Source: a virus
IMG/VR virus record: IMGVR_UViG_3300015371_000003
Location: 32,001-96,000 of that record
DNA length: 64,000 nt
Reading direction: 5' to 3' (one strand)
The notes under the pieces are model-generated. The model saw only the letters and a program-made list of their open reading frames with translations. It ran no database searches and was not told the DNA's origin. Both the position numbers and the translations under genes were made by a program. Positions 1 to 64,000 of the stretch are shown here, one piece after another. Numbering within the stretch: the first letter of the stretch is position 1; every line of letters starts with the position of its first letter.

Positions 1-1
1 G

Positions 2-118
2 CTAACGAACGACCGGCTGTGCGCGTTCTACGACACCGGGATGACCGGCATGCCCGTTACGCCGAATGGCGGGAACATCAACGTCACCGTACATGCTTCT
101 GGCTGGTTTTCCCTCTAG
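2..118 (+). CDS. 3' end of a phage virion structural protein (partial)
   Basis: Frame 2 reads LTNDRLCAFYDTGMTGMPVTPNGGNINVTVHASGWFSL*. The 'PVTPNGG.I.V...GxFxL' C-terminus is familiar from small virion proteins next to fibre genes. Confidence 0.55.
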   Translation, partial: LTNDRLCAFYDTGMTGMPVTPNGGNINVTVHASGWFSL

Positions 119-141
119 ATTTCATTGCTTTGAGGTAGGTC

Positions 142-1845
142 ATGCCGGATAAACGGGTCACGGAACTGACGGCGATTGACGCCGTGTCGGGGTCCGACCT
201 TGTAATGGTCGTGGATGATCCGGCAGGCACCCCCGTCAATAAGAAGGCTACTCAGACGCAAGTCTTGGCTCCGGCGGCGAAGTTAGCCGGTGGCAATGAT
301 TTCGTGGGCGACCAGACGATTGACGGGGATCTGACCGTGAGCGGCACCATTACGCCCTCACGTCGAGAAGAACAGCAACCGAAGATCGATCAACTCATCC
401 CCAAAGATACGCAGGGCGTGCGAACGTTGCTCTCCAAGTCCCTCGTGTCTGGGCTGGCGCTCCGGCATGATGAAGTGGCGGGGAACGCCCGCATCACGGT
501 GGGCAACTACGATACGCAGGTGTACGAACCGCTGCTCACCGAAGCGCAGAGCCTGCAAATCAAAACGGGTACGTATCCACCGGGGCTGGCGGAACACGTC
601 CGGGTGCATCCCTCTGGAGGGGTGACGGTTGGAGATGGGGCCGATCATGACACGGCACCGGGCGTCGGCGTTGTCGTCGCACGTGGACTCGTTGCGGCCA
701 GTGCGAGCATCGGCAGTCTCGGCAATACGCCGTTGGATGCCACGAAGATTCAAGGGATGCCGGGAGATGCCTCCAAGTTTCTGAATGGCACAGGAGGATG
801 GACGGCTCCGGCAGGCGGTGGTGGAGGAACAGGCGGTGTGCAGGGACCAGCGGGGGCTGTAGAGGGCAACATCACCGCATTCGCGGATGCGACGGGCCAA
901 TTCATCGGTGATTCGAATGTGCCGGTGACACAGGTGGCGCGGAAGGATCAGCAGAATGATTTTGTGACCCCGCAGGTGATTCATGGCACCACACCCCGAT
1001 TGCGGTTGACCGATGAGTCACAACCTGTCGGGAGTCAAGTGATTGAAGCGTGCAATTACAACCAGCAGTTCTATGTCCATGCGGCGGATGCCGCGAAGTT
1101 GATGTTTACGGTGAATCGCGTCGGCACGCTGGCCGTTGAGGGCGATGTGAATGCCAAGGGCAACGTCGTTCCGACCGGGCAAGTCTATCCGGGGCGTGTG
1201 GATACGCCGGGGGCACAAGGTTCGTGGTATCTCGGGTCACATGGCGCGTACGGCCTCTACACGAACACCGGCTTTTACATCAACGGCAGCGTGACGACGC
1301 CGGGGACCGTGACCGCAGGCGTAGTCGATGTGAACGGCGGACTGCTCTATGCCCGCCAAGGCTTGCGTGTTGGGTTGGATCCGCCGAATGGTACGGGCCT
1401 CTCGACGTGGCTGCTCGAATCGTCCAACCACATTCGGGCGCAGGGCGGCGTGTATGACTACGGGCGCAGCGTGCCGATGGGTGCTTGGACCGATTTTTCT
1501 CCTGCCTTTTATACCGCTGAAGGTGCGCCATGTGGCATTGTCCGATGGTTCTCCTCTCGTTATCAGATCGTTGGCAACACGATGACGATCATGTTGTTTC
1601 TGACCGTGAACATTCCCGCGCAGACAGGGTTCCTCTACTTCTACATGCCTGTCGGTCAATCAAACGTGCAGAGCGGAGGACCGCTTGTGACGGGATACAG
1701 CGGGGCAGGATTTGCAGCAGCTTGCTATTCGGTGACAGCCAATAACCCCACGATTTATTTGACGCGAGAGTTTGACGGCGGGGCATGGGGGCCGGGACCG
1801 GGCGAGCAATATCTCGTCGGTACTCTGATCCTTAGCATCGGCTGA
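142..1845 (+). CDS. Tail fibre/spike-like virion protein
   Basis: 567 aa, Gly-rich; N-terminus DKRVTELTA...NKKAT typical of fibre anchors; C-terminal receptor-binding-like beta domain; SD gaggt upstream. Confidence 0.6.
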   Translation: MPDKRVTELTAIDAVSGSDLVMVVDDPAGTPVNKKATQTQVLAPAAKLAGGNDFVGDQTIDGDLTVSGTITPSRREEQQPKIDQLIPKDTQGVRTLLSKSLVSGLALRHDEVAGNARITVGNYDTQVYEPLLTEAQSLQIKTGTYPPGLAEHVRVHPSGGVTVGDGADHDTAPGVGVVVARGLVAASASIGSLGNTPLDATKIQGMPGDASKFLNGTGGWTAPAGGGGGTGGVQGPAGAVEGNITAFADATGQFIGDSNVPVTQVARKDQQNDFVTPQVIHGTTPRLRLTDESQPVGSQVIEACNYNQQFYVHAADAAKLMFTVNRVGTLAVEGDVNAKGNVVPTGQVYPGRVDTPGAQGSWYLGSHGAYGLYTNTGFYINGSVTTPGTVTAGVVDVNGGLLYARQGLRVGLDPPNGTGLSTWLLESSNHIRAQGGVYDYGRSVPMGAWTDFSPAFYTAEGAPCGIVRWFSSRYQIVGNTMTIMLFLTVNIPAQTGFLYFYMPVGQSNVQSGGPLVTGYSGAGFAAACYSVTANNPTIYLTREFDGGAWGPGPGEQYLVGTLILSIG

Positions 1846-1852
1846 TTGCCTG

Positions 1853-2038
1853 ATGGCTGAGAGCACCCATCCACTGCGCGAGCGTCCGGATTTGACGCTA
1901 GAGCAGCAGGTACAGGTTTACCGCGAAGTCTGTGCCCGCTTGATGGACTTTGTGTGGTGGCGCGTCAAGCTCACGGAGGAGCAACGGCAAGCCTATCGTG
2001 ATGAAGGGTTCTCCGACATCGAGTTGGACGAACTGTAA
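1853..2038 (+). CDS. Small hypothetical protein (possible fibre chaperone)
   Basis: 61 aa ORF directly after the fibre gene; its stop overlaps the next ATG (TAATG). Confidence 0.5.
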   Translation: MAESTHPLRERPDLTLEQQVQVYREVCARLMDFVWWRVKLTEEQRQAYRDEGFSDIELDEL

Positions 2039-2052
2039 TGGCGACCAAAACT

Positions 2053-2490
2053 TCACGCCACACCGCGTTTGTTCCAAGGCGTTTTGCCACGCACCGCCGT
2101 CGCATGGTGAGCGACGTGTTCAGGGGTTTGCTTGTGACCCTTGAGCGCGGCGGCAATCGCCGCACGATGCGCGGGGCTTTTCGGAACACCCTTTCCGCCA
2201 CGTCCCATGCGTCGATACCCCTCGCGGATTGCGTCAGCGTGGAACTTGCGAAGATGTTCGCTGTGAGACGAACAGAGGGCCAGATTCTCCAGTCGGTTGT
2301 CGGTCTTGTTCTCGTTCAGGTGATGAACGCAGTTCCCATGTGGAATGGGTCCGTGGACGGCTTCCCAAATCACTCGATGCTCCAACTTCCATCGGTGCGA
2401 CCCGGCAATTTTGACCTCGATGTAGCCCTCTGGGTGCTCCCGCCGTGTGCCAACGGGCTTCGCGTTCCACGACGGGCTTTTGCCTGCCAT
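2053..2490 (-). CDS. Free-standing HNH homing endonuclease (HNH_3 plus NUMOD3-like tail)
   Basis: EHRVIWEAVHGPIP...VHHLNENKTDNRLENL HNH motif; basic C-terminal KSPAHRAAIA/QTPEH repeats; the only credible minus-strand gene. Confidence 0.85.
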   Translation of the reverse strand: MAGKSPSWNAKPVGTRREHPEGYIEVKIAGSHRWKLEHRVIWEAVHGPIPHGNCVHHLNENKTDNRLENLALCSSHSEHLRKFHADAIREGYRRMGRGGKGVPKSPAHRAAIAAALKGHKQTPEHVAHHATAVRGKTPWNKRGVA

Positions 2491-2516
2491 CTCTCTAGTA
2501 TATCGTCAGGTAAAAC

Positions 2517-5500
2517 GTGGCGGTAAAAACTTTCTATCTCACAGCGACAGTCAGTAGCGGGGCCGGTCTTGATCAAGGCTGGCGCACGCTGTCGGAAACG
2601 GCGCAGACGGCGGCGAACAACAGCGATGGGTGGGTGGTTGGCACGGGTGCGTCCAACGACTCGGAGTATAACGTCAATACGATACGGGCGTCCACGACGT
2701 TTGTCGGGACTACGGTGCCGGATGGCACGCTCGATCAGAGTCTGAAAGACGCCTTCCGCAGTACGAATCCCCTCAATGGCGCGTTTGTCACGGCGAATTG
2801 GACGTTCAATTTTGTGGTGCGCGGCTCGACGCAGGCAGGCACACAGGCGGGCCGTATTCGGTTCCGCGTCATCCGGGCCAATGCGGATGGGTCCGGGGGG
2901 ACGGAAATTACCAGCGGTATTCAGACGGCTTCGACGGTCACGATCACCAGCACGGGCACGGATTTCACGTCCTCACTCACTGTGTCGGTTCCGGGGGCGA
3001 GTTACGCCAACCAGTATCTGTTCATTCAGTTAGCATGGGAACGAACGGCAGCAGGCGGCATGACCACGACGGATGTGGTGTGGCGCACAGGCTCCTCCTC
3101 CTCTCTCGGCACGCGGATCGTGACCGCCGATTTCACGGCGGCTCAGTTACTCACGGGGTCAAGCGTCGGCGTCATGGACGACTACAGCGGGCCTGCGGGT
3201 GTCACGCTGCCCGATACCACGAATCAAGTTAGTAGCACGCTTTCGGCGGGCCAGACGTTCACGGGCAACGGTCAAGCCGTGCAATCAGTTGCCTTCTTCA
3301 TCTATCGGGATGGGTTGGCGACCGGCAATGTTCGCTTTGCCATTTACGCGACGAGTAGCGGGTTGCCCACAGGGACGGCGCTTGATTCTGTGACGATGAG
3401 TGTCAGTCCGTTCCAACCGGGGGGCTTGTCGGCCTCGGAATGGGTGACGGGGCGGCTCTCGGGCACGGTGGTGTTGACGAATGGCGTGACGTACGCGGCG
3501 GTGGTGGAGAGTGTGACACTCAGCGGTGGGTCTGTGTTTCTCGGCACCCTCGCAGCCGGGGCGCATGCGGGCAAGGCGGTGAGTTTCAACGGCTCCACAT
3601 GGTCCAATCCCGGCGGAGGGGCGCAGGATACGTTGTTTGTGGCGGGGTTCCGCACGACCAGTCTGAATGCGCCAACGATCACGCCACCGGTTGCTACGGT
3701 TACGACGGCGACGATTGCGAGTGGCAACACGCGGTTTGCGCCGACTATGGCCGGGGCTGGTGGTGGCGGGGGTGGGACAGCCACTGTTCTGAAAGTCCAA
3801 GTCAAGACGATTGGGCAGTCGTCTGACACCACGACGATCACGCTCGACTCGACACCCACGGTGGGGAATCTCCTGTGGGCGTACGTGCATTACTTCCCCG
3901 ATGTGAATTACCACTCGACGCCTCCCGCCGGGTGGACGACGGAGCGTGACACGCGCACGGGACCGGCCAGCTATCTGGCCGTCTACAGCCGTGTGGTGCA
4001 GAGCGGCGACGGCACGAGCTATACGTGGAATTTTGACTATCTGGGCAGTCCGAACGCGCAGGGGAACATCATCATCCTCTACGAATTTTCAGGAGCCGAT
4101 CCCACAACACCGCTCGACGGTGGGAGCGTCACTGGCTTCACCTCTGATACGACACCGGATGGCACGTCAGTCACACCCTCGAAGGCAGGCTGTAAGCCGA
4201 TCAGCGTCATCCAGACGGATGGCTGGCAGACCACTTCGCTTGCCAGTAGCGACGGCACGACGTTCACGAAGGATGTAGACCAAGGCGCGGGCGGCGATTT
4301 GGGGGCCGCTCTTGGTACGTTGTCCACCACCGCTGCAATCAATTGCCACTGGAATATCGATGTGGCCCTGTCAGGCAAGGTGACGGTTGATCTGATTCGT
4401 CCAGCGACTACCGGAGCCGCTGATCAAGCGGTCACAGGTGCGAATTGTTCGTCAGGTGTGACGGTGTACACCCCCACTGTTGCATTGGCGAGTGGTTCGC
4501 AGAGCGTCACCAGTGGCACGGTGGCGTCGTCAACGGTGCTGTACGGGCCAACTGTCTCCATCGTCTGGAAGTTTCTCGGCCATGTCACGGTGCAGGGTGA
4601 CGGAGGTACAACGCCTTCACTCGACACGACCGGGGCCGATTTGATCGTCGTTCACGGGGCATACAAGCACGGCACGTATCTCCTGATCACCGACAACAAG
4701 GGCAACACGTGGTTCCCCACCTCAGCGCAATTTGTGACGAGCACGATTGCCACGGCGTTTCGGTGGTGTCAGCCGACTGGCAGTGGGCGAGGGGCGGGAC
4801 ACACCTTCTCGGTGGAGAGTCCGGGCGGCGGGCCGGTCATCCATGTGTTCGCGTTCAAAGGGGCTGCAACAACCCCGTGGAAAACGTTCACGGATCTGCG
4901 GACACATCCCTCGTTTGGAAACTTGGTCGCATCGGCGTCACATCCCTTCAGTTCCGCTGATGTCGGCAATGTCATTCACATCACAGGCGGCTCGGGGTGG
5001 ACGCCCGGCTACTGGACGATCAACGGCACGTCCTCAGTTGGCGGCGTCATCTACGTCACGCTTGGCAACATCATTGGTGGTGGCGGGGATCCCGCGAGTG
5101 CCGGAGTCACTGGCGGCATCGGGGAATTGGGTGCAGTGTTTGAATCGACAGGTGGTGCCAGCGGGTCAAGCATCACGTCGTTGCCCGTGCCGTGGCTGAC
5201 ACCCCGCGATGTCAATGGCCTGATTCTCGGCGGGTACGCGAAGGGCACGTCGTCTGGTGATGTCACCGGCAGCGGCGGATTTCCAGCCGCGAACACGTTT
5301 ACCACGCCGTACTCCGCGACCGCGCCCGACATGGGCGGAGGTGCTGGTTACGTCATCGATCCCGCCCGCACGACCATTGAAACACAGTGGGATTTCACAG
5401 CCGCAGCGACCGTTGCAGGCATCAACGTCGCGTTCCGGTCAGAATCACAGTTCAGCGTCACGACCGGTACGATTGGCCGCGCAGCAGGCGAATCGCTGCT

Positions 5501-6821
5501 TGAAGATGGCGATAACGTGCTGCTTGAAGATGGCAGCGTACTCCTGCTTGAATTGTGGGGAGGTGTCGCCCAAGTTTTTGCCCCGAGTGTCACCACTTCC
5601 GATGCCGTCATTACCGGCACGATTGTCAGCGGCTCCACGCCAAATGCCCCCACGATTACTGTTGGTGCGGTCGCTGTTACTGGAGCCACACGCGCTTCTA
5701 CGCTGCAATTGTTTGCGCCCTCTGTCGCCCCCGGAGCGGTCACGATTGCGGGGGCCACCCGTCCGACCACCCTTCAACTCTTTGCGCCGGTCCTTACGGG
5801 TCTGGTCACAGGGGCTACGATTCCGACCGGCAACCAGCGGTTTGCCCCCACTGTTGTTCAGAACGTCACCAACGGCACGATTACCTCGACGGTTCAGATT
5901 GCGGCTCCGACCGTTGGGCAAACCGTCAGCACGAGTCATCGTCCGAGTGGGCTGCAATTGAATGCACCCTCGTTGTCGGTGGGAGCGGTGTCGATCACTC
6001 TCCCGACGATTGCGAGTAGCCACCAGCTATTTGCGTTGTCGGTGAGTGCGGGGGCCGTCACGGTGGTCGGTGGTCCCATCGTGGCTGGTACGACACTGTT
6101 CCCACCCACGATTACGGGGGTATCGGTTGGGGGCATCGGCGGCGGGACGGTGGCGACCACGAGTCAGGTATTCCAACCCTCCATCGTCGGTGGGCTGCTC
6201 ATCATCGTTACGCCCACAATTGCCTCTGCGAGCACGGTGACACCTCCGAATGTCGCGCCGGGTGCGGTAACGGTCATTGGAGGTACCAGACCTTCCACCC
6301 TGCAAGTGTTTGCCCCCCTCGTGACACCGGGTGCGGTGGAGGTGTTGGGGAGCACGTGTCCCACGACGGAGCAATTGCATGCGCCTACGCTGACGGCCAC
6401 GTTGGTAGGGGGCACGATTGCGAGTGGCAGCGGAACAGACGCTCCGTCCGTCAGTCCGGTGGTGATGCTCCCGCTGATGAGCGTCTTTACGCGCATCTAT
6501 GCCCCAACTGTCATACCACCGGTTGTGTTGGTGGTGGAGGTAAGCACGATTCCCTCCGAAGCCGTGATGAACGGTCCCGAGTTGGAAGTCGGGGCGATCA
6601 CGATTTCTGGCGGGACGATTGCGGGGACAGAACTATTCCCGCCGATTATCTCCGGAGGCATTACACCGGGCACGTGCCTCACCGGGTGTCTGAAGGTGCG
6701 CTTTCTGATGATGAGTGGTGGGTTGACGTGCCGGACGCTGGTAGATGGTGCAATCAAGTGCAGACCACTCGTGAAAGCTGATATGCTCACCATTAGCTGT
6801 CGTAAAATGGAGCCGGTATGA
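2517..6821 (+). CDS. Large Ser/Thr/Gly-rich modular fibre/virion surface protein
   Basis: 1434 aa; several beta-rich modules separated by, and ending in, ~20-aa repeats of the form GxT(I/R)xSxxQ(L/V)FAPxV; LLEDG repeat motif. Confidence 0.65.
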   Translation: MAVKTFYLTATVSSGAGLDQGWRTLSETAQTAANNSDGWVVGTGASNDSEYNVNTIRASTTFVGTTVPDGTLDQSLKDAFRSTNPLNGAFVTANWTFNFVVRGSTQAGTQAGRIRFRVIRANADGSGGTEITSGIQTASTVTITSTGTDFTSSLTVSVPGASYANQYLFIQLAWERTAAGGMTTTDVVWRTGSSSSLGTRIVTADFTAAQLLTGSSVGVMDDYSGPAGVTLPDTTNQVSSTLSAGQTFTGNGQAVQSVAFFIYRDGLATGNVRFAIYATSSGLPTGTALDSVTMSVSPFQPGGLSASEWVTGRLSGTVVLTNGVTYAAVVESVTLSGGSVFLGTLAAGAHAGKAVSFNGSTWSNPGGGAQDTLFVAGFRTTSLNAPTITPPVATVTTATIASGNTRFAPTMAGAGGGGGGTATVLKVQVKTIGQSSDTTTITLDSTPTVGNLLWAYVHYFPDVNYHSTPPAGWTTERDTRTGPASYLAVYSRVVQSGDGTSYTWNFDYLGSPNAQGNIIILYEFSGADPTTPLDGGSVTGFTSDTTPDGTSVTPSKAGCKPISVIQTDGWQTTSLASSDGTTFTKDVDQGAGGDLGAALGTLSTTAAINCHWNIDVALSGKVTVDLIRPATTGAADQAVTGANCSSGVTVYTPTVALASGSQSVTSGTVASSTVLYGPTVSIVWKFLGHVTVQGDGGTTPSLDTTGADLIVVHGAYKHGTYLLITDNKGNTWFPTSAQFVTSTIATAFRWCQPTGSGRGAGHTFSVESPGGGPVIHVFAFKGAATTPWKTFTDLRTHPSFGNLVASASHPFSSADVGNVIHITGGSGWTPGYWTINGTSSVGGVIYVTLGNIIGGGGDPASAGVTGGIGELGAVFESTGGASGSSITSLPVPWLTPRDVNGLILGGYAKGTSSGDVTGSGGFPAANTFTTPYSATAPDMGGGAGYVIDPARTTIETQWDFTAAATVAGINVAFRSESQFSVTTGTIGRAAGESLLEDGDNVLLEDGSVLLLELWGGVAQVFAPSVTTSDAVITGTIVSGSTPNAPTITVGAVAVTGATRASTLQLFAPSVAPGAVTIAGATRPTTLQLFAPVLTGLVTGATIPTGNQRFAPTVVQNVTNGTITSTVQIAAPTVGQTVSTSHRPSGLQLNAPSLSVGAVSITLPTIASSHQLFALSVSAGAVTVVGGPIVAGTTLFPPTITGVSVGGIGGGTVATTSQVFQPSIVGGLLIIVTPTIASASTVTPPNVAPGAVTVIGGTRPSTLQVFAPLVTPGAVEVLGSTCPTTEQLHAPTLTATLVGGTIASGSGTDAPSVSPVVMLPLMSVFTRIYAPTVIPPVVLVVEVSTIPSEAVMNGPELEVGAITISGGTIAGTELFPPIISGGITPGTCLTGCLKVRFLMMSGGLTCRTLVDGAIKCRPLVKADMLTISCRKMEPV
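5560..6660 (+). repeat. Degenerate ~20-aa coding repeats (…T(I/R)xSxxQLFAPxV…)
   Basis: More than 10 imperfect copies in the translation, e.g. TRASTLQLFAPSV, TRPTTLQLFAPVL, TRPSTLQVFAPLV. Confidence 0.7.
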
Positions 6822-7123
6822 GACTGGTGTTGAAACGCGGCACGGATCAAATCGTGACGTTGACGGGGTTGCGAGCGACCGATACCCAAAGCTATTTGAA
6901 TACCGCAACGGTCAAGGGGACGCTGTTGGATCGGGGCCAACCGATCCCGGCGCTCAAAGATATCCCGATGACCTACGTGCCGGAGAGCAATGGCGATTAT
7001 GAGTGGCTGATTCTCGCGTCCCAATCGATGCTCCAAAAAAACGTGGAGTATTCACTGGTGGTGGTTGCACAGCAGGGGAGCTTGAACTACCGGACCACGA
7101 GTCCGGTGACGGTGGAGGACTGA
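6818..7123 (+). CDS. Small virion-associated hypothetical protein
   Basis: 101 aa, ATGA overlap with the upstream gene, beta-rich. Confidence 0.6.
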   Translation: MRLVLKRGTDQIVTLTGLRATDTQSYLNTATVKGTLLDRGQPIPALKDIPMTYVPESNGDYEWLILASQSMLQKNVEYSLVVVAQQGSLNYRTTSPVTVED

Positions 7124-7290
7124 TGAGTACCAAGCCTTCCATCCCACCACGCAAGAAAAAGAAGTCCAAGTTCATTGACGTGCTGAGGGCCACGCGTTTT
7201 CCCAAGCACGGGTTGCGGGGCGGGCAAGAAGTCCCAATGGATATTGACAAGATCAACGCTTCTCTCGACGCGGCGAATAAAAAGGAGTAG
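7123..7290 (+). CDS. Small basic hypothetical protein
   Basis: TGATG coupling, SD ggagg; MSTKPSIPPRKKKKSKFIDVL…. Confidence 0.5.
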   Translation: MSTKPSIPPRKKKKSKFIDVLRATRFPKHGLRGGQEVPMDIDKINASLDAANKKE

Positions 7291-7293
7291 GTG

Positions 7294-7659
7294 ATGCCTG
7301 CATACGGAACAGCGACTCCACAAACGCAGACGGCGGGCTGGCCGCAGGTCGTGTGGAACGATGAAGCGGTGGCGGCGTCGGGAAAGAGTCTCGCCATCGG
7401 CATGCGACGGAATTCGAATATGCCGAATTGCCTCTCCGTGGAAGTGATCTTTGCGTCCAGTCCGGGGACGTTTGGGGTGGATCTGGAAACCGCCGATACG
7501 GATCAAGACAAGTACTACACGGTCAAAGCCTCGTTGAGCACGGTGAACGCACAGTTTGCGGGGCGCATCGAGGCCGCCAATGTGGTGGCGAAATTTGCTC
7601 GACTCAAGATGACCTCGATCACGAATGCGTCCGTGCATGTGACCGCTCGGATCTTCTGA
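7294..7659 (+). CDS. Hypothetical protein (likely virion)
   Basis: About 121 aa, SD aaggag, stop coupled to the next ATG. Confidence 0.6.
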   Translation: MPAYGTATPQTQTAGWPQVVWNDEAVAASGKSLAIGMRRNSNMPNCLSVEVIFASSPGTFGVDLETADTDQDKYYTVKASLSTVNAQFAGRIEAANVVAKFARLKMTSITNASVHVTARIF

Positions 7660-8192
7660 TGTTCGCAGCCGTCCTAAAGTTTGACCCGGCACAGCCCCGC
7701 GATGCCAAAGGGCGGTGGGTTGATGAGGAGGGCACGACACACGTCGGTGCGTTTGTCGAGTTGTATCATGGGACCAGTAAACTGCGGGCCAACAAGATTC
7801 TCAAGAAGGGGTTGAAAATTCGAGCGGTGGCGAAGCAGACGATGGGTGGGGATCCGGAGTCGAGTCGTGATTACATCTGGCTTGCCAAACGCATGGAGTC
7901 AGCCAGACGATACTCGGAGATGCACATCAATCCAACGGTACTAAAGGTGCTTTTGCCGGTGACGGAGTACGAGGAGTTGCGACGGCTTCAGACGGGGCCA
8001 GATTCTGTCTGGACGAAGCAATCTATTCCGGCTAAGCATATCAGTTTGTTCAATCTGCAAGCAATTGCACAAAAAGGAGCGGATATGGCGTTGAAAATCC
8101 TGAAAAAAGCGGAGGCTCCGGCCCCCACTGTGAAAGCCGAGAAGCCTCCGGATTACGTGCGAATCCTGAAAGGCAAAAAAGGAGCCTCTTGA
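7659..8192 (+). CDS. Tagged ADP-ribosyltransferase-fold protein (KptA/Tpt1- or PARP-like)
   Basis: Start at the TGATG overlap (7659); N-terminal VLKFDPAQPRDAKGRW tag, then LYHGTS…KILKKGL…YIWLA…ARRYS…VLKV, an ART-fold pattern. Confidence 0.6.
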   Translation: MFAAVLKFDPAQPRDAKGRWVDEEGTTHVGAFVELYHGTSKLRANKILKKGLKIRAVAKQTMGGDPESSRDYIWLAKRMESARRYSEMHINPTVLKVLLPVTEYEELRRLQTGPDSVWTKQSIPAKHISLFNLQAIAQKGADMALKILKKAEAPAPTVKAEKPPDYVRILKGKKGAS

Positions 8193-8218
8193 CAAACGCC
8201 CCACGCTCATGCTACTGT
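8189..8218 (+). promoter_or_regulatory. sigma70-type promoter TTGACA-18-TACTGT
   Basis: Consensus -35 (overlapping the upstream TGA stop) and a TGn-extended -10. Confidence 0.55.
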
Positions 8219-8264
8219 GGTGAACAGGCGACAGGAGTGTCGAGCACAACCGGCGCAAGGTAAG

Positions 8265-8293
8265 TTGACAAACTTCCGGATAGGTGCTACACT
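8265..8293 (+). promoter_or_regulatory. sigma70-type early promoter TTGACA-17-TACACT
   Basis: Perfect -35, TGn-extended -10, upstream of the PPDK-like gene. Confidence 0.75.
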
Positions 8294-8332
8294 CGTTGTT
8301 GGTTGCAGTTCAACTCAATGGAGTGAGAGCAC

Positions 8333-10312
8333 ATGGAGTTTGTTTCCTTCGGATTCACGAACGATGAGGCGGCTGGTTCCCCGGAACTATTGGGGGGCAA
8401 GGGCGCGGGCCTCTTGTGGCTGTCACGGCAAGGGGTGCCGGTGCCACCCGGATTCGTGATTCCTACGTCCGTCTGGGCGGAGTACGACAAAAAGCCGAAG
8501 TCCACGATGAAGGCGATTGCCAAGGCATTGCCGGTCTATCTGAAGCAACTCGACGCCTACTTCGGGTACCGTCCGCTTCTTTCCGTCCGCTCGGGTGCCC
8601 GTGTCTCGTGCCCCGGCATGATGGATACGATCCTCAACGTGGGGATCGACGGCGATACCACGGCGGAATGGCTCAAGCGGTTGGGTCCGACGTGCTTCGG
8701 GGATAGCTTCAAGCGGCTGGTCCAGATGTACGGGTCCGTCGTCAAGGGGCTTCGCAAGGAAATCTTCGACGGGGATCTGAAGACGGCCCTCGACGTGTAT
8801 CAGGCCAAAACGGAGCAGGCGTTTCCGGACGCTGAAGCCCAACTCCTTGGAGCCATCGAAGCGGTGTTCAAGTCGTGGGATAACGACCGGGCGGAGGAGT
8901 ACCGCAAGATGCACGGGTACGACCGGGCGTGGGGAACGGCGGTCACGGTGCAAGCGATGGTCTTCGGGAATCTGAACGACCAGAGCGGAACCGGCGTGCT
9001 GTTCACGCGCAACCCGAATACCGGCGACAACGAAGTCACGGGCGAATATCTCCGCAACGCGCAGGGGGAAGATATCGTGGCCGGGATCCGGACCCCGGAG
9101 CAGTTGCACGAGTTGCCGTTTGATTTCGGCGTGCCCTTGCATTCGGATCTTCTGGATCTGGTCAAGAAACTCGAAACGCTCAAGCGGGAAATGCTCGACA
9201 TCGAATTCACGATTCAGAACGGCAAGCTGTATCTCTTGCAGGTTCGCAGTGGCAAGCGCACGGCTATTGCCGCCCTGAAGATTGCGGTGGATCTGACGAA
9301 GCAGGGGTTGATCGATGCTCAAACAGCGGTGAGCCGGGTATCGCCCCGTGAATTCGATTTGGCGCAGGAAACGATACTGGATCCGGCGTTTACGACGGTC
9401 CCGGCATTTCAGGGGATCGGAGCCAGCAACGGGATCGTCAGCGGCGTGCCGGTGTTCACGAAGGAAGACGCCATCGAAAGCAAGGTGCCCTGCATCCTCG
9501 TGCGAGAAGAAACGACGCCGGAGGATATCAAGGGAATGAATGCGGCGGCGGGCGTGCTGACGATGAAGGGGGGCTTCACGTCGCATGCGGCGGTGGTGGC
9601 CCGTCAGATGAATCGGGCGTGCGTCGTCGGGCTGGAGCAGTCGGTGGAAGCGTTTACGAATGTCGAAGTCATCAGCCTTGACGGAGCCACGGGCCGGGTG
9701 TGGACCGAAAAGGTGCCGGTCATCAGCGGGCAGACCAACGGCGTGGTCAAGGATTTCACGGCAATGGTCTACTCGACACTGAACGGGGTCATCCCGATTG
9801 TGTTCGACGTGCCCACGGTGCCGGTCAACGAAGCGTTGCTCTATCTGGGGGATCAGATTCTGCATCCGGAGCAGGCGATTCAGACGGTGTTGCTCTCGTT
9901 GTCAAAGGTGCAGCGGCTGTATCTGGATCTGGTCCCAAGCGAGGAGGAATCACGGTTCCTCAAGCTGGTGGCGGCTCACAAGGTGACGGAGCGGTTTCTG
10001 GAAGCCTTGTCTCAGGTGCTGCCGAAGCATCACCCGCTGTTTTCTCGGTTGGTGGTGGTGGTCAAGCCGGGAGTGACCGTGGCGTTCTCGCACATGGTGG
10101 CGGGCGCGGATCTGCGGTCCCTCGTGCTGTCGGATACGGAAGTGATTCTGGACGGCGTGGATACGCTGGACCCGGCGATTCAGCGGGTGCTGGCGTGGAA
10201 GCTGGCGCAGGGGCTGTCGGCGGTGTCTATCGGCGCGTATGTGCCGGAGGCCAAGTCCATGTTGAGCGTGTCTCAAGCGTTGCAATTGATTGCCAACGGG
10301 AAGGGGGCATGA
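8333..10312 (+). CDS. Pyruvate phosphate dikinase-like protein (ATP-grasp plus phospho-His swivel domain; lacks the PEP/pyruvate barrel)
   Basis: LGGKG, SVRSGARVSCPGMMDTILN, QAMVFGN, LQVRSGKRTA and GGFTSHAAVVAR motifs; 659 aa with an unrelated ~190-aa C-terminus. Confidence 0.85.
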   Translation: MEFVSFGFTNDEAAGSPELLGGKGAGLLWLSRQGVPVPPGFVIPTSVWAEYDKKPKSTMKAIAKALPVYLKQLDAYFGYRPLLSVRSGARVSCPGMMDTILNVGIDGDTTAEWLKRLGPTCFGDSFKRLVQMYGSVVKGLRKEIFDGDLKTALDVYQAKTEQAFPDAEAQLLGAIEAVFKSWDNDRAEEYRKMHGYDRAWGTAVTVQAMVFGNLNDQSGTGVLFTRNPNTGDNEVTGEYLRNAQGEDIVAGIRTPEQLHELPFDFGVPLHSDLLDLVKKLETLKREMLDIEFTIQNGKLYLLQVRSGKRTAIAALKIAVDLTKQGLIDAQTAVSRVSPREFDLAQETILDPAFTTVPAFQGIGASNGIVSGVPVFTKEDAIESKVPCILVREETTPEDIKGMNAAAGVLTMKGGFTSHAAVVARQMNRACVVGLEQSVEAFTNVEVISLDGATGRVWTEKVPVISGQTNGVVKDFTAMVYSTLNGVIPIVFDVPTVPVNEALLYLGDQILHPEQAIQTVLLSLSKVQRLYLDLVPSEEESRFLKLVAAHKVTERFLEALSQVLPKHHPLFSRLVVVVKPGVTVAFSHMVAGADLRSLVLSDTEVILDGVDTLDPAIQRVLAWKLAQGLSAVSIGAYVPEAKSMLSVSQALQLIANGKGA

Positions 10313-10572
10313 TGGCTCTAAGCATTGGGGTGTCAGTCGGGAGTAAGATAGATATTGGCGGGCATGTTCTTCAGGTGAAATCACTCGCCCCACCGAATAT
10401 CGTGGTCATCACGATAGATCGTGGGGAGGAGATTGTCATCAGTGAGGGCAAGTCGGTGGAAATTCTGCCGGGGGTCAAGGTGCAATCAGGCTCCGGCGGC
10501 AACCGGCTGGCCTTCCATGCAGCGAAGTCGATTCGGATTTCACGGATGGGGGAAGCCTTTCAAAAGGGTTGA
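10309..10572 (+). CDS. CsrA/RsmA-like RNA-binding protein
   Basis: ATGA-coupled start; ALSIGVSVGSKIDIG…GNRLAFHAAKSIRISR matches the CsrA N- and C-terminal strands with an internal insertion. Confidence 0.5.
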   Translation: MMALSIGVSVGSKIDIGGHVLQVKSLAPPNIVVITIDRGEEIVISEGKSVEILPGVKVQSGSGGNRLAFHAAKSIRISRMGEAFQKG

Positions 10573-10576
10573 ACAG

Positions 10577-10903
10577 ATGCAGATCAGTCCTAAAGTCATG
10601 CGCGTGCTCCAAGCGGAGAAGATTCCTGCTGAGGAACTGTACCGCATGCTGGATGACGTGGCGTTCACGTCGATTCGTGGATGCAACCGGCGGTACTTCC
10701 AGTGGTTGTTTCTCGTGAAGGATAATGTCCTTCAGGATATGCAGCGGCTGGATCTGGTGCAAGTCGGGAAAGGCCAGAACCGCATGCTGGAGGAGCACGA
10801 AGCATGCGACGGCGAAGGCTGTCGGGAGTGCGGGTGGGTAGGCAGTATTTCACGGGCCGTAAACGACGTGACGGCCACGATGATCCAGTCCGCAGGGTTT
10901 TGA
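10577..10903 (+). CDS. Hypothetical protein with a Zn-finger-like motif (HEACDGEGCRECGWVG)
   Basis: DnaJ-type Cys/Gly motif near the C-terminus. Confidence 0.55.
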   Translation: MQISPKVMRVLQAEKIPAEELYRMLDDVAFTSIRGCNRRYFQWLFLVKDNVLQDMQRLDLVQVGKGQNRMLEEHEACDGEGCRECGWVGSISRAVNDVTATMIQSAGF

Positions 10904-10929
10904 CAAACGACCAGTAGTTGTGCGATACT
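10900..10929 (+). promoter_or_regulatory. sigma70-type promoter TTGACA-18-GATACT
   Basis: -35 overlaps the upstream stop; TG-extended -10. Confidence 0.6.
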
Positions 10930-10955
10930 AGATACCTCAAAGGAGTGAGGCTCAG

Positions 10956-11489
10956 ATGGCTTTAGGGCAGTTACGGCTACCAGTGAACAAGCGGCAGTAC
11001 TTCGTGGTGACGGGAGGCCCGTTCCACGAGTGTCCGCCCAACATGCAGGGCGTCAAGATGGCGAAGGAAATCAAGCAGGCGTGTGCCGTGGACATTCCCA
11101 CGGCTGATTTCCAGACGCCGGATCGGTTGGTGCTCTATCGTGGGCTGCACAAAGCCCTCGATTTGGTGCTGGCCGGGGAACCCCTGTATGTGGGGTGCAT
11201 GGGCGGCAAGGGGCGGACGGGGCTGTTTCTGGCCGTGCTGGTCAAAGCCTTCGGGGTCAAGAAACCGGTGGAATTCGTGCGGGCGAACTACTATGCCCAT
11301 GCGGTGGAGACGGATGAGCAAATGGCGTTCGTCCGGAAGTTCACCATTACGCCCCCGATGCGGCGGAAGATCAAGCGGCTTCGGCGGTGGTCGTGGCTCC
11401 GGTTCTGGAAGCGGAACCTGACCCGTCTCCCGGCTCCGGAAGGGGAGAAGCAGGCACCGGCCATGCGGAAGGTGGCCGGAGGCCGGTGA
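10956..11489 (+). CDS. Protein-tyrosine/dual-specificity phosphatase family (CX5R)
   Basis: VGCMGGKGRTG P-loop, DFQTP acid loop, AVETDEQ Q-loop. Confidence 0.85.
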   Translation: MALGQLRLPVNKRQYFVVTGGPFHECPPNMQGVKMAKEIKQACAVDIPTADFQTPDRLVLYRGLHKALDLVLAGEPLYVGCMGGKGRTGLFLAVLVKAFGVKKPVEFVRANYYAHAVETDEQMAFVRKFTITPPMRRKIKRLRRWSWLRFWKRNLTRLPAPEGEKQAPAMRKVAGGR

Positions 11490-11490
11490 T

Positions 11491-11520
11491 TTGACAAACG
11501 CCCACGGTTGGGTGTATACT
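11491..11520 (+). promoter_or_regulatory. sigma70-type promoter TTGACA-18-TATACT
   Basis: Near-consensus hexamers in an intergenic gap. Confidence 0.75.
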
Positions 11521-11559
11521 GGTTGAGTCAGTGGGGAGTCTCAAGGGAGTGAGCAGATC

Positions 11560-12675
11560 ATGAAGTTTCGTCCGACCAACACATTGGCGTATTTCAATGC
11601 CGCGCCCCAGACGCATCTGCATGATCTGTCGGATCTGCCGATTGCGGTGCTGGCGGAGGCCACGAAGAAGTACCGGGAGACGTGCGGCACTGTCTCGCCC
11701 AATGACGGCGCGGTGACGTTCTACACGCTGAACCATTGTGCGTCGATTGTGCGAAAGCTGTTCACGCCCCATGAAACGCTGCCGGAGTGGGCGCGGGTCA
11801 TCATGCAGACCTATACGACCGTTTGCATGGATCAGGGTGAGCGGATGCTGCACTACATCCTGAGTATCACCACACGGGAAATGCGTCATGTGTCCTCCTC
11901 GAAAGAGGCGCTGTGGAACGGCATGACGAAAGAGGCCGGAGCAGCGGTCGCACAGTTCATCAAGGGGAACTGCGCCAACGGGGAAGATTCGGCGGTGTCG
12001 AAGTACATGAACAATCCGCCGAATGCGACGGTGGGGCAGTACATCGGCGGCATGGCGTACGGGTTCTGGAATGGGTGGGGGAAGTACACCCCGGAGACAA
12101 TGGAGAATTGGAGCGGCGGCTACGGTGGCCCGACGTGGGCACTTGTGGCGGAAGCGGCTCGGGCCATGCTGACGGGCACCACGTCAATGGAAATGCTGGT
12201 GGACACGGGCTATACGCTGGCCCACAACGGTGGTCCCATTTTCAACAAGGGGATGATGTACACCCACTACGACAGTCATTTCCTGACGATTCTGGATTTA
12301 CAGCGGGCGGGTCAGATGCTGGATCTGCTGACCGGGACCAATTTGCATGGGATCAAGAAGACGCCTGAAGCGGTGGCGGCGGTGGCAGCGATTCAGCAAC
12401 CCGAGGCACAGCAGGCGATTGAAACGTTTCTGCCGGGAGAGGTGATTTTCAAGGGGTACATCGATTGGAAGCTGGTGGATGATCTTCGCCCGGATAAGTC
12501 GAAGAACCCCGGCAAGTATCACGCGCAGATTCACGCGCAGGCGCAGCCTACGGCGACGGTGAAGCCGAAGCCGAAGACGATCAAGTTTCACGGGAAGAAG
12601 GCCAAGGCAGTCGGGGAATTTCTGGTCTATCCCAAGCAGACGGTCAAGATTATCGAACGGACGGGGGGCAAGTGA
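11560..12675 (+). CDS. Hypothetical phage protein (GYGGxxW…D…AHNGGPIFNKG motif)
   Basis: 371 aa with its own promoter and strong SD; conserved-looking motifs, function not recognised. Confidence 0.7.
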   Translation: MKFRPTNTLAYFNAAPQTHLHDLSDLPIAVLAEATKKYRETCGTVSPNDGAVTFYTLNHCASIVRKLFTPHETLPEWARVIMQTYTTVCMDQGERMLHYILSITTREMRHVSSSKEALWNGMTKEAGAAVAQFIKGNCANGEDSAVSKYMNNPPNATVGQYIGGMAYGFWNGWGKYTPETMENWSGGYGGPTWALVAEAARAMLTGTTSMEMLVDTGYTLAHNGGPIFNKGMMYTHYDSHFLTILDLQRAGQMLDLLTGTNLHGIKKTPEAVAAVAAIQQPEAQQAIETFLPGEVIFKGYIDWKLVDDLRPDKSKNPGKYHAQIHAQAQPTATVKPKPKTIKFHGKKAKAVGEFLVYPKQTVKIIERTGGK

Positions 12676-13406
12676 TGGCGTGGGAAGACTGGAAGTCCAA
12701 GAAGCAGTCGGCGGACACGGCGTTCGCAGGCACGGCGTACTCGGTGCGGTGTTACGAGTCACACCCCGTGCTCAAGATCGGCAAGGGCAGGCTCTATGGG
12801 GGTAGTGCTCGCAACCCGGTGAAGGAGATGGACGTGTATGTGGTCCTTCAGAACGGGGATCAGGGCGGGCGGCAGTCGGATCCGTGGGACAAGCAGGCAG
12901 TCACGGAAATCTACTACGGCATCAACGACATGCACGCGCCGTCCAACGTGGCCCGGTTCAAGAAGCTGGTGACGTGGATTTGCACTCAATTGCAGGCGGG
13001 CAAGAAGGTCCACGTCGGCTGTATCGGTGGGCATGGACGAACCGGCACGGTGCTCTCCGCCATCATCGCGGAGGCGTTGAAGGAGAAGGATGCGATCCAG
13101 TGGGTGCGGAAGCACTACTGCAAGAAGGCGGTGGAGTCCAAGGATCAAGTCGCGTTCCTGATGAAGCATTACGGGGTGACGCAGGCCAAGGCGACGAAGG
13201 ATTACACGGGGTTGCTCCGGCGAGACAGCATTGAACCGGTCAGGACGGCGGGTCAAATGCCGTTGCTCCAACCGTCGTGGGTGAACACCCCGGTGGGTCA
13301 GGTGAAGTCAGGGACCACGAAGCGGGCGGTGCCGGAGAAGGCCACGAAGTCGTATGGCCCCATGGCGTCCGTCCGGAGTCTGTGGAAGCCCAAGCGGGGG
13401 ATTTGA
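12675..13406 (+). CDS. Protein-tyrosine/dual-specificity phosphatase family (CX5R)
   Basis: HVGCIGGHGRTG, DMHAP and AVESKDQ motifs; TGATG coupling. Confidence 0.85.
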   Translation: MAWEDWKSKKQSADTAFAGTAYSVRCYESHPVLKIGKGRLYGGSARNPVKEMDVYVVLQNGDQGGRQSDPWDKQAVTEIYYGINDMHAPSNVARFKKLVTWICTQLQAGKKVHVGCIGGHGRTGTVLSAIIAEALKEKDAIQWVRKHYCKKAVESKDQVAFLMKHYGVTQAKATKDYTGLLRRDSIEPVRTAGQMPLLQPSWVNTPVGQVKSGTTKRAVPEKATKSYGPMASVRSLWKPKRGI

Positions 13407-13431
13407 CAAATCCCTAGCCCGGTGCTATACT
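13403..13431 (+). promoter_or_regulatory. sigma70-type promoter TTGACA-17-TATACT
   Basis: Perfect -35 overlapping a stop codon; TGn-extended -10. Confidence 0.8.
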
Positions 13432-13474
13432 GGATGCCGGTCGAGTAAACTTTAGCTCAAGGGAGTGGGCAGCA

Positions 13475-14434
13475 ATGGCAGTGAAACTTAGTTCCGAAGC
13501 ACAGTTGGTGTTCTTCAACCAAATCTTCGGGTCAACCCATCCGGTGGTCGGACAGGCCAAAGCCCTGTTGCAGTCCGGGGTCACGTTCGAAGTCGGTCTG
13601 TACGAGATACAGGCGCATGTCGGCGGCAAGCTGTTGACCAGTCTCAAGCTGACCTATGGGACCACGCCACTGATGAAGGGGCAGGCCAATTCGGTGGTGC
13701 TCGGTCACAACAAAGCCCTCATCGAAGGGTGGGTGGAGGGGGTGTTCAAGAAGCAGGGATCCCCGGCGGTGTATGCGGCGGCGGTGGCTCCGAAGGCTCT
13801 GGTATCGGTGGTGCTCACGGGCGTCTCGGCTCTCGTGGGATCGGTGCTCCCGCTGATCAAGGTGGTTAATGAAGCAATGGGAACCACGGGCACCCTCAAG
13901 GATGCCAAAGCTGCCGTGGACAAGGCCAAGGATGGCATTGCGTCGGTCATCGGTTCGTTTTCGCCCGCTGATGCGGCAACGTTGGCGGCGGCACTGCAAG
14001 CCAAAGGTGGACAGGTGACGGTTGGGGGTGTGGCACCGAAGCCGGTGTTTGCTCCGCAACAGCCGGTGGCCTACAACGCGGCGAAGGTGGATGCCGTGAT
14101 CGATTTGAAAGCGGCGGCGGCACTCGGCCAGAAGGTGCATGGGACCAGTACGGGCAGCGTCTACTACTGCATTGCGATGACGGAGCACGTCAAGGTGGCG
14201 GCACGGCTGACCGCCGGAGGTTCTGTCTCCATTCGCGTGGAGTGGACGGACAATCCGAAGGATGATCTGAAGAAGCTGACGGAGGCCGGGGTCATCATGA
14301 AGCAGGGGTATGGCTCCATCCATTTCGATGCCGAGAACGTGCCCATGCCGCGAGTCGTCGGCGCGTTTCTTCTGGGCACCGGCATCAACTGGAAGCAGAT
14401 CGTCACCAACGGTGCGGAACTGGTGGTGGCGTGA
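13475..14434 (+). CDS. Protein with an internal ribosomal L7/L12 C-terminal-like domain
   Basis: VSVVLTG…LIKVVNEAMG..GTLKDAKAAVD…SPADAATLAAALQAKGGQVTV aligns by eye to the L7/L12 CTD. Confidence 0.55.
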   Translation: MAVKLSSEAQLVFFNQIFGSTHPVVGQAKALLQSGVTFEVGLYEIQAHVGGKLLTSLKLTYGTTPLMKGQANSVVLGHNKALIEGWVEGVFKKQGSPAVYAAAVAPKALVSVVLTGVSALVGSVLPLIKVVNEAMGTTGTLKDAKAAVDKAKDGIASVIGSFSPADAATLAAALQAKGGQVTVGGVAPKPVFAPQQPVAYNAAKVDAVIDLKAAAALGQKVHGTSTGSVYYCIAMTEHVKVAARLTAGGSVSIRVEWTDNPKDDLKKLTEAGVIMKQGYGSIHFDAENVPMPRVVGAFLLGTGINWKQIVTNGAELVVA

Positions 14435-14691
14435 TGATCTGCCGGGATGCGATCCGATTGGAGTCGGCGGCGGCACAGCACGAACTGAAGCTGCTCGAAT
14501 CGATGCAGGTCGGGGGCACCCGGCGAGGGGTGCTTCTTCCGGCCCTCTCCGTGGGGGTGGAGTGGACCCTGATGACGGCCAAGCCGGGGTACTGGGAATT
14601 CGACGGCACGTTTTTCGGTCAGCCGTTCTACCGGCTGGTCATTCGCACGGATGCGGGGTTGCTGACGCTCGAAGTGCAGGAGGCCAAGTAA
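14434..14691 (+). CDS. Hypothetical protein
   Basis: About 85 aa, translationally coupled on both sides. Confidence 0.55.
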   Translation: MICRDAIRLESAAAQHELKLLESMQVGGTRRGVLLPALSVGVEWTLMTAKPGYWEFDGTFFGQPFYRLVIRTDAGLLTLEVQEAK

Positions 14692-15185
14692 TGGATCTGG
14701 CGTATTTCGCGGCGGATACCCTTGGGGTGACGCTCTACCAAATTGGGGACACGTTGACGGCCAACGAGGTGCGCCAGACGGCACTCGGGCCATGGACGCT
14801 GGATCTGCCGATGGATGTGGAGTCCGATATCCTCTCCGGCACTGAGCTAGGCTTCTGGGTCACGCTTGGCAAGCAATTGCACCTCTACGTGGTCGTGCGG
14901 GAGAAGGAGAACTGGCTGTTCGTCCTGAACCACACGAAGCTGGCGGACTGCGAGCAACAGACCCTGTTCGAAGCCCAGACCATCATCGGACGGCTGAAGG
15001 AATTCAAACCGGCTATTGTGGGCGTGTTTGAGTGGGGTGACAACGAGTGGACCCAAGTCAAGTATGATGGGGGCGGGAGCGAGCATGCTGACGATCTGGA
15101 CGAAGGGTCTTCCGAACAAGGTACTGCAAGCGTTCTCCCCGGTGCTGCGTTCGGTACCGCATCTGCCCGTCCACGTCGTCAGTGA
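14691..15185 (+). CDS. Hypothetical protein
   Basis: TAATG-coupled start with SD ggagg (MDLAYFAADTLG…); 3' end overlaps the polymerase start. Confidence 0.55.
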   Translation: MDLAYFAADTLGVTLYQIGDTLTANEVRQTALGPWTLDLPMDVESDILSGTELGFWVTLGKQLHLYVVVREKENWLFVLNHTKLADCEQQTLFEAQTIIGRLKEFKPAIVGVFEWGDNEWTQVKYDGGGSEHADDLDEGSSEQGTASVLPGAAFGTASARPRRQ

Positions 15186-18100
15186 TTTTACCGTCCCCGC
15201 TGGCACCAAGACCATCTTGGCGCTTGGCGGGGATTCTCTCAAGCAACTCCAAACCGAAAAGGTGATCGCCAAGAACCGGACGATCACCGCCTACCGGACC
15301 CTCCCGCAAATGCGGGGCGGCGTGCCGGTGCTCATCAGCTACGATTCGAGCATCGGAGAGATTGATTACGGCTACCACGTCGATCTGTTGACGGACGTGA
15401 CGCTGGCGATTCGGTTTTGTCTGACCGGCAACTGGAAACCCGCCTACGGCAAGTATCGCTACGTCCCTGACTTCGCGGAGCTATGCACGTCGATTGAGCA
15501 GCAGCACAAGGCGACCGGCAAACCGGTGGACGTGGCGAAGGATCTGGAAACGTTGGGGCTGGATCCGTATGCCCTCCCCTCCCTGAATCCTCTCTACCCC
15601 GGTGCCTACATCGTGACCATGCAGGCCACGCACCAAGCGGGCACCGCAGATGTAGTGCGCTTCAGTAATCGGGAACACGAGACGGAACGTTTACAAGATC
15701 AGACACTTCGTGAGCAGATTGAGTTTCTGTTGCGCTGTCCCTACGTGCGGCTGAAGGGGGCGAATTTCAAATACGATTTGCATTGGCTGTGGAAGCGGGG
15801 CGGCTTTACCTGTTCCACGTTCTGTTTTGATACCACTATCGTTGGCTCGCTGCTGGATGAGAACCGGTCCAACTCCCTCGACACGCACACCAAGATTTAC
15901 GTGCCGTCGTTGGGTGGGTATGCAGACGTGTTCAACGCGACGGTGGACAAGAGTCGCATGGATCAAGTTCCACCGGATCAACTTCTCCCGTATGCGGGCG
16001 GCGACGTGGATGCGGATCTACAGGTGGCGGCAGCACAGAAGTCGGAACTACTCCGAGACAAGCAACTCACCTCGTTCTACGTGAACATCCTCCACCCGGC
16101 AGCACGGGCCTTCGAATGGGTGGAGCAAGGGGGTGTCCTTGTCGATCTGCCTGCCTTTCAGGAACTGAAGGCAGATTTGGAGCAGGAGCACCAACGGCTG
16201 GTCAAAGAGGCGTGCAAGATCATGGGCGGGCGCATCGTGGCGAAGCACGGTTACATGGTGGACCCCGGTGGTTTCAATCTCACCAAGGCGTCCATGCTCT
16301 GTGACTTCATGTTCAGTCCGATGGGGCTGAATCTGAAACCGCAGATGTATACGGCGAAGCCCGATAAGGATGGGATCAAACGCCCCTCGACGGCAATGGA
16401 ACACCTTGAGATGTTTGCGGAGGTGCCGGAGGCCAAAGCCTTCGTGGAGATTATCCGTGAAGACTCTGGGGTGATGAAGACGTATAACACCTATGTGGTA
16501 GGGTTCTTGGAACATCTCAGGTCGGACGGACGCTTTCACCCCACGTATTATTTGTTCGTAGGCAACCGGGATGACGGGGAAGGCGGGGCCAAGACGGGGC
16601 GGCTCTCCTGTAAAGCTCCGGCCTTCCAGTGTTGCGTGGGCGAGACAGAAGTGGTCACGAATCAGGGGTCACGATGTATTGATTGGTTGGTGGAGCAACG
16701 GGGAGCAGGACTCCATGTGCTGAGCCATACCGGGCAGTGGCAACCGATTGTAGACGTGCATCGAAATGGCGTCCAGCCAGTGTTTCGTGTGAGCACGGTT
16801 AGTGGTCGTGCAATTGACTGCACGGCAAACCATCCGTTGTTGACGCCTGTTGGGTGGGTAAGAACAGATCAGTTGGTGGTGGGGGATCGCTGTTATGTCA
16901 CTCGGACACCGCACGCAACATTACACGAGTCCGACGTATTACTCGTGGAGCGCGATGAAGAATCGTTGCTTGTCGAAGACATCGAAAGATTGGTCCAAGT
17001 ATGGGGGGCGTGGGATCAAAGTGTGCCCTCAGTGGATGACCTTCGAAGGCTTCTTGAACAACATGGGCGAGAAGCCGGGGAAGGGATGGTCTATCGAGCG
17101 GAAAGACGTAAACGGGAATTACGAACCGGGCAATTGTTACTGGGCGACATTGAAGGAGCAGGGCAGCAATCGTCGGAATACCAAATGGATTACATTCGAG
17201 AACAAGACGCAGACCGAGGCGCAGTGGGCGCGGGAGTACGGGATTTCCAGAGGCCGGTTGCATTACCGGCTCTCGATTGGCCTTCCGATGGAGCAAGCAC
17301 TGATGAAGACTACCCGCCCGACCGGAGTGTCTTCCAAGAAGACTGCATCGTTTCTATCGAACCAGTAGGTGAGCGAGAGACGTTTGATTTGACCATTGAA
17401 GGCAGTCATTCGTTCATAGCGAACGGGATTGCGGTCCACAACACGGTGCCCAAGCACACCAAGTACGCACAGCGAATCCGGCGTTGTTATCCGGCTCCAC
17501 CCGGATACGTGGTTGTGGAGCGGGATTACGGACAAGGGGAGCTACGGGTCATTGCGTGCGTAGCCCACGAGACGGGCATGCTGGCGGTGTTCAAAGCAGG
17601 CCGGGACATTCACGCAGACACCGCAGCCCCCTTCTCCGGCTTCACGTATGAGAAGCTGATGGCGTTGGAGGCGACGGATCCCCACACCTTCGAAGAAACG
17701 CGGCAGCTTGGCAAGGCAGGCAATTTTGGGTTGTGCTTCGGCATGAAGGAAGATGGGTTTGTCATCTACGCACGGGTGAACTACGGGGTGAACCTCTCGT
17801 GGGATGAGGCGCACGATTTTCGAAACGGGTTCTTCAAGAAGTACCCGCAACTGCTGGTCTATCACGAGTGGGCCAAGTCGTATGCGCGGCAACACAAATT
17901 CATTCGAACCCCCCTTGGACGGCTGAGACACCTCCCCCTGATCAAGAGTCCCAATCGAGAAGTGGCGGCAAAGGCGGAGCGGCAGGCCATCAACAGTCCG
18001 ATTCAAGGGTGCCTCACGGATATGGGCCTGTGGACGATAGCGTTGGAGCAACAGTCCGGGTTGGCAGAGATTGCGCCATGCTTCGGAGCCTGCCATGATT

Positions 18101-18276
18101 CCCTCATGAACTACGTGCCGGAGGATCGGGTGGATGAGATTGTGACGCGCCAACTGGACCAAATGGAATCGTTACCCTTTGAGAAAGTAGGTTGGCAACC
18201 TCAATTGACGTTTGTTGCGGATGCAAGAGTAGGAAAAAATTGGGGGGATATGACGAAATTCAAGAGGAAGAAATGA
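15085..18276 (+). CDS. polA: Family A DNA polymerase with 3'-5' exonuclease and an intein
   Basis: Exo motifs DLET, NFKYD, YAGGD; TGRLS; motif A DYGQGELR; motif B RQLGKAGNFGLCFG; motif C CHDS; probable start ATG 15085 after gggag. Confidence 0.92.
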   Translation: MLTIWTKGLPNKVLQAFSPVLRSVPHLPVHVVSDFTVPAGTKTILALGGDSLKQLQTEKVIAKNRTITAYRTLPQMRGGVPVLISYDSSIGEIDYGYHVDLLTDVTLAIRFCLTGNWKPAYGKYRYVPDFAELCTSIEQQHKATGKPVDVAKDLETLGLDPYALPSLNPLYPGAYIVTMQATHQAGTADVVRFSNREHETERLQDQTLREQIEFLLRCPYVRLKGANFKYDLHWLWKRGGFTCSTFCFDTTIVGSLLDENRSNSLDTHTKIYVPSLGGYADVFNATVDKSRMDQVPPDQLLPYAGGDVDADLQVAAAQKSELLRDKQLTSFYVNILHPAARAFEWVEQGGVLVDLPAFQELKADLEQEHQRLVKEACKIMGGRIVAKHGYMVDPGGFNLTKASMLCDFMFSPMGLNLKPQMYTAKPDKDGIKRPSTAMEHLEMFAEVPEAKAFVEIIREDSGVMKTYNTYVVGFLEHLRSDGRFHPTYYLFVGNRDDGEGGAKTGRLSCKAPAFQCCVGETEVVTNQGSRCIDWLVEQRGAGLHVLSHTGQWQPIVDVHRNGVQPVFRVSTVSGRAIDCTANHPLLTPVGWVRTDQLVVGDRCYVTRTPHATLHESDVLLVERDEESLLVEDIERLVQVWGAWDQSVPSVDDLRRLLEQHGREAGEGMVYRAERRKRELRTGQLLLGDIEGAGQQSSEYQMDYIREQDADRGAVGAGVRDFQRPVALPALDWPSDGASTDEDYPPDRSVFQEDCIVSIEPVGERETFDLTIEGSHSFIANGIAVHNTVPKHTKYAQRIRRCYPAPPGYVVVERDYGQGELRVIACVAHETGMLAVFKAGRDIHADTAAPFSGFTYEKLMALEATDPHTFEETRQLGKAGNFGLCFGMKEDGFVIYARVNYGVNLSWDEAHDFRNGFFKKYPQLLVYHEWAKSYARQHKFIRTPLGRLRHLPLIKSPNREVAAKAERQAINSPIQGCLTDMGLWTIALEQQSGLAEIAPCFGACHDSLMNYVPEDRVDEIVTRQLDQMESLPFEKVGWQPQLTFVADARVGKNWGDMTKFKRKK
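16630..17442 (+). mobile_element. Intein (271 aa) in the DNA polymerase
   Basis: AFQ|CCVGET… block A; TANHPLLT block B; FDLTIEGSHSFIANGIAVHN|T blocks F/G. Removal restores TGRLSCKAPAFQTVP. Confidence 0.92.
16895..17368 (+). CDS. HNH endonuclease nested out of frame inside the intein
   Basis: TYYSWSAMKNRC…YGGRGIKVCPQW..FEGFLNNMGEKP…SIERKDVNGNYEPGNCYWAT..EQ..NRR, a typical phage HNH family pattern, in the +1 frame relative to the polymerase. Confidence 0.8.
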   Translation: MSLGHRTQHYTSPTYYSWSAMKNRCLSKTSKDWSKYGGRGIKVCPQWMTFEGFLNNMGEKPGKGWSIERKDVNGNYEPGNCYWATLKEQGSNRRNTKWITFENKTQTEAQWAREYGISRGRLHYRLSIGLPMEQALMKTTRPTGVSSKKTASFLSNQ

Positions 18277-18662
18277 AGGGCATCCACAGCATGACCTTGG
18301 CAGAGCGAATCATAGCTAAGACTAAAGTGAACGAGAACGGGTGTCGGCTGTGGCAGGAGTCCTTACTGAAGGACGGCTATGCGCTGATTCGGTACAAAGG
18401 GAAAAAAATTACCGTGCATCGGGCGGCGTGGATGGCTTTCAAAGGTCCAATTCCAGACGGCATGTCGGTGTTGCATTCGTGTGATATTCGACATTGCACG
18501 GCTGAGGAGCATTTGTTTTTAGGAACCTATGCTGATAACTCGAAAGATGCTGTGACGAAAGGGAGACAAAAGAATTTATTTCCGAGTGGTGATCTGCATC
18601 CGAATAGGATTAAAAAACTCAAGAAATTGCAGCGGTTGACAAGACTGAGAGAGTTGGGTTAG
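18273..18662 (+). CDS. HNH homing endonuclease
   Basis: CRLWQ…GY…VHRAAWMAFKGPIPDGMSVLHSCD…HLFLGTYADNSKD; ATGA overlap with the polymerase stop; AT-richer DNA. Confidence 0.85.
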   Translation: MKGIHSMTLAERIIAKTKVNENGCRLWQESLLKDGYALIRYKGKKITVHRAAWMAFKGPIPDGMSVLHSCDIRHCTAEEHLFLGTYADNSKDAVTKGRQKNLFPSGDLHPNRIKKLKKLQRLTRLRELG

Positions 18663-18665
18663 ACT
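18636..18665 (+). promoter_or_regulatory. sigma70-type promoter TTGACA-18-TAGACT
   Basis: Same pattern as the other early promoters, followed by the shared TCAATGGAGTGA RBS motif. Confidence 0.6.
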
Positions 18666-18685
18666 AGGTTCCTGTCAATGGAGTG

Positions 18686-20707
18686 ATGATGAAGATACCT
18701 GACGGATTCCGGCCAGTTACGCTTGGTGGAATGCTCTCTCATTTTGAGAAGGCGTCTCCGCAATTGGGGCAAATGCTGGCGGACCATCTCAAGCGGCCTA
18801 TCGAAGATGCCTCTGCCACGATTACGCGGCTTGAGGCAATGGGGTTGGTGCAGTTTGCCATTTCCTCCTCCAATGAACCGTCCATCTTCGTCGCGGCTCC
18901 GGAGCGATTTGTGTCAGCGGAGGATCAAGCCTTCGCGGATGCTCTCGTGACGTTCTGGGATGTGACCGGCAAGTTTGACGACAGGGAGGGGCGGATATCC
19001 TCCATTGAAGCGGCGGGGGGTGAGACACGGATTCTGACACCTGACGGCCCGGTGTCCATTGCCCCTCGTGTGGCTCTGAAGCTGTGGAAGATGGGGCTGC
19101 TTACGGAGGACGCAACCGGACAACTGCGAGCCAAGTCGAAGGCACAGTTGTATGCCGCCACCGAAGAAGTGGGTATTTGCGATTTCTGTTCTGATCCGAA
19201 TCCCACGCACACGGTGCTCCTCCCGAGTTTCGAACTAGTACAGGGCCATCGGAGTGAAGGGGGCTGGCGAGCCTGCGAGACGTGCTACCAGATGGTTCAG
19301 CACGATCAACGCACGGATCTGTTGCGGCGGGCGATTGATTCTCAAGGCGGAGGTCGGTGGGTAGCGGCGTCGATCCAAGGGCTGCACAGGCGGTTCTGGA
19401 AGCAGATGGAACTGAAGGTGGAAGCCGCAGGGATTGGATCGGCCCTACTGACTTTCATTAAGGGGGACATCCAACCGGCCCAACCGTTCATTGATCCCAA
19501 AATGCAGCAACAGGAGGCCCGCAAGGAGGCCATCCGGCGCATGACGGGGTTGTCACAGGACGAAATGACGGCGCTTGAACGAGGCGACGTACTTCACAAG
19601 GAGATTGCTCAGAAGCTGGATACATGGCGGCGGCGGTGGTTGCCCGAGAAGGATGACGGCAATGAGGGCCAGCGAGCACAGGCCATTGCGGAGATGCTGA
19701 ATGCCGCAGGGCGTCCACTCCCCCCGAACCTGCAACCCCATTGGCAGATTGCCTTGGACCGCAAGGTGGAGGCGATGGGGCGGCTGGATAAGCTGGTCAA
19801 GGCGGATGGCGGAGTGTTGCAGTTGGGGCACGGGTTGCTCCATGACATGGAAGAAGACTTGTCGGTTCTGAAGCTGGCCGATGTCTATTCCTTCAACGCC
19901 GACACCATGCACGCGATTCAGGAGGGGGCCAAGACGATTTCCCATGAATCCACCTTGAAGTCGGTGGAGATTCCGACCGTGCGGGCGGGGTGGTTTTGGT
20001 TTGCGGATCCGTTCCCGGTAGCGTCGTCTCCGAATTCATCGGATAACACCCATGCCATGCTCTGGTCGTGGGGTAGGGATTTCAAGGTGCCGACGTTGCG
20101 ATTCTCGTGCTACGTGGTGACGGAGAAGGTGCCCTACAACAGCGACCTTCGCAATACCATCTACCCGTCTACTATCTGGTTGTGGCCGATGGATTTGAAT
20201 TTCCATGAGATGCTGGCGTTCAATCGGCAACTGTACAAGGATAGCTACGGGCCGGGAAGCCCGGATTCTCCCGGTAAGGAGGCCGCAGTCGGGGAGGAAC
20301 CGACGCTGTTGGTGGTGGCGGAGATGAGCCTGTTCTTCCTGATGGCCTGTCTCTGGTTCCGACAGACGGTGCCGGGGAATCCTAAGAAGAAGATCGAACC
20401 TAAGCTCACCCAGACACCCGGTCACATTGAACGGCATGCGCGGAAGCGGTATGAGAAGGCGTTCAAGACCACGCCCACCGTGCATGTGATTGCGCTCCGG
20501 AAGTCGGCGGTGGAGCGGGTGGAGTCGGGAGAGGGGACTGGTAGCAAGCTGAAGGTCCGGTTTGTGGTGCGAGGCCACGCGAAGCTGCAACCGTGTGGTC
20601 CGGGGAGAGCCGATAGAAAGTTGATTTGGATTGATCCGTTCGTCAAGGGGCCGGAGGATGCGCCGTTCAAGGAGTCGGGACCACGGGTATTCGCGGTGAT
20701 CAGATGA
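18686..20707 (+). CDS. Large hypothetical phage protein
   Basis: About 673 aa; CDFC…ACETC Zn motif; C-terminal VRGH…QPCG…RKLIWIDPFVKGP motif. Confidence 0.7.
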   Translation: MMKIPDGFRPVTLGGMLSHFEKASPQLGQMLADHLKRPIEDASATITRLEAMGLVQFAISSSNEPSIFVAAPERFVSAEDQAFADALVTFWDVTGKFDDREGRISSIEAAGGETRILTPDGPVSIAPRVALKLWKMGLLTEDATGQLRAKSKAQLYAATEEVGICDFCSDPNPTHTVLLPSFELVQGHRSEGGWRACETCYQMVQHDQRTDLLRRAIDSQGGGRWVAASIQGLHRRFWKQMELKVEAAGIGSALLTFIKGDIQPAQPFIDPKMQQQEARKEAIRRMTGLSQDEMTALERGDVLHKEIAQKLDTWRRRWLPEKDDGNEGQRAQAIAEMLNAAGRPLPPNLQPHWQIALDRKVEAMGRLDKLVKADGGVLQLGHGLLHDMEEDLSVLKLADVYSFNADTMHAIQEGAKTISHESTLKSVEIPTVRAGWFWFADPFPVASSPNSSDNTHAMLWSWGRDFKVPTLRFSCYVVTEKVPYNSDLRNTIYPSTIWLWPMDLNFHEMLAFNRQLYKDSYGPGSPDSPGKEAAVGEEPTLLVVAEMSLFFLMACLWFRQTVPGNPKKKIEPKLTQTPGHIERHARKRYEKAFKTTPTVHVIALRKSAVERVESGEGTGSKLKVRFVVRGHAKLQPCGPGRADRKLIWIDPFVKGPEDAPFKESGPRVFAVIR

Positions 20708-21000
20708 TGCTTGTGCTCGAAGTGGCAGCAGGCGTATTTCTGGCGTTACTGGCGTGGCGCATACGCCTCTTGTTACTGGTCTTCGTTATGACGGCAGCAG
20801 GGTTGACTTGCTTGGGAGCAACTTTTTGGGCAGTGTTCTTGGCTGAGGGTCAGTGGACCGGATACGCTAAATTGGGGTGGTGGGTGATTTTTTGTGTAGG
20901 GATGTGGTTGATCGGTCCATTCGCGTCGTGCATAGGGGCATGGTGTTATGGGGGATCCCCCCTCAGTGAGTTATATAACGAGAGTAAGTGGGGAGATTGA
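20704..21000 (+). CDS. Small membrane protein
   Basis: 98 aa with about three hydrophobic segments. Confidence 0.55.
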   Translation: MMLVLEVAAGVFLALLAWRIRLLLLVFVMTAAGLTCLGATFWAVFLAEGQWTGYAKLGWWVIFCVGMWLIGPFASCIGAWCYGGSPLSELYNESKWGD

Positions 21001-21001
21001 T

Positions 21002-21265
21002 ATGATTGCTCAGGAGTATCTGAAAACGTTCCCGCTGGCGTGTACGTTCTATCCCCATCTGAACGACGCGGCTCCCTGCGGGCAACCAGCCGTGGCGATC
21101 TACGTCACGGATGATGAGCGGCGGCGAGCCTGTTTCGTCTGCCGGTCGTGCGCGGAGAAGGCGGAGCAGGATGGAGACGGCCCGGTGTTCTGGATGAAGG
21201 AGCGGCCAGCGGAGGCGGAAGCCGGGGACGGGATGGACATGCGGTTGTTCTTGGGAGAGGGGTAG
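21002..21265 (+). CDS. Small Cys-rich hypothetical protein
   Basis: SD gggag; C…CG…CxxC. Confidence 0.5.
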   Translation: MIAQEYLKTFPLACTFYPHLNDAAPCGQPAVAIYVTDDERRRACFVCRSCAEKAEQDGDGPVFWMKERPAEAEAGDGMDMRLFLGEG

Positions 21266-21267
21266 GT

Positions 21268-21462
21268 ATGACACACTACGTGGATTACGATGTGCAAGTG
21301 CCACGTAAAACGATTGTGCAAGCCCTCTGCGGGGAATACGTCAGACGGGATGAAGGTGTGGGTGCTCCAACCTGTCCGAAGTGCCAACGGTTGCTGAAGA
21401 TCCGCGAAGACGAGGATGCGGAAACAGCCCGGAAGTTGGGAGTGATCGATGACCACTCGTGA
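21268..21462 (+). CDS. Small Zn-finger protein (DUF3039-like)
   Basis: THYV…ALCG…PTCPKC. Confidence 0.5.
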   Translation: MTHYVDYDVQVPRKTIVQALCGEYVRRDEGVGAPTCPKCQRLLKIREDEDAETARKLGVIDDHS

Positions 21463-21545
21463 AATTGTCATCATGGTGATCGGCTTTTTCATCGGGTATT
21501 TTATCGGGTGGCGGTTTCTGCGGATCATTCGGTAGGAGGCGGCGA

Positions 21546-21719
21546 ATGGGGTGGCGCATTCGGAGCATGACCAAACGCGATTTCCACGGACGCTCCAAGT
21601 ACTGGTCCTTCAGCGTAGGCTGGACGTGGTTGGAACATGCGGACGTGTTCACGAACTATGATCGGGAGCACATGCTGTTGCCGCCCGATGGCGTGTGGGA
21701 GGAAGTGCAGGACTACTAG
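21546..21719 (+). CDS. Small hypothetical protein
   Basis: SD aggagg then ATG; 57 aa, Trp-rich (below the ORF-track cutoff). Confidence 0.4.
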   Translation: MGWRIRSMTKRDFHGRSKYWSFSVGWTWLEHADVFTNYDREHMLLPPDGVWEEVQDY

Positions 21720-21784
21720 TTTATCAAGAGGCCACTGATGATAGTGGCCTATCTTTTTTCTCAGACCCACCCCCCAACTCTCCG

Positions 21785-21814
21785 TTGCAATTGAGTGCAG
21801 CAGTCCCGTATACT
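21785..21814 (+). promoter_or_regulatory. Portal-operon promoter TTGCAA-18-TATACT overlapping a TGCA-N6-TGCA box
   Basis: TTGCAATTGAGTGCAG…TATACT upstream of the portal gene. Confidence 0.5.
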
Positions 21815-21859
21815 GGTGTCCGTCTGAACTACAACCGATTGATTTGACAAGAGGGCCGT

Positions 21860-23854
21860 ATGCTCAAGTTGACGGACGGCACGCCCCCCAAAGACACTCC
21901 TGAATCCAAGATTACCTTCATCCAGAAGGTGATCAAGGGTGAAACGTGGATGGTGATGGCGCACTCCGCCGTCGAATTAGAGGATGAGTTTTCCAGCCTC
22001 TATTACACGGCAGGGCAGCAGAACAACCTGTTCCTGATGCCCCCGTTCGAACCCAACGTCCTCCTGAACCTCGTCCAGACCAACAACATCCTCAACCAGT
22101 GCATCGAAGCGATGGAAGTGAACATCGATGGCACCGGGCATGAGTTTATTCCGGCGAAGGATAAAGCCTCCGACAAGTCCGCAGGAAAGCCGGGAGCCGA
22201 GGACAACGCTCCGGCACAGTCAGGCATTCCTCCGCCGACATCTTTTGGCAGCATCCGCAAACAGGATGCGACGGCGGATGACATCGATGAGGAGGAGAAG
22301 AAAGTAGCGGAGGGATTCTTCAAAGAACCCTATCCGAACACCTCGTTTGTGTCGATACGCCGGAGAATGCGGCGGCAGATGGAATCGGTGGGCTATGCGT
22401 TCCTCGAAGTACTCCGCAATGTGGCCGGGGACGTAGTAGCTATCCGGAACATTGAAACGCAGCATGTTCGCATGGTGAAGCTGGATGCCCCCATTCAGGT
22501 GAAGAAGAAGATTGAGCGGGACGGGAAAGTCGTGGAACTGGTGCTCTGGGAGCGGGAGCGACGATTTGCACAGACGGTGGCCCTGAAGCAGCAGGTGTAC
22601 TACCGGGAGTATGGGTCCACCCGTGAAATCAACCGGGAAACGGGGGATTGGGAGACGGACACCGAGAAGGTACCGCCGGAGAAGCGGGGATCAGAACTGC
22701 TGATGTTTGGGATCAATCCGGACGTGACCACCCCGTACTTCCTCCCCCGGTGGATCAACGAGTTACCCTCCGTCATCGGTTCCCGAGCGGCGGAGGAACA
22801 GAACCTGCAATTTCTGGATGCGGGTGGTCTGCCTCCGGCCATCGTATTTATCCAAGGCGGCACACTCATCAAGGACACCTCCGACCAACTCCGCATGTAT
22901 TTGTCTGGCCTGAACAAGAACAAGAACCGGGCGGTGGTCGTGGAGGTGCAATCCTCCAGTGGATCACTGGATGCGGCGGGCAAGGTGGATGTGAAAGTCG
23001 AGCGATTCGGTTCTGCCCAATCCCAAGACGCGATGTTCACCAACTACGATGAATCCACCGAGGAGCACGTGCGGATCGGCTTCCGGTTGCCCAAGATTTT
23101 TCTGGGGCGGGAGGAATCCTACAACTTTGCGACGGCACAAGTGGCCTACATGATTGCGGAGGCCCAAGTCTTTGGTCCGGAGCGGGAGGAGTTTGACAAG
23201 ATCATCAACAAGACGATCATCAAGGAACTGAAGCTCAAGACACTGGAATTCAAGTCCAAGCCCATTACCTTGAAGGATGTCACGTCGATTCTGACGGCTC
23301 TGGAATTGTCGGCACCGATGGCAACGCGGGAATCCTTCCTGAAGGAAGTGAATACGTCGGTGGGCACGTCGTTGGAACTGGCGGAAGTCCCGGCCCCGAA
23401 TGTGGCCCCCGGTCAAACGCCGTTGCCGAATACGCGGACCATCGATGAGATGCACCACGGTGAACTGCCCGCGTCTACCCAAACTCCGCAGATGACGGCT
23501 CCGCAACAGGAACCCAAGCCCGAGCCACCACCGAAGGAGACACACGTCATCCTGAAACCGGGGGATGAGATGCACCCAGTGCCCGCCAAGGATGAGACGA
23601 TTCGGGCTAAGCCGAAGGAGAAGAAGGCGGCGAGTGACATCCTGACGCTAGCGCAGGATTACGCCATCTATCAGGGGTTGATGCCCCAACTGGCGATCAA
23701 GCAGGAGTTGACCAAAGAGCGAGCGGATGCTATCAACGAGGAGCTAGACACGCTCCACCCGGATGATGTGCGTGTGTTCAACAGCCTGCTGGCGATGATG
23801 GTGTTTGGATCGGATGACGCGGATCTGTCCTCCGTGATTGCCGCCACCCGGTAA
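21860..23854 (+). CDS. Portal protein (PBSX/XkdE-like)
   Basis: PPFEP..L…CIEAMEVNIDG.G; GYAFLEVLRN..G; YFLPRW…QNLQFLDAGGLPP; QDAMF…IGFRLPKIFLG…YNFATA; first gene of the head module. Confidence 0.85.
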   Translation: MLKLTDGTPPKDTPESKITFIQKVIKGETWMVMAHSAVELEDEFSSLYYTAGQQNNLFLMPPFEPNVLLNLVQTNNILNQCIEAMEVNIDGTGHEFIPAKDKASDKSAGKPGAEDNAPAQSGIPPPTSFGSIRKQDATADDIDEEEKKVAEGFFKEPYPNTSFVSIRRRMRRQMESVGYAFLEVLRNVAGDVVAIRNIETQHVRMVKLDAPIQVKKKIERDGKVVELVLWERERRFAQTVALKQQVYYREYGSTREINRETGDWETDTEKVPPEKRGSELLMFGINPDVTTPYFLPRWINELPSVIGSRAAEEQNLQFLDAGGLPPAIVFIQGGTLIKDTSDQLRMYLSGLNKNKNRAVVVEVQSSSGSLDAAGKVDVKVERFGSAQSQDAMFTNYDESTEEHVRIGFRLPKIFLGREESYNFATAQVAYMIAEAQVFGPEREEFDKIINKTIIKELKLKTLEFKSKPITLKDVTSILTALELSAPMATRESFLKEVNTSVGTSLELAEVPAPNVAPGQTPLPNTRTIDEMHHGELPASTQTPQMTAPQQEPKPEPPPKETHVILKPGDEMHPVPAKDETIRAKPKEKKAASDILTLAQDYAIYQGLMPQLAIKQELTKERADAINEELDTLHPDDVRVFNSLLAMMVFGSDDADLSSVIAATR

Positions 23855-23856
23855 GA

Positions 23857-25373
23857 TGCCGACGCTCGATCTGCGGACGTATGTGCTGTTGGAGCGGGCC
23901 TTTGTCCGGAGGCTCCAACGGTCATGGCGGCAGCAGTCGGCTCCGCTGTACGCGAAGATTGCCCAAGCCTGCAACGACCACAAATGGGATGAAGCCCGCC
24001 GTCTTGTCACCGATCTGGACATGACGGAGGTCGGCACCGAGAACCGCGAGTGGATCACGTACATGCTCCGGTCGTGTGCCGTCTTCGGAGCCGGTACCGT
24101 CTCCAAGAAGAAACCGAGTTTCGTGGGCGTGGGCAGCTTCGATACCTTCCTGAAGCAGACCACGAACAATTTCCTGCAATACCTCGAATTGACCGCCACC
24201 GCTCAGATCCAAGCGGAAGCGTTGCAATCAATTGCCGAAGATGAGGCTAAGACCAAAGCCGCGATGTTGAAGGCGGCATGGGATGAATCCCAACACCCCC
24301 GTGACAAGGAAGGACAGTTCACGGAGGCCGGGGCCGGAACGGAGGCCAAGTCGGGGGATCCCGAAGGCAGTGGCCCCGCCCGTGTGGAATGGAACAAGCG
24401 CAACAAGGCGGTGATGGAAGCGACTGATGTCTATATTGACACCAGAGAAGCCCATCGAGCTTTAGTGGAGCGATTGAACGCTGAATATCAGGCGGAAACC
24501 CCGATGGGGTATCCAGAGGCCGGGTATGCGGCGTACAAGAAATCCCAAGCCACATTGGAGCAGGCCAACCAAGCGTTGGCACAGGCCGAAACTGCGCTGA
24601 AGCAACAAGAACCGCTGATGCGGAAGGAAATCGTCCAGAATCTGGCGACAGACGTAGCCAGTGATTTGGGCGTTGATCCACGTTTGATTGACGTGGTGGA
24701 CGAAGCTCCGCATCCGTTTACGGTTGGAGATAAGCAATTTACCGAGGCGGGGCACTACGATCCGACTACCAAACGCATTCAGTTGAATTCCAACAATATC
24801 TCGTATGCGAATGCCCCCGGAGTCAAGGGGGTGGTAGCCCATGAAATTTCTCATGCGATCTATCACCAGTTGAAGATTGCGGCGGAGGAGGAATTTCAAC
24901 GGTATCTCGTCAAAGCTACGACCGAGGATGCCTATACCCCGTGGTTTCATGAGCGGTTTACCACCGATCCCCATAAAATTGGCCGTCAGGTGAAGCCCGA
25001 GTACGCCAAGGAAATGGCCGAGGAATTTCCGGCGTCTACCGTGCTGGCCCGGTTGAGTGGGGGAGATATTTTCTCCGGTATCACTGATGAGATGATTGCT
25101 GAAAATGGGCATAGTCGGTATGCCAAATCGTACTGGGCCGCTGAAGCCGAGAAACGGATAGGGCTGCGGAATTACCGTAACGCCATCAATGAAACGATAG
25201 CCGAGATTACGCGGTGGTTGGCCTACCCCCGGTCATGGGAGGAGGAGAAGCCACCGGATCTGGATTCTCCGTGGGTCAAGTTGACAGAATCCATGTTGGG
25301 ATGGCATCAACGACAGCAAGCTGAACAGGCGAGGCAGTTTGCCGCGTCTTTGGCGTCGGGGTTCCGAGCATGA
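23857..25373 (+). CDS. MuF N-terminal half + tag + zincin (HExxH) metallopeptidase-like domain
   Basis: Helical head-morphogenesis-like N-terminus right after portal; LKAAWDESQHPRDKEGQF; VAHEISHAI…NETIAE. Confidence 0.6.
24279..24326 (+). repeat. Peptide-coding tag repeat WDESQHPRDKEGQFTE
   Basis: Near-identical peptide at 25550 and 27195, with mostly synonymous DNA differences. Confidence 0.8.
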
Positions 25374-27055
25374 TCCTGCCTGAACCTATCACCCTCAACG
25401 GTCGGACGGGTACCGTCGCCTATCTGGACGCGCAGTGGCATCCAGTCCCGGCGGATCAGGCGACGATGGCGCGAGTCCTGTTCGATGATGGGGGGACTGG
25501 TTTCTTTCAGGTGCAACCGATTGCCAAATCCACTGAAGATGCGGTAAAATGGGATGAGTCCAAACACCCCCGCGATAAAGAGGGGCAATTTACCGAAGGA
25601 GTCGGAGATGGACGAAGTGGTAAGACAACCCCGGAATCTGACAGAGGAGCAGGAGGCAGCGGAGGAGTTGGCGTATCGACGCCCCCCAAAGGGGTGGAAG
25701 CCGCAGGTCAAAAACGCCCCCCCGCCGTCCCCGAAGTCCAAGCCGTAGCGCGGGCGTATAACGCGCAGCACGGACTGCCCCCGGTCGAGCACGGCTATGC
25801 GACGGTGAATGAGGCCCGAGCAGGGGCCATTGCCGATGCCTATGACGCGCTTCCGGTGGATGATACGGATAATCCAGCGGTGCGGGAGGCGTATGCGGCC
25901 CTGAGTCGAGAGATTCAGGAGCAGTGGGATTTCATCACCTCTCACGGGGTGACGTTCGAACCGTGGACTGGAGAGGGACAGCCGTATCAGAATTCGCCGG
26001 AGATGGTGGCGGACATTCAGAAGAACCACCACCTGTATTTCTTCACGGGTGGGGAGCCGCATCCGTTGTTGGGGGCGATTGATCCGGCGACGGGGCTGTC
26101 CATGAACGACAAACTGCGAGCAGTCCATGACTACTTTGGGCATGCCGCAGGCGGCTATGGATTCGGAGCGAGAGGCGAGGAGAATGCGTGGCGGGCGCAT
26201 TCCCAGATGTTCAGCGCCCAAGCGAGACGGGCGATGACGACGGAGACACGCGGGCAGAATTCGTGGGTGAATTTCGGGCGACAGAACTACACGCCTGAGG
26301 GCATCTACAAGAATATTCCCGCCGCCGAGCGTCCGTATGCGGTGCAGAAGGTGGCGATTCTCCCCGATGTGTACGTGGTCTTGGAGCATGGTGGAGTCCT
26401 GAAATGGGAGGAGTCACAGCATCCACGGGTGCCGGGAGGGGAGCATGGCGGAGAGTTTACGCGAGTCGCCATTACGAGTCAGCGACCGGCGGATGACCCC
26501 GGCCATCAGACCAATCGGGAAGTGTTTGAGCACATGCGCGTGTTTGCAGGCCGATTGGCAGCCATCCCCGGCGTGACCAACGTGTCGGTGAAGCCCGGAG
26601 TCGGGGGGTGGGACGGCGGAGCCGAATCGATGTGGCAAGTGTTCTATCGGGGGAATGGTGAAGCTACGCGGTTGGTGGCGATGACGGCCAAGCACTTCAA
26701 TCAGGATGCGGTGTTGATCCTTAAGAAGTGTCAGGGTGGAGCGGATTGTCAGCCCGCTACGGAATTGCATTTCTCCAAGGGGATTGGCGGGAAGGTTCGT
26801 GTGGGCGTCGAGAAAGTACTGGTTGAGCATAAGATTAAGGGCTGGACGTGGATGAAGCGCGACGGACGGACCATTCTTCGAATGGTGGCGATTCCCGAAG
26901 AAGGGGATGATCCGGTCACGCATCAGCAGACGACAGCGGTGATTAGTCAGCAGTTGCGGGATAAGGGCTTGATGAACAAACGGCACGTGCAAAAGGTGGC
27001 CGTGAGTATGATGCGGCGTGAAGGACCAAACAGTTATGACCGAATCCTTGGATAA
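25370..27055 (+). CDS. Tagged two-module cargo protein (HDxxGH…EE zincin-like domain plus unknown domain)
   Basis: AVKWDESKHPRDKEGQF; RAVHDYFGH…GEENAW…TETRGQNSWVNFG; second tag VLKWEESQHPR…GGEF. Confidence 0.65.
   Translation: MILPEPITLNGRTGTVAYLDAQWHPVPADQATMARVLFDDGGTGFFQVQPIAKSTEDAVKWDESKHPRDKEGQFTEGVGDGRSGKTTPESDRGAGGSGGVGVSTPPKGVEAAGQKRPPAVPEVQAVARAYNAQHGLPPVEHGYATVNEARAGAIADAYDALPVDDTDNPAVREAYAALSREIQEQWDFITSHGVTFEPWTGEGQPYQNSPEMVADIQKNHHLYFFTGGEPHPLLGAIDPATGLSMNDKLRAVHDYFGHAAGGYGFGARGEENAWRAHSQMFSAQARRAMTTETRGQNSWVNFGRQNYTPEGIYKNIPAAERPYAVQKVAILPDVYVVLEHGGVLKWEESQHPRVPGGEHGGEFTRVAITSQRPADDPGHQTNREVFEHMRVFAGRLAAIPGVTNVSVKPGVGGWDGGAESMWQVFYRGNGEATRLVAMTAKHFNQDAVLILKKCQGGADCQPATELHFSKGIGGKVRVGVEKVLVEHKIKGWTWMKRDGRTILRMVAIPEEGDDPVTHQQTTAVISQQLRDKGLMNKRHVQKVAVSMMRREGPNSYDRILG
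25547..25597 (+). repeat. Tag repeat KWDESKHPRDKEGQFTE
   Basis: See 24279. Confidence 0.8.
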
Positions 27056-28232
27056 GGCGTTACAGGAATTGGAACAGCTTGTGGCAGAAGAAGCCGCGTC
27101 ATCGGACACGGGTGAAGATTTGCCAGAGTATGATCCGCTGCCTGAAGACGATGACGATGTGTCAGTCACGTTTCTGGCTGGTCCTGCGGTGAAATGGGAT
27201 CCATCCAAGCACCCGCGTGACAAAGAGGGGCAGTTCACGGACACCGTAGGCACCATCCGAGGAGTGGTTCGCACCACCGCTGAACAGGCCCGCCGGGATC
27301 TGGTCGCACTCGGGAAGAAGGTGGAGCAGTTAGACCACCGTCATGCGAAAGCCGCCGAGGAATCGCGGGTAGCGTGGGCGGCGTTCATGAAAGACGCACG
27401 GGAGCGGAAACGTCCCCTGAAGATTGACGGGGCGGCGGCGAAGAAATTGCCGTCCTACAAAGCCGCGCAAGCCGCCGATGCCAAGGTCATCGCCATTTCC
27501 GAGGAGACATCCCGAGTCGCCAGAGAAGTCAACAAAGAAGCGTTACGACAACTCGTGGTGCCGGAACGGGAGCGGTCCCTTGTGGAGTTTCTGGTTCCCG
27601 AGGGGCAATTGAATCCGGATCCACGGATTGAAGCTGGAATTGGCGACCACGCGAAGCGAGCGTTGGATGTCTTCCGCAAGTACGATGGGTCCGGGGAGTT
27701 GATGGGCGTCCCCATTCCACCGGGGAAAGAAGAACAGTTCAAAGAGATTTTTGGGGACGTGGAGTTTGAACATCTGCCGGATGGAAGTACGTGGGTGACG
27801 AAGAAGCTCCGGTTGACGCGGGCACCGGCTGGTGCGCGGGCCAATGCGTCGGCGTTTGGGGTACAAATTGGTGGGACTCGTGAGTTGGAGCGGACCATCT
27901 ATCACGAGGTGGCGCACCATGTGGAGTTTGCCAACTCGGACATTTATCAGGCCGCTGTGGATCTGCGGGCTTCGCTTGCCAGCGAGTCTACGCCCAAGTC
28001 CTTGAATGACTTGAAGGGCGTGGGTGGGTATGGACCCGAAGAAATTGCGCTGCCGGGAAAATTTCTCGATTCGTATGTGGGCAAGGTCTATCCGGAGGAT
28101 GCACGGGCCACAGAAATGTTGTCCACCGGGATGGAGTACTATCTGACGGACCCGATTCGATTTGCCCGAGAAGCCCCCGAGCATTTCAAGTTTGTGTGGA
28201 ACGTGATGCACGGGAAGTATCGGAGGAAGTAA
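27036..28232 (+). CDS. Tagged zincin (HExxH) metallopeptidase-like protein
   Basis: Acidic leader, AVKWDPSKHPRDKEGQF, IYHEVAHHVE…YVGKVY…TEMLSTGME. Confidence 0.65.
   Translation: MTESLDKALQELEQLVAEEAASSDTGEDLPEYDPLPEDDDDVSVTFLAGPAVKWDPSKHPRDKEGQFTDTVGTIRGVVRTTAEQARRDLVALGKKVEQLDHRHAKAAEESRVAWAAFMKDARERKRPLKIDGAAAKKLPSYKAAQAADAKVIAISEETSRVAREVNKEALRQLVVPERERSLVEFLVPEGQLNPDPRIEAGIGDHAKRALDVFRKYDGSGELMGVPIPPGKEEQFKEIFGDVEFEHLPDGSTWVTKKLRLTRAPAGARANASAFGVQIGGTRELERTIYHEVAHHVEFANSDIYQAAVDLRASLASESTPKSLNDLKGVGGYGPEEIALPGKFLDSYVGKVYPEDARATEMLSTGMEYYLTDPIRFAREAPEHFKFVWNVMHGKYRRK
27192..27242 (+). repeat. Tag repeat KWDPSKHPRDKEGQFTD
   Basis: See 24279. Confidence 0.8.
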
Positions 28233-28459
28233 TGGTGGAAGTCGAAGTGTACGGCGAACGAGCACGGTGCCAAAACGGGGTGTGGACGGCGGAGAGTCAG
28301 GCGCTGACGGATCTGCTGAACGCTCCGTGGAATCAGCCGGATGCCTTCCGGTATCGGCTGGATCCGGATATCGATGCGGCGGAGCACGTCGTGAAGACGA
28401 TGGGCGCACAGGTGATTTCCACCGAACCCCCGCCCACTGAACCCGGCGTGGTGTACTGA
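28232..28459 (+). CDS. Small acidic protein (candidate partner/immunity protein)
   Basis: TAATG-coupled to the zincin gene, SD ggagg, 75 aa. Confidence 0.55.
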   Translation: MVEVEVYGERARCQNGVWTAESQALTDLLNAPWNQPDAFRYRLDPDIDAAEHVVKTMGAQVISTEPPPTEPGVVY

Positions 28460-28472
28460 CGAAACCTTAGGA

Positions 28473-28490
28473 GTTGCACTTGAGTGCAAC
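28473..28490. promoter_or_regulatory. Perfect inverted repeat GTTGCACT-TG-AGTGCAAC (operator-like)
   Basis: 8-bp inverted repeat in the gap before the kinase gene; related boxes occur elsewhere. Confidence 0.6.
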
Positions 28491-28502
28491 GGAGCAACGC
28501 CG

Positions 28503-30311
28503 ATGCGGTCGTACCGAGACATTCTCCGGGGGGCATTGCGTTACGTCCACATCCTCAAGTGGGATGAGTCTAAAATTCACCGTAATCCTGCCGGGAGTCC
28601 GGGTAGTTCCGGGGGGCAGTTTGCGAAGATGGGGATGCGGGGGAGTGCGTATGGCACGGCTCCGGTGCCCTCCTCTGAAGCTATTGCCCGTATGCCAAGT
28701 GGGGCACCGGAAGCGATGGCCCACATGCGACGGGCGGGCCTGATCGCACAGCAGGATCGGGAGAAGTATCAGGAATTAGCCGCAGCGGAATCCCAAGCGG
28801 TGCGTCAAGGCGGCGGCGTGGCCGGATGGCGGTCGAGGGATAAAGCCGCAGAGCGGTACAAGGATGTGCTGATCAACCGCCCCCGTGCGGAGAATTTCGA
28901 ACCACCTCCTCCCCCACCCCCAGAACCCACACCAGTACTCACGTCTGGCAGTGCCACCAGTGTCGTGAAGAAATTGGGCGGCAGTTCGAATGCCTGCTAC
29001 GTCGTCCAGATGGAGGATGGTTCCAAAGCCTTCTTCAAACCGGAAGCCGGGGAGACGTGGGAAGCCGGGTTCTGCAACAACGACATTTCCACCTACATCA
29101 CCAATAAAGACTTTTCACTGGCGGAGCGGGAAGCCACCGCACATGAAGTGTCTATCGCGTTGGGGTTTGGGGAGTTGGTGCCGGAAACCCATCTCCGTGA
29201 ACACTTCGACGTGCCGGGGATCGATCTAGCCACCGATGATGAATCCGGCGGCGGTTACGATGAAGACTACGTGCGGAGCCTCTACAACCAGTACCATGAA
29301 AAAGCCCAAGAAAAGGCTTTTGATGAGGCTGGTGAGGAGATGGCGAATCAGTACTATGATGCTCAGCAGGAGCATTTGAGGGATGTCAAGAATCGCGCCG
29401 AGGAAATGACGGATATCTGGAATGAGGTAATTAAGGAATTTCCAGATGGTCCGGACTACGGATCACAGTCGGCGTTGCAAGAACATCCTCGTCTCCCGCT
29501 TGGGTCACAGCACTTCAGCCGCCCCCCGCAGGTCGGGGTGGTTGATCCACTGGACGTGTTGAAAGAAGCGGATGTGGACATCTCGGCGGCGATGAACAAT
29601 GAGGAGCGAGAACGGGTTGCGGACGTGTTCCGTGATCGGTTGAAAGCCGGTCATCAGGAACTAGGCGATGTGGACGAGGAAGCCGCCAAAGACGATCTGG
29701 ATCGGGATCAGTGGTACGAGGATCACCAAAATACCGAGGCACGGTTAATCGAAAGCAAAATTCAGTCGTTTGATTCGTGGCGGCATAGTCAGGGTTACGA
29801 CAGCGGCGATCAAGGAGGGGGCGGCAACGTCTTCAAGAATTCCGAGGCTCCTCATCCTCACGGCGGATCCCTGCAACGGTGGTTAAACAGCGGAGGCCGC
29901 GATGGGGATATGACCCATGAGGAGGCCACGCAATTTGCGGTGCTCGATTATGTGTTGGGCACGATGGATCGGCACGGCAACAACATCATGTTCTCCGGTG
30001 GGAAAGCCTACGCCATTGATAACGGTTATGCCTTCCCCGGCCCGGATACGCCCGATGGGTTTACTTACCGGTCAGATGCCGTACGGGAGTGGATGGGGGA
30101 TGACCAACACCGCGAAGTCCCCGAAAGCACCCGGAATGAAATCTTGGGAGCGATGAATCGGACGGACTGGAAAGCCTTGGTAGACCGTCACCCGAGCATG
30201 AGCCGGGAAGAACGGCAGTCGTTTCTGGACCGGGTGGACAAGATGAAAGAAGCCCTGTCCTACGCCGAGGGGTTGTCCACCCTCTGGCATGACCAGCAAT
30301 TGATGTATTGA
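28503..30311 (+). CDS. Tagged PI3K/PI4K/HipA-like kinase with a large acidic insert
   Basis: YVHILKWDESKIHR…GGQF tag; GGSSN…KAFFKPE; EREATAHEVS…VPET; LDYVLGTMDRHGNNIM…AIDNGYAF. Confidence 0.8.
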   Translation: MRSYRDILRGALRYVHILKWDESKIHRNPAGSPGSSGGQFAKMGMRGSAYGTAPVPSSEAIARMPSGAPEAMAHMRRAGLIAQQDREKYQELAAAESQAVRQGGGVAGWRSRDKAAERYKDVLINRPRAENFEPPPPPPPEPTPVLTSGSATSVVKKLGGSSNACYVVQMEDGSKAFFKPEAGETWEAGFCNNDISTYITNKDFSLAEREATAHEVSIALGFGELVPETHLREHFDVPGIDLATDDESGGGYDEDYVRSLYNQYHEKAQEKAFDEAGEEMANQYYDAQQEHLRDVKNRAEEMTDIWNEVIKEFPDGPDYGSQSALQEHPRLPLGSQHFSRPPQVGVVDPLDVLKEADVDISAAMNNEERERVADVFRDRLKAGHQELGDVDEEAAKDDLDRDQWYEDHQNTEARLIESKIQSFDSWRHSQGYDSGDQGGGGNVFKNSEAPHPHGGSLQRWLNSGGRDGDMTHEEATQFAVLDYVLGTMDRHGNNIMFSGGKAYAIDNGYAFPGPDTPDGFTYRSDAVREWMGDDQHREVPESTRNEILGAMNRTDWKALVDRHPSMSREERQSFLDRVDKMKEALSYAEGLSTLWHDQQLMY

Positions 30312-30314
30312 AAC

Positions 30315-30343
30315 TTGACATATCCACCATTTGGTGGTAAACT
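30315..30343 (+). promoter_or_regulatory. sigma70-type promoter TTGACA-17-TAAACT
   Basis: Perfect -35 and TG-extended -10 between the kinase and the small downstream gene. Confidence 0.7.
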
Positions 30344-30363
30344 TACTACATGGGGGGTGTGTG

Positions 30364-30588
30364 ATGCACGTGGAATTGCTGGATGTTTCGTCAGGAAATG
30401 AGGAAGTGTACGGCACCGTCCGGATGGACAACGGACAGGTGGTAGTCGAAGGGGACGTGCCCGCCCGTGTCAAACGAGATATCGAATTCGAGCGGCGGCA
30501 CACCGATGTCGGGGACGAAGCGTTTCTTCTGCGCCTTGAACAGCGGGTGTTCACAGGCCGGTATCTGCGGGCGCGATTCGTGAAATAA
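30364..30588 (+). CDS. Small protein with its own promoter (candidate kinase antitoxin/immunity protein)
   Basis: 74 aa, immediately after the kinase gene. Confidence 0.55.
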   Translation: MHVELLDVSSGNEEVYGTVRMDNGQVVVEGDVPARVKRDIEFERRHTDVGDEAFLLRLEQRVFTGRYLRARFVK

Positions 30589-30594
30589 TCCCCC

Positions 30595-33500
30595 ATGCTC
30601 CGTATCCACCCGCCGAAGGTGCAACCCATTGCACCCTCCCTTCTTGAAGTCCTGAAGTTTGATCCGAGTGAACCTCGTGATCCTCACGGACGATGGACGA
30701 CTTTCGGCGCGTCCATTCGAGTTGGGGACCGAGAGATTGCCGTAGTCAAACCAGCCCGCGCCAGAGACGATCAACTGGTCCCCCTGAACGTCGTCGCATT
30801 TGATACCGAATTTCAGCGGGAGCAGGGGTTTTATCTGGGCGTCGGTGGAATTGGGGGGATCGGCACCCGCTACCAACGTTTCGGGGACTTCATTGCCTCT
30901 CATGACAGCATCGAAGCGGCGGAAGTGTCCGTGCAGGAGAACGGGCGCGTGGGTTTCACCAACGGACGCCACCGGTATGCGTGGCTCCGTGATCAAGGAT
31001 TGACCACCATTCCCGTAGCCATGACCCCGGAGTCAGTCAGGAACGCCAAGAAGCATGGGTATCTGGCGGCGGTCAAGCTGGCGTGGGATGAGAGCCAACC
31101 TCGTGACGCTAAAGGACGGTGGGCAAAAGGATCAGCAGAACCTCCACCAGTCGGTCCACGTATTGGATTTGTGGGGCCGGATGGGAAGGAGCATGTTGGA
31201 CGTAAGACGGGGGGATTAGGAGGGTATTCCGAAGATCACACGGACACGGCTCGCCGGTTACTAGATAAGGAATACTCCACGGCACTGAGTCAGGCGCAAG
31301 CACGTGGTGGGGATTACCCAAATGCCATTCGTTTGATGTTGGAACAAGGAGCCATTCGGTATTGGGTGCGGAACGGGGAGATTGCGCTGCATTTTCAAGC
31401 AGGCCACCCAAAGACCGTCGAACACGTCATTCAATTTCTGCATGACAATTTTCAGGATGGGGATCGCATTTATATCGACATCGAAGGGGCCGAACCGCAT
31501 GTGCATTTTTTCGATAATGTCGGAGCCGCGAATCGTACTATTCGTCAGACAAAGCCACTCAAGAAGGTGGCGCAAGAGCATTCCTACGGCAACACCCAGA
31601 TTCAAATTGCTCCGACCAGTGCCGCCGCACTTTCTCTGAATATGGCCCGTGCTGCCATCCGCGATGAACATTGCATGGCAACCGGCAAGGATGTGGATCC
31701 GAACCATGTGACGGTGCGCTTCGGCCTCCTGAACGATGATCTGGATGGTCTGCGGTCGTTTATTGTCCGTCAACAGTCCTTCGAAGCTGAGGTCGGAGAG
31801 ATTGAACTATTCCCGGCCAGTGAGCACAGCGATGGAGCCGTGCCCGTCGTGGCCCGCATCGTCAGTCCCGAGTTGCATGCCATCGAAGCGGAGATAGGGC
31901 AGTATGCCGACTTCAAGGATAAGAATTTCCCCGAGTACAAACCCCATTGCACCCTTGCCTACGTCCACCCGGACAAAGCGGATTACTACCGTGATCTGTT
32001 CGTCAACGGATCGTTCGTGGTGCAGAGCATTACCATCAGTCATGCCTCCGGGGTGCAGGAGACGATCCCCTTCGGGATGGCCCAGAAGTGGGACGTGACG
32101 AAGCGGGATGGCAAGAGCACCCGCTTTCATAATCGTCCGCATTGGGCCGAGAGCCTACACCCACGTCAGCCTGCGGGATCTTCTCGCGGCGGCGAATTCA
32201 TGTCCACGTTGCATGGTCCTAGAGATGCGTTGGATTCTCTGCTCAACAAAGAGAAGAACGTCAGCATTGACCGGAATGATGTCCGTCGCTTTCTCGAATT
32301 AGCCGGGGAGCAACTGGAAGATCCGGACCTCACCGATTTGCAAGTCGAGGGGATGGAGATTTTTGGGGGCAATGGTCTGGGCATCAAACGTGATCAGATG
32401 CCGCAGATTCCCCGTGAGCATCGGCAACGATTTTTGAGAGAGTTGGTGGCGGCGGGTGTCAAGATTACGGAGGAGTCCGTCGATCCCCTCACCCTGAAAC
32501 CCACCCAGAAGGAAATCTCCGCCCGCCGGGTGATGGAGAAGATTACCAAGTACGAAACCAAGAACAAAGCCTTTCCTCCCCTCCTCGTCTCTCTGGATGA
32601 CCGAGTATTAGACGGCCATCATCATTGGGGCATGATGGCGGCATTTGCGCTGGATGTACCGGAGGCCAAGGTGCCCATCTTCCGGTTGCACATCAAGACC
32701 AAAGCCGCCTTGTCCATGATGCACGCTTACATGCGAAAGCACCACATCAAGCGGGCGTCGATTACCGGGGAGAAGATTGCAGCGGATCCAGTCACAGGAC
32801 GCTACGTTACACCTTTCGTCTCTTTCGAAAAACAAGGCGATGAACAACTCCGGATGATCGCCAGTCTCAATTCCAGCCGGTTGGCGACGTGGGGATTCAC
32901 GGCAGAGGCCGAAGTCTTGGGGATGGCCCGGTACAAGTTGACCGCTGTACTGGACGGTCGCACCAGCAAATTCTGCCGGATGATCAACGGACATATCTTC
33001 GACGTGCCGGATGCCCGCCGCAAGGTGATCGAAGCCCTGAACGTCCAAGACCCGAACGACTTGAAGACGGTGCAGCCGTGGCCCAAGCAAACCAAGGAGG
33101 CGATGGCTGAGTACGCCAAGATGAGTCCACAGGATTTTGTGGATCGGGGACTGCACATTCCTCCGTATCATCCCCACTGCCGCACGCTCCTCCGCCATGT
33201 GCAATCAAGTGCAGGGAAAGCCACCGAACCTCCGGTCCCCACCCTCCCTGATGACACCGAGGTGTTCCATCCGATCACCCAAGCGGACTTGAAAGAGTTG
33301 GGGGTGGAGGCCACGCCCGAAGAAGTTGCGTGGTGGAACAGTCAGATTGGGATGAGTCCCACGGAGTTGATCGCCAAGCTCACCGGCATGCCGCCCCAAG
33401 AAATTCTGACCAAGGGCAAAGGCATCGGAGCCAATCCTATTCGCTTCGATGAGGGGGGCGCGGGGAACATCGGCGTCCGAGCCAGAGGCGAACTACCGAG

Positions 33501-34002
33501 CGGCGTGGAATTCGCCATGGGCGCGATTCTCGATCCGTTCACAGGCATTTTCTACTTGTCAGAAGCCGCACTGGAAGTCGGAACACCAGCGGCAGAAATC
33601 TCGTTTCTCAAGAATCTGTTCTCGGAGATGATCAATACCGGCCTTCGCACGTCAGCGACCGAAGTGGCGGTGGGCGTGGCCGGGAATGCGGCGTATTATG
33701 CGAAACTCGGTTTCCTCCCCGATGATTTGGAGTGGGAGACGCTACGCACGCATACGTTGACGGAGCTAGAGAGCGGTGGATTGCAGGAGATGTTTCAGTC
33801 CTTGGCCCCGCTGGATCAGGAACTGGTGAAGCATCTGTTGCAGGATCAATCCGCGTCAGCCCTTTCCGCATTGGTGGATCTGCCATTCACCTACGAAGGC
33901 CGTACATTCGGAGAGTGGATGCTGGAAGATGCGGGCGGGACGTGGGGATTGGATCTGACGGATGAGGCGGTAGTGAACCAAGCGAAAGCCTACCTGTCAT
34001 GA
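30595..34002 (+). CDS. Polyvalent minor head protein: tag-ParB-like, tag-unknown, 2H phosphoesterase, tag-ParB/Srx, MuF domain, GNAT-like C-terminus
   Basis: NGRHR; HVTV…PHCTL (2H); LKPTQ…LDGHHHW; TAVLDGRTSKFCR…PPYHPHCRT (MuF/SPP1 gp7); AYYAKLGF. Confidence 0.75.
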   Translation: MLRIHPPKVQPIAPSLLEVLKFDPSEPRDPHGRWTTFGASIRVGDREIAVVKPARARDDQLVPLNVVAFDTEFQREQGFYLGVGGIGGIGTRYQRFGDFIASHDSIEAAEVSVQENGRVGFTNGRHRYAWLRDQGLTTIPVAMTPESVRNAKKHGYLAAVKLAWDESQPRDAKGRWAKGSAEPPPVGPRIGFVGPDGKEHVGRKTGGLGGYSEDHTDTARRLLDKEYSTALSQAQARGGDYPNAIRLMLEQGAIRYWVRNGEIALHFQAGHPKTVEHVIQFLHDNFQDGDRIYIDIEGAEPHVHFFDNVGAANRTIRQTKPLKKVAQEHSYGNTQIQIAPTSAAALSLNMARAAIRDEHCMATGKDVDPNHVTVRFGLLNDDLDGLRSFIVRQQSFEAEVGEIELFPASEHSDGAVPVVARIVSPELHAIEAEIGQYADFKDKNFPEYKPHCTLAYVHPDKADYYRDLFVNGSFVVQSITISHASGVQETIPFGMAQKWDVTKRDGKSTRFHNRPHWAESLHPRQPAGSSRGGEFMSTLHGPRDALDSLLNKEKNVSIDRNDVRRFLELAGEQLEDPDLTDLQVEGMEIFGGNGLGIKRDQMPQIPREHRQRFLRELVAAGVKITEESVDPLTLKPTQKEISARRVMEKITKYETKNKAFPPLLVSLDDRVLDGHHHWGMMAAFALDVPEAKVPIFRLHIKTKAALSMMHAYMRKHHIKRASITGEKIAADPVTGRYVTPFVSFEKQGDEQLRMIASLNSSRLATWGFTAEAEVLGMARYKLTAVLDGRTSKFCRMINGHIFDVPDARRKVIEALNVQDPNDLKTVQPWPKQTKEAMAEYAKMSPQDFVDRGLHIPPYHPHCRTLLRHVQSSAGKATEPPVPTLPDDTEVFHPITQADLKELGVEATPEEVAWWNSQIGMSPTELIAKLTGMPPQEILTKGKGIGANPIRFDEGGAGNIGVRARGELPSGVEFAMGAILDPFTGIFYLSEAALEVGTPAAEISFLKNLFSEMINTGLRTSATEVAVGVAGNAAYYAKLGFLPDDLEWETLRTHTLTELESGGLQEMFQSLAPLDQELVKHLLQDQSASALSALVDLPFTYEGRTFGEWMLEDAGGTWGLDLTDEAVVNQAKAYLS

Positions 34003-34175
34003 TCAAAGTGAAACCGATTACTTCCCACCGAGCAGGACCGGCCATCAAACCACTGGTGACGGTGCCTGCCAAGCCTCCGATGGTGAAGCGGTCCTATCAG
34101 CAATTGGTCACGCGACAGAACGTCCCTCCCGAGAGAGCCATATCTCTCCTGTTGAGCTTGCCTAGAGAAAAATAG
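33999..34175 (+). CDS. Small basic Pro-rich peptide
   Basis: ATGA-coupled 58-aa ORF MIKVKPITSHR…. Confidence 0.35.
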   Translation: MIKVKPITSHRAGPAIKPLVTVPAKPPMVKRSYQQLVTRQNVPPERAISLLLSLPREK

Positions 34176-34236
34176 TTGTTGCCTCTCAACCGGTCCTGTA
34201 AAATAACGTGCAATCAGTTGCACCGGGAGAGCCACC

Positions 34237-34755
34237 ATGCCCCTACATACGACCGGATTGACTTCGCGGCACGACCTCGATCATCCGGACGAGAAACCTC
34301 CTGCGAAGGCCGATCCGCTGCCCTATGAACGGGTGTTGAAGTTCAACCCCAATCATGGGCCGGATGGCCGGTTCACCTCCGGCGGTGGAGGCCGCAGAGG
34401 TGGGACGGAAGGTCCACCGCGAGTGGGAGCCTTCGGGCAGAAGCTGTCTCCGGCGGAGGTTGAGTTTCGGGTTTCTCGCCCGAAAACATATCAAGATCGA
34501 TTGAAAGGTTCAGCGGCACGAGCCGCGAATGATGCGAGGCTGGATCGACAGCAGGCGGAAGTCGCCCGTCAGCAACAAGAATCTCTCGCAGAAGCAACAA
34601 GAATTATTTCTGGAGTGACCTATGCCTCAGCGGGGCGTCAAGCATCGGCCCGCCAGATGCTGAGCAATGCGAGTCTTGCGACTCGTGCGACGACTACCAC
34701 GCACACGGGTTCGATGGTCGGAGGTGTTCCCACCAAGCGATCCACTTTCAGCTAA
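34237..34755 (+). CDS. Tagged basic hypothetical protein
   Basis: MPLHTTGLTSR leader; YERVLKFNPNHGPDGRF. Confidence 0.6.
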   Translation: MPLHTTGLTSRHDLDHPDEKPPAKADPLPYERVLKFNPNHGPDGRFTSGGGGRRGGTEGPPRVGAFGQKLSPAEVEFRVSRPKTYQDRLKGSAARAANDARLDRQQAEVARQQQESLAEATRIISGVTYASAGRQASARQMLSNASLATRATTTTHTGSMVGGVPTKRSTFS

Positions 34756-34767
34756 GGGATTCGGGTC

Positions 34768-35073
34768 ATGCCCATCACTTCCGGGTTTACTACCCGTGCC
34801 GCCGCCGCCGAGAAAGGCGAAGGCCATATCCACACGGATAAGTGGCATCGCTGTATTGAGCACGTGAAAGGCAAAAGCAGCGGCGTCGATCCCTATGCGG
34901 TGTGTACCCACAGCATCGGATATGCGGGATCGGTCAATCCTGAACATCGGACGGAAGGACGCCATGCGTCCGCGAATCCCAAGCGGTTCAAGACCAAAGA
35001 AGGCCAGCGAAGTGCCCGTGCCCGTGAGAAAGCCGCGAAACAGTCCTATGCGGAAGTCCTGAAGTTCAAATAG
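34768..35073 (+). CDS. Small basic protein
   Basis: MPITSGFTTR leader; KWHRCIEHVK…PYAVCT; ends in YAEVLKFK. Confidence 0.6.
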   Translation: MPITSGFTTRAAAAEKGEGHIHTDKWHRCIEHVKGKSSGVDPYAVCTHSIGYAGSVNPEHRTEGRHASANPKRFKTKEGQRSARAREKAAKQSYAEVLKFK

Positions 35074-35076
35074 TCC

Positions 35077-36153
35077 ATGCCGATTACGGAAGGCTTTACC
35101 ACACGGGGGATGGTCGCCAAAAGTGGCTACTCGTGTGTCGGTCCCCCCAAGCAAGGGCACATGGAGAAGCGGGGGCACCAGAAGAAACGGAAAGCCGCCT
35201 CCTATCTGGGGGTGTTGAAGTTTGATGAAAGTGCGGTCAATCGCCAACCAGCGGGTGCTCCCGGTAGCAAAGGCGGAGAATTCGCCCCGAAAGGTCAAGG
35301 ATTTAAGGGGAGTACCGGCAGCAGAACTGGTAAAGATTTGACGCCCGCTCAGCGAGCCATGCAGCGGACGTTGAAGGAACAGAGCCGCAAGCGCATCCAT
35401 AAAGTGGACACCCCCGAACAAGGGGTGGCGCTGATTCTCAAGGGCGAACGGGTGGAATTACGGGACACCAAAGATGTTCACACGGTCCTCAAAGAACTAG
35501 GCGAGATGGCGATCAAAGCCAAGGAAGCCTGTGGCGGGAAGGAACCGTGTGAAGGCGTCCCCAATTTCGATCCCTGTCTGGTGACGGTCAAAGGCACCAG
35601 CTTGTTTTGCTCTGAAAAACTCAAAACGAAAGAATTTCCTCACGGGATTCCGCGTATTGAGATGCCGCAGTTCAAGTCCAAGAATCCCGTGCCGGGGAGC
35701 GAAGCCGATAAACTGCCCCGTGATGCCAACGGAGAAGTGGATGCTACGGATGCGTTTCTCAAGCATCTGGATGAAGCAGGTGTGAAAACAAATTCGTATG
35801 ACACCGTGCTTGCCCGCAAATTGAAGGCGAGTCAGGCGGAGATGGAAGGCGCGAAAGTCGCCGCCATGATGCTGTCGTCACGGGATCCCAAGAAAGCCCG
35901 TATTGTGGTGTCGGCAGACAACTACGTGGTGGATGGGCACCACACGTGGGCCGCGTCGGTGGGCCGGGATGCTGAGGACGGCAATCTGGACAACGACAAA
36001 GAAATGGAAGTGGTCCGGATCAATCTGCCGATGTCCGACATCTATCAGTTGGCGGTGGAGTGGACCAAGACTTTTGGCATGCCGCAAGCCGGTATCAAAA
36101 AGCGTGATTGGTTGAGGGCTGTGCTCACCTTCGGGCAGGCGTCTCTCAACTGA
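35077..36153 (+). CDS. Tagged ParB/Srx-like domain protein
   Basis: MPITEGFTTR leader; YLGVLKFDES…GGEF; GIPRIEMPQF…LKASQ…IVVSADNYVVDGHHTWAA. Confidence 0.7.
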   Translation: MPITEGFTTRGMVAKSGYSCVGPPKQGHMEKRGHQKKRKAASYLGVLKFDESAVNRQPAGAPGSKGGEFAPKGQGFKGSTGSRTGKDLTPAQRAMQRTLKEQSRKRIHKVDTPEQGVALILKGERVELRDTKDVHTVLKELGEMAIKAKEACGGKEPCEGVPNFDPCLVTVKGTSLFCSEKLKTKEFPHGIPRIEMPQFKSKNPVPGSEADKLPRDANGEVDATDAFLKHLDEAGVKTNSYDTVLARKLKASQAEMEGAKVAAMMLSSRDPKKARIVVSADNYVVDGHHTWAASVGRDAEDGNLDNDKEMEVVRINLPMSDIYQLAVEWTKTFGMPQAGIKKRDWLRAVLTFGQASLN

Positions 36154-36164
36154 ATGGAGAGCCT

Positions 36165-36905
36165 ATGCCAACAAGACAGGTACTGATTCAGGGCATCATG
36201 ACGTGGGATGAGCCGACACAGCCTCAGCCCCCGAGTGGTGCTCACCCGGAGCATCCGATCTTCTATCCACCGGGGATCTGGGGACCGACCGATCCTCGTC
36301 CTTCGAATCCGATTGCCAACGTTCCCGGTATCAGCAATCCCAATCCTCCGGGGTGGGGTCAGCGACCGGAACATCCCATCGTGCTGCCTCCTCCGGGTGG
36401 TGGCGGTGGGACTCCTCCGGGGATCTGGGGGGGAGGCAATCAGCCGTTCCCCACGCCCCCGATTGCCAATGTGCCGGGGATCGACAATCCCAATCCTCCG
36501 GGCTGGCAACCGCCGGGGATCTGGGGTCCACCGGGACCGTGGCCCACTCCGCCGATTGCGTTTCCGCCCGGATGGGTAGGAGGCGTACCACCCGGTGGGG
36601 GGACTCCGCCGTCCGGTGCTCATCCGGAGCATCCCATCGTGCTGCCGCCGAACGTGCCGCCATCAGGACCGGGAGGTCCGAGCGGAGGCGTTCCGACGCA
36701 TCCCATCGGTGGGGTGCAAGGTCCAGCCGGGATGTTCGTGTGGTACTGGTCCCCGGCATGGGGGTGGTTCGCAGTGCCTGCGAGCGGGCCGATTCAGCCG
36801 CCGCAACAGCCACCGACGCAGCCTCCGACCGAGCCGCCGTTACCGGGAGATATTCCGCATCCGGAGCATCCGATTGTGCTGCCGCCGGAAGCGGAGCCGA
36901 AGTAG
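36165..36905 (+). CDS. Pro/Gly-rich repeat protein
   Basis: PEHPIxxPP x4, PGIWG x3, PIANVPGIxNPNPPGW x2; SD ggag. Confidence 0.65.
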   Translation: MPTRQVLIQGIMTWDEPTQPQPPSGAHPEHPIFYPPGIWGPTDPRPSNPIANVPGISNPNPPGWGQRPEHPIVLPPPGGGGGTPPGIWGGGNQPFPTPPIANVPGIDNPNPPGWQPPGIWGPPGPWPTPPIAFPPGWVGGVPPGGGTPPSGAHPEHPIVLPPNVPPSGPGGPSGGVPTHPIGGVQGPAGMFVWYWSPAWGWFAVPASGPIQPPQQPPTQPPTEPPLPGDIPHPEHPIVLPPEAEPK

Positions 36906-36919
36906 CAGGGGAGGGGCGT

Positions 36920-37516
36920 ATGCCGAAACCAAAACACAAGGCACTCGTGATCAAGAACGAAGAAGCACAACTTGTGTTTGGGGAGGTGTACGCCCCGAAC
37001 CGTCCCGACGCGCAAGGTGAGTACATGACGGCCACGGACATTCAGAAGATGGCCCATGAATTCATCCGGTCAGGCAAGATGGGTCAGATTGATGTGATGC
37101 ACGGGAACAAAGTGGTGACGGGCGCGAGTGTGGTTGAGTCCTTCGTGGCGGATGACACGGATTCCCGCTTCCTGCCCGGTTCGTGGGTGATCGGTGTCCA
37201 CATTCCCGATCCTCAACTCTGGTCTGCCATCAAGAAGGGTGAAATCAACGGCTTCAGCATGGAAGCCTTGGTGACACGCCATGAGATGGATGTGGAAGTC
37301 GAAATTCCTCCGGTGGTCACAGGCTTGACCAGTAAGCATGACGATCATCAACACAAATTTTTCGTCGCCTACGACCAAAAAGGGGAATTCAAAGGCGGTG
37401 TGACGGATACGGTCAATGGGCATTTCCATGCGATTGTCGCCGGGACACATACTCAGGATGCCGCAGGCCACCGTCACCGCTTTTCTAGCGTTGATAACGT
37501 GCGGATTCTAGGGTAG
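36920..37516 (+). CDS. XkdF-like prohead serine protease with a His-rich tail
   Basis: LVFGEVYAPNRPDAQGE…IDVMH…VVESF…GSWVIG…WSAIKKGEINGFSME; C-terminal HxH repeats. Confidence 0.85.
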   Translation: MPKPKHKALVIKNEEAQLVFGEVYAPNRPDAQGEYMTATDIQKMAHEFIRSGKMGQIDVMHGNKVVTGASVVESFVADDTDSRFLPGSWVIGVHIPDPQLWSAIKKGEINGFSMEALVTRHEMDVEVEIPPVVTGLTSKHDDHQHKFFVAYDQKGEFKGGVTDTVNGHFHAIVAGTHTQDAAGHRHRFSSVDNVRILG

Positions 37517-37526
37517 TCTTGCACAC

Positions 37527-38621
37527 ATGGCTACGATTCAAACCAAGCTGAAGCAGTTGCGAAACGCGGATGTCCGGTTTATTTCGCTGGTGGATCGTGC
37601 CGCCACGCGCATTCCCTTCCGGGTGCTGAAGCGGAACAAGGAGAATTCGATGGGCATTGATTTGACGAGCGTGTTCAAGTCGGAGGCACAAGTACCGCCA
37701 CACGTCTCGGCAGTGGTGGTCTTTGCCCAGAAGAATGAAGCCGCCGGGAAGCAGATCGCGGAGGCGATCAAGGCCCACGGCTTCATCACGGATCGGGTGC
37801 AGAAATCTGACGAGGGAGAAACGCTGGTGTTCTCCCAAGGCGATCAGCCGAAGGACACCGTGGTCGTGCGTCTGAGCGATCAGATGCTGGTGTCGGTAGC
37901 TGGTCTGGGCATCCCCGAAGGATGGGTGGGGGATCTGGTCGAGGAGCACGGTTTCTTCCCCGATCTGGCAATGGCGAATGCGGCGATGGAAGATCGGTTG
38001 CAGGAAGTCGTCACCAAGTCCGAAGCCCCGCAGCAGGACGCCCAAGCGGTGCTCACCAGCTATGCTCAGTACGTGAGCCAGATGGCGGTGTTGCCGACCG
38101 CCGTGTTCAAGCTGGATGAAGCCATCCGTGACATCGTGCAGAAGTGCGCGTGTCAGGAACCGGCGGAAAAAACCGACGATGCCTCGCCCACCAAGAAGAT
38201 CGTGGAGAAGGCGGCAGGCACCACGGAAACCGACGCGGAGAAAGCGAAGCGAGTCAAGAACCATCCGCCTGCGGAGATGGCTCCTCCGGACGAAGACGAC
38301 GATCAGAAACCACCACCGGATGAAGTCAACAAGTCCGACGAATCGGCTATTCTCACGGCGCTGAAGGGCATCGAAACGACCGTCTCCGGGTTGTCCGCCA
38401 AGCTGGAAACGGTTGTCACCGAGCAAGTCGCGCAGAAGAAAGTGCTTGACGACGTGGTGCAGAAATCCGACACTCTGGCAACTACGTTGAAGTCCACCGT
38501 GACGGCTCCCCCGCTCGCAGGGGATCATCCGGCGGGCCTTCCCCGGATGCGGGTGGAGAAGCAGGACACGGATCCCCGCACGGGCAATTTCGACACGGCG
38601 TTTCTCCGGAGACGGCGCTAG
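37527..38621 (+). CDS. Scaffold protein with an N-terminal protease-type SLVD strand
   Basis: LRNADVRFISLVDRAA; many (V/I)xK(S/A) motifs; coiled coil; lies between protease and capsid genes. Confidence 0.7.
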   Translation: MATIQTKLKQLRNADVRFISLVDRAATRIPFRVLKRNKENSMGIDLTSVFKSEAQVPPHVSAVVVFAQKNEAAGKQIAEAIKAHGFITDRVQKSDEGETLVFSQGDQPKDTVVVRLSDQMLVSVAGLGIPEGWVGDLVEEHGFFPDLAMANAAMEDRLQEVVTKSEAPQQDAQAVLTSYAQYVSQMAVLPTAVFKLDEAIRDIVQKCACQEPAEKTDDASPTKKIVEKAAGTTETDAEKAKRVKNHPPAEMAPPDEDDDQKPPPDEVNKSDESAILTALKGIETTVSGLSAKLETVVTEQVAQKKVLDDVVQKSDTLATTLKSTVTAPPLAGDHPAGLPRMRVEKQDTDPRTGNFDTAFLRRRR

Positions 38622-38661
38622 ATCACGGTTCACCGGCAGTTCTTTTTGGTAAGGAGCAGAC

Positions 38662-39606
38662 ATGACGAATCAGGAAGTGATCATCCAGAAAGCTGATCTG
38701 GCGCTGAGTGATCTGGCGACCGCCGGGAAGCTGAATCCCGAGCAGACCGACCGGTTCATTCGGACGCTGATCGATCAGCCGACGTTGCTCGCCTCTGTCC
38801 GCACGGTGGCGATGGGCGCTCCGCAGATGAAGATCAACAAGATCGGATTCGGGAGCCGCATTCTGCACCCGGCAGTCAGCGCCACCCCGCTGCCTGACAA
38901 CCTCCGCTCGAAACCCGATCTGGGTCAGGTCCAACTCGAAACCGCCGAAGTCATCGCGGAAGTTCACATTCCGTACGATGTCATCGAGGACAACATCGAG
39001 AAGGGCAACGTCAACGTGCCGATGCAAACCGGCGCGGGCGGATTGCATCAGACCATCGTGGACCTGATGGCGGAACGGGCGGCTCTCGATCTGGAGGAAC
39101 TTGCCATTCAGGGCGATACCACCAACGTGGGGGATCCCTATCTGGCCCTTCAGGACGGGTACCTGAAGATGGCGACGGCGAACGTCGTCAACGTCGGGGG
39201 CGCGTTCGACAAGACGGCGGTCAAACAGGCGCTCAAGACGATGCCCACCCGGTACCTCCGGAACCGGAGTGCCATGTCGCACTTCGTCTCCGTGGACAAC
39301 GAGACGGAAATCCGTGACCAGTACGGCGCACGGCAGACGGCACTCGGGGATCAGCAGTTGCAGGGGCTGCTGCCCGTTTACATCTACGGTTCGAAGGTCG
39401 TGCCGGTTGCCATGATGTTGGGCACCAGCGGGCTGTTCACCGATCCGATGAACCTGATCTTCGGGATCCAGCGCAACATCATGATCGAGTACGACAAGGA
39501 CATCCGGGCGCGGGTGTTCATCATCGTGCTGACGGCCCGCATCGACTTCGCCATCGAAGAAGCGAACGCCGTCGTCAAGTACACCGGCATCACCGGAAGC
39601 CGGTAG
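38662..39606 (+). CDS. Major capsid protein (XkdG/HK97-fold)
   Basis: GKLNPEQTDRFI…IEDNIE…DLEELAIQGD…NLIFGIQRNI…ARIDFAIEE; strongly biased codons; SD aaggag. Confidence 0.9.
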   Translation: MTNQEVIIQKADLALSDLATAGKLNPEQTDRFIRTLIDQPTLLASVRTVAMGAPQMKINKIGFGSRILHPAVSATPLPDNLRSKPDLGQVQLETAEVIAEVHIPYDVIEDNIEKGNVNVPMQTGAGGLHQTIVDLMAERAALDLEELAIQGDTTNVGDPYLALQDGYLKMATANVVNVGGAFDKTAVKQALKTMPTRYLRNRSAMSHFVSVDNETEIRDQYGARQTALGDQQLQGLLPVYIYGSKVVPVAMMLGTSGLFTDPMNLIFGIQRNIMIEYDKDIRARVFIIVLTARIDFAIEEANAVVKYTGITGSR

Positions 39607-39670
39607 GCACTCTCCTTGCTTTGGTTCAGGCCGGTTTTATTGGTGGAGTAGGAACGACAAGGAGGATGCG

Positions 39671-40183
39671 TTGACTGACAAGCATGACAAGACGCCGTTG
39701 GAGTCCAAGTTGGGGCAGAAAACGGAAATCGTCGGTGGGAAGCCGATGACCCCGGAGGAAGCCCAACAGAACGTCAAGCAAGTCGAGGCGGAGCAGGCCA
39801 AGCTGTCCGATCCGGGCGAACGCAACGTTCCGCCGGATGCCAAGGTAAACCAGCCGCCGCAGCCGTCTCACCCCGAAACCATCCGTTCCGCGAAGGAGAC
39901 GGAGAAGGAAAGCGGCGAGTCCAAGGCCAAGCGCGTGGACACCGCTGACGTAGATCCTGCCGGGGAGAAAGCTCCCGCCGGGTGGGGCAAGAAGCCGACC
40001 GTCTACGTCATGACCAACGTGGACGGCGAGAAGATGAACGTGACGGTCAAGCAGTGGGCCAAGCACGGACAGCTTCTCCGCGCCAAGGGCTGGACCACGC
40101 CGGAATTCGCGGAAGGCGATCAGGGGGGCAGCGAGCCGATCCCCGGCGATGTCGTGTGGGGCAAGGACAAGCCCGAGGAGTAA
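39671..40183 (+). CDS. Charged hypothetical protein
   Basis: SD ggagg then TTG; 170 aa following the capsid gene. Confidence 0.6.
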   Translation: MTDKHDKTPLESKLGQKTEIVGGKPMTPEEAQQNVKQVEAEQAKLSDPGERNVPPDAKVNQPPQPSHPETIRSAKETEKESGESKAKRVDTADVDPAGEKAPAGWGKKPTVYVMTNVDGEKMNVTVKQWAKHGQLLRAKGWTTPEFAEGDQGGSEPIPGDVVWGKDKPEE

Positions 40184-40207
40184 GTCATTCTCGGTCCTAC
40201 CGGATGA

Positions 40208-40236
40208 GGGAGGCGAGTACGTGGCCTCCCTTTTTT
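40208..40236 (+). terminator. Rho-independent terminator
   Basis: GGGAGGC-loop-GCCTCCC followed by T6. Confidence 0.8.
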
Positions 40237-40295
40237 GTTGCACTTGATTGCACCACAAAGTGTGGTAAGCTGTGGCTCCATCCAAAGGAGTGCTG

Positions 40296-40601
40296 ATGCC
40301 ACAATTTCCGCGCCCGATCAAGTTTCAGACGCCTGCCATGCGTGTTGCACAGCCGGTAGATTATCTCGGAAACGGCACTATCGTCCGCTCCACCTACAAG
40401 GAAGGCGAATTCAGCATTCAGGGTCCGGACGGACAGTGGCTGTCTCCCTGTCAGGAAGGCAACCCGATGAACGACCAGTGGGCGGGAGCCGTGCTGGATC
40501 AGGAGTCGTTCGCCCCGGATCCGAATCTTCCCAACGTTCTTATCATTGACCGCAGTCGGTTCGAAGGGGGCAAGTCCTACACACTGGTGATCTTCGGATG
40601 A
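40296..40601 (+). CDS. Hypothetical protein
   Basis: SD aaggag, 101 aa. Confidence 0.55.
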   Translation: MPQFPRPIKFQTPAMRVAQPVDYLGNGTIVRSTYKEGEFSIQGPDGQWLSPCQEGNPMNDQWAGAVLDQESFAPDPNLPNVLIIDRSRFEGGKSYTLVIFG

Positions 40602-41689
40602 CTCCCGCGATTGATGTCACCCGTGGCGTCGGCAGTCTGATAGGCGCACCCTCTGGCGGAGGCGGTGGACGGCATCCTATCCCCACGCCAGTACAGCGGG
40701 AGCCGCTGCCCCCGTTTGATCCGAATACCACCGACAAGGAAACCGGTTCTCCCCTGCCGGTGTACACAACACTTCCCAGACCGTTCCCCCCGTTGGATGA
40801 TCCCAATTACATGCGAGCCGATTTATGGAGTCTCACGATTCCCGGCTTGCCACCGATTCCCGGTGGGGCGGGTGGGCCTGCTCAGGAACGGGTGCTCACC
40901 TATTTGTGGGAACGCTACGGCATGGTGCCGGGGGACTGGCAACAGAAAATCCTGAAAGCCTACGGTGAAGCGGGCCTCCGGCTGTTCGTTCGTTCGTGGC
41001 CGGATGAACGGAGTGCCAGCGGGATTTCGGTGCAGCAGTACGTCGATGACACCAAGCGCATTCAGGATGCGGGCCTCGACAACGGGCACATGCTCCGCAG
41101 CAAGTACTACGACGGTCCGGACAATTACACCACTTGCGATGAGGTGGTGGACGCGCTTGTCAAGATCAACGGGATTCAGTGGGCCGCACATGCGTGGGAA
41201 GCGAGTCTCTGGATGTCCCCGGAGCAGTACCGCCGCATGATTGACCACGACGCGCTTCGGCATCCCGATATTCGTTGGTTGATTCACCTCCAAGAGCACT
41301 ATGCTGACTTCGGCCCAGACGGAGCAGGTCACTCGAAGAAATTTTGGGAAGCCAATTTTGCCGTGGGCGTGCGTCATCTGGCGTATCAGCATGTGACCAC
41401 GAGCGGTTCTCCGAATGACCCGTGGGCCGCAGGGATGATGGCGGCACGTCTCGAAGATGTACAGGTCCGTCGTGTGGCCGGAGGGCTGTGGGGGTTGTCG
41501 CAGTCGTTCGAAATAATTGATTTCGAACGGACGGCGCAGTTGCAATTCAACAACCAAAGGGACGGCGACGGCAACATCGCGGATGAACTGCACGGCAACT
41601 TGAAAGGCTATGAGAATTCGTGTCACCCCAAGGTGGTGATGGCTGGATACGGCAACGGCAATCGGAAGCCGGATGGGAGCTACGCATGA
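40598..41689 (+). CDS. Hypothetical protein (Pro-rich N-terminus, possible alpha/beta enzyme domain)
   Basis: 363 aa, ATGA coupling. Confidence 0.6.
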   Translation: MTPAIDVTRGVGSLIGAPSGGGGGRHPIPTPVQREPLPPFDPNTTDKETGSPLPVYTTLPRPFPPLDDPNYMRADLWSLTIPGLPPIPGGAGGPAQERVLTYLWERYGMVPGDWQQKILKAYGEAGLRLFVRSWPDERSASGISVQQYVDDTKRIQDAGLDNGHMLRSKYYDGPDNYTTCDEVVDALVKINGIQWAAHAWEASLWMSPEQYRRMIDHDALRHPDIRWLIHLQEHYADFGPDGAGHSKKFWEANFAVGVRHLAYQHVTTSGSPNDPWAAGMMAARLEDVQVRRVAGGLWGLSQSFEIIDFERTAQLQFNNQRDGDGNIADELHGNLKGYENSCHPKVVMAGYGNGNRKPDGSYA

Positions 41690-41901
41690 CACCGAAGCCA
41701 CCGCCTGCGGTTCTCGAACGTGTGGAAGAAGCCCTCCGGAATCTCAAGGGCACGCGCAACGAGCAAGAGGAGCAGGAAGCTGTCTCCCGAGCCGTGAGCG
41801 TCCCGTTGGTTGCCGCCAAGTGGTTGATCGCCCACGTCCGGGGCGAGGAGAAAGTCGTTGCGGATCCGCAATACATTCCCGGTGGGAAGGGCGGATGTTG
41901 A
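41686..41901 (+). CDS. Small hypothetical protein
   Basis: ATGA coupling, 71 aa. Confidence 0.45.
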   Translation: MTPKPPPAVLERVEEALRNLKGTRNEQEEQEAVSRAVSVPLVAAKWLIAHVRGEEKVVADPQYIPGGKGGC

Positions 41902-41954
41902 ACTAGGTGTTGCACTTGCAGTAAACTCGCGTCAAAGGAGTAGCCTGTGACGTT

Positions 41955-42356
41955 ATGGCCTTGAAAACTTCGGACAAGCCCGCCGCCACGCCCGCCCAAC
42001 CGCCGTTTACGCAGACGACGGTGTTGGAGTTGGCCCTGTACAAGTTGTATACGTGGCAGAACAACACGTATGAACAGGGCAAGCCCTATCGCTTTCGCAA
42101 CGAGGATGCGATGTTGCTTCTCGGAGAACAGGATCTGGGCCGTCAAGTTTGGAAGCTGTATCAGCCGCCCAAGAAGCGGGAAGCTCCCAAACATGAAATC
42201 GTGGACGCCACACGAGTGGTTGCCACGCGCCCGGTGGAAGATGTCGGCTTCGGCACGCTGAACAAAGCCTCAGGCCGCATTGAAGTGGGCACCGATGACG
42301 AGATTCAAGACATTCTGGAGCGGAACGAAGAAGGCGGTGGAGATGTGACGGTCTAG
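41955..42356 (+). CDS. Hypothetical protein (head-tail region)
   Basis: SD aaggag; preceded by TTGAAC-18-TAAACT. Confidence 0.6.
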   Translation: MALKTSDKPAATPAQPPFTQTTVLELALYKLYTWQNNTYEQGKPYRFRNEDAMLLLGEQDLGRQVWKLYQPPKKREAPKHEIVDATRVVATRPVEDVGFGTLNKASGRIEVGTDDEIQDILERNEEGGGDVTV

Positions 42357-42358
42357 TC

Positions 42359-43168
42359 ATGTCCCCCACCAAGATGCACATGCCGTTGTTCGTGGATCCG
42401 CAGGATGTGATTCTGCGGATGCAGTTGAGTCCTGACCTGACGGGCATCGAAGACGTGGTTACGTCAGGCATCATCGGAGCACAACTCCATGTGGAACGCA
42501 TCATTGATGGACGCCTATCTCGACAAGCCCAAGACTGCCTATTCTTCATCGATGCGGAGTCCTTCTCTGGAATCGCTCCGGGCGGTGCTTACCGACTGGA
42601 AATCCCAAGCGGGCTGGTCCGACAGGATGTCCCCCAGAACGTATCATCCTCAACCGGGACGGTTAGTGGCCCCTTTACGGACTACGAAGCGGTTCAGACG
42701 AACCTGATGAAGTTTGATTACAACCGAGGCTACTTGTACCTCGACACGCAGTATGCGAATAACCACATTCGCGTGACGTGTGAAACGGGGTACGAGGACG
42801 GCACCCGCCCGCTCCCGCCCACGGGGTTGCCGGATTTCGATGACACGGTGCAATATCAAGTTGGGGACCGAGTGGCGTATCTTGAAGCTGCCTTTGAATG
42901 TACGGCGGCTCCGCCCGTTGGTACGGTCCCCACCACCGCCGCGTATTGGAAGCGAGCACTCGTCCCGCAGGAACCGCTACCGGATGCCATCTACGAAGCG
43001 ATCATGTCGCTGGTGCCGATGGTGTTCAACGCGAATCAAACGACCAACCGGAGCGACGAAGCCAAGAACCAGTACCAGACGTTGACGGATCACGCCAACC
43101 TGTTGCTGCAACCGTGGGTGCGGACCAAAGGGTTTACGTTCCGCACGGTGTTTGGACATACGGGATGA
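42359..43168 (+). CDS. Head-tail adaptor with an inserted CBM5/12-like module
   Basis: gp6/gp15-like termini (IRVTCETGY…LPDAIYEAI…LLQPW) interrupted by FDDTVQYQVGDRVAY…FEC…P….YW. Confidence 0.6.
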   Translation: MSPTKMHMPLFVDPQDVILRMQLSPDLTGIEDVVTSGIIGAQLHVERIIDGRLSRQAQDCLFFIDAESFSGIAPGGAYRLEIPSGLVRQDVPQNVSSSTGTVSGPFTDYEAVQTNLMKFDYNRGYLYLDTQYANNHIRVTCETGYEDGTRPLPPTGLPDFDDTVQYQVGDRVAYLEAAFECTAAPPVGTVPTTAAYWKRALVPQEPLPDAIYEAIMSLVPMVFNANQTTNRSDEAKNQYQTLTDHANLLLQPWVRTKGFTFRTVFGHTG

Positions 43169-43629
43169 GACTCCTCAGCGTCACCGTCCAAGGGCAACCC
43201 GGCTTGGTAAAAGCCATGCAGGGGATGGCCGATGCCCTCGATACGGTGAAGATTCTGGACGAAGGGGCAGCGGTCATCTACAACCGCATGCGCTCCCGGT
43301 TTCTGGTGGAGACGGATCCGTTGGGGAACAAGTGGCCCCCGAGTCAAGCGGCTCTCAGGCGAGCACGGTCAGGACGGGGTGGTGGGACGCTGTTCGACAG
43401 CGGGAAGCTGTTTCGCAGCATTCAGTTGTATGCGGACAGCCCAACTACCCGAGCGATTGGGACCAACGTTACGTCTCCACAAGGCTACTTCTATCCCTAT
43501 CAGCATCAATATGGGATTGGCTTCCCACAGCGGCAATTCTTGGGCTTCGCCCCTGAGGACATGGACGTGATGTCCAAAGTCATCATCAACCGTGTCGTGA
43601 GGGGATTGAAGCAGGGGATGACGCCGTGA
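43165..43629 (+). CDS. Virion morphogenesis protein (Mu gpG / P2 S-like)
   Basis: RF..ETDP.G.KWPP…LFDSGKLFRSI…IGTN…HQYG..FPQRQFLG. Confidence 0.8.
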   Translation: MRLLSVTVQGQPGLVKAMQGMADALDTVKILDEGAAVIYNRMRSRFLVETDPLGNKWPPSQAALRRARSGRGGGTLFDSGKLFRSIQLYADSPTTRAIGTNVTSPQGYFYPYQHQYGIGFPQRQFLGFAPEDMDVMSKVIINRVVRGLKQGMTP

Positions 43630-44120
43630 GTAAGTTGAACGAAGTCTTGGATGAAGCCAAGCAGCGGTTGCTGCAATTGAATGCACCACCCGTGACCCTC
43701 ACCGGCAAGGTGGTCGTGGCCTACGATGAGAACGATTTGCTGGATGTGCTGAAGGGCGTCCGGTCGTTTCCTGCGGTGGGTATCGTCTACGAAGGCATGC
43801 GCTCCATGTCGGAGGAGCCGAATCCTACGGCGAAGGTTGGGCTGTCGTGTGAAATCGTGTTGGGCTTTGTGCTGGTGGAACGGGGTGATGAAATTCACGC
43901 CACCGACCAGAAGAAAACCCGAGCGATTGATTACTTGGATGCGATGCGCCTGCAATTCATCGGGCAGCGCAGTACTGTCTCGAAACACTATTGGCACTTC
44001 ATGGTAGAGGCTCCTGCCGCGCTTCGATCCGGAGCCGTCTGTTGGGTACAGCGATGGTCCTTGCCAGTGCAACTGCCTCACTTGCCCCCGAACGGCCAGC
44101 AACACCCGTTCTGCCCGTAG
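43626..44120 (+). CDS. Tail terminator/completion-like protein
   Basis: Position and size (164 aa); FPAVGIVYEG motif. Confidence 0.5.
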   Translation: MSKLNEVLDEAKQRLLQLNAPPVTLTGKVVVAYDENDLLDVLKGVRSFPAVGIVYEGMRSMSEEPNPTAKVGLSCEIVLGFVLVERGDEIHATDQKKTRAIDYLDAMRLQFIGQRSTVSKHYWHFMVEAPAALRSGAVCWVQRWSLPVQLPHLPPNGQQHPFCP

Positions 44121-44788
44121 TCTCGTGCATTCTGCCGACGAAGGACCGAGCGGCGTACATCCCACACGCCATCCGTAGCTATCAGTCGCAAACCTACCCC
44201 GCCAAAGAACTGATCGTCGTGGATAATGGGACCGATGCGACGGAGGCGCTGATTCCGCCGGATCCATCGATTCGGTATACCAAGGTGACGGGCACGCTGT
44301 CCACCGGAGAAATGCGGAATCTCTGTGTGAAACAGGCGCAGGGAAAGTTTATCTGTCATTTTGATTCGGATGATTGGAGTGCGCCGGAACGGGTGGCCGA
44401 TCAAATTACGCGCCTTGGAGTGTTTGGGGTCGTGACCGGGTACGACTCCATGTTATTTTATGATGAGCGGGATGGGCAGTGCTACCAGTGGTCGTATCCG
44501 GCCCCCATCCGTTTTGCCTTGGGTACGTCGTTGTGCTACCGGAAGGCATGGTGGGATCACCATCCGTTTCATGCGTTGCGGGTGGGGGAGGATGTGCGGT
44601 TTTTTATGCAGGCCATCCGCGAAGCCAATCGACTGGTTCTGACGGCTCCCGCCAATCACCTGATGGTGGCGCGAGTCCACAATCAGCAGACGAGTCGCAA
44701 GACGTTGAATCGCACCAGTTACAAACCCGTCCCTCCGGTGCATCTCCCCCCGTTGTACCCATGCGATTTAACCTCATCTCCAATCTGA
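44054..44788 (+). CDS. Glycosyltransferase family 2
   Basis: VSCILPTKDR…ELIVVDNG…RN…GKFICHFDSDDW…GED; start uncertain. Confidence 0.85.
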   Translation: MVLASATASLAPERPATPVLPVVSCILPTKDRAAYIPHAIRSYQSQTYPAKELIVVDNGTDATEALIPPDPSIRYTKVTGTLSTGEMRNLCVKQAQGKFICHFDSDDWSAPERVADQITRLGVFGVVTGYDSMLFYDERDGQCYQWSYPAPIRFALGTSLCYRKAWWDHHPFHALRVGEDVRFFMQAIREANRLVLTAPANHLMVARVHNQQTSRKTLNRTSYKPVPPVHLPPLYPCDLTSSPI

Positions 44789-45624
44789 CCAACGGGTGCG
44801 GGCTGCAACAGGATTACCTGTTGCTGAAGTCGGCCTTGGAAGCCCGTGGGCATTCGGCGTATGGCATTCAGTTCAATCACAAGCCCTTGCTGGTGAAGCC
44901 TGCGGATGTCAATATTTTCTTGGAAGTGGTGGTGCCTCAGGTGTTTACGGCGGCTCCGAAACAATGGGCCATTCCCAATCCCGAATGGTGGTTTGCCGGG
45001 TGGGATGCGAGTCCGTGGGATCGGGTGTTCGCCAAGACGCACGATTGCGAACGGATTTTTCGGGAGAAGGTTGGGAACCGGTGTGAATATCTGGGGTGGA
45101 TGGCCCGTGACCTCTACCACGAGGGGATTCAGCGGGAACGGAAGTTTTTGCATGTGGCCGGGAAATCCCGGTTCAAGAATACTGCGGCAGTGGTGACAGG
45201 ATGCCGCATGGCGGGTGTGCCGTTGACGGTCGTAAGTGCCTTTCCTCCCTACACCCGAGTCTCCGATTATACGCTTATCCAATTGATGAATTCTCATTTC
45301 TGCCACGTCATGCCTTCGGCCTACGAAGGGTATGGGCACGTGTTGCATGAGGCGTTGGGGACCGGTCAGATTGTCATTACGACCAATGCCCCACCGATGA
45401 ATGAAATTACGCCCGCGATCTACGTGCCGAGTGTGGCGACGACGGCGCATCATTCCGGGTGGTTGCACCGGGTGGACGCTCAAGCTGTCGCCAAGGCGGT
45501 GCAGGAAGTTTCGGCGTACTCCGATGACGAGGTGAAGCAGCAACAGCGTCAGGCCCGAGCGTCGTTTCAGCAGAGTCAACAGGCGTTTGAATACGCCTTG
45601 GATCACGTGGTGGGACACGCATGA
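44761..45624 (+). CDS. GT-B glycosyltransferase (GT4-like)
   Basis: FLHVAGKSRFKNT…MPSAYEGYGHVLHEAL…VITTNAPPMNE. Confidence 0.8.
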   Translation: MRFNLISNLTNGCGLQQDYLLLKSALEARGHSAYGIQFNHKPLLVKPADVNIFLEVVVPQVFTAAPKQWAIPNPEWWFAGWDASPWDRVFAKTHDCERIFREKVGNRCEYLGWMARDLYHEGIQRERKFLHVAGKSRFKNTAAVVTGCRMAGVPLTVVSAFPPYTRVSDYTLIQLMNSHFCHVMPSAYEGYGHVLHEALGTGQIVITTNAPPMNEITPAIYVPSVATTAHHSGWLHRVDAQAVAKAVQEVSAYSDDEVKQQQRQARASFQQSQQAFEYALDHVVGHA

Positions 45625-46172
45625 AGTGGCAGTGGTCTGGTACGGCTGGACTGGATTTACATGAGGCGTTGCGGGCCGCATGTGCGTTCATCAAACCCGT
45701 GAACAGTTATCTGGAAATTGGGGTGGATGGCGGCGGATCCCTGAACACGGTGCTCTGTGAAGGTCGCCCCGAGCGGATTGTGCTGTGTGATATCTGGGAT
45801 CCCACTTACTGCGAGCACGGAGACGCCAAGCCCCGTGTGCTGGAAATCCTTGACTTCTTCGAAGCCACGGCCCGATTTTTGGATGGGGATTCGAAACGGC
45901 TCATTCCCACGTTGAAGGAGTCCTTCGATCTGGTGACTGTGGATGGGGACCACAGTCCAGAGGGAGCCTATATCGATCTGTGTAACGCATGGCCCCTCGT
46001 GAAAGTCGGTGGCATTTTGGTAATGGATGACATTCACCATCCGAATTACCCGTGGCTCAAGCAAGTCTGGGAAGGCTGTCTGCAACAGTGGCATCTCCAA
46101 CAGTGGCGGTTGGAACGCATCATCGAACAACACGGGGGCTGTAACGCCGACATGGTGAAGAAGATCGCATGA
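45621..46172 (+). CDS. Class I SAM-dependent methyltransferase (Methyltransf_24-like)
   Basis: YLEIGVDGGGS…GDS…FDLVTVDGDH…GGILVMDD. Confidence 0.85.
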   Translation: MKWQWSGTAGLDLHEALRAACAFIKPVNSYLEIGVDGGGSLNTVLCEGRPERIVLCDIWDPTYCEHGDAKPRVLEILDFFEATARFLDGDSKRLIPTLKESFDLVTVDGDHSPEGAYIDLCNAWPLVKVGGILVMDDIHHPNYPWLKQVWEGCLQQWHLQQWRLERIIEQHGGCNADMVKKIA

Positions 46173-46190
46173 AACTGGAATTGGGGCCAA

Positions 46191-46760
46191 ATGGTAGCAT
46201 TTGAGAATTTAACAGGGCACCGATTTGGCCGTCTTGTGGTGTTGGGGCGTGCTGGTACTGATAAGAACGCTTTTGTTCTTTGGAAATGCCGGTGCGATTG
46301 CGGGAAGGTGGTGGATCGTGTTAGGACTCCCGGCTTAAAGAAGGGCAAAGCTAAAAGTTGTGGGTGCCTGAATAGGGAGAGAGTGCGAGCATTACACGCA
46401 AAGAACGCCAACGAAATGTCAGCTTTGCGTAGGTTGTATTACGAGACGGGAGCCTCCGCACGCCAGAGGGAGCTTAGTTTTACACTAACCCTTGAAGTTT
46501 TTATTGAGTTGGTAAAGTCTGATTGTGTTTATTGTGGAGCACCACCATCGAGAGTATTCAGACGAACGAATAAGGGTGGAATGAAGGCCCATTCGTTATG
46601 TGTGGTGAACGGGATCGATAGACGAGACAATCAGTATGGATATGAAACGCTCAATTGCGTGACTGCCTGCGAGCTTTGCAATCGAGCCAAGTCTGCGATG
46701 GGGGAAGTTGAATTCGTGGCTTGGATTGATAGATTGGCGAGGCACCGAAAATTCGATTAG
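46191..46760 (+). CDS. HNH homing endonuclease
   Basis: LTGHRFGRLVV…WKCRCDCG…SCGC; CVYCG…NGIDRRDN..GY…NCVTACELCN; AT-richer DNA. Confidence 0.85.
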   Translation: MVAFENLTGHRFGRLVVLGRAGTDKNAFVLWKCRCDCGKVVDRVRTPGLKKGKAKSCGCLNRERVRALHAKNANEMSALRRLYYETGASARQRELSFTLTLEVFIELVKSDCVYCGAPPSRVFRRTNKGGMKAHSLCVVNGIDRRDNQYGYETLNCVTACELCNRAKSAMGEVEFVAWIDRLARHRKFD

Positions 46761-47212
46761 AACTTGGTTGCGGAAACCACCCGACACCGGGCTACCTGCA
46801 TCATGATCGGTGGGTGCATTCACCGCACATCGATATTGCCTTTGATCTAGATACGTTTCCGTGGCCCGTCGAGGACGGGTCCGTCGAAATGCTCCTTGCC
46901 ACAGACGTGTTCGAACATCTCAAGTGCGACGTGCAGACATGGTTGGATGAGTGCTGGCGAATTCTCAGACGACAAGGCGTGCTGAGCATGCGCCTCCCTG
47001 CGTATGACAACCCGTATAGCTGGCGGGATCCCACGCACCAACGGGTGTTTCATCAGGAATCGTTTCTTTACTGGTGCCCCCAAGCGGAGGGCACAGTATG
47101 GAAGGATTTTGGGCGCTACTACTTCGGTCCTGCGTATCAGAAGTGGTGGCGGCAGCAGTCCGTGATTCGTGAAGTCAAAGACTGGCGTTTTACGCTATGC
47201 AAGATGTCGTAA
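46751..47212 (+). CDS. Class I SAM-dependent methyltransferase (non-canonical start, probably ATT)
   Basis: In-frame IRLELGCGNHPTPGYLHHD upstream of GTG 46814; DL..FPWP…VFEHL…ECWRIL…DPTH. Confidence 0.7.
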   Translation: MRLELGCGNHPTPGYLHHDRWVHSPHIDIAFDLDTFPWPVEDGSVEMLLATDVFEHLKCDVQTWLDECWRILRRQGVLSMRLPAYDNPYSWRDPTHQRVFHQESFLYWCPQAEGTVWKDFGRYYFGPAYQKWWRQQSVIREVKDWRFTLCKMS

Positions 47213-47958
47213 TCATCCCTACGTATGACCGGCCTGAACTGTTGTGGCTTTGTCTGGATTACCTGTCTAAGTGTCCTGATAGCGTGCATGTGCCGATTCG
47301 GATTTACGTGGATGCTCATATCGGACAGCCGCCCCCGCCACGAGAGGATATTACGGCGGTGGTTGAGAAGTTTCCCACGCTCTCCATCCAAGTGGCCTAT
47401 CGCGCCTCCCATCCCTACCCCGGCAACAGTCATAACGTCCTGATGGCCTACAAGGATGCCTACGAATCGGAAGCGTCCTACGTCTTTCTCGTGGAAGACG
47501 ATGTGCTAATTCATCCGCAGTTTTTTACGTGGCACCGGTATGTGCAGAACGGGAGTAAAGCCATCGGGTGCAGTATTGCGGTGACGAATCCGGGGCATGG
47601 CGCGTATGCGTCGTTGGGCGTGTGTTTCAAGCGGGAGCGGCTTCAACTGGTGATGCCCCACTGCAAAGCCGCCTATTTTCAGGATATGCGGGGGTATTGT
47701 CGTGCCCATTTCCCACCCTCACGGTTTGACTGTGAACAGGATGGGTTATTCGCACGAGTGCTGGCAGGCCATCCGGTCGTGTGGGCAGGCACCCCCTACG
47801 CACAGCATGTGGGATGGTACGGGTATCACCGTCCGAGAAGTGTCCGACCACAGGGCACCTTAGAAGATCGCTATTTTCAAGTGAAGCAGGCGTTGCGAAC
47901 CACGCAATCCATCCGGAAAGTCTCGCGTGATTTCAGGGATATCCAACCGTTGACGTAA
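47197..47958 (+). CDS. GT-A fold glycosyltransferase
   Basis: VIIPTYDRPE.L…FLVEDDV…EQDG…QHVGWYG. Confidence 0.75.
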   Translation: MQDVVIIPTYDRPELLWLCLDYLSKCPDSVHVPIRIYVDAHIGQPPPPREDITAVVEKFPTLSIQVAYRASHPYPGNSHNVLMAYKDAYESEASYVFLVEDDVLIHPQFFTWHRYVQNGSKAIGCSIAVTNPGHGAYASLGVCFKRERLQLVMPHCKAAYFQDMRGYCRAHFPPSRFDCEQDGLFARVLAGHPVVWAGTPYAQHVGWYGYHRPRSVRPQGTLEDRYFQVKQALRTTQSIRKVSRDFRDIQPLT

Positions 47959-48067
47959 CCTCAACCGCTGCAACCAATTGCACGAAAAGTCCGTTGACTT
48001 TGGGGGGTGGCCCCCTTACAGTATCTGTTGCAGCCGAATAGGTTGCCCCTATCAAGGAGTCATTGCT

Positions 48068-48895
48068 ATGGGGATGGTAAATGTACGAAACTTGGGGTTT
48101 GGTGGATCAGGGATTCCTGACACTTTGCCTCAGGCGATTGCCGAACTACAGGGCATGAGACAATCCGTCGTGAACGGGGCGGCGGCTGGCACCGTCATCG
48201 TGGTGCCGGGAATGGACCCCGAGGACAGCGTGGGAGCGGTGGTGGATCTGACTACGCCCGCCACGATTGATCCGGCTACGGTCACTGTGGCGGAGAGGAA
48301 TGCCTCTGCCACGATCACGGCGCTTACCACTGCCGCCGATGGCGACAAGGTGATCGTCAACGGCAAGACGTACACGATCAAAGATGTGGTCGTGAACACC
48401 AGCTATAACGCGCCCCCCTTCGTGGTGCCGGTGGACATTACGCCGAGCGGCAACGACGCGGAGATTCTGGCGGATCGTCTCGCCAAGGCCATCATGTCCG
48501 GGGACAGCACCCTGACCACTTCCGTGGGACCGAATGCGGCGTCTCCGCCCGCCCGTGTGGTGGTCACTGTGAAGGTGCGGCAACCCGGCACCGCAGGCAA
48601 CTCGTACACCCTGTCCGAAGTCGGCAGTGCCGTGACCGTCTCAGGTGCGAATTTCACCGGAGGTGTGGCGGCGGCATCGGCTGGTTTTTCCAGCAGCGTC
48701 AACACGTCGGGCAAGAAACTGCTGGTGACGTGGTACGACCGTCATCCGGGTGCTGCCACGGCTCCGCTGATGGTGGAGTCGGAGGACATCGCATCTCCGC
48801 CCGAAGGTGACGATCTTCAGTCGCCGCCGGAGCCGAACACTCACGCGAATCTGCACATGCCGGATTCGCCTAACAAGAAGCCCGTCAGGAAGTAA
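48068..48895 (+). CDS. Virion structural/decoration-like protein
   Basis: Ala/Thr/Val-rich, SD aaggag, promoter-like TTGACT-17-TACAGT upstream, directly before the tail tube gene. Confidence 0.55.
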   Translation: MGMVNVRNLGFGGSGIPDTLPQAIAELQGMRQSVVNGAAAGTVIVVPGMDPEDSVGAVVDLTTPATIDPATVTVAERNASATITALTTAADGDKVIVNGKTYTIKDVVVNTSYNAPPFVVPVDITPSGNDAEILADRLAKAIMSGDSTLTTSVGPNAASPPARVVVTVKVRQPGTAGNSYTLSEVGSAVTVSGANFTGGVAAASAGFSSSVNTSGKKLLVTWYDRHPGAATAPLMVESEDIASPPEGDDLQSPPEPNTHANLHMPDSPNKKPVRK

Positions 48896-48921
48896 ACTGG
48901 CCGTAGCTAAGGAGAATCAGC

Positions 48922-49755
48922 ATGAGCACTTTTGATGCGGCCAACTGGTACTTCAGCGGCCAAGGGGTGATCATGATCGGGCGTCGTGACCCGATCACGG
49001 GCAACCCGATTGGGCTGAGGCCAGTGGGCAACTGCCCGGAGATGCGCTTGACGGTCGCTACCACCGTCGTCAACCACAAAGGTTCGCAGGATGGACAGCG
49101 GGCCACCGATGCTCGACTGCAAACCGAAGTCAACGTGACGGCCTCGTTCACGTGCGAGAACTGGAATGCCCGGAACCTTGCGGAAGCCACTCGTGGGTCC
49201 GATACGCTGATCCCGGCAGGGTCCGTGGTCAACGAAGCGGCCAAGGCGTTCCCCGGACTGGTGACGGCCCTCCGGTACATCAAGGTCAACGGTGTCGTGG
49301 TCAAGAAGGGCGCGACCACCCTGACCAAGTACACCGATGGCACCGTGCCGTGGGATTACAAGCTGAATCCCGAGGCCGGTTCCATCATGTTCAACGACGG
49401 GGATCTGATGGACTTCGCGGGGTTCGTGCCCTCGTCGCCGCCGGATCCTGATGGGGATGATCTGACGGTGAGCTATTCGTACGAGGAACAGTACCTCGTC
49501 TCGTCTCTCACCCGTCCGATCACCGACAACTGGCTCCGCTTCGAGGGTCTGAACACCATCGAGGAGAACAGCCCGGTCATCGTGGACGTGTTCCGCTTCT
49601 CCAACGATCCGCTCAAGGAACTGGCGCTCCTGTCCGATACCTTCGGGCAGTTTGTCATCGAGGGATCGGTGCTGAAGGACGACACGCGGCTGAGCGGCAG
49701 CAACTATTTCAGCATCAAGAAGCTGAAGGCACAGCCTGACAATCTCGTCAACTAA
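48922..49755 (+). CDS. Major tail tube protein
   Basis: YFSGQG…RPVGNCP…LRFEGLNT…VIVDVFR…L.L.SD.FG…EGSVLKD; lies upstream of chaperones and tape measure. Confidence 0.8.
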   Translation: MSTFDAANWYFSGQGVIMIGRRDPITGNPIGLRPVGNCPEMRLTVATTVVNHKGSQDGQRATDARLQTEVNVTASFTCENWNARNLAEATRGSDTLIPAGSVVNEAAKAFPGLVTALRYIKVNGVVVKKGATTLTKYTDGTVPWDYKLNPEAGSIMFNDGDLMDFAGFVPSSPPDPDGDDLTVSYSYEEQYLVSSLTRPITDNWLRFEGLNTIEENSPVIVDVFRFSNDPLKELALLSDTFGQFVIEGSVLKDDTRLSGSNYFSIKKLKAQPDNLVN

Positions 49756-49770
49756 CGCCGCATCGTGATC

Positions 49771-49805
49771 GGGGGTGACTCCTCAATGGTGGGGAGTCAC
49801 CTTCC
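49771..49805 (+). terminator. Stem-loop after the tail tube gene (terminator/attenuator)
   Basis: GGTGACTCC…GGAGTCACC hairpin with a weak U tract. Confidence 0.45.
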
Positions 49806-49834
49806 GTGTCGAGGCCAGAAGACAAGGAGTGGAT

Positions 49835-50299
49835 ATGGCCCCCAAGCAAGTTGTCAAAATAACGGACCTCGCACAACTTAGCCGTCCTGTTGACATTTCC
49901 GACGACAAACAAATCATGGTCCGCGCTCTCAATTTGCGCGAGATGGTGACGTTGTTTGTGGATTCACGGGATGTGTTCCTTCCGCTGTATGCCGCAGGCG
50001 TCGAAGGACGCATGAACCCGGATGATTTAGCGCCGTTTCTGCTGTCCGCCCCACAGGTAGTCGCCCAGATCATTGCGATGGCCGGGGATGAACCGGAATC
50101 GGCCTCCACTGTTGAAAAACTCATGCCTGCTACGTCGCAATTGATTGCATTGTCGGAGATTTGGCGAGCGTCGGTACCGGATCAAAAAAAAGCGAAGCAA
50201 CTGTTATCCGAGGTGACGGCGCTAGTGCAAAAGCTATCCGAAAAAGGCGAAAACTTACTCCAGAAGACGCCTTCTCTCATGGACTCGCCGCCTCTGTAG
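49835..50299 (+). CDS. Tail assembly chaperone (G-like)
   Basis: Between tube and tape measure; SD aaggag; A8 slippery run at 50184-50191. Confidence 0.75.
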   Translation: MAPKQVVKITDLAQLSRPVDISDDKQIMVRALNLREMVTLFVDSRDVFLPLYAAGVEGRMNPDDLAPFLLSAPQVVAQIIAMAGDEPESASTVEKLMPATSQLIALSEIWRASVPDQKKAKQLLSEVTALVQKLSEKGENLLQKTPSLMDSPPL

Positions 50300-50496
50300 A
50301 GGTGTTGGTCGCCAATGGGCATCGTCCTGCGGAAGTCTGGGGTTATAGTTTGCGGGTCATTGATGCCTATATCGAATTGATTGCTCAACGTCTTCAGCAC
50401 GAGTTGCATGATCTGACCGTGGCAGTTCGACACTCTCAAGGAACGGACGCAAAGGTGTTTCGTCAATTTTTAGAGAGTTTGCAGGGAGACGAGTAA
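50184..50496 (+). CDS. Tail assembly chaperone GT extension (-1 frameshift product)
   Basis: -1 frame open from the A8 run to TAA 50496: LVANGHRPAEVWGYSLRVI…. Confidence 0.65.
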
Positions 50497-53400
50497 TGCC
50501 CCCGACCTCCGCCGCGATGGAACTGAAAGTCCTGATCAGCGTGCTTCAGAGCGGCAATGCGCTGAAGACGCTACTCGGGCAGGTCAATCAGCTATCGTCG
50601 GCGCTGACCACTCTCCAATCGAAAAGTAATGGGGCACAGCCTCCCGGTATTCCTCCGACACTCAAGCCCCGTGCTGATGAAGCTACCAAGTCCCTGCTGA
50701 ATATTGAAGGCGCGGCGAATAAGGTTACGAATGCTCTCAAGTTTATGGTCGGGGGGTTTCTGGCCCTTGAGAGCGTACGGTTCGTGAAAGATTTGGCGGA
50801 TGCGGCGGCGAGAGCGGAGGTGTTGCAAACTGTTCTGCATGTGGTGGGGAACAACGCCGGGTACATGCGAACGGAATTGGATGCTGCTGACAAAGCGGTC
50901 CAGAAGCTCGGAATCACGGCGTCGGCATCTCGTCAGGCGTTGACCCAAGCGATTCAAGCCGGGATCCCCCTTGCCGATGTGACCAAGTTGGCGCGGGCGG
51001 CTCAGGATACGGCGGTCATTCTCGGGACGAATTCATCAGAAGCCTTCCAGCGGCTTGTGACAGCGGTGCAGACCAGTAACACCCTGATGCTTCGGCATAT
51101 GGGGATTACGGTGCAAGCGCAAGCTGCGTACGACCGGTTTGCCTTATCGATTGGAAAGACCGCGAGTCAGTTGACCGCTCACGAGCGAGTGCTGGCGTTT
51201 TCGAACGCCACATTGCGGGAGGCCGCGAAACTCCAAGGCACGTACGAAGCCGCAATGGGGAATGTCGGTAAGCAACTGACTTCTCTGGATCGGTTGCAAG
51301 AAAACCTCAAGGTATCGTTGGGCGCGGGACTGTTGCCTGCGTATTCAGCGTTAGTCGAGGAACTATCGGAATTTCTGAAGTATCTGGGCCTGACCACTGA
51401 CGAAATGGGTGGGCAGACCAAAGCCGCACGGGATCTTGGAGCGACCATCAAAGATTTGGCCCATAGTTTTTTTGAAATTGGGAAATTTTTGATTGAGCAC
51501 AAGGGTGTGGTGTTGGGGGTGATCGAAGCCTACTTCGTCTTCACTCGTGTGCTTCCGTGGATACGAAGTTTGGTTGCTGCGCTGCCCGCGTTAGAAGCCG
51601 CTATAGCCGGAGTAGCGGGCGGCGGAGCCGGTCTGGTCGCGGCCTTAGGCGGATGGCCCGTCATTATTGCCGGAGTGATTGCCATTCTTGTTGCACTGGC
51701 GGCTCAATTCCCCACAGTCCGGGCGGGATTGCTCAGCGTGTGGTATGCCTTCTTGACGGTGCTGACCGTCATTGGGGCTGTGGCGAAAGCCATCTTCGGG
51801 CTGATTCCCCTGTTGAATACGCTGAATGATGTGTTGATCCATCCGTGGAGAGCCGCTGATTTGGCAGCGGCATGGAAACAATGGGAGGACACCGCGAAGC
51901 AGTCGATGGACGAGGTGGTGGCTTATGCCAAAAAAACACAGGAGCAAGTTGGTAAAGCCTTAACTCCTGAAACACCAGAACAGGCGGCAGCACGAGAAAA
52001 ACAGGCCAGAGAAGACGACATTGCCAAGGGCCGCGTCGAAATTGCCAAACTCATGGCGCAGGAGGCGGATGCGAAAGAGCGATTGGAGAAGGCCCAAACG
52101 CTTGGGGGAGGAAGTAAAGTCACGGATCTTGAGGAGGCGCTGAAACGAGTCCGAGAGGAACTAGGCAAAGCGCAAGCGGCCCAAGACAAACTGTATGGGG
52201 CGGGCGGGTATTCCCCCGAAAGTATCGAGCGGGAAAAGAAGATGGTGGCGGTGCTGGCTGAAGAACAGAAAGCCCGCTATGACATGGAAGGGATTGAGGA
52301 AGCCAGATCCAAGAGTCGATTTACCTACGGGGCGGAAGGGGAGTTGAGTCGAAGTTTTGGCTTACAGATCGGGCAATATAGCGAATTGCTGAATGGGTAC
52401 GTCAATAAAACGAAAGATGCCAATGTTACGACCGCTGAACTGACTACCAATCTCGAAGAAGCTGGTAAAGCGGCCCAAACTGCGGGCGATTTGAAGCTGC
52501 TGACAGCGGCGGTGAATGACCTTCTGAAAAGTAACAAAGAACTGTCCGCCGAAGAACGTTCGCGTGTCCGGTCAGCCCTGACAACAGGGCGTTTGCAAGT
52601 GGAGCAGGCAACGCTGGCCCGAACAAATGAAATTTTCCAACGTCAACAAGCCTTGCGGAATGAAGCCAACAAGCAGACTGATCAGCAGCTACAGCTTGAG
52701 TTGACGCAGTTACAGACTCATAACGCTCAGACACAGGCTCTCGAAGATCAGGCGTACGCCCGTGGAGCCATTTCCCTCCAAGATTATTACGATCATCGTG
52801 CGGCCATCATTGAGGCGGAATACCAGAAACAAAAACAAGTTGCAGAGACAGACTTACAGCAAGCGATTACGAGGCCCGTGCGAAACGTGCAGGAGGAAGC
52901 TGCTCGGGCTACAGAGGTTCAAGCGGCCCGGAATCGTTTGGCAAAATTGGAAGACGATACCGAGGGGAAGCGGCAAGAGAACCGGATCAAACGGGATCAG
53001 GAACGTACGTCGATTAACAACGAGATTCTGGATATTCAGCGGGAAATTGCGGAATACGAGGGAGACGAAGCGACCGTTCTTGAAGTCCTGAATGCGAAGT
53101 ATCAGGACCGATTAAATAGGCTCAAGGATTCAAAACCGGAAGCTCGGGAATTGCTACGGATTCAACAGACCATCGAAGAATTTGATATTGCCCGAGAGAA
53201 TCGTGAAAAAAGGGCACAACCCATCTTTGATGAGTTGGCGGCTCGGAAACAGACGCTGGATCTGGAGCAGAAGCAAGCCGATCTTGAGAAAATTCGTGTG
53301 GATGCGCTGGAGAAGTCTGGGAATCTGACGGCGACTCAAGCCGCCCGTGCTCGCAATCAATTGCTGCAACAACAGGAACAGCGGGTCTACCAGCAGGGGT

Positions 53401-54593
53401 TGAACGAAGCCAATAAACTCCGGCAGACGAGTATTCGGTTAGCTGAGGAGGAGGCGGCCAAACGGAAGGAGTTGGAGAGTATTGGTGTTAAAGATTCTGG
53501 ACAGATGGAATTGCTGCTGTCTCAGGACAAAGCGATTATCAAACTGCGTGAGGATTTCCGCCAAGGGAAGATTGCCGTTCAAGATTTCGAAAATCAGATG
53601 GCGGCTCTCGCTACGCAAATCGAGCGGTCTGGGGATCAAATTCGAAAAGCTTTCCAAGATGGGTTGGGGAAGGCCATCAACGATTCAATTTACGGGATCA
53701 AGAAACTCGGAGAGACGTGGGGCACGTTCCTTGTAGATTTCAGCAAGAGCGTGACTGGAATGATCACGGGGGATATCGCGGCCCGCATTACGAATGCGAT
53801 CAATCGGATTGGGGCGAAGACCGATAAAGGAAATGTGGTTCCGGGGACAGGGTTGTTTGAACGGTTTCTGCCCCCGTGGTTGCGAACAGCCCCCAAGCGG
53901 GATGGTAGTTCGCCCGGAATGTCGCTGTATGTGGATTTTGCGAATCCGGAAAAGCTGTTCAATTATCTCAAGCCCACGGCGATTGGAGAACAACCACAAC
54001 TCAATTTCTCACCCAAAACGAATCAGCAGTTCAATTTCTTGATGGCGGGGGTGAGTAGTGCGTCCACGTCGTTCAGTCAGTTTGCACCTCTTGCCAATTT
54101 GGGAGCTAATTTAGCACCCCACCTTCTACGGATGTTTAGCACGAGAGCACCGGTTTTTGAAGGGGGATCGACGCTTGCCGCCAATCTCGGCGGAGCCGGA
54201 GCACTAACAGGGTTTGAAGAAGGTGGCCCGGTCCAAGGGCCGGGAACCGGCACCAGTGATTCCATCTTGGCCCGAGTCTCAGCGGGTGAGCACATCATGC
54301 CAGCGGCCAAAGCCGCACGATGGATGCCCCTGCTAGAGAGCATTCGGCTTGGGACACTGGCTCCGGCGTTTGCCTTGGGTGGGGTGGTCGCGTTGCAATC
54401 AATTGCCATGTCTCCGGTGATCCCCCGTCGCTATGCCTCCGGTGGGGTGGTGGTGACGGATGGCGGAGCCTCAGCGGTAGAAACCGGAGGCGGAGCCGGG
54501 AATATGGTGGTGTCTCTCCATCCCGATGCCTTGAATCTGACCATGCGAGAGTGGTTGGAGCATGAAGTGGTGCGTCAGCAGGGGAGACGGTAG
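50496..54593 (+). CDS. Tape measure protein
   Basis: 1365 aa Ala/Leu/Gln-rich helical protein with a hydrophobic middle; C-terminal GGPVQGPGTGTSDSILARVSAGE. Confidence 0.92.
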   Translation: MPPTSAAMELKVLISVLQSGNALKTLLGQVNQLSSALTTLQSKSNGAQPPGIPPTLKPRADEATKSLLNIEGAANKVTNALKFMVGGFLALESVRFVKDLADAAARAEVLQTVLHVVGNNAGYMRTELDAADKAVQKLGITASASRQALTQAIQAGIPLADVTKLARAAQDTAVILGTNSSEAFQRLVTAVQTSNTLMLRHMGITVQAQAAYDRFALSIGKTASQLTAHERVLAFSNATLREAAKLQGTYEAAMGNVGKQLTSLDRLQENLKVSLGAGLLPAYSALVEELSEFLKYLGLTTDEMGGQTKAARDLGATIKDLAHSFFEIGKFLIEHKGVVLGVIEAYFVFTRVLPWIRSLVAALPALEAAIAGVAGGGAGLVAALGGWPVIIAGVIAILVALAAQFPTVRAGLLSVWYAFLTVLTVIGAVAKAIFGLIPLLNTLNDVLIHPWRAADLAAAWKQWEDTAKQSMDEVVAYAKKTQEQVGKALTPETPEQAAAREKQAREDDIAKGRVEIAKLMAQEADAKERLEKAQTLGGGSKVTDLEEALKRVREELGKAQAAQDKLYGAGGYSPESIEREKKMVAVLAEEQKARYDMEGIEEARSKSRFTYGAEGELSRSFGLQIGQYSELLNGYVNKTKDANVTTAELTTNLEEAGKAAQTAGDLKLLTAAVNDLLKSNKELSAEERSRVRSALTTGRLQVEQATLARTNEIFQRQQALRNEANKQTDQQLQLELTQLQTHNAQTQALEDQAYARGAISLQDYYDHRAAIIEAEYQKQKQVAETDLQQAITRPVRNVQEEAARATEVQAARNRLAKLEDDTEGKRQENRIKRDQERTSINNEILDIQREIAEYEGDEATVLEVLNAKYQDRLNRLKDSKPEARELLRIQQTIEEFDIARENREKRAQPIFDELAARKQTLDLEQKQADLEKIRVDALEKSGNLTATQAARARNQLLQQQEQRVYQQGLNEANKLRQTSIRLAEEEAAKRKELESIGVKDSGQMELLLSQDKAIIKLREDFRQGKIAVQDFENQMAALATQIERSGDQIRKAFQDGLGKAINDSIYGIKKLGETWGTFLVDFSKSVTGMITGDIAARITNAINRIGAKTDKGNVVPGTGLFERFLPPWLRTAPKRDGSSPGMSLYVDFANPEKLFNYLKPTAIGEQPQLNFSPKTNQQFNFLMAGVSSASTSFSQFAPLANLGANLAPHLLRMFSTRAPVFEGGSTLAANLGGAGALTGFEEGGPVQGPGTGTSDSILARVSAGEHIMPAAKAARWMPLLESIRLGTLAPAFALGGVVALQSIAMSPVIPRRYASGGVVVTDGGASAVETGGGAGNMVVSLHPDALNLTMREWLEHEVVRQQGRR

Positions 54594-54596
54594 ATC

Positions 54597-55496
54597 GTGC
54601 ATCGGGTCCAAGGCGCATCTCGCAGCGAAAATTTTCAGGCGTTCACGAACCTGATTTTTGCTGCACCCCCTATTGTGGGAAGTGGCATCGTCGTCGCCAT
54701 GAACATGACGCTGTTTGATACCAATGACGTGACCACTTCGTGTGCCGATAGCGGAGGGCACGAGTACGTGCGGGTGGTGTCCCGGTGGCATCAAACAGGC
54801 CGGGTGAAGTCGGAGATTTGGTATCTACCACGAGTGCAGCGCACGAGTGCTTCGTATACGGTGGTTGCTGGCGCTTCCGGGGGCCGCATGGCGGCGTCGG
54901 CGGTGGAAGTCGGGGACTTAGGGTATGCGGGGTTGTTGTCCGGAGTGTTCACCGGGGCCATCGGCAACTCCAACGTGATTGATACCGGCGCGACAATTCC
55001 GTTGACAGCACTCGAAAGTTTTGTGCTGGCCGCAACGATCATTGGCGTCAACAGCACTAGTTCATTGGTGATTCGGGCGGATACCCCGGCATGGTATGAG
55101 GAGGGGGAACACCGGTCCCTGTTTTTCTTCCCGAGTGAGGAGGATAGCCGTAAAGTCGTCAAGCCGACACTGGCTGATGGAGATCCCCAACAAGCAATCT
55201 GGGATTTTCCTACGGCTGGCCCGTGGGCGACGGTGCTGGCGACGTTCTCCACCGATGCCCGTCCTCAGCCGGTCATTCGCAATTTGACTGGTTCCGTGCG
55301 GCAATTCGGAGGCGCGATTCTCTGTTTCCAAGGGCCACCCAATAAGAGCGTGGACTGGCGGATTCTCGAAGGGCATGGCACGTTGACGCCGTTTACCACC
55401 TTCACGGATGCGTTGGGGCGGTGTTCGTGCCGATATGAGGCGGCGGGGTTCGTAGAGCATGTGGTGGTCGGTGTGGCCTACGTGCCGGAGGACTGA
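54597..55496 (+). CDS. Tail-region protein
   Basis: 299 aa after tape measure; Ig-like C-terminus (TDALGR). Confidence 0.55.
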   Translation: MHRVQGASRSENFQAFTNLIFAAPPIVGSGIVVAMNMTLFDTNDVTTSCADSGGHEYVRVVSRWHQTGRVKSEIWYLPRVQRTSASYTVVAGASGGRMAASAVEVGDLGYAGLLSGVFTGAIGNSNVIDTGATIPLTALESFVLAATIIGVNSTSSLVIRADTPAWYEEGEHRSLFFFPSEEDSRKVVKPTLADGDPQQAIWDFPTAGPWATVLATFSTDARPQPVIRNLTGSVRQFGGAILCFQGPPNKSVDWRILEGHGTLTPFTTFTDALGRCSCRYEAAGFVEHVVVGVAYVPED

Positions 55497-56473
55497 TGGC
55501 CCTTCGACTCCTGTCAGGTCCGAACAAGATCGTGGATGACGAGGGAAATCTTCCCTTGACCATGAATCTGTCCTCGTACTATCCGGGCCGGGGGTTACTG
55601 GCGTATGGGTACTACGACTACTACAAAAGCACCAGCTATCATTGGGTGACGTTTGACGGCGTGAGTCAGCGGTGTCCAATGGCGGGCACAGCCACGAGTG
55701 AGTTGGGGTGGTGGGTAGTCAAGAAGCGCATGGTGAGTTATCCGGGGTTTGCGTTCAATCAACCTGAAATTGTCTGGGAACCCAAGGTGTTCATGGCTCA
55801 GAATGCTGAGGATCCGGGCACGGGGTTGCTCAATCCACCGGGGGGATTGGCACATAAGCCATACGTGCGGCTGTCAGATCGGTGGCTGTACGGAGATAGC
55901 ACGCGCATCAACGTCGTGCGGCAGAATGGCACCAGTTATACCAACGTACAAGAGGGTCCAGTGTGGCCGTTTACGTTGAATGGACTCCGCCCCGGACGGT
56001 CAGACATCGAAGTGTTGGGTATTGGTATCAACCATGACCGTGCCCGGTTCTACGATGTCGAACGACACGAATTTACCTCTGATGTGTTGTATCTGGGCAT
56101 GACGGCCAATTGTCTGGTGTTCGCGCCGGAATGGGGCGTGCTGGTGTCCGGGCATTCGAATGAGCCGTTTGATGAGGGGAATGCCTACGCCATTCGGGTG
56201 TGGAGTCTGGAAGTTAACCCGATAGTGCTGTCCGATCCGGCCCCATGGTTTGGCACGGTGAAATCAGGGCAGATCGTGACCTACGCCACGGTGTTGGCCG
56301 GGGCGCAGGGGGATCCAGCGGCTGATGAATTTGTGAACTGGCAACTCGGTGGAGCGGGCGTGCTGCTGGATGTGCAGTCCAAGACCAATGCCGCCGGGAG
56401 AGCCTTTGCTAGAGTCCAATACCGAGTCGGAGAAACGGGCACGTCTACGGTGCAGGCGAGCGTGCAATGCTGA
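55496..56473 (+). CDS. Tail-region protein with a C-terminal Ig-like domain
   Basis: SKTNAAGRAFARVQY…STVQASV. Confidence 0.55.
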   Translation: MALRLLSGPNKIVDDEGNLPLTMNLSSYYPGRGLLAYGYYDYYKSTSYHWVTFDGVSQRCPMAGTATSELGWWVVKKRMVSYPGFAFNQPEIVWEPKVFMAQNAEDPGTGLLNPPGGLAHKPYVRLSDRWLYGDSTRINVVRQNGTSYTNVQEGPVWPFTLNGLRPGRSDIEVLGIGINHDRARFYDVERHEFTSDVLYLGMTANCLVFAPEWGVLVSGHSNEPFDEGNAYAIRVWSLEVNPIVLSDPAPWFGTVKSGQIVTYATVLAGAQGDPAADEFVNWQLGGAGVLLDVQSKTNAAGRAFARVQYRVGETGTSTVQASVQC

Positions 56474-58212
56474 GGGAAATTTTCAAAACGGTGCCTATTC
56501 CCTACCTAAAGCGGGATGATCCGCTCAGTCCGTTGGGGAAAACGATTTTCGGGGGGCTGGAGTACCACGCCAATCAAGAGCCGTATATCGAAAGCATGCG
56601 GTGGTTCAATGGCATTCATGTGGGACGACAGCAGTCAAATGCCAAAGCTACGCTTGGGGACAGTAACCCCGATAGCCCGACTTCAATTTATGTGTGGACC
56701 ACGCTCAACGTGGCGTGGTGGCCGAGTTGGGGATTTGGCTACTACCGGTTCAATGGAAAAACGGGTGTCTTTGTCCGGCGGTTGGGCATTCCGGGTACGG
56801 AGTCCATCGGGCAGGCGCTTGCCATTGGGCACGTGACCACGACACGAAACGGCGTCCCCTACGCCACGAATTGGTACGGCAATGCGATTTTCAAAATTTC
56901 GTTGGGCGATACGGCTCAAGCGTTAGTCGGAGAAGTCCCTGAAGATCGGGATAGTTGGCGGCTGGTGGCGGAAGGGGATCCCGGTGGGAATCCCTTCGAT
57001 GGCTACATGGTGTCTCGGTTTCATGGAGAAATCAATTCCTATGGGAGTTTTGCGTTGGACGATCAACAGGGGGAGAACATCTTCCTGAATTTGTCCTATC
57101 AGGATTTGCGGGTGTTTACGTGGACCACGGGTGAACTGCTCTACAAAACATTCTTACCGAATCTCGGAGTGGCGATTGCGCTGGAAGATGCTCAACGATG
57201 CTACATCCTGCTGGAAGATCGGTCCATCATTCTGTTTGATTACATGCGGGGGGAAGTCCTTGGGGCCAGTCGCATTCCTCCGAGTGAATCAGGGTTGAGT
57301 TATTGGAACAATGGTGACGTGACCCTCACGTACGATGCGGTCAACCGCCGCATTTTGATTGCGGAACAGACGCCGGATGACCCGGATACCGGAGCCTGCA
57401 CCTGTCAGATTCGCGGCTATCGCATGGTGCCGGAACCTACTCGGTTGACGGTGCCTATTCCCCTCAAAGCCCCCCGGCAACGTCGTGTGATCCCCGTGCT
57501 GGTGCAAGCGGTGGGAGATACCAACGAAGGTGTGGGCGGGTATGTGATCAAGGCCAAGGTGACGGGATCCGGCTCACTGGTGGGCATTCCGATTTCTGAT
57601 CATTACGGCAACACGGTGATGCAAGTCGCCTGTGAAGGCTCCTCGTTGTTTGCCGAATCGATGGGGGATTGGGCGTCCACTGGTTCTCCAGAAGCGACTC
57701 CGCCCCATACCGGATTGGTGAATATCTCCGCCACGGCATACGTCTATCAACCCGATCCTCCTGATATTCAGACGAGTGCGGGGCCGGTGGACCCGTCGAA
57801 GCCTAAAATTGGTGCGCCCGGAGGCGGGGTGGATAGCGGAACGGGGCTGCATGAATCCGCGCCGAATATGTTTGAGGTGGTCAAGCAAGTCCGGGCCTCT
57901 CGGAAGTGGGTGTTGGGGAAAGGCGATGCCTACGACAGCACCGCATCCGATGGGCGGGGGGAGTTTACGGAACAGTGCGCCAATTCCATGCACGATTTGG
58001 ATGCCCGGTGGGGGCACATCAAAAAGAATCCGGGGCAGTTGCAGTACAACAAACACTCTGTGGATTCCGTCATTTTCCTGAACGATGATCATGTGACCGC
58101 AGAAATTTTCAGCATTGTCAGCACGCCCACGGTGAAGGGTGATGTCACGATCAAGTGGGAGTTTGTGAGTCGCAATTCGAATTCCCGAAGTCTGTGGTAT
58201 TACCCGGCGTAA
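56467..58212 (+). CDS. Tail-region multidomain protein
   Basis: 581 aa; beta-rich core, Ig-like domain, Pro/Gly linker, extra C-terminal domain. Confidence 0.55.
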   Translation: MLREIFKTVPIPYLKRDDPLSPLGKTIFGGLEYHANQEPYIESMRWFNGIHVGRQQSNAKATLGDSNPDSPTSIYVWTTLNVAWWPSWGFGYYRFNGKTGVFVRRLGIPGTESIGQALAIGHVTTTRNGVPYATNWYGNAIFKISLGDTAQALVGEVPEDRDSWRLVAEGDPGGNPFDGYMVSRFHGEINSYGSFALDDQQGENIFLNLSYQDLRVFTWTTGELLYKTFLPNLGVAIALEDAQRCYILLEDRSIILFDYMRGEVLGASRIPPSESGLSYWNNGDVTLTYDAVNRRILIAEQTPDDPDTGACTCQIRGYRMVPEPTRLTVPIPLKAPRQRRVIPVLVQAVGDTNEGVGGYVIKAKVTGSGSLVGIPISDHYGNTVMQVACEGSSLFAESMGDWASTGSPEATPPHTGLVNISATAYVYQPDPPDIQTSAGPVDPSKPKIGAPGGGVDSGTGLHESAPNMFEVVKQVRASRKWVLGKGDAYDSTASDGRGEFTEQCANSMHDLDARWGHIKKNPGQLQYNKHSVDSVIFLNDDHVTAEIFSIVSTPTVKGDVTIKWEFVSRNSNSRSLWYYPA

Positions 58213-58224
58213 AAGAGAGCACCT

Positions 58225-59637
58225 ATGATCGTCAATCCGCAAGGTCACATCGCCCACGGCATCGGCACTGCCGGAGCCTGTCTGGATAACGTCAAGTTCG
58301 ATGACGGGGGTGATACTCGGTGGCTGACAAGTACGAAACTCATTTATCAGCATGGCGTAGCGGGGGATCCGGACTGGCATTTGTCCACGTATGACCCCAC
58401 CACATCTCCTCCGACCATCACTCAAATCCATGCGCTCGGGGAGAATGCGCTATTTGCTGATGAGCATGGACATTGGGCCGCATGGATTTACGGGACGGGG
58501 ATCTTTACGTCGTGGGGGCTGACCAAGCCCAATGCCGGGTTGTTGGGGATGGGGCGGGATGGCACGTTGGCCTTTCGTCCAGTCTACAGCGAAGCGGGCG
58601 GGTTGACGCTCCGCACGTTGAGTGGCACGGAGACGCCCATTTCTACTGGTCCTGCCGATCAGGTGGCGATTGTCGGGCCGGGGCAGGCGCTCTGGCACGA
58701 AGTGAACGTGCTCAAGAGTTACGGCATGCCGCCCATTCAGGTGGTCACAGGCGGGATCTGGTCCCCTAAGGCAGTGTTGGCCGGAGGCAAGTGGTGGATT
58801 GCCTACTACTCGGCGTCGTATGGCACGGTGCTCCACCCGATTGATTCGTTGGAAGGGATCAAACCCATCACGATGGATGGGTGGTTCGATATCTGTGTGC
58901 TGGAAGGCCAACCGAATGTGATTCGGTTCGCATGGTCCACCACTCAATTGGAATTCGAAGGCACGATTCACTACACCGATATCGATGTGACGACGGCAGA
59001 TCGTACGTTGTTGGGGGAAGCCGGTACGCCTGTGGAGGGTGTCACCCCTCTCGATGAGACGATTGATGCGGCGGGGACTCGGACCATCGTGGTGTCTGGA
59101 TCGTTTGGGGTAGCATCAGCCGCTGAAGAAATCGTATCGTTGCCCATCGAAGTCTTTCCGGCCTTTCCAGAGGAGAGTGGGCGGGGCCGCATTGTCCACC
59201 CTATTCTCGGAGCCTTCGATTACGAAGTGAAACCCGATGAGTGGGTGAACATCGATGCGGATGCGGTGATTCCGCCAGTCTGGTCTTCTTCTCGGACGCT
59301 CACGAGTGCGGCCAACGTGCTGTGGTTGGGCAATATCCGAGATGTGGTGGTCGAGGAACGGTGGAAGGCGTTGGGCGGGTTGGCGATGCCGATCACTCAA
59401 CTGCGGATGCTGATGGCTATTTGGACCATGCCCATTGATCCAGATGTGGGATACGTTCATTGGCACCCCAATTACATTACCTCAGTGGCCTTTAAGGTGT
59501 TACCGGTCATGCTCTCAGCAGGAGGGCAGGGACTGACGTTCGATGACATCGTGAACTACAAAGATGAGTTTGGGGATCCGATTGGGTGGATGACAAATCC
59601 GGTGACGTTTCAACTGAAGTTGGTGGAGCGGATCTAA
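58225..59637 (+). CDS. Tail protein (beta-propeller-like N-terminus plus distal-tail-like C-terminus)
   Basis: 470 aa, Trp/Gly-rich beta repeats, positioned before the hub-like gene. Confidence 0.5.
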   Translation: MIVNPQGHIAHGIGTAGACLDNVKFDDGGDTRWLTSTKLIYQHGVAGDPDWHLSTYDPTTSPPTITQIHALGENALFADEHGHWAAWIYGTGIFTSWGLTKPNAGLLGMGRDGTLAFRPVYSEAGGLTLRTLSGTETPISTGPADQVAIVGPGQALWHEVNVLKSYGMPPIQVVTGGIWSPKAVLAGGKWWIAYYSASYGTVLHPIDSLEGIKPITMDGWFDICVLEGQPNVIRFAWSTTQLEFEGTIHYTDIDVTTADRTLLGEAGTPVEGVTPLDETIDAAGTRTIVVSGSFGVASAAEEIVSLPIEVFPAFPEESGRGRIVHPILGAFDYEVKPDEWVNIDADAVIPPVWSSSRTLTSAANVLWLGNIRDVVVEERWKALGGLAMPITQLRMLMAIWTMPIDPDVGYVHWHPNYITSVAFKVLPVMLSAGGQGLTFDDIVNYKDEFGDPIGWMTNPVTFQLKLVERI

Positions 59638-61581
59638 GTGGACTACCGCTGGAAACCGTTCAGCCCGGATAGCCGGAAGGATGTGCGGGTCATCCTGCAC
59701 CCTACGGCTCCTATCTGGGCAGTGCGTGAGGGCTTGGACCCCGGATCGGATGATTCGGTGGACTTGTCTCCGTACGTGACGCAGGGTTCGCATTCAGCCT
59801 TCGAAGCCCGTGTGACGCTCAAATTCAATCGGGAGTTGTTTGGGGAGACGCAACCCAAGCCGTTTCAGATTCTCGAAATTCAACTGTGGCAGAGTAACGA
59901 GTGGAAGCCCGTGTGGTTGGGCATTGTCGATTCGCTGAATTCGTTCACCCTCCAACGGGGAGAGCGGTCGGTGCAATTGACTGCAAAAACCCGAGAGCAG
60001 CAGGACATCTGGAAGAACACCAAGCGCATTACTCCGTTGTTTCCGCAGATGACGGATTTATCCTACATCATTCAGCGGGTGGCACGGTCGGCGGGCATGC
60101 GCGGGGATGAAATTCTCCTGCCCAACACCTCATTTACGACGGCGCACAGCAACACACAGCTAGCCGATATGAATGCGTGGGACATGGTGCAATCGGTCTG
60201 CACTCCTATTGGTTGGACACCGTTCATTGATGCGTTGGGGCGTTTGAGAGTCGCCAATCGAGAACTACAACACCGAGTTTCCGATGTCGTGTTGAAAGAC
60301 GCGCTGTTGGTGAAGGTGGGTGGGCAGCGGCAGCGGCCCCCGAAGTCTCGCGTCCGGGTGAGTTGGTTGAACCCCACGATGAAGATGTATCGGAGGCAGG
60401 ATCAATCTCTCGGGGGGCCACAGACCATTACGATGGGGTGGTTCCTGCCGTACTGGAAGCATACCGTCTGGTTTTCTGCCGATAAAACCCAACGAGCCGA
60501 TCATACCCGGATCAATTGGGACACGAGTCAGAGCGTCAATATCTTTGGGCATTTGCTGCATGCGAATATTTTGAATTGGTGTAAGGAATCATGGACGCAA
60601 CAAGCCCCGAATCACGGGAAGTTGTCGTTTGTAAATTACGACACGTTTGCGGTGGTGGGGGCGTTGATTATTTCATGGTTAGCGGCCCATAAAACACCGG
60701 ATACGGTGCATGTTCCAAGTGTGCCCATAACAGTACCTACTCAACCCACCGGACGGACAGCGGAAGCCGCCGCTGGTGCGCTTCTGATGTTTACGATGAT
60801 GAACGTTGGCACCGGAGCCTATGACATCTGGGGCACCCCGTACGATTGGGTGCATGCCCGGAACGTCTCCGAAGCCTTTGATAGCTCCGTGCCCACCTAC
60901 GTGGACAACGCGGATGAGATTGAATCGGATTTCATCGTCAACGAGGAACATGCGAAGGCGGTGGCGATTCGAGAACTGATCTATCAAGCGAGAGCCGCCA
61001 ACAAATGGTCGGTGACGATGGTGGACGATCCCCGCATTGAATTCGGGGACATTTTGCAGTTCACGGATGGCAGTCAGTTGTATGTCGAAGATTTCACGCG
61101 CTCGATTGAGCGGGGCAGCGAAGCCATCCTCGATGTGAGTGGATTCCTCATTCCGTTGACCAAGACGGCGGCGTTTGCGGGCTTCGAAGGATCGTCGCCC
61201 CCGCCGCCCACAGGAGATGGCGTGACACCCCCAACAGGGGCTGGTGATGGATCGGATGGCCTCCAACCGGGTGAACCGGCGTTTGGTCCGGGTTCTCGCA
61301 ATGAGCCGCTGATTCCCATGAGCGATGATCCGGCGCAGATGGAGAGTGCGATCAAGGCGAGTCTGTACTATTTCAATCGCAAGGATTTCAGCTATTGGTT
61401 TAATGCGGTCAACCATCCGGGGCAGTATGGGGATGGGCGATGGGTCATTGGGTGGAATGCCTACATGGAACAGCGGATGGCACCGGGAGATACCGGAGCC
61501 GCGTTGCATTCTTTGATTGAACAGCCTTCAGTCCATACCACGCCTCCGCCGCCGGGGTATCCGCCGGGAGGATGGGTCTGA
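59638..61581 (+). CDS. Baseplate hub/Tal-like tail protein
   Basis: WLGIVD…FIDALGRL…DPRIEFGDIL pattern of tail hub proteins. Confidence 0.6.
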   Translation: MDYRWKPFSPDSRKDVRVILHPTAPIWAVREGLDPGSDDSVDLSPYVTQGSHSAFEARVTLKFNRELFGETQPKPFQILEIQLWQSNEWKPVWLGIVDSLNSFTLQRGERSVQLTAKTREQQDIWKNTKRITPLFPQMTDLSYIIQRVARSAGMRGDEILLPNTSFTTAHSNTQLADMNAWDMVQSVCTPIGWTPFIDALGRLRVANRELQHRVSDVVLKDALLVKVGGQRQRPPKSRVRVSWLNPTMKMYRRQDQSLGGPQTITMGWFLPYWKHTVWFSADKTQRADHTRINWDTSQSVNIFGHLLHANILNWCKESWTQQAPNHGKLSFVNYDTFAVVGALIISWLAAHKTPDTVHVPSVPITVPTQPTGRTAEAAAGALLMFTMMNVGTGAYDIWGTPYDWVHARNVSEAFDSSVPTYVDNADEIESDFIVNEEHAKAVAIRELIYQARAANKWSVTMVDDPRIEFGDILQFTDGSQLYVEDFTRSIERGSEAILDVSGFLIPLTKTAAFAGFEGSSPPPPTGDGVTPPTGAGDGSDGLQPGEPAFGPGSRNEPLIPMSDDPAQMESAIKASLYYFNRKDFSYWFNAVNHPGQYGDGRWVIGWNAYMEQRMAPGDTGAALHSLIEQPSVHTTPPPPGYPPGGWV

Positions 61582-62159
61582 TGACAGTTCTCACGGATCT
61601 AGCCTCAGCAGAGGTCAAGCGCAACGCCAAGCGGCTGTATGGCGAGACGTTGACGCGCCCCACACTCCTCGTGTCGGATGGCATCAACGAGCAGTACGCC
61701 TGCGATGTGCATATTGGTCCGACCGATCCGACCGGGCAGATTCGGCAGTACGTGGACAAGAAGAATCACTCCACGTATTTGACCGGCCTCCCCGGACAGA
61801 AGCCGGAAGACTGGCAATTGGATGATTCGTTGCCGGGGCACGTGGATACCACGCTTCGCAATGTCGTCATCTCTCGCAACAACGCCGATTTGATTTATGC
61901 CGATGTCGGGAGTCCGGTGATCTGTGATCGCACGGAATCCGGCAATTGGCAGATCACGGGGTTCTCCATTGAGCGACCGGGTACCCACATGCTCTATCCG
62001 GTGGACTTGGGCGATATGTCCATCGGAACCGTGATTGATTTGTCGATTGACACGCGCCTGTTGACGCTGGCGGAGATGGGGGAATTCAAACCGTTTGGCG
62101 TCCTTCCGTTTGGCGCAAGTGCGATTTTCGAAGGTGGCGAACTGGTGAACATCGTTTAA
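61581..62159 (+). CDS. Tail-tip protein
   Basis: About 192 aa, coupled to the hub-like gene. Confidence 0.5.
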   Translation: MTVLTDLASAEVKRNAKRLYGETLTRPTLLVSDGINEQYACDVHIGPTDPTGQIRQYVDKKNHSTYLTGLPGQKPEDWQLDDSLPGHVDTTLRNVVISRNNADLIYADVGSPVICDRTESGNWQITGFSIERPGTHMLYPVDLGDMSIGTVIDLSIDTRLLTLAEMGEFKPFGVLPFGASAIFEGGELVNIV

Positions 62160-62168
62160 GAGGGCCGC

Positions 62169-63137
62169 ATGGAACTACGAAACTTTGCCAGTGGCGATAC
62201 TGACTATATTGCCAAACTGAATTCGAACAATTCCGAGATTCAAGCGGCCATTGATGCGTTGCAGGCGGCAGCAGGGGCAGCAGGGGCGGGCACTGCGCTG
62301 TCGGCGGGTCTATTTATCAGTTCCCTGTGTAATGGGGAAGATTGTCTGATCGGTCCCGGCAGTTACACCCTCACTCAGAATCCTACGTCGGTGACGGTGA
62401 GTCCCGGCAGTATATTTTTGGCGGGTTCTCAAGCGGTGGTGCAGTCGTTGTTGACGCCCACGCTGAATTTTTTGGGGCAGACGGCGGGCACCAAGTACAT
62501 CGTGGTGGATGCGGCGGGCACGCCTGCGATTCGATCCACGGCAGATGCGGGTGCGATTTATTCGGTGTTTTGGACAGGCAGCGGGTTTCTCGGGGAACCG
62601 GTGCGTATCGCGTCCGTGTTATCGGATGCTGATGAAGATACAGCGGCCCGACTCAGTACGGCCCTTGGGGATTTGGAATCGCCTCCAAACGATAAACCGT
62701 TCGACACGTTGGATGATCGGCTGGAAGCCATTGAATTGGTGGCGACTCAAGCCAAAGCCCTCGCAGGGGGGACTCGAAAAATTGGGGCGACGGTGGATGG
62801 TTCGACAGGGGTGAAAGGAGCCATCCAGATCGATTTTGCAGGCACCATCATTGGATGGAGCATCATTGCCGATCAACCGGGGGATATCACGGTGACGGTG
62901 AGTCGAGCGTCCTCCTCTCCACCTGATGACGCCCCGGCGATTCCCGATCCGGTGGCAGACAAGATTTCGGCCAGTGCGCCCATTCAGTTGGTCGGTGCCC
63001 AATCAGCGTCTGGGAATGAATCGGATGTCTCGACGTGGGATCCGGATTTGTTGCCGTGGGACGTGGTGCAATTTGCTGTAACTGCGGCCACGACACTCAC
63101 GAGTGCCACGTTGTATCTCCGCATTGCTCCGCTGTAA
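62169..63137 (+). CDS. Tail/baseplate-associated protein
   Basis: 322 aa, Ala/Gly-rich, C-terminal beta sandwich (GTIIGWSIIADQPG.I.V). Confidence 0.55.
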   Translation: MELRNFASGDTDYIAKLNSNNSEIQAAIDALQAAAGAAGAGTALSAGLFISSLCNGEDCLIGPGSYTLTQNPTSVTVSPGSIFLAGSQAVVQSLLTPTLNFLGQTAGTKYIVVDAAGTPAIRSTADAGAIYSVFWTGSGFLGEPVRIASVLSDADEDTAARLSTALGDLESPPNDKPFDTLDDRLEAIELVATQAKALAGGTRKIGATVDGSTGVKGAIQIDFAGTIIGWSIIADQPGDITVTVSRASSSPPDDAPAIPDPVADKISASAPIQLVGAQSASGNESDVSTWDPDLLPWDVVQFAVTAATTLTSATLYLRIAPL

Positions 63138-63146
63138 ACGAGGCAC

Positions 63147-64000
63147 ATGGCGTTTGCACTCACAACTTCTCTGACGGCGGGCCTCGGTGCCAGTGGTGGC
63201 ACCACGGGGACGTTTGATTCAACCGGCGCGAAGCTGATCGTTGTCGGGGTGTCCTATTACAACGGGGGTGGGGGCGCACCTTCCAGCATCAGTGATAACA
63301 AGGGCAATACCTACATTCCGACCACACTCCGAGCAGCGGTGAACGTTGCCCATCGTTTTTACTATGTGCTCAATCCCACCGTAGGCACAGGGCACACGGT
63401 CACGATATCTGGGTCGAATTTCTATCCCGGTGTCGTGATTCAGGCGTTTAGTGGGAATGGGACGTTTGACGTACAGAATGGAGCCGGATTTAACGGTCCC
63501 ACTCCTCCGCAGAGTGCGGGATCGATTACGCCTACTGCGAACAATTCGCTGGTGGTGACAGGCTTCGCGTCGGATAACGTCGCAAGCCCCACGACCAGTG
63601 GATTTACCGTCACGACGCAGGCGTATGGCGCAGGCGTCAACATGACGGGCGCGTCGGGGTACGTGGTGCAGACCACGGCGACTGCCGTGAATCCGTCGTG
63701 GTCATGGTCTACCGCCCCCGCAGGCGTCAAAGATGTCGCGTTATCCGTCATCTCGTTTACGGTGGCGGCAACTATTCCGACGAGAGTCCAGACCACCGCT
63801 AAACTTCAACGGTCGAATACGAACACGGCGACGATTACGTTTGCGGGGGCACAGCCTACCGTTGGGAACGCGATTGTCATTCCCATCATTGGATGGAATT
63901 CTGGTTCCATCTCTGCCACGGATAACTACGGCAATACCTATAACTTGGCGCGGCAGACCAACAATGGCAGCGTCAACGTTCATGCGTTGTATTGCGGGCG
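63147..64000 (+). CDS. Ser/Thr/Gly-rich fibre-like protein (partial, runs off the window)
   Basis: MAFALTTTSLTAG…GGTTGTFDSTGAKLIVV…SDNKGNTY; shares a module with the 2517..6821 protein. Confidence 0.65.
   Translation, partial: MAFALTTSLTAGLGASGGTTGTFDSTGAKLIVVGVSYYNGGGGAPSSISDNKGNTYIPTTLRAAVNVAHRFYYVLNPTVGTGHTVTISGSNFYPGVVIQAFSGNGTFDVQNGAGFNGPTPPQSAGSITPTANNSLVVTGFASDNVASPTTSGFTVTTQAYGAGVNMTGASGYVVQTTATAVNPSWSWSTAPAGVKDVALSVISFTVAATIPTRVQTTAKLQRSNTNTATITFAGAQPTVGNAIVIPIIGWNSGSISATDNYGNTYNLARQTNNGSVNVHALYCG

Follow-up and report, generated by a model that had tools for sequence, protein, structure and literature searches.

Ribosome-site hairpins with A(N)GGAG loops and a CsrA-like gene in the non-structural arm of a soil phage

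Phage T4 makes an early translational repressor, RegA, which acts at the ribosome sites of numerous early mRNAs, among them that of RegA; these sites are AU-rich and unstructured. The coat proteins of MS2 and Qbeta repress translation by stabilising the replicase operator, a hairpin at the ribosome site and start codon. For CsrA/RsmE, the published high-affinity target is an ANGGAX hexaloop on a stem, with an AGGAX pentaloop variant, and hairpins obtained by SELEX have at most 4 bp (PMC4005645, PMC7652899). Canonical csrA genes have been described in 30 phages (PMC7366521); the canonical CsrA of E. coli phage PTXU04 is gp28, knock-down of which leads to small plaques (PMC11879866), and RsmQ is a plasmid-borne regulator of the CsrA family (PMC9928087). 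In Pseudomonas aeruginosa RsmN, the CsrA-family fold is rearranged by an inserted element, and the protein still binds GGA hairpins (PMC3791407).

We examined a 64-kb window (the whole stretch of DNA that was analysed), which covers a portion of the non-structural arm in a 116-kb uncultured soil phage with direct terminal repeats, originating from rhizosphere metagenomes; none of the RNA runs searched for this phage contained it. Its relatives are Stenotrophomonas phages DLP5 and DLP3, Rhizobium phage RHph_TM16 (TM16), and Rhodobacter phage RcZahn. In the window, a CsrA-like gene accompanies transcription units with the Shine-Dalgarno (SD) sequence of the first cistron borne in a hairpin loop (Table 1). 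The role that we propose for its product recalls T4 RegA, as an early phage protein shutting off many early phage mRNAs, its own included, but the protein families are unrelated and the putative sites are GGA hairpin loops instead of AU-rich unstructured RNA. It also recalls MS2 and Qbeta, in that a phage protein would stabilise a ribosome-site hairpin and repress translation, whereas those RNA phages have an unrelated protein and one operator per genome. As with canonical csrA of phages and plasmids, a mobile element carries its own CsrA-family regulator. However, canonical phage and plasmid CsrA/Rsm proteins are detectable by PSI-BLAST and are assumed to target host mRNAs, with no phage-borne cis regulon described, whereas the family considered here is far more divergent and the 116-kb phage presents the matching motif on its own leaders. 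These hairpins resemble CsrA/RsmE sites such as the hcnA ribosome-binding site and the RsmZ stem-loops in their A(N)GGAX loop of 5 to 6 nt, on a stem of at most 4 bp, over the SD sequence (PMC4005645, PMC7652899); different from them, they are mostly closed by A-U, usually occur once per leader, and mark the phage's own transcription units.

Table 1. Features of the region discussed in the text (window positions)
Feature	Position	Strand	Evidence or remark
P1, upstream tandem promoter of PPDK-like operon	8189..8218	+	consensus match TTGACAAAC-N-TACTGT
Hairpin CGACA-GGAG-TGTCG, GGAG tetraloop, P1 leader	8229..8242	+	-4.6 kcal/mol
P2, promoter of PPDK-like/CsrA-like operon	8265..8293	+	TTGACAAAC-N17-TACACT
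SD hairpin CTCA-ATGGAG-TGAG over PPDK-like ribosome site	8314..8327	+	
Gene of 659-aa PPDK-like kinase, first in operon	8333..10312	+	Pfam, PHROG matches
CsrA-like gene, 87 aa from 10309 or 86 aa from 10312	10309..10572	+	open ORF, homologues, Pfam, hhalign
Cys-rich ORF, 108 aa, GNRRY motif	10577..10903	+	conserved directly 3' of CsrA-like gene (tblastn)
Promoter of first phosphatase gene	10900..10929	+	TTGACAAAC-N-GATACT
SD hairpin CCTCA-AAGGAG-TGAGG, before 177-aa phosphatase-like gene	10935..10950	+	-4.8 kcal/mol
Dual-specificity/tyrosine phosphatase-like gene, 177 aa	10956..11489	+	Pfam PTP-SAK 6.2e-9
Promoter of 371-aa gene	11491..11520	+	TTGACAAAC-N-TATACT
SD hairpin CTCA-AGGGAG-TGAG, before 371-aa gene	11540..11553	+	
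371-aa gene, no assigned function	11560..12675	+	phrog_20946
Promoter of L7/L12-CTD-like gene	13403..13431	+	TTGACAAAT-N17-TATACT
SD hairpin GCTCA-AGGGAG-TGGGC, one G.U pair, before 319-aa gene	13455..13470	+	-4.0 kcal/mol
319-aa gene, weak ribosomal L7/L12 C-terminal-domain match	13475..14434	+	Pfam Ribosomal_L12
Promoter of 672-aa gene	18636..18665	+	TTGACAAG-N-TAGACT
SD hairpin TCA-ATGGAG-TGA, before 672-aa gene	18675..18686 (18673..18688 extended)	+	
672-aa gene, no assigned function	18689..20707	+	phrog_15934

Ribosome-site hairpins and their conservation

On re-checking, all six hairpins and the CsrA-like open reading frame of the original prediction were found at their coordinates; the observation holds and extends further than first described, while its interpretation is partly supported. 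The five SD hairpins that had been placed behind TTGACA promoters do lie 12 to 30 nt downstream of a TTGACA-N17/18-(T/G)AnACT promoter (those of Table 1 other than P1), and between their ends and the start codon that follows, that of a long open reading frame, there are 0 to 6 nt. The hairpin at 18675 can be extended through G.U pairs to TGTCA/TGATG, its 3' arm entering the start codons. The loop at 8229 differs from the A(N)GGAG type, and this tetraloop hairpin is not conserved among the relatives, one of which (L017) has a different, ACGGAG hairpin there. With -1.1 to -4.8 kcal/mol, the six hairpins are weak in thermodynamic terms, and folding of the whole leader often predicts another structure as the energy minimum; both observations are points against a CsrA-type circuit. 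CsrA dimers usually bridge two sites, and the single hairpin site of most leaders is another such point. The window contains 4 copies of the pattern TCANNGGAGTGA, where 0.20 would be expected by chance, and this count was attained in 0 of 100 shuffles.

Across the 116-kb genome, a Watson-Crick stem of at least 4 bp is present at 8 of the 18 promoter-proximal GGAG ribosome sites, compared to 9 of the 177 other GGAGs resembling ribosome-binding sites (Fisher P = 1.5e-5). Behind a promoter of the form TTGACAAAy-N17-TAnACT, the first GGAG is usually part of an A(N)GGAG loop closed by a stem of about 4 bp, and this GGAG is the SD sequence of the first cistron of the transcription unit. As had been anticipated for late genes, the structural block (genome 51 to 96 kb, in a crude gene table) showed no such promoters and no CA-A(N)GGAG-UG hairpin. 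The limitation to early genes proved too narrow, since the motif lies downstream of nearly every sigma-70-type promoter in the non-structural arms; in RcZahn, it is spread across much of the genome. Neither is A-U, to which specificity had tentatively been attributed, the only closing pair, since C-G closing is also found in the same genome (GCTC-AGGGAG-GAGC); C-G pairs are the rule in a sister lineage, and A-U pairs prevail in that of the 116-kb phage.

For the covariation analysis, we took 11 non-redundant related phage loci and considered, for each promoter, the first GGAG that follows it. Stems of at least 4 bp occur in 41 of the 62 sites, whereas 1000 shuffles of the arms gave a mean of 15.9 and a maximum of 24. 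In the hexaloop alignment (31 sequences), 71.0% of the cells are paired versus 49.4 +/- 2.8 upon shuffling (0/500), the covariation score is 0.559 versus 0.193 (0/500), and slid registers reach at most 44% pairing and a score of 0.203. The third and fourth pairs counted from the loop each occur as CG, AU, UA, and GC, the four Watson-Crick types, and at stem positions 3 to 5 G.U exceeds A.C (23 versus 10), as expected for RNA of the coding strand. The leaders orthologous to that at 8314 have the arms CTCA/TGAG, CCCA/TGGG, ACCA/TGGT, and TTCA/TGAA; those orthologous to that at 11540 have CTCCA/TGGGG, TCAATCA/TGATTGA, TTGTCA/TGACGG, and AACC/GGTT. Conservation of the stems with covariation in homologous leaders was thus borne out in the 11 phage loci, and the compensatory substitutions that keep the stem indicate its selection as an RNA structure.

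The motif is fixed in a different version in each lineage and is confined to the coding strand, with CAATGGAGTG in DLP5 (15 times), CCAAGGAGGG in RcZahn (13 times; its motif sites are elsewhere counted as 14), and CCACGGAGGG in TM16 (5 times). The N of A-N-GGAG is lineage specific and often U or C, which are non-complementary to the anti-SD. In DLP5, the exact 10- to 11-mer CAAUGGAGUGA is found at 13 to 15 sites and 17 of the 18 sites are without any stem extension, so that in this phage the sequence, and not the structure, is conserved. The lineage-specific N and the exact 10-mer of DLP5 fit recognition by a trans-acting factor better than structure alone.

The CsrA-like protein and its neighbours

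The CsrA-like open reading frame has 50 close homologues and belongs to a largely viral family that, when clustered at 50% identity, comprises at least 316 clusters. Of 107 family members, 68 match Pfam CsrA best, and two of these exceed its cut-off of 27 (P0182, 29.9 bits; P0148, 27.6 bits), while the window's own protein reaches 12.4 to 12.7 bits, which speaks against the CsrA-circuit reading. The best four PDB matches of the family profile are all CsrA/RsmE, and hhalign places family residues 4 to 25 on E. coli CsrA 3 to 25 (E 1.2e-3) and, collinearly, residues 64 to 85 on CsrA 28 to 51 (E 1.4e-3). The resulting layout features CsrA strands 1 to 3, an insertion of about 37 residues, and strands 4 and 5; R78 aligns to the key arginine R44 and the L4 equivalent is kept, whereas the equivalents of R6/R7 are non-basic, a further point against such a circuit. 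Modelled as a monomer with AlphaFold, the protein has nine strands and lacks helices (pLDDT 86), and neither Foldseek nor VIA-align matched this model to a CsrA chain, so the CsrA fold stays predicted from the sequence. The proposed kinship therefore stands as a remote, consistent relationship in Pfam, the PDB profile, and hhalign, but the fold was not recovered from the monomer model; these comparisons consistently indicate that the 86/87-aa product is a remote, divergent, insertion-bearing CsrA relative. It shares with CsrA/RsmE its small size and beta-rich character and differs from them in the predicted beta insertion and in the lack of a C-terminal helix. RsmN offers a precedent for an insertion-rearranged family member that binds GGA hairpins, although its insert is a helix between strands 2 and 3, whereas that of the phage protein is a predicted four-strand beta insertion separating strands 3 and 4 (PMC3791407).

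The CsrA-like open reading frame overlaps the stop codon of the PPDK-like gene (ATGA), an arrangement from which we infer translational coupling, and the homologues suggest that the true start is the second ATG. The PPDK-like gene (Pfam PPDK_N 6.7e-40, PEP-utilizers 7.1e-22; phrog_18609 "kinase" 1.3e-155) is syntenic in DLP5, TM16, RcZahn, and MS03; the order PPDK-like, CsrA-like, phosphatase is common to DLP5, TM16, RcZahn, and metagenomic lineages, and the tandem promoters of the operon, spaced by about 75 nt, occur in all relatives. The counterparts of the CsrA-like protein are gp139 in DLP5 and gp7 in RcZahn. The match of the 319-aa gene to Ribosomal_L12 is sub-threshold (3.5e-5, 24.5 bits; cut-off 25.9). 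In 17 of 19 related loci, counted without one duplicate (18 of 20 among the loci listed), what tblastn finds immediately 3' of the CsrA-like gene is the 108-aa open reading frame. Its product, a possible partner of the CsrA-like protein, had no match in Pfam, PHROG, or PDB and no RNA-binding signature.

Candidate readers of the motif

As had been noted, the loops agree with what is published for high-affinity targets of CsrA/RsmE, in which a short stem directly carries an ANGGAX hexaloop (PMC4005645, PMC7652899). It is possible to hypothesize that the phage CsrA-like protein binds the A(N)GGAG loops as CsrA/RsmE does ANGGAX hexaloops and that, once bound, it would compete with 30S subunits and set first-cistron translation in each transcription unit, forming a private translational control circuit; this is the reading that we favour, with evenly divided confidence. 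Since the CsrA-like start appears coupled to the hairpin-controlled PPDK-like gene, the protein's own operon would be among the targets, with negative feedback or delayed shut-off as the outcome, and the gene, like csrA/rsmE, is probably under its own control. Repression as the direction of control is assumed from CsrA and T4 RegA and is the least certain step. A search of Rfam gave no match, and, in contrast to the CsrA/RsmE systems, no sponge RNA was found. The UGA following GGAG could extend the pairing with 16S rRNA, which is a point against the circuit, and the co-occurrence of gene and motif is confounded by common descent, because all motif-bearing phages are relatives and all relatives available for comparison carry the gene. 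The culturable relatives make the proposed circuit testable.

Host CsrA/RsmA might instead bind the loops, which match its canonical target, and link early phage translation to the host Csr state, with the phage protein modulating or titrating it; DLP5 has Stenotrophomonas as its host, a member of a group having RsmA. However, canonical CsrA (PF02599) was found in 0/151 sampled genomes of the host family of RcZahn and in 1/151 of that of TM16 (families taken from the record titles, a Cypionkella record, Rhodobacteraceae by title, and a Rhizobium record), and these phages keep 14 and 5 motif sites, respectively, which argues against host CsrA as the reader. Moreover, the motif versions follow the phage lineage and not a host consensus. 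This alternative, already contemplated in the original prediction, is thus weakened, and we deem it very unlikely. A purely cis-acting ribosome-site module, with the CsrA-like protein acting elsewhere, e.g., on host mRNAs, is unlikely but deserves more weight. The hairpin could keep the SD sequence single stranded, insulate it from variable 5' leaders, or tune de novo initiation at the first cistron; in fact, precisely those cistrons at which 30S subunits must load de novo bear the motif, internal genes being mostly coupled, the stems are weak enough for opening, and for the CsrA homologues of plasmids and phages the general proposal is a role on host targets (PMC9928087, PMC11879866). Nevertheless, a closed hexaloop has to melt to allow an SD/anti-SD helix of 6 to 8 bp, so that the benefit of a selected stem is not obvious, and neither the CAAUGGAGUGA sequence of DLP5 nor the lineage-specific U or C, unexplained by 16S pairing, agrees with such a module.

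Another phage factor could read the motif as a tag for preferential translation of phage mRNAs, the candidates being the 108-aa Cys-rich protein, whose gene adjoins the CsrA-like gene so regularly, or ribosomes modified by the kinase/phosphatase/L12-like module, given that the PPDK-like kinase, two phosphatases, and the L7/L12-CTD-like protein are syntenic with the CsrA-like gene. We consider this improbable, as the 108-aa protein lacks an RNA-binding signature, one related locus (L019) has the motif and the CsrA-like gene without the 108-aa neighbour, and the motif is close to the CsrA recognition rules. Finally, many promoters have palindromic DNA at +15 to +45, which would suit operators for a dimeric DNA-binding protein, a reading to which we assign hardly any probability: the half-sites are not conserved and covary freely, invariance is limited to the spacer's asymmetric GGAG, G.U-type pairs outnumber A.C, and every site is on the coding strand, set at a constant spacing from a start codon.

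Stem-loops at promoter-proximal ribosome-binding sites

In the phage (an IMG/VR virus record of 116,229 bp with direct terminal repeats, GC content of 57.6%, nearly all genes on the plus strand) and its relatives, sigma-70-type transcription units carry at their first cistron a conserved RNA stem-loop that displays the SD sequence. The window covers bases 32001-96000 of this record. The sequence features named in the original prediction, which had placed the SD of five early genes of the window in small hairpins, were all found at their coordinates. In each case, a promoter of the form TTGACAAAy-N17/18-(T/G)AnACT lies 12 to 30 nt upstream of the hairpin and a long ORF begins just downstream, with the GGAG 6 to 11 nt upstream of the start codon at five of five sites and, hence, overlapping the SD. 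The window contains four copies of the TCANNGGAGTGA pattern, where 0.20 would be expected. An Rfam scan of the window returned no family at gathering score, and a tRNA scan of it was also empty.

Features of the window, with SD hairpins listed beside the genes they precede
Feature	Position	SD hairpin in leader
Tandem sigma-70-type promoters of the PPDK-like operon	8189-8293	
Hairpin with GGAG tetraloop	8229-8242	
Conserved early module	8333-14434	
PPDK-like kinase gene	8333-10312	8314-8327
CsrA-like gene	10309/10312-10572	
108-aa Cys-rich ORF	10577-10903	
Dual-specificity phosphatase-like gene	10956-11489	10935-10950
Example of AGT after the -10 hexamer	11527-11529	
371-aa gene, function unknown	11560-12675	11540-11553
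319-aa gene, weak L7/L12 C-terminal-domain match	13475-14434	13455-13470
Family-A DNA polymerase gene with intein, plus HNH endonuclease gene	15016-18662	
HNH endonuclease gene	18192-18662	
672-aa gene, function unknown	18689-20707	18675-18686
ATG-GAG-TGA frames	8317-8325, 18677-18685	

The whole genome contains about 20 TTGACA-type promoters, all but one on the plus strand. Watson-Crick stems of at least 4 bp were found at 8 of 18 promoter-proximal GGAG sites versus 9 of 177 other GGAG sites resembling ribosome-binding sites (Fisher P 1.5e-5), and 6% of all other GGAGs in the genome lie in a loop closed by at least 4 bp. Furthermore, the stems vary among the leaders of one genome (CTCA/TGAG, GCTC/GAGC, GCCC/GGGC, and TGCCCCA/TGGGGCG). 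The expectation that late genes would lack the stem was borne out in the structural block (genome 51-96 kb, by a crude gene table), where we found neither a CA-A(N)GGAG-UG hairpin nor a TTGACA-type promoter.

For the comparative analysis, 15 related IMG/VR loci were fetched with a small-ORF profile, 10 of which were nonredundant and, together with the phage record itself, gave 11 sources; the first GGAG after every promoter was taken, irrespective of pairing. Stems of at least 4 bp were present at 41 of the 62 sites, versus a mean of 15.9 (maximum, 24) when the 3' arms were shuffled among sites, and at 24, 9, and 7 sites when the 3' arm was slid by 1, 2, and 3 nt. The covariation foreseen for related phages was confirmed in the 31 hexaloop sites aligned in a fixed register, with 71.0% of cells paired versus 49.4 +/- 2.8 after shuffling and a covariation score of 0.559 versus 0.193; none of 500 shuffles reached either value, and slid registers gave at most 44% pairing and a score of 0.203. 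The signal is carried by the inner four pairs, which are formed in 25 to 30 of the 31 sequences by multiple pair types: the closing pair is A-U in 21 and C-G in 8, the second is C-G in 26, the third is U-A in 12, C-G in 10, G-C in 2, A-U in 1, and U.G in 2, and the fourth is C-G in 9, A-U in 5, U-A in 4, G-C in 2, and G.U or U.G in 5. Pairs 5 and 6 have no support, being unpaired in 20 to 21 of the 31 sequences. The six hairpins of the window have energies of -1.1 to -4.8 kcal/mol, those of the whole genome mostly fall between -1.1 and -5.4 kcal/mol with one outlier at -11.5, and the hairpins are often absent from the minimum-energy fold of the leader; the case for them, therefore, rests on covariation and not on energy.

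Two other explanations of these elements were weighed against an RNA stem-loop. As inverted repeats they might be DNA operators, but at positions 3 to 5 G.U-type pairs outnumber A.C-type mismatches (23 versus 10), in keeping with pairing in the coding-strand RNA and not with a palindrome in the DNA, and the operator reading was rejected. An extended pairing with 16S rRNA (GGAG^UGA, with a bulged C) could account for the conserved UG(A/G) downstream of the GGAG, but leaves unexplained both the covarying 5' arms and the lineages with CC...GG in place of CA...UG, and it was likewise discarded.

Some further features of the leaders were recorded. The strongest hairpin, UGCCCCA-AGGAG-UGGGGCG (-11.5 kcal/mol), lies outside the window at genome 9776-9850. 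A further SD (GGGAGGA) and a GTG start come after it, and ribosomes may therefore not use the GGAG in its loop. The two promoters of the PPDK-like operon, about 75 nt apart, occur in every relative (loci L006-L018), but are separated by nonconserved sequence. An AGT begins 6 to 7 nt past the -10 hexamer in 22 of the 68 promoters known from the phage group (consensus roughly GGTTnnAGT), which may be a start-site context or a further signal.

The CsrA-like protein and the fit to CsrA/RsmE targets

A CsrA-like gene is syntenic with the SD-displaying stem-loops. In an ATGA overlap, its ORF takes in the stop codon of the PPDK-like gene, and its product has 50 close homologues (60 to 89% identity) in a mostly viral family that comprises at least 316 clusters (50% identity), nearly all with proteins of 85 to 95 aa. 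NCBIfam and PHROGs gave nothing for the protein, and bacterial genome contigs gave no close relative. Neither the window DNA nor its single proteins matched the phage collection, relatives being reached only via the PPDK-like protein and profiles. The DNA sequencing runs that contain the phage are rhizosphere metagenomes, and the run search listed no RNA sequencing runs with it.

Against the Pfam CsrA family (PF02599), the window protein scores 12.4 to 12.7 bits (E of 0.13 to 0.16; curated cutoff, 27 bits) and RcZahn gp7, its counterpart in a Rhodobacter phage, 20.7 bits; a match at E<=1 was obtained for 68 of 107 family members, and two members, P0182 (29.9 bits) and P0148 (27.6 bits), exceed the cutoff. 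A PDB search with the first family profile gave no match, and one with a wider profile returned CsrA/RsmE entries as its best four, at E values of 0.25 to 0.7, none significant. With hhalign, two collinear local matches were obtained, joining residues 4-25 to E. coli CsrA 3-25 and residues 64-85 to CsrA 28-51, each with an E of about 1e-3 and a probability of 17 to 19%, the CsrA comparison set being 85 to 93% identical and its power barely above that of a single sequence. The RNA-binding residues of CsrA lie on beta1 and beta5 and include L4 and R44, as well as L2, R6, R7, V40, V42, and I47. In the alignment, R44 corresponds to R78, kept in at least 90% of members, and L4 to I5, while the positions of R6 and R7 hold V and S, which are not basic; the family consensus reads MALSxGVxxGxxIxVG ... 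RLAFEAPRSIRIER.

CsrA folds as an interdigitated homodimer with five beta strands per chain and a C-terminal helix. In our reading, the CsrA-like protein keeps CsrA strands 1-3 and 4-5 but has between them some 37 inserted residues, predicted to form four strands, and it has no C-terminal helix. The AlphaFold2 monomer (pLDDT of 85.8) has nine strands and no helix. RsmN offers a precedent for a rearranged CsrA fold (PMC3791407). The monomer model retrieved no CsrA with Foldseek (best E, 0.25) or VIA-align (best Z, 7.5), a swapped dimer being unmatchable by a monomer. Viral fusion-protein domains, FHA, and FeoA appeared as generic beta-sandwich matches (Z of at most 7.5) and were not read as relationships.

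The canonical target consensus, (A/U)C-ANGGAN-G(U/A), has a C-G closing pair followed by U-A or A-U. The phage elements differ from it in that the closing pair is mostly A-U and the next one mostly C-G. The A-U closing pair noted in the original prediction predominates in the lineage of the window, but it does not extend to the C-G minority of the alignment or to the sister lineages L019 (a metagenomic locus), TM16, and RcZahn, whose closing pairs are C-G. In Csr/Rsm systems with a sponge small RNA of the CsrB/RsmZ type, many GGA hairpins titrate the protein; for such an RNA, the window gave no Rfam hit, and no cluster of GGA hairpins was noticed. In loop and stem, the likeness is close. High-affinity targets present an ANGGAX hexaloop directly on the stem, AGGAX pentaloops and loops with extra nucleotides being weaker (PMC4005645), and SELEX ligands are mostly hexaloops on stems of at most 4 pairs (PMC7652899). 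The phage A(N)GGAX loops of 5 to 6 nt also sit directly on the stem (on stems of at least 3 bp, 30 hexaloops, 15 pentaloops, 4 heptaloops, and 1 tetraloop), with A at loop position 1 and an invariant GGAG in the hexaloop alignment; their stems, of about 4 bp, are similarly short and are backed by covariation, and, as in CsrA/RsmE targets, the loops overlap the SD of the downstream gene.

Directly 3' of the CsrA-like gene, in 17 of 19 loci, is an ORF for a 108-aa Cys-rich protein (GNRRY ... CxxxxCxxC), with counterparts in DLP5 gp140 (annotated as a "transcriptional repressor"), RcZahn gp8, and TM16 gp133, and with no match in Pfam, PHROG, NCBIfam, or PDB. Its role toward the CsrA-like protein might be that of a partner or an antagonist, comparable to the role of FliW toward CsrA in Bacillus.

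Cultured relatives and lineage-specific motif versions

The PPDK-like protein led to the Stenotrophomonas phages DLP5, DLP3, and Summit, the Rhizobium phage RHph_TM16, the Rhodobacter phage RcZahn, and a Vibrio phage group, in all of which the order PPDK-like gene, small gene(s), phosphatase gene is kept. In DLP5 (gp139), TM16 (gp132), and RcZahn (gp7), the small gene that follows the kinase gene belongs to the CsrA-like family. Within each genome, the motif is fixed in a version of its own, on the coding strand save for one CATCGGAGTG on the opposite strand in DLP5, and nearly all copies follow promoter-like sequences and closely precede start codons.

Motif versions and stem extension in relatives
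Genome or loci	Motif copies	Stem
DLP5	CAATGGAGTG x15 (18 with variants)	no extension past the two conserved pairs at 17/18 sites
RcZahn	CCAAGGAGGG x13 (+1 variant)	mean 1.57 extra pairs vs 0.71 shuffled, P<0.0005
TM16	CCACGGAGGG x5	extension variable
L019 (metagenomic)	CCACGGAGGG x3 (+1 CCAAGGAGGG), coding strand	3-5-bp stems
L049-L055 (metagenomic)	CAATGGAGTG or [TC]CAAGGAGTG	extension variable

DLP5, thus, conserves the sequence and not the hairpin. Furthermore, the N of A(N)GGAG is lineage specific (U, C, or A) and often not complementary to the anti-SD. Taken together, these two features favor a trans-acting factor over a purely structural role. Two subgroups of the protein follow the closing-pair type, MALSIGV... 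proteins accompanying the CA...UG motif and MAL(V/I)L(T/S)L...DFYVG proteins CC...GG, a correlation confounded by phylogeny and from which TM16 departs in part at the Thr5-equivalent position; the co-occurrence of gene and motif is likewise confounded by common descent.

Host CsrA had been put forward as an alternative reader of the loops. The alphaproteobacterial genomes for this comparison were reached via a GTA-like tail protein of RcZahn, and PF02599 was found in 0 of 151 genomes sampled for the family to which a Cypionkella record belongs (Rhodobacteraceae, judging by the record title) and in 1 of 151 for that of a Rhizobium record (family assigned by title), with positive controls in E. 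coli, B. subtilis, and Thermotoga. This near absence makes host CsrA an unlikely reader in at least two lineages. According to a review, csrA-positive phages and plasmids do occur in hosts without a chromosomal csrA (PMC7366521).

The motif version CAATGGAGTGA holds a three-codon frame, ATG-GAG-TGA, at two places in the window. In DLP5 (loci L025-L029), an A follows the TG at 15 of 18 sites, 13 of them with the exact AATGGAGTGA; it completes a stop codon and blocks any stem extension. The Vibrio phage vB_VhaS-MS03 (loci L024 and L044-L048), of lower GC, carries after its PPDK-like gene a divergent 162-aa homologue without the R44-equivalent arginine. No A(N)GGAG motif was found in this phage, whose commonest GGA 10-mers are two other palindromes upstream of start codons, GCTTAGGAGC (x6) and GATAAGGATC (x5).

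Putative function and gene setting

It is possible to hypothesize that the CsrA-like protein binds the loops and competes with the binding of 30S; through the coupling of its start to the kinase gene, which is under hairpin control, it would also limit its own synthesis. The sign of the effect, repression, is assumed from CsrA and from a functional analogy with T4 RegA; with the opposite sign, activation, the loops would be tags of phage mRNAs.

A more far-reaching proposal, which we regard as improbable when its parts are taken jointly, is a self-contained phage Csr system with a single-chain reader, a co-evolving tag, hosts devoid of CsrA, and a possible takeover of translation. With the beta insertion, one chain would suffice to close the sandwich and would have a single RNA site, and this chain would read a tag of about 10 nt at the ribosome site that comes first in each transcription unit of the phage, even in hosts without CsrA. 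Protein and tag would co-evolve between lineages, G at the Thr5-equivalent position going with A-U closing pairs (the window and the DLP5 clade) and T/S with C-G (L019 and RcZahn). The system, the syntenic PPDK-like kinase, the two phosphatases, and the L7/L12-like protein could jointly make up a module for the takeover of translation, with the tag marking phage mRNAs for preferential, not repressed, translation.

Phage csrA genes are already known from 30 phages (PMC7366521), and a knockdown of the csrA gene gp28 of PTXU04 has been published (PMC11879866). The DLP3/DLP5 and RcZahn papers do not mention CsrA, promoters, or ribosome-site motifs, and no description of an insertion-bearing CsrA-like family or of a phage-borne cis regulon was found in the literature searched. 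What we describe is probably a branch of the CsrA family, large, mainly viral, and hitherto unannotated, for which the phage's own mRNAs provide a clear candidate regulon, conserved by covariation and also present in phages whose sampled host families nearly lack canonical CsrA. Since DLP5/DLP3 (Stenotrophomonas maltophilia), RcZahn (Rhodobacter capsulatus), and RHph_TM16 (Rhizobium) can be cultured, the hypothesis is directly testable; if true, the timing of translation across the genome of a DNA phage would have a second general solution next to that of T4 RegA, and the system would supply a natural set of orthogonal protein/RNA-tag pairs.

The early module is conserved and comprises the PPDK-like kinase, two phosphatases, and the L7/L12-CTD-like protein, the last by a subthreshold match. 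Its composition suggests a phosphorylation-based manipulation of the host, possibly with the translation apparatus as the target. The two dual-specificity/tyrosine-phosphatase-like proteins fall in a PHROG named "thymidylate synthase". Further downstream, the DNA polymerase gene bears an intein (Pfam Intein_splicing, 1.2e-10), and the HNH endonuclease gene that follows overlaps its end.

Follow-up and report, generated by a model that had tools for sequence, protein, structure and literature searches.

A class-1 intein in the DNA polymerase gene of an uncultured tailed phage with a putative HNH-like homing endonuclease gene nested in its +1 reading frame

The polA gene and its intein

The window, that is, the whole stretch of 64,000 nucleotides that was analysed, comprises bases 32001-96000 of a complete 116,229-bp phage record with direct terminal repeats. 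It carries a polA gene with an intein, inside which a second gene is located in another reading frame. The features of this region are:

15016..18276, + strand: polA, whole ORF; 1086-aa family-A DNA polymerase with a 3'-5' exonuclease domain (ORF list, Pfam)
15016..16629, + strand: polA N-extein; 3'-5' exonuclease and N-terminal part of the polymerase, up to KAPAFQ (Pfam DNA_pol_A_exo1, DNA_pol_A); the same KAPAFQ end is found in intein-less alleles
16630..17442, + strand: class-1 intein of 271 codons at the site AFQ|TVPKH; from Cys-Cys-Val-Gly-Glu-Thr to Val-His-Asn, followed by Thr+1
16630..16893, + strand: N-terminal splicing half of the intein; Cys1, block B Thr-Ala-Asn-His, last residues Val-Gly-Asp-Arg-Cys (NCBIfam intein_Nterm, Pfam Intein_splicing)
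16881..16886, + strand: Shine-Dalgarno-like GGGGGA, mostly from the intein Gly-Asp codons GGG GAT; 8 nt 5' of the nuclease ATG
16895..17368, + strand: overprinted putative nuclease gene, +1 frame relative to polA, 157 aa, from ATG to TAG; N-terminal HNH-like (PacI-like) domain and C-terminal helix-turn-helix DNA-binding domain
16909..17295, + strand: intein-frame spacer, intein residues 94-222; without stops, not conserved as protein, predicted disordered
17346..17442, + strand: C-terminal splicing half of the intein; blocks F and G, Ser-His-Ser-Phe-Ile-Ala-Asn-Gly-Ile-Ala-Val-His-Asn (NCBIfam intein_Cterm)
17443..18276, + strand: polA C-extein; begins with Thr+1 (TVPKH), motif A DYGQGELRV, remaining palm and fingers (Pfam DNA_pol_A, residues 810-1078)

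The insert in polA is a class-1 (Hint) intein. It matches Pfam PF14890 (Intein_splicing, E 4.4e-12) and NCBIfam TIGR01445 and TIGR01443 above their cut-offs, displays Cys1, Thr-x-x-His, the terminal His-Asn and Thr+1, and is inserted precisely and in frame, just upstream of the polymerase motif A. Among 17 inteins, the residues C1, T65, N67 and H68 (block B T65-A-N-H68) are invariant in the N-terminal half and T251, D253, H260, S261, F262, H270 and N271 in the C-terminal half. Seven related PolA proteins (~790 aa) have no intein and present an uninterrupted KAPAFQ-TVPKH; since KAPAFQ is directly joined to TVPKH in these relatives, the intein boundaries are fixed and empty target sites exist. 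The initial annotation of this DNA, made from the sequence of the window, had reported a polA intein with intact splicing blocks, and these profile matches and invariant residues bear it out; its coordinates for the intein and for the +1 ORF are exact. The intact blocks and the essential nature of the host gene indicate that the polA precursor is probably processed by protein splicing.

The first eight codons of the C-terminal splicing half overlap with the 3' end of the nuclease ORF. For the centre of the intein frame, no domain match was found, and AlphaFold assigned to residues 94-222 a pLDDT of 30-40, compared with about 90-96 in the N-terminal half and 86-97 in the C-terminal half. The earlier description of this central frame as devoid of a recognisable domain is thus confirmed.

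The protein encoded by the nested gene

The +1 ORF matches PHROG 3377 with an E-value of 7.4e-45 over residues 7-144, and PHROG 374 and PHROG 2081 match it as well; all three are annotated as 'HNH endonuclease' (E 7e-45 to 6e-23). The nuclease family is large, with 111,532 representative clusters at E<=1e-3, and tblastn homologues were found in 919 GenBank phage records, six of which were checked and proved to be intergenic or separately annotated genes. The existing gene call for the ORF of the window begins at an internal Met. A member of the same family was also observed in the +1 frame inside a CDS without an intein, a DarB-like gene of Ralstonia phage Gamede.

The AlphaFold model of the nuclease ORF, obtained from an alignment of 41 sequences, has a mean pLDDT of 89. 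Among 48,161 chains, the best fold match of residues 6-96 is the HNH restriction enzyme PacI (Z 6.4, rmsd 3.1, 77 residues; at Z below 8 a match may reflect a common arrangement), and residues 97-133 resemble the DNA-binding domain of I-TevI (Z 2.6) and other helix-turn-helix modules. A Foldseek search of the PDB with the nuclease model gave nothing below E 0.4, with I-HmuI (E 0.47), Gme HNH, PacI and I-TevI as non-significant top matches, and the profile of the nuclease family found only chance lysozyme matches (E 0.1) among PDB sequences. None of the Pfam HNH models matches the ORF or 40 relatives; at E <= 0.1 no Pfam match was obtained for the nuclease, Endonuclease_7 and LAGLIDADG included, and an hhalign comparison with the canonical HNH_3 protein encoded in the window itself resulted in a probability of 0.9%. 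The nearest neighbours in a language-model space are viral proteins, some of them with NUMOD modules. Inspection of the nuclease alignment by eye indicated that N80 is invariant, that Q89 and N92 are nearly so, and that an invariant arginine, R69 of Ser-Ile-Glu-Arg, occupies the position expected for the catalytic His of canonical HNH enzymes, which makes the chemistry of the nuclease uncertain.

The initial annotation described the +1 ORF as a complete-looking HNH nuclease. The first part of this description stands, as the ORF encodes a real protein homologue with its own ATG and stop; the term 'HNH' is based on the PHROG annotation and on a fold match of moderate strength, with no Pfam HNH match. 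For this reason we call the nested protein HNH-like, and nuclease activity is its predicted function.

A common layout in related loci

A search for related loci with a single intein sequence as query found none, and neither did a blastn search of the region against GenBank phages. With an alignment of intein-bearing polymerases as query, we obtained 49 IMG/VR loci in which the polymerase carries an intein at the AFQ|T site. In the window and in 18 complete loci, the splicing halves enclose a homologue of the nuclease; together these represent 14 distinct sequences (the window and 13 distinct IMG/VR contigs). Two classes can be distinguished: a short class in ten distinct loci (the window, L002, L003, L004, L006, L007, L009, L010, L013 and L040), with nucleases of 150-165 aa that share 52-75% identity with that of the window, and a long class in four (L017, L018, L022 and L038), with nucleases of 213-236 aa, 38-43% identity to that of the window and a Cys-rich N-terminal extension.

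In all 14 distinct loci the nuclease frame is +1 relative to both splicing halves, and polA is a single continuous ORF through the element. The start codon and a Shine-Dalgarno-like motif are found at the end of the N-terminal half of the intein and the stop codon at the start of the C-terminal half, -8 to +43 nt from its first codon. Among the 49 intein-bearing loci, no in-frame version of the nuclease was found. Because independently assembled loci have this layout in common, it is not an assembly error.

Selection in the two overlapping frames

Across the 450-708 nt concerned, none of the 14 loci has a stop codon in the intein frame. In the remaining four frames of the nuclease region, 0-17 stops were counted, the single zero being one reverse frame of L010. 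In six free-standing homologues from cultured phages, the frame that corresponds to the intein frame contains 1-29. When each nuclease gene was shuffled synonymously, 2.9-18.2 stops were expected in the intein frame, and the probability of finding none was <= 0.05 per locus and < 2e-4 in most; owing to the phylogenetic relationship between the loci, these probabilities are not independent and cannot simply be multiplied. For the nuclease ORF of the window, 6.4 stops were expected and none was observed (P ~2e-4), and for L040, with 36% GC, about 18 were expected and again none was observed. The ORF list, the sequence and the shuffles thus agree with an earlier statement that both frames are stop-free across the +1 ORF. 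A 132-codon ORF on the reverse strand (16898..17296) was also considered and dropped, as the reverse frames carry 2-6 stops in the window and 0-14 in the relatives and this ORF is not conserved.

Substitution patterns were calculated for the ten short-class genes. The mean pairwise difference at positions 1, 2 and 3 of the nuclease codons is 0.32, 0.275 and 0.58, respectively. By the Nei-Gojobori method, pN/pS was 0.32 for the nuclease frame, compared with 1.36 for the intein frame and 1.10 for the unused one; these ratios are indicative only, given that standard dN/dS is biased in overlapping genes. Translated over the same bases, the genes share 52-75% of their amino acids with the window when read as nuclease and 23-42% when read in the intein frame. 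The comparison of both frames, which the initial annotation had suggested, thus revealed purifying selection in the nuclease frame and none in the intein frame. These ratios and identities indicate that the intein frame is kept open and that the protein it spells is not selected: to judge from the substitutions, the protein under selection is that of the nuclease frame, and the intein frame is selected for its openness only.

Translation signals of the nested gene

The chosen start of the nuclease is an ATG in 13/14 distinct loci, the exception being L017 with only TTG or GTG candidates, and GGAG, GGGG or GGGA is found 9-14 nt upstream of the chosen start in every one of them. In nine of the ten short-class loci this Shine-Dalgarno-like motif is supplied by the Gly-Asp codons of the intein itself, and in the same nine the ATG overlaps an invariant Tyr codon (TAT, then G). 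The glycine codon that forms the motif is GGR (GGA or GGG) in 9/9 loci, versus 27-70% GGR in the exteins of the same phages; by our arithmetic the product of the extein GGR frequencies is ~8e-4, for loci that are not independent. The conserved motif, the ATG and the bias in the glycine codon favour internal initiation at the nested ATG over frameshifting. Together with the +1 geometry, the position of start and stop at the borders and the type of selection in each frame, they support the proposal of the initial annotation that the nuclease is probably a separately translated gene and the intein frame an open linker.

Mobility and origin of the element

Mobility was assessed from identity matrices, in which nuclease and extein similarities were compared between loci. 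Nuclease identity and C-extein identity are uncorrelated (Spearman -0.01), and the nuclease identity is usually the higher. The window and L007, for example, share 75% identity in the nuclease and 47% in the C-extein, and the closest extein to that of the window, in L038 (58%), is associated with a nuclease of the other class (40%). Nuclease identity is correlated with the identity of the splicing halves (rho 0.39, p 1e-4). The decoupling of the nuclease from the polymerase, together with the intein-less alleles, fits active homing of the element.

The AFQ|T site also holds short inteins of 161-200 aa (L011, L024 and L026), the mini-intein alleles that the initial annotation had proposed to look for, and other lineages have inteins with large domains in frame at the same position; the site is thus a hot spot. 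What the +1 frame of L011 retains of a long-class nuclease is the ATG with the first ~23 residues, and the C-terminal DNA-binding domain; the core is missing. These remnants indicate that the mini-intein of L011 arose by deletion from a nuclease-bearing intein and is not an ancestor. Taken together, the alleles at the polA site represent the expected stages of a homing cycle. The earlier proposal that a free-standing gene invaded a mini-intein is sustained as to the nested state of the gene; an origin by invasion is plausible, and the L011 mini-intein is a derivative and does not represent the ancestor.

Proposed mechanism and alternative explanations

We propose, with a probability of about 0.8, that the element is a non-canonical class-1 intein in the polA gene of an uncultured tailed phage, with a homing-endonuclease gene that is separate, fully nested and in the +1 frame. 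Ribosomes on polA would produce a precursor in which the intein frame, read through the nested gene, contributes some 130 non-conserved and probably disordered linker residues between the splicing halves, and the intein would splice despite this long linker. Occasional internal initiation at the ATG would yield the free nuclease, which may cut or nick intein-less polA at or near AFQ|TVPKH during co-infection; repair would then copy the intein and the nuclease together.

Two alternatives deny that the nested gene is a separate one. If the endonuclease were truly in frame and two compensating indel errors had moved it to +1, a scenario raised in the initial annotation, the same errors would have to recur in 14 distinct, independently assembled loci with 38-75% nuclease identity, all of them +1 to both splicing halves and with start and stop codons at the borders; this contradicts the scenario, to which we give practically no credence. 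Programmed frameshifting, +1 at the N-terminal border and back at the C-terminal border, would make the nuclease a cryptic in-frame domain of the intein, and it is in agreement with an overlap on the same strand, through which the ribosomes translating polA pass. We regard it as very improbable, because a Shine-Dalgarno-like motif and an ATG are conserved where the overlap begins and a stop codon where it ends, no common slippery sequence was seen at either border in the sequences compared, the N-terminal extension that follows the ATG differs in length from locus to locus, as fits initiation, and the family is abundant as free-standing genes.

The other two alternatives concern the function and the origin of the nested protein. 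It may be selected as a DNA-binding or other non-catalytic HNH-derived protein that does not cleave, in which case the element spreads otherwise or is kept for another role; the absence of Pfam HNH matches for the ORF and 40 relatives, the arginine seen by eye at the position expected for the catalytic His and the moderate structural support for the HNH fold all point in this direction. We nevertheless consider it unlikely, since every matched PHROG family is annotated as a nuclease, a nuclease-like domain joined to an I-TevI/NUMOD-like DNA binder is the modular build of homing endonucleases, the similarity of the element is decoupled from that of the host gene and empty sites exist; PacI, moreover, is itself an atypical HNH enzyme. 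It is also quite improbable that an ancestral in-frame endonuclease domain was shifted by indels and gained its start and stop later. A single ancestral event of this kind would explain why both nuclease classes are +1, and the present data require no in-frame intermediate; against it, 0/49 inteins at the site carry the nuclease in frame, the family is overwhelmingly free-standing in phages, and the +1 copy in the non-intein CDS of phage Gamede argues for invasion of coding DNA at the level of the gene.

The choice of the +1 frame

The genetic code may explain the geometry of the nested gene. In the +1 arrangement, a stop in the host frame (T|AA, T|AG or T|GA) requires a nuclease codon ending in T before one starting with AA, AG or GA, and a T at the third position of a nuclease codon is always synonymously exchangeable for C. 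This is different in the other same-strand frame, where a TGA is unavoidable whenever Met precedes Lys, Asn, Thr, Ile or Met. Each of the 14 nucleases has 1-4 such dipeptides with unremovable stops, including the conserved Met-Lys of Trp-x-Ala-Met-Lys-x-Arg-Cys. Stops that can be removed in +1 and cannot in the other frame would account for the presence of all copies, as well as that of phage Gamede, in +1.

A broader reading, which we put forward tentatively and hold to be rather doubtful, is that PHROG-3377-type nucleases are general overprinting invaders of coding DNA, restricted by the code to +1, in ORFs with an intein (polA) and without one (the DarB-like gene of Gamede). Entry would probably have occurred in high-GC phages with a host frame open by chance, and later in low-GC phages under selection against stops, and the conserved Gly-Asp codons would have offered a ready-made ribosome-binding site.

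Comparison with known systems

The initial annotation overrated the novelty of the dual-coded design. Out-of-frame intein endonucleases have been described in work of 2025-26, and non-canonical inteins of this kind were first proposed by Gorbalenya in 1998, as cited in bioRxiv 10.64898/2026.09.14.751524. The element described here belongs among them, with a complete ORF in another frame, an open and unfolded host frame and selection in the nuclease frame. Its nuclease is not of the published types, endonuclease VII-like and LAGLIDADG, as it has no Pfam match and belongs to PHROG 3377 instead, and this different family makes the element a new member and not the same element as the published cases. 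It is distinguished by its nuclease family, by the family-A polymerase with the AFQ|T site and by the +1 geometry.

The actinophage non-canonical inteins reported in a preprint of the Gogarten laboratory contain an endonuclease VII-like enzyme (InterPro IPR004211) in 'frame 3' and are located in DNA polymerase, minor capsid, terminase and thymidylate synthase genes of cultured phages, the polymerase among these hosts being Pol III alpha. As in our element, a complete splicing domain is present, no recognisable fold occupies the place of the endonuclease and an endonuclease ORF lies in another frame of the same strand; the authors, too, suggest that the intein was invaded by an endonuclease gene that had been free-standing. 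In contrast, the nuclease studied here is PHROG-3377-type with no Pfam match, in +1, in a family-A polymerase and in uncultured phages. A cyanobacterial dnaX intein, described in a 2026 preprint of the same laboratory, has an out-of-frame LAGLIDADG endonuclease as a '+2' ORF in a cellular host gene (bioRxiv 10.64898/2026.09.14.751524). It is similar to the polA intein in its disordered, low-confidence in-frame centre and confidently folded other-frame endonuclease, in the low dN/dS of the endonuclease frame and raised value in the host frame, in its Shine-Dalgarno-like motifs and in the coexistence of mini-intein and intein-free alleles, and that work also uses a secondary-invasion model; it differs from ours, which is HNH-like, +1 and in a phage polymerase.

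In the fractured genes (Dassa et al. 2009, as cited), a free-standing endonuclease gene is located between the halves of a split intein; as these genes are described there, the host gene is in two ORFs and the intein acts in trans, unlike polA, which is one continuous ORF in all 14 loci.

These data extend the short published list of such inteins by a case that comprises 14 distinct loci and two classes of nuclease, with a nuclease family and a host gene that are not among the published cases. They support the view of intein evolution in which the splicing domain came first and the endonuclease invaded later, they provide a code-based reason for the frame used, and they indicate that a motif of the intein can also serve as a ribosome-binding site. 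In annotations, such inteins are mistaken for decaying or mini-inteins, and their nuclease genes are missed or truncated.

The ShiLan domain is an HNH endonuclease hidden in another frame of a DNA methylase gene in a mycobacteriophage (Genes 2025, PMC11855218). Like our element, it is an HNH-type gene overprinted in a stop-free host ORF with a homing-like distribution. It has no detectable splicing domain, and the insert is thought to be retained in the protein, whereas intact intein halves bracket the insert in polA; no ribosome-binding site is detectable in ShiLan, for which the authors proposed a GTG start, in contrast to the Shine-Dalgarno-like motif and ATG found here. The copy in Ralstonia phage Gamede resembles the ShiLan type.

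Inteins at or near the AFQ|T site in related polymerase loci

Related polA genes in the IMG/VR loci L011, L014, L015, L020 and L027 carry inteins in variant arrangements.

L011, 1643-2242: 200-aa intein at the same AFQ|T site
L020, 2896-4851: tandem intein pair
L027, 2962-4899: tandem intein pair
L014 and L015, 2941-3373: short intein, N- and C-terminal halves in differing frames

The +1 frame of the L011 intein retains the ATG and first ~23 residues of a long-class nuclease (the 213-236 aa homologue of some relatives) together with the C-terminal helix-turn-helix, and the nuclease core is absent. L011 is an internal deletion in which both frames stayed open. In L020 and L027 only ~12 extein residues separate the two inteins; an HNH-type domain lies in frame within the first, and the second, which occupies the AFQ|T site, contains a large in-frame domain. 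The polymerase region around AFQ|T is a hot spot for multiple inteins. In L014 and L015, stops are present between the two intein halves, and a distant nuclease homologue lies ~800 nt downstream, outside the intein. The allele may be broken, the assembly may be in error, or the arrangement may be that of a split intein.

Nuclease homologues in Ralstonia phages and short gene calls

L051, 4001-4411 (Ralstonia phage Gamede, NC_054958.1, 33009-33419): complete nuclease-family member, +1 inside the host CDS
L052, 601-996 (Ralstonia phage RSF1, NC_028899.1): best GenBank homologue, 50% identity

The host CDS in Gamede, a cultured phage, is 13.9 kb long and annotated as 'DarB-like antirestriction'. 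Its frame has zero stops across the nested nuclease, an openness that is likelier to arise by chance here because GC is high (63%), and no intein motifs were seen in the host-frame translation around it. The arrangement looks like a hidden nuclease of the ShiLan type. A tblastn search of GenBank phages revealed a match of the same kind in phage GP4.

The recorded protein for the nested ORF of the window (P0123, 17036-17365) has only 110 aa and matches nuclease residues 48-157 with 100% identity. Since it begins at an internal Met and holds these residues only, gene calling truncated the nested gene. The RSF1 homologue covers ~400 nt and the CDS annotated as 'HNH endonuclease' only 165 nt (locus 868-1032); this annotation also looks truncated.

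A canonical endonuclease gene adjoins the 3' end of polA in the window.

Window 18273-18662, + strand: HNH_3 endonuclease gene (Pfam E 2e-11)

The probable ATG of this gene shares bases with the TGA stop of polA (ATGA), and local GC falls to about 47-50%, against about 57% in the surroundings. This seems to be a second homing-type gene, one that is free-standing beside the polymerase.

Follow-up and report, generated by a model that had tools for sequence, protein, structure and literature searches.

A short peptide that prefixes effector modules in a phage head-cargo island is a probable marker of capsid-borne proteins

To our knowledge, how tailed phages choose the proteins that are carried in the head and injected is known only for a few models (T4, P1, and N4). 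The genome of an uncultured phage (IMG/VR record IMGVR_UViG_3300015371_000003, 116,229 bp) raises this question at an island of about 12 kb, in which enzyme modules lie between the portal and head-protease genes and a short peptide recurs. Is this peptide a label for capsid cargo? An earlier note on this DNA had proposed such a label as part of a new system. All coordinates refer to the window that was analyzed, a stretch of 64,000 nucleotides (positions 32,001 to 96,000 of the record). On the left, the island is bordered by the portal protein (21860–23854, + strand), which shows a weak Pfam Phage_portal match; nine IMG/VR relatives with 70–73% identity have the same gene order. The right edge is formed by an XkdF-type prohead protease (36935–37516, + strand; Pfam Peptidase_S78_2, 4e-24), whose true start lies at approximately 36935 and not at 36353; the orthologue in the relative L006 comprises 196 residues.

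All the cargo ORFs between these edges are encoded on the + strand, and each cassette consists of the tag peptide, a Gly-rich linker, and a domain. Cargo ORF 1 (23838–25373) contains module A, which is the N-terminal part of MuF, followed by a tag (24279–24320) and a zincin with an HEISH motif, for which the Zn_peptidase_2 and SprT matches are weak. Cargo ORF 2 (25370–27055) comprises a short leader, a tag (25550–25591), domain J (phrog_3170), another tag (26405–26458), and a second domain. Cargo ORF 3 (27018–28232) carries an acidic leader, a tag (27195–27236), a coiled coil, and a zincin with an HEVAH motif. In its AlphaFold2 model (pLDDT 78), residues 183–404 match Pro-Pro endopeptidases (VIA-align Z 8.9/8.5) and anthrax lethal factor (Z 8.2) over approximately 140 residues. 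The Pfam MPTase-PolyVal model gave no match to the island zincins; of the three zincins listed earlier, these two HExxH proteins stand, the latter supported by its fold, and a third was not found. Cargo ORF 4 (28503–30311) has a 19-residue leader, a long-form tag (28560–28622), and a PI3/PI4-kinase-like domain, confirming the kinase call with a PI3_PI4_kinase match above the Pfam cut-off (3.7e-8). Cargo ORF 5 (30595–34002, 1135 aa) is composed of a tag (30658–30696), a ParB/PFIN-like domain, a second tag (31084–31122), a weak domain, a 2H phosphoesterase, a third tag (32143–32199), a ParB-like domain, the C-terminal MuF core, and a C-terminal carrier domain, as assigned by Pfam and PHROG matches. 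The 2H assignment made earlier also holds (Pfam 5e-6; Foldseek 2e-5 to cGAMP PDE, LigT, and Acb1), and the MuF core occupies residues ~750–870 (Pfam 1.8e-3; PHROG head families). Cargo ORF 6 (34237–34755) carries a leader, the short variant tag FNPNHGPDGRF (34342–34374), and a low-complexity tail. The small, His/Cys-rich ORF K (34768–35073) closes with the half tag YAEVLKFK (35056–35070) and its orthologue in L006 with FVDVLKFGV, both stopping just past VLKF. Cargo ORF 8 (35077–36153) combines a leader paralogous to ORF K, a long-form tag (35221–35283), and a ParB-like domain with a DGHH motif (phrog_2859, 1e-17). The ParB modules named earlier are represented in the island by weak matches only (PFIN, 5e-4; ParB-N fold in ORF 5 by Foldseek, 1.4e-3; DGHH motifs).

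Module A opens the post-portal gene in all relatives, and in simpler ones module A, 2H, and the C-terminal part of MuF form a single protein. In this MuF-type tailed phage, the region is a head-cargo island: the MuF gene that ancestrally followed the portal, composed of N-terminal module A, 2H, and the C-terminal MuF carrier, has grown and been split into eight ORFs through inserted effector cassettes. Since the MuF gene was enlarged and split in this manner, the array is a phage-type polyvalent protein array, a known arrangement and not the new system that had been claimed. Such proteins, comprising strings of unrelated enzymes beside virion genes and fusions to MuF or portal, have been described together with a proposal that they are packaged in the head and injected with the DNA (Iyer, Burroughs, Anand, de Souza, and Aravind 2017, PMC5512222; also PMC9503650). 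The enzymes of this kind comprise zincin MPTase, ART, ParB, 2H, and kinase domains, strings of which also stand near virion genes here. ORF 5 joins at least two unrelated effectors in one polypeptide (PFIN/ParB-like, 2H, and a second ParB-like domain, with the MuF core), the array lies in the portal–XkdF interval, with portal fusions in other tagged phages, and the hub zincin MPTase is represented by the HEVAH zincin by fold, plus the HEISH motif. Unlike the proteins of Iyer et al. 2017, the array extends over eight ORFs, with a tag before every module; the tag peptide is not mentioned in the text of that paper (PMC5512222), and it is absent from some polyvalent proteins, e.g., in H. pylori phage SwA626G. 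MuF polymorphic toxins, which consist of an N-terminal MuF, one C-terminal toxin, and an immunity gene (Jamet et al. 2017, PMC5576092), resemble the island in that a MuF head protein carries variable toxic or effector domains. The island does not follow their layout: its effectors are N-terminal to the MuF core, and the N-terminal part of the split MuF gene lies in another ORF. The 48 homologues of residues 720–1135 of ORF 5 bear differing N-terminal arrays, to which ART, GNAT, and TopoIB are added. The interesting part of the island is the tag, not the arrangement itself.

The tag core, [W/F/Y]-D-[E/P]-S-x-(H)-P-R-x2-3 (or P-x-G-S-x-x-G-G)-G-x-[F/W], spans 13–21 residues. When the 116,229-bp record was scanned in full in all six frames, 11 full copies were recovered, each within a real ORF on the + strand, with the first aromatic residue at the first nucleotide of each tag range given here; beyond these and the half tag of ORF K, the scan found no further copy. 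The earlier estimate of about 12 copies, all but one between portal and prohead protease, holds, with 10 of the 11 full tags and the half tag in this interval. The remaining copy (7680–7718) lies in a solo gene (7659–8192, + strand), which starts with MFAAVLK followed by FDPAQPRDAKGRW and continues into a YHGT module with a weak ART/KptA-like match (KptA/Tpt1, E = 0.003); it is the single ART-like module in the domain list, where the earlier note's ART survives in this weak form. Its neighbors (PPDK-like, DSP-phosphatase, and PolA genes) have early or metabolic functions and do not belong to the head genes. With a stricter pattern, derived after the copies had been seen, 50 codon shuffles gave a chance expectation of 0.16 tags per genome on average and 1 at most. 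Tag pairs share 12–13 of 14 residues and only 5–8 identical codons, and no two tags have more than 13 consecutive nucleotides in common. The tag is a genuine feature under selection at the peptide level, as had been suspected.

In the profile search of phage proteins that had been suggested, 970 cluster representatives passed E ≤ 1e-3, of which 165 also reached E ≤ 1e-10; the richest protein, 7334 residues long, bears 21 tags. A narrow DNA pattern of the tag was matched many times in IMG/VR and, with 55 matches, in GTDB species genomes of many phyla. The tag was not found in Pfam, NCBIfam, PDB sequences, or the literature searched, and appears to be undescribed. The median spacing between tags is 258 residues, the first lies at a median position of 60, and the last lies at least 131 residues before the C-terminus in 95% of tagged proteins. 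Solo ORFs open with MWDESKHPR, MPWDES, or MTWDES, in which the tag can be the extreme N-terminus. Within the 10 residues downstream, Gly is enriched (20% versus a background of 8.9%) and hydrophobic residues are scarce. In the AlphaFold2 model of ORF 5, the three tags fall in segments with pLDDT below 50 (1–32, 161–220, and 496–536), while the flanking domains exceed 80–90. The tag acts as a module prefix, which consistently stands ahead of a domain and never closes a protein, in line with the earlier view that it opens new domains.

The tagged records are strongly linked to head genes. MuF was found in 43 of 50 tagged records and in 6 of 43 random IMG/VR control records (Fisher 9e-13), and complete records alone gave 19 of 21 versus 1 of 18. 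The sole tag among the 43 controls sits between MuF and DUF2213. Head protease or scaffold-like families in the tagged records (n = 49) comprise DUF2213 (27), XkdF (7), S78 (4), and Mu-like (1); two of the 21 complete tagged records have neither MuF nor any of these four. The domains in tagged proteins include ART-PolyVal, MuF, Acb1, GNAT, TopoIB, and NUDIX, and conjugation markers are absent from them. Their architectures include portal-tag-PBECR1, portal-tag-ART, leader-tag-LPD3-DUF2213, and a solo tag-PBECR1 right after MuF. The association with portal and MuF places the tag in a head-cargo context, as proposed earlier, and the tag core is a pan-bacterial feature of MuF-type phages. Judged from sequence, the tag is probably a mark of cargo that travels in the capsid.

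We tentatively favor, with a probability of about 45%, a two-part address label, in which a lineage-specific putative protease site lies upstream of the invariant core. The residues before the aromatic, which vary by lineage (here φ-x-x-V-L-K), would be cut by the head maturation protease, freeing each module in the procapsid. Cleavage would expose the core as the N-terminus of the freed module, carried on a flexible linker, where it may serve in docking, retention, or ejection, perhaps by way of the MuF/portal complex. Polyproteins, portal fusions, and tag-first solo genes would all yield one product, an effector with an N-terminal tag. An effector fused to the portal needs to be cut loose before injection, and the tag is the sole conserved element at the joint, which hints at cleavage. 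ORF K and its L006 orthologue, which stop just past VLKF, offer a further hint, as does the recurrence of flank motifs in scaffold-like proteins described below. Among 664 tags, W, F, or Y invariably opens the tag, and the residue before it is K in 34%, A in 19%, D in 15%, and E in 13%, with G also occurring. One large lineage has DAE directly before the W, and this flank type is found with both XkdF and DUF2213. These frequencies, the DAE lineage, and the solo MWDESKHPR genes, which have no upstream sequence, do not support a cut after Lys, suggested earlier, as a general rule. In a Mu-like lineage, A(Q/M)DA(E/A) occurs before tags and, without the core, three to four times in the C-terminal, scaffold-like portion of the DUF2213 protein, a recurrence confined to one group of close relatives that other lineages resemble only loosely. 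The scaffold-like protein of the window contains [VILAT][LFM]K five times versus 1.5 expected, a weak excess (P ~0.02). Several observations weigh against the address label: the flank varies while the tags co-occur with several head protease/scaffold families, the invariant 14-residue core far exceeds what a protease site needs, the tagged gene 7659–8192 has early or metabolic neighbors, and two complete tagged records lack MuF and the four protease families. We regard as rather unlikely the broader version, in which the tag would be a universal, portable cargo address of MuF-type phages, with a lineage-specific protease site and a core read by the MuF/portal complex, sufficient to load any protein and send it out with the DNA. 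If it were true, MuF, a very common head protein, would gain a cargo-adaptor function.

Other short peptides offer partial parallels. The T4 capsid targeting sequence covers approximately 10 residues at the N-terminus, which gp21 cuts off after L/I-x-E; each protein has a single copy, and the sequence is known only from T4-like phages. As modeled for the tag, it is a short N-terminal peptide of unrelated proteins, which it sends into the prohead in connection with head-protease cutting. The tag differs in sequence and length (13–21 residues), also occurs internally, being repeated in polyproteins, would be kept after cleavage, is found across bacterial phyla, and is accompanied in this phage by an XkdF-type protease, not a gp21-type (S77) enzyme. 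In phiKZ, gp175 cuts many inner-body and head proteins at S/A/G-x-E, which resembles the modeled role of the tag as a short recurring prohead-protease site in many head-internal proteins; this site has three residues, belongs to one lineage, and lacks a conserved downstream core. Encapsulin cargo-loading peptides, which bind the HK97-fold shell, are also short and on a flexible linker, but they are usually C-terminal and unrelated in sequence. Polymorphic toxin junctions (VENN in CdiA and PxxxxDPxGL in Rhs; Zhang et al. 2012, PMC3482391) similarly place a conserved peptide at the border of swappable cassettes, but their sequences are unrelated to the tag and they precede one C-terminal toxin. 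With one short peptide common to phage proteins by the hundreds to thousands across bacterial phyla, candidate injected effectors could be listed in any phage genome by a sequence handle, among them anti-defense enzymes (Acb1-like 2H phosphodiesterases and ARTs, for example). A role for the MuF protein would also suggest itself, and how cargo is loaded and released could be tested directly.

Could the tag act without being cut? As an exposed linear motif, it might tether modules non-covalently to a common procapsid partner (MuF, portal, scaffold, or DNA) and leave the polyproteins intact. The invariant core with its variable flanks, the tags at extreme N-termini, their location on Gly-rich linkers in low-pLDDT segments, and the strong MuF association all agree with docking alone. 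We nevertheless consider it doubtful, as the portal-fused and 7334-residue forms could hardly be ejected uncut, a tether is needless for modules already joined to MuF or portal, and flank motifs reappear in scaffold-like proteins. It is improbable that the cargo's own zincins cut the tag, in the head or after injection. The island encodes two HExxH zincins, one of them with a fold like that of Pro-Pro endopeptidases and lethal factor and a long peptide cleft, the tag contains a conserved H-P-R, and MPTase processing of polyvalent proteins was proposed by Iyer et al. 2017 (PMC5512222), which such cutting would fit. Of the 150 best multi-tag proteins, however, only 52 have an HExxH motif, and no zincin was found at the examined loci of small Mu-like phages with portal-tag-PBECR1 or with MuF followed by tag-PBECR. 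Nor was the cis tag of cargo ORF 3 placed confidently in its AlphaFold2 model. Still less probable is a tag aimed at the host, whose core would bind a conserved bacterial factor or set the stability or timing of modules after injection, for instance through an exposed aromatic N-terminus. This role would fit the constant initial W, F, or Y and a core that hardly varies between phages from widely separated phyla, among which head proteins are not conserved. The acidic residues at positions 2–3 are ill-suited to the known bacterial N-degron reader, there is no evident reason for unrelated enzymes to need one host contact, and the tight tie to MuF and head genes favors a role in the virion.

Cassettes have been gained, lost, fused, or split at tags between relatives, and their boundaries coincide with tags, as the earlier note had suggested checking. 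The orthologues of the ORF 27018–28232 zincin begin 8–9 residues before the tag or have an extra upstream tag-ART cassette. In L007 and L011, cassettes F and G are joined in one ORF, but L009 and L012 encode them as two ORFs, each of which has its own leader and tag. This exchange exactly at tags is what would be expected of a recombination joint kept as DNA homology for cassette swapping, which the earlier note had also raised. The codon divergence described above, the 13-nt limit on common runs, and the conservation of the peptide across phyla largely refute this explanation, and we consider it very improbable. In the evolution of the array, the unit of exchange appears as tag, linker, and domain, translated singly or in a chain. 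Cassettes V, X, and J have been gained or lost among relatives, with domain J present in L007 and absent from L011. In L009, the YHGT module of the outlying gene 7659–8192 is located within the head island.

The genome is 116,229 bp long with direct terminal repeats and is rated 100% complete; the window covers bases 32001-96000. All genes from portal to capsid lie on the + strand. The portal gene (21860-23854) marks the left edge of an island of eight cargo ORFs (23838-36153), which is followed by a Pro/Gly-rich repeat ORF (36165-36905), the XkdF-type prohead protease (true start near 36935; Pfam Peptidase_S78_2, 4e-24) and, to its right, a scaffold-like protein and the capsid protein. Scanning all of the genome in six frames located 11 full copies of a peptide tag, [W/F]-D-[E/P]-S-x-(H)-P-R-...-G-x-[F/W], all in real + strand ORFs, and a half copy at the end of a small His/Cys-rich ORF (34768-35073, denoted as ORF K), with no further copies in the rest of the genome. 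Codon-shuffled genomes gave a mean of 0.16 matches to the pattern, which itself was derived after the copies had been seen. As the earlier note had described, all but one of the copies are confined between portal and protease (10 full copies and the half copy). The remaining full copy opens a solo gene (7659-8192) amid metabolic and replication genes. This gene adjoins a region (8333-13406) encoding a PPDK-like / PEP-utilising enzyme and two dual-specificity phosphatase-like genes (PTP-SAK / Tc-R-P).

Tag pairs that are alike in 12-13 of 14 residues have just 5-8 codons in common, and the longest nucleotide run common to any two tags is 13 nt. Since residues are kept while codons and nucleotide runs differ, selection acts on the peptide, as had been proposed. 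In the IMG/VR relative L006, two ORFs (4780-5835 and 9765-11039 of that record) carry the variant tags 'KGNPYHDDAGKFTT' and 'KINPYRDEEGSYTT' at the usual tag position, so the family probably extends beyond the HPR form counted. Faint likenesses occur nearby: the ORF at 36165-36905, which contains the repeats 'HPEHPI(V/F)(L/Y)PP' and 'PPGIWG', starts with '...IMTWDEPTQ', and portal residues 564-569 (23549-23566), in the Pro-rich C-terminal tail, read 'THVILK' followed by PGDE, similar to the local residues preceding the tag. The first residues of ORF K (MPIT.GFT.R) are shared with the leader of the next gene.

The tag is widespread. A profile built from the 11 copies and searched against 1.84 billion representative proteins gave 970 matches at E<=1e-3 and 165 at E<=1e-10, mostly large proteins with 3-21 tags. 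Over 664 tags in 149 proteins, the core reads [WFY]-D-[EP]-S-[QK]-(H)-P-R-...-G-x-[FW] and takes a short form of 13-14 residues or a long form of 17-22. The tagged proteins contain ART-PolyVal, MuF, Acb1, GNAT, TopoIB, NUDIX and Zeta domains, and no conjugation markers were found in them. A narrow DNA pattern for the tag was also searched against IMG/VR, where the matches listed are a lower bound, and gave 55 matches in species-representative genomes, including Desulfovibrio, Neisseria, Mannheimia, Microbacterium, Clostridia, Bacteroides, Planctomycetes and Melainabacteria. One 409,570-bp NCBI contig encodes the giant proteins P0010 and P0016, which are 7334 and 5313 aa long and contain 21 and 17 tags; many of these tags follow another conserved segment, 'DPKDPRI.FS'. 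No tag occurs in Mu, SPP1, Acinetobacter phage ABMM1 or the polyvalent protein of H. pylori phage SwA626G. The island had no megablast match in a phage collection, and tblastn of short tags against cultured phages returned just 4 weak matches, a search whose sensitivity is limited by short-query statistics. A tagged 113-aa ORF binned as 'E. coli' matches neither complete E. coli genomes nor phages, and its contig is thus probably mis-binned.

In the same 149 proteins, the tags are spaced by a median of 258 residues, the first mostly lies near the N-terminus and none lies near the C-terminus. The ten residues downstream of the tag are Gly-rich with few hydrophobics, while the upstream residues are of ordinary composition. 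AlphaFold2 places each of the three tags of ORF 30595-34002 in a segment of pLDDT <50 flanked by confident domains. These findings indicate that the unit consists of tag, linker and domain. Recurring architectures comprise portal-tag-PBECR1 and portal-tag-ART, leader-tag-LPD3-DUF2213, solo tag-PBECR genes directly after MuF, and long polyproteins. Many solo genes start with MWDESKHPR, MPWDES or MTWDES, so the tag can serve as a bare N-terminus.

The last 416 residues of ORF 30595-34002 have 48 related proteins, mostly on contigs of ~100-117 kb. These proteins vary greatly in their N-terminal parts, where 2H/Acb1, ART-PolyVal, GNAT and TopoIB are among the domains seen. Simpler relatives encode a single protein of 700-800 aa that joins the MuF core, a 2H domain and the N-terminal module with which ORF 23838-25373 begins here. 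Here the MuF gene is in two pieces, with the N-terminal module in the first cargo ORF (23838-24278) and the core and C-terminal domain at the end of the fifth (32800-34002). Because the simpler relatives hold its parts in a single protein, the island represents one MuF minor-head gene stretched and split by ~8.5 kb of cassettes. It matches what Iyer et al. 2017 (PMC5512222) described as phage-type polyvalent proteins and MuF/portal-fused effectors, so it belongs to a known kind and the suggestion of a new system does not hold. The link to MuF extends to other genomes. Among IMG/VR records of >=28 kb, this genome included, MuF (PF04233) was present in 43/50 tagged records versus 6/43 controls drawn with an arbitrary DNA pattern at the same size cut (Fisher P 9e-13), and in 19/21 versus 1/18 of those >=90% complete (Fisher P 6e-8), although these P values overstate independence because the tagged set holds groups of close relatives. 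Searching the 43 controls with the tag profile yielded a single tag, located in a small ORF that separates MuF from DUF2213 in a MuF-bearing record.

Comparison of related phages bears out cassette gain and loss at tag boundaries. Some orthologues of the zincin ORF 27018-28232 start 8-9 residues ahead of the tag, and others have an extra tag-ART cassette or another tagged module upstream. Cassettes F and G form one fused ORF (1,714 aa or 1,739 aa) in two portal-matched relatives and are separate ORFs in two others, where each has a short leader and a tag of its own. Further cassettes occur in some relatives and are missing from others. The tag had also been proposed as a possible recombination joint, but the divergent codons speak against these exchanges being driven by homology at the DNA level.

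The enzymatic content attributed to the modules was upheld with minor corrections. Two HExxH zincins are present where three had been claimed. One adopts a Pro-Pro-endopeptidase / lethal-factor-like fold according to VIA-align, which gave matches, whereas Foldseek with the zincin model gave no significant one. The PI3/PI4-kinase-like domain is supported, and the 2H phosphoesterase is similar to cGAMP and Acb1-type phosphodiesterases. The ParB-like modules are weakly supported, and ART-like character is confined to the outlier at 7680, whose KptA match is weak.

The most likely role of the tag is that of an address label on cargo of the head, with a variable flank that would serve as protease site. 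The earlier note had placed a prohead protease cut after the Lys preceding the first aromatic residue, and cleavage at the tag may occur. In its favor, a portal-fused effector could not be injected without being cut off, and the tag is the sole conserved element at that joint. ORF K and its L006 orthologue (L006:9445-9762) stop one or two residues past '...VLKF', thus ending in the upstream half of the tag only, which also favors cleavage. In the Mu-like lineage, the DUF2213 protein has a scaffold-like C-terminal part that contains the flank A(Q/M)DAE before W 3-4 times with no core attached, and phi-[LFM]-K is in weak excess in the window's scaffold. Against cleavage, the residue before the aromatic varies by lineage (K, A, D, E or G), one flank type is found with different head-gene families, and exact flank k-mers were not found in scaffolds of other lineages, which show loose resemblance only. 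DUF2213 showed no relation to XkdF in hhalign with very thin alignments and for that reason is not treated as a protease. The length of the invariant core exceeds that of a mere protease site. Clean co-variation of flank type with protease family was rejected, as the DAE flank accompanies XkdF as well as DUF2213. Readings of the tag as an N-degron or as a 2A-like ribosome-skipping element were considered and found no supporting evidence.

Overall, the observation of a shared tag is confirmed, and the tag is apparently undescribed, as judged from its absence in the sources searched, which falls short of proof. Pfam gave no match to 40-residue tag pieces, NCBIfam holds no tag model, and PDB sequences did not match the profile. 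A literature search for the motif strings returned one irrelevant match and no description of the tag in the papers searched, and the full text of PMC5512222 contains no trace of it.

Further features of the window were noted. Cargo ORF 2 and the prohead protease have similar C-terminal ends, '...SYDRILG' (27040-27055) and '...NVRILG' (37499-37516), each directly before the stop, and these tails could represent a candidate second, C-terminal capsid-binding signal. At 15016-18662, a family A DNA polymerase with an intein insertion (Pfam Intein_splicing 1e-10) is followed by an HNH endonuclease ORF.
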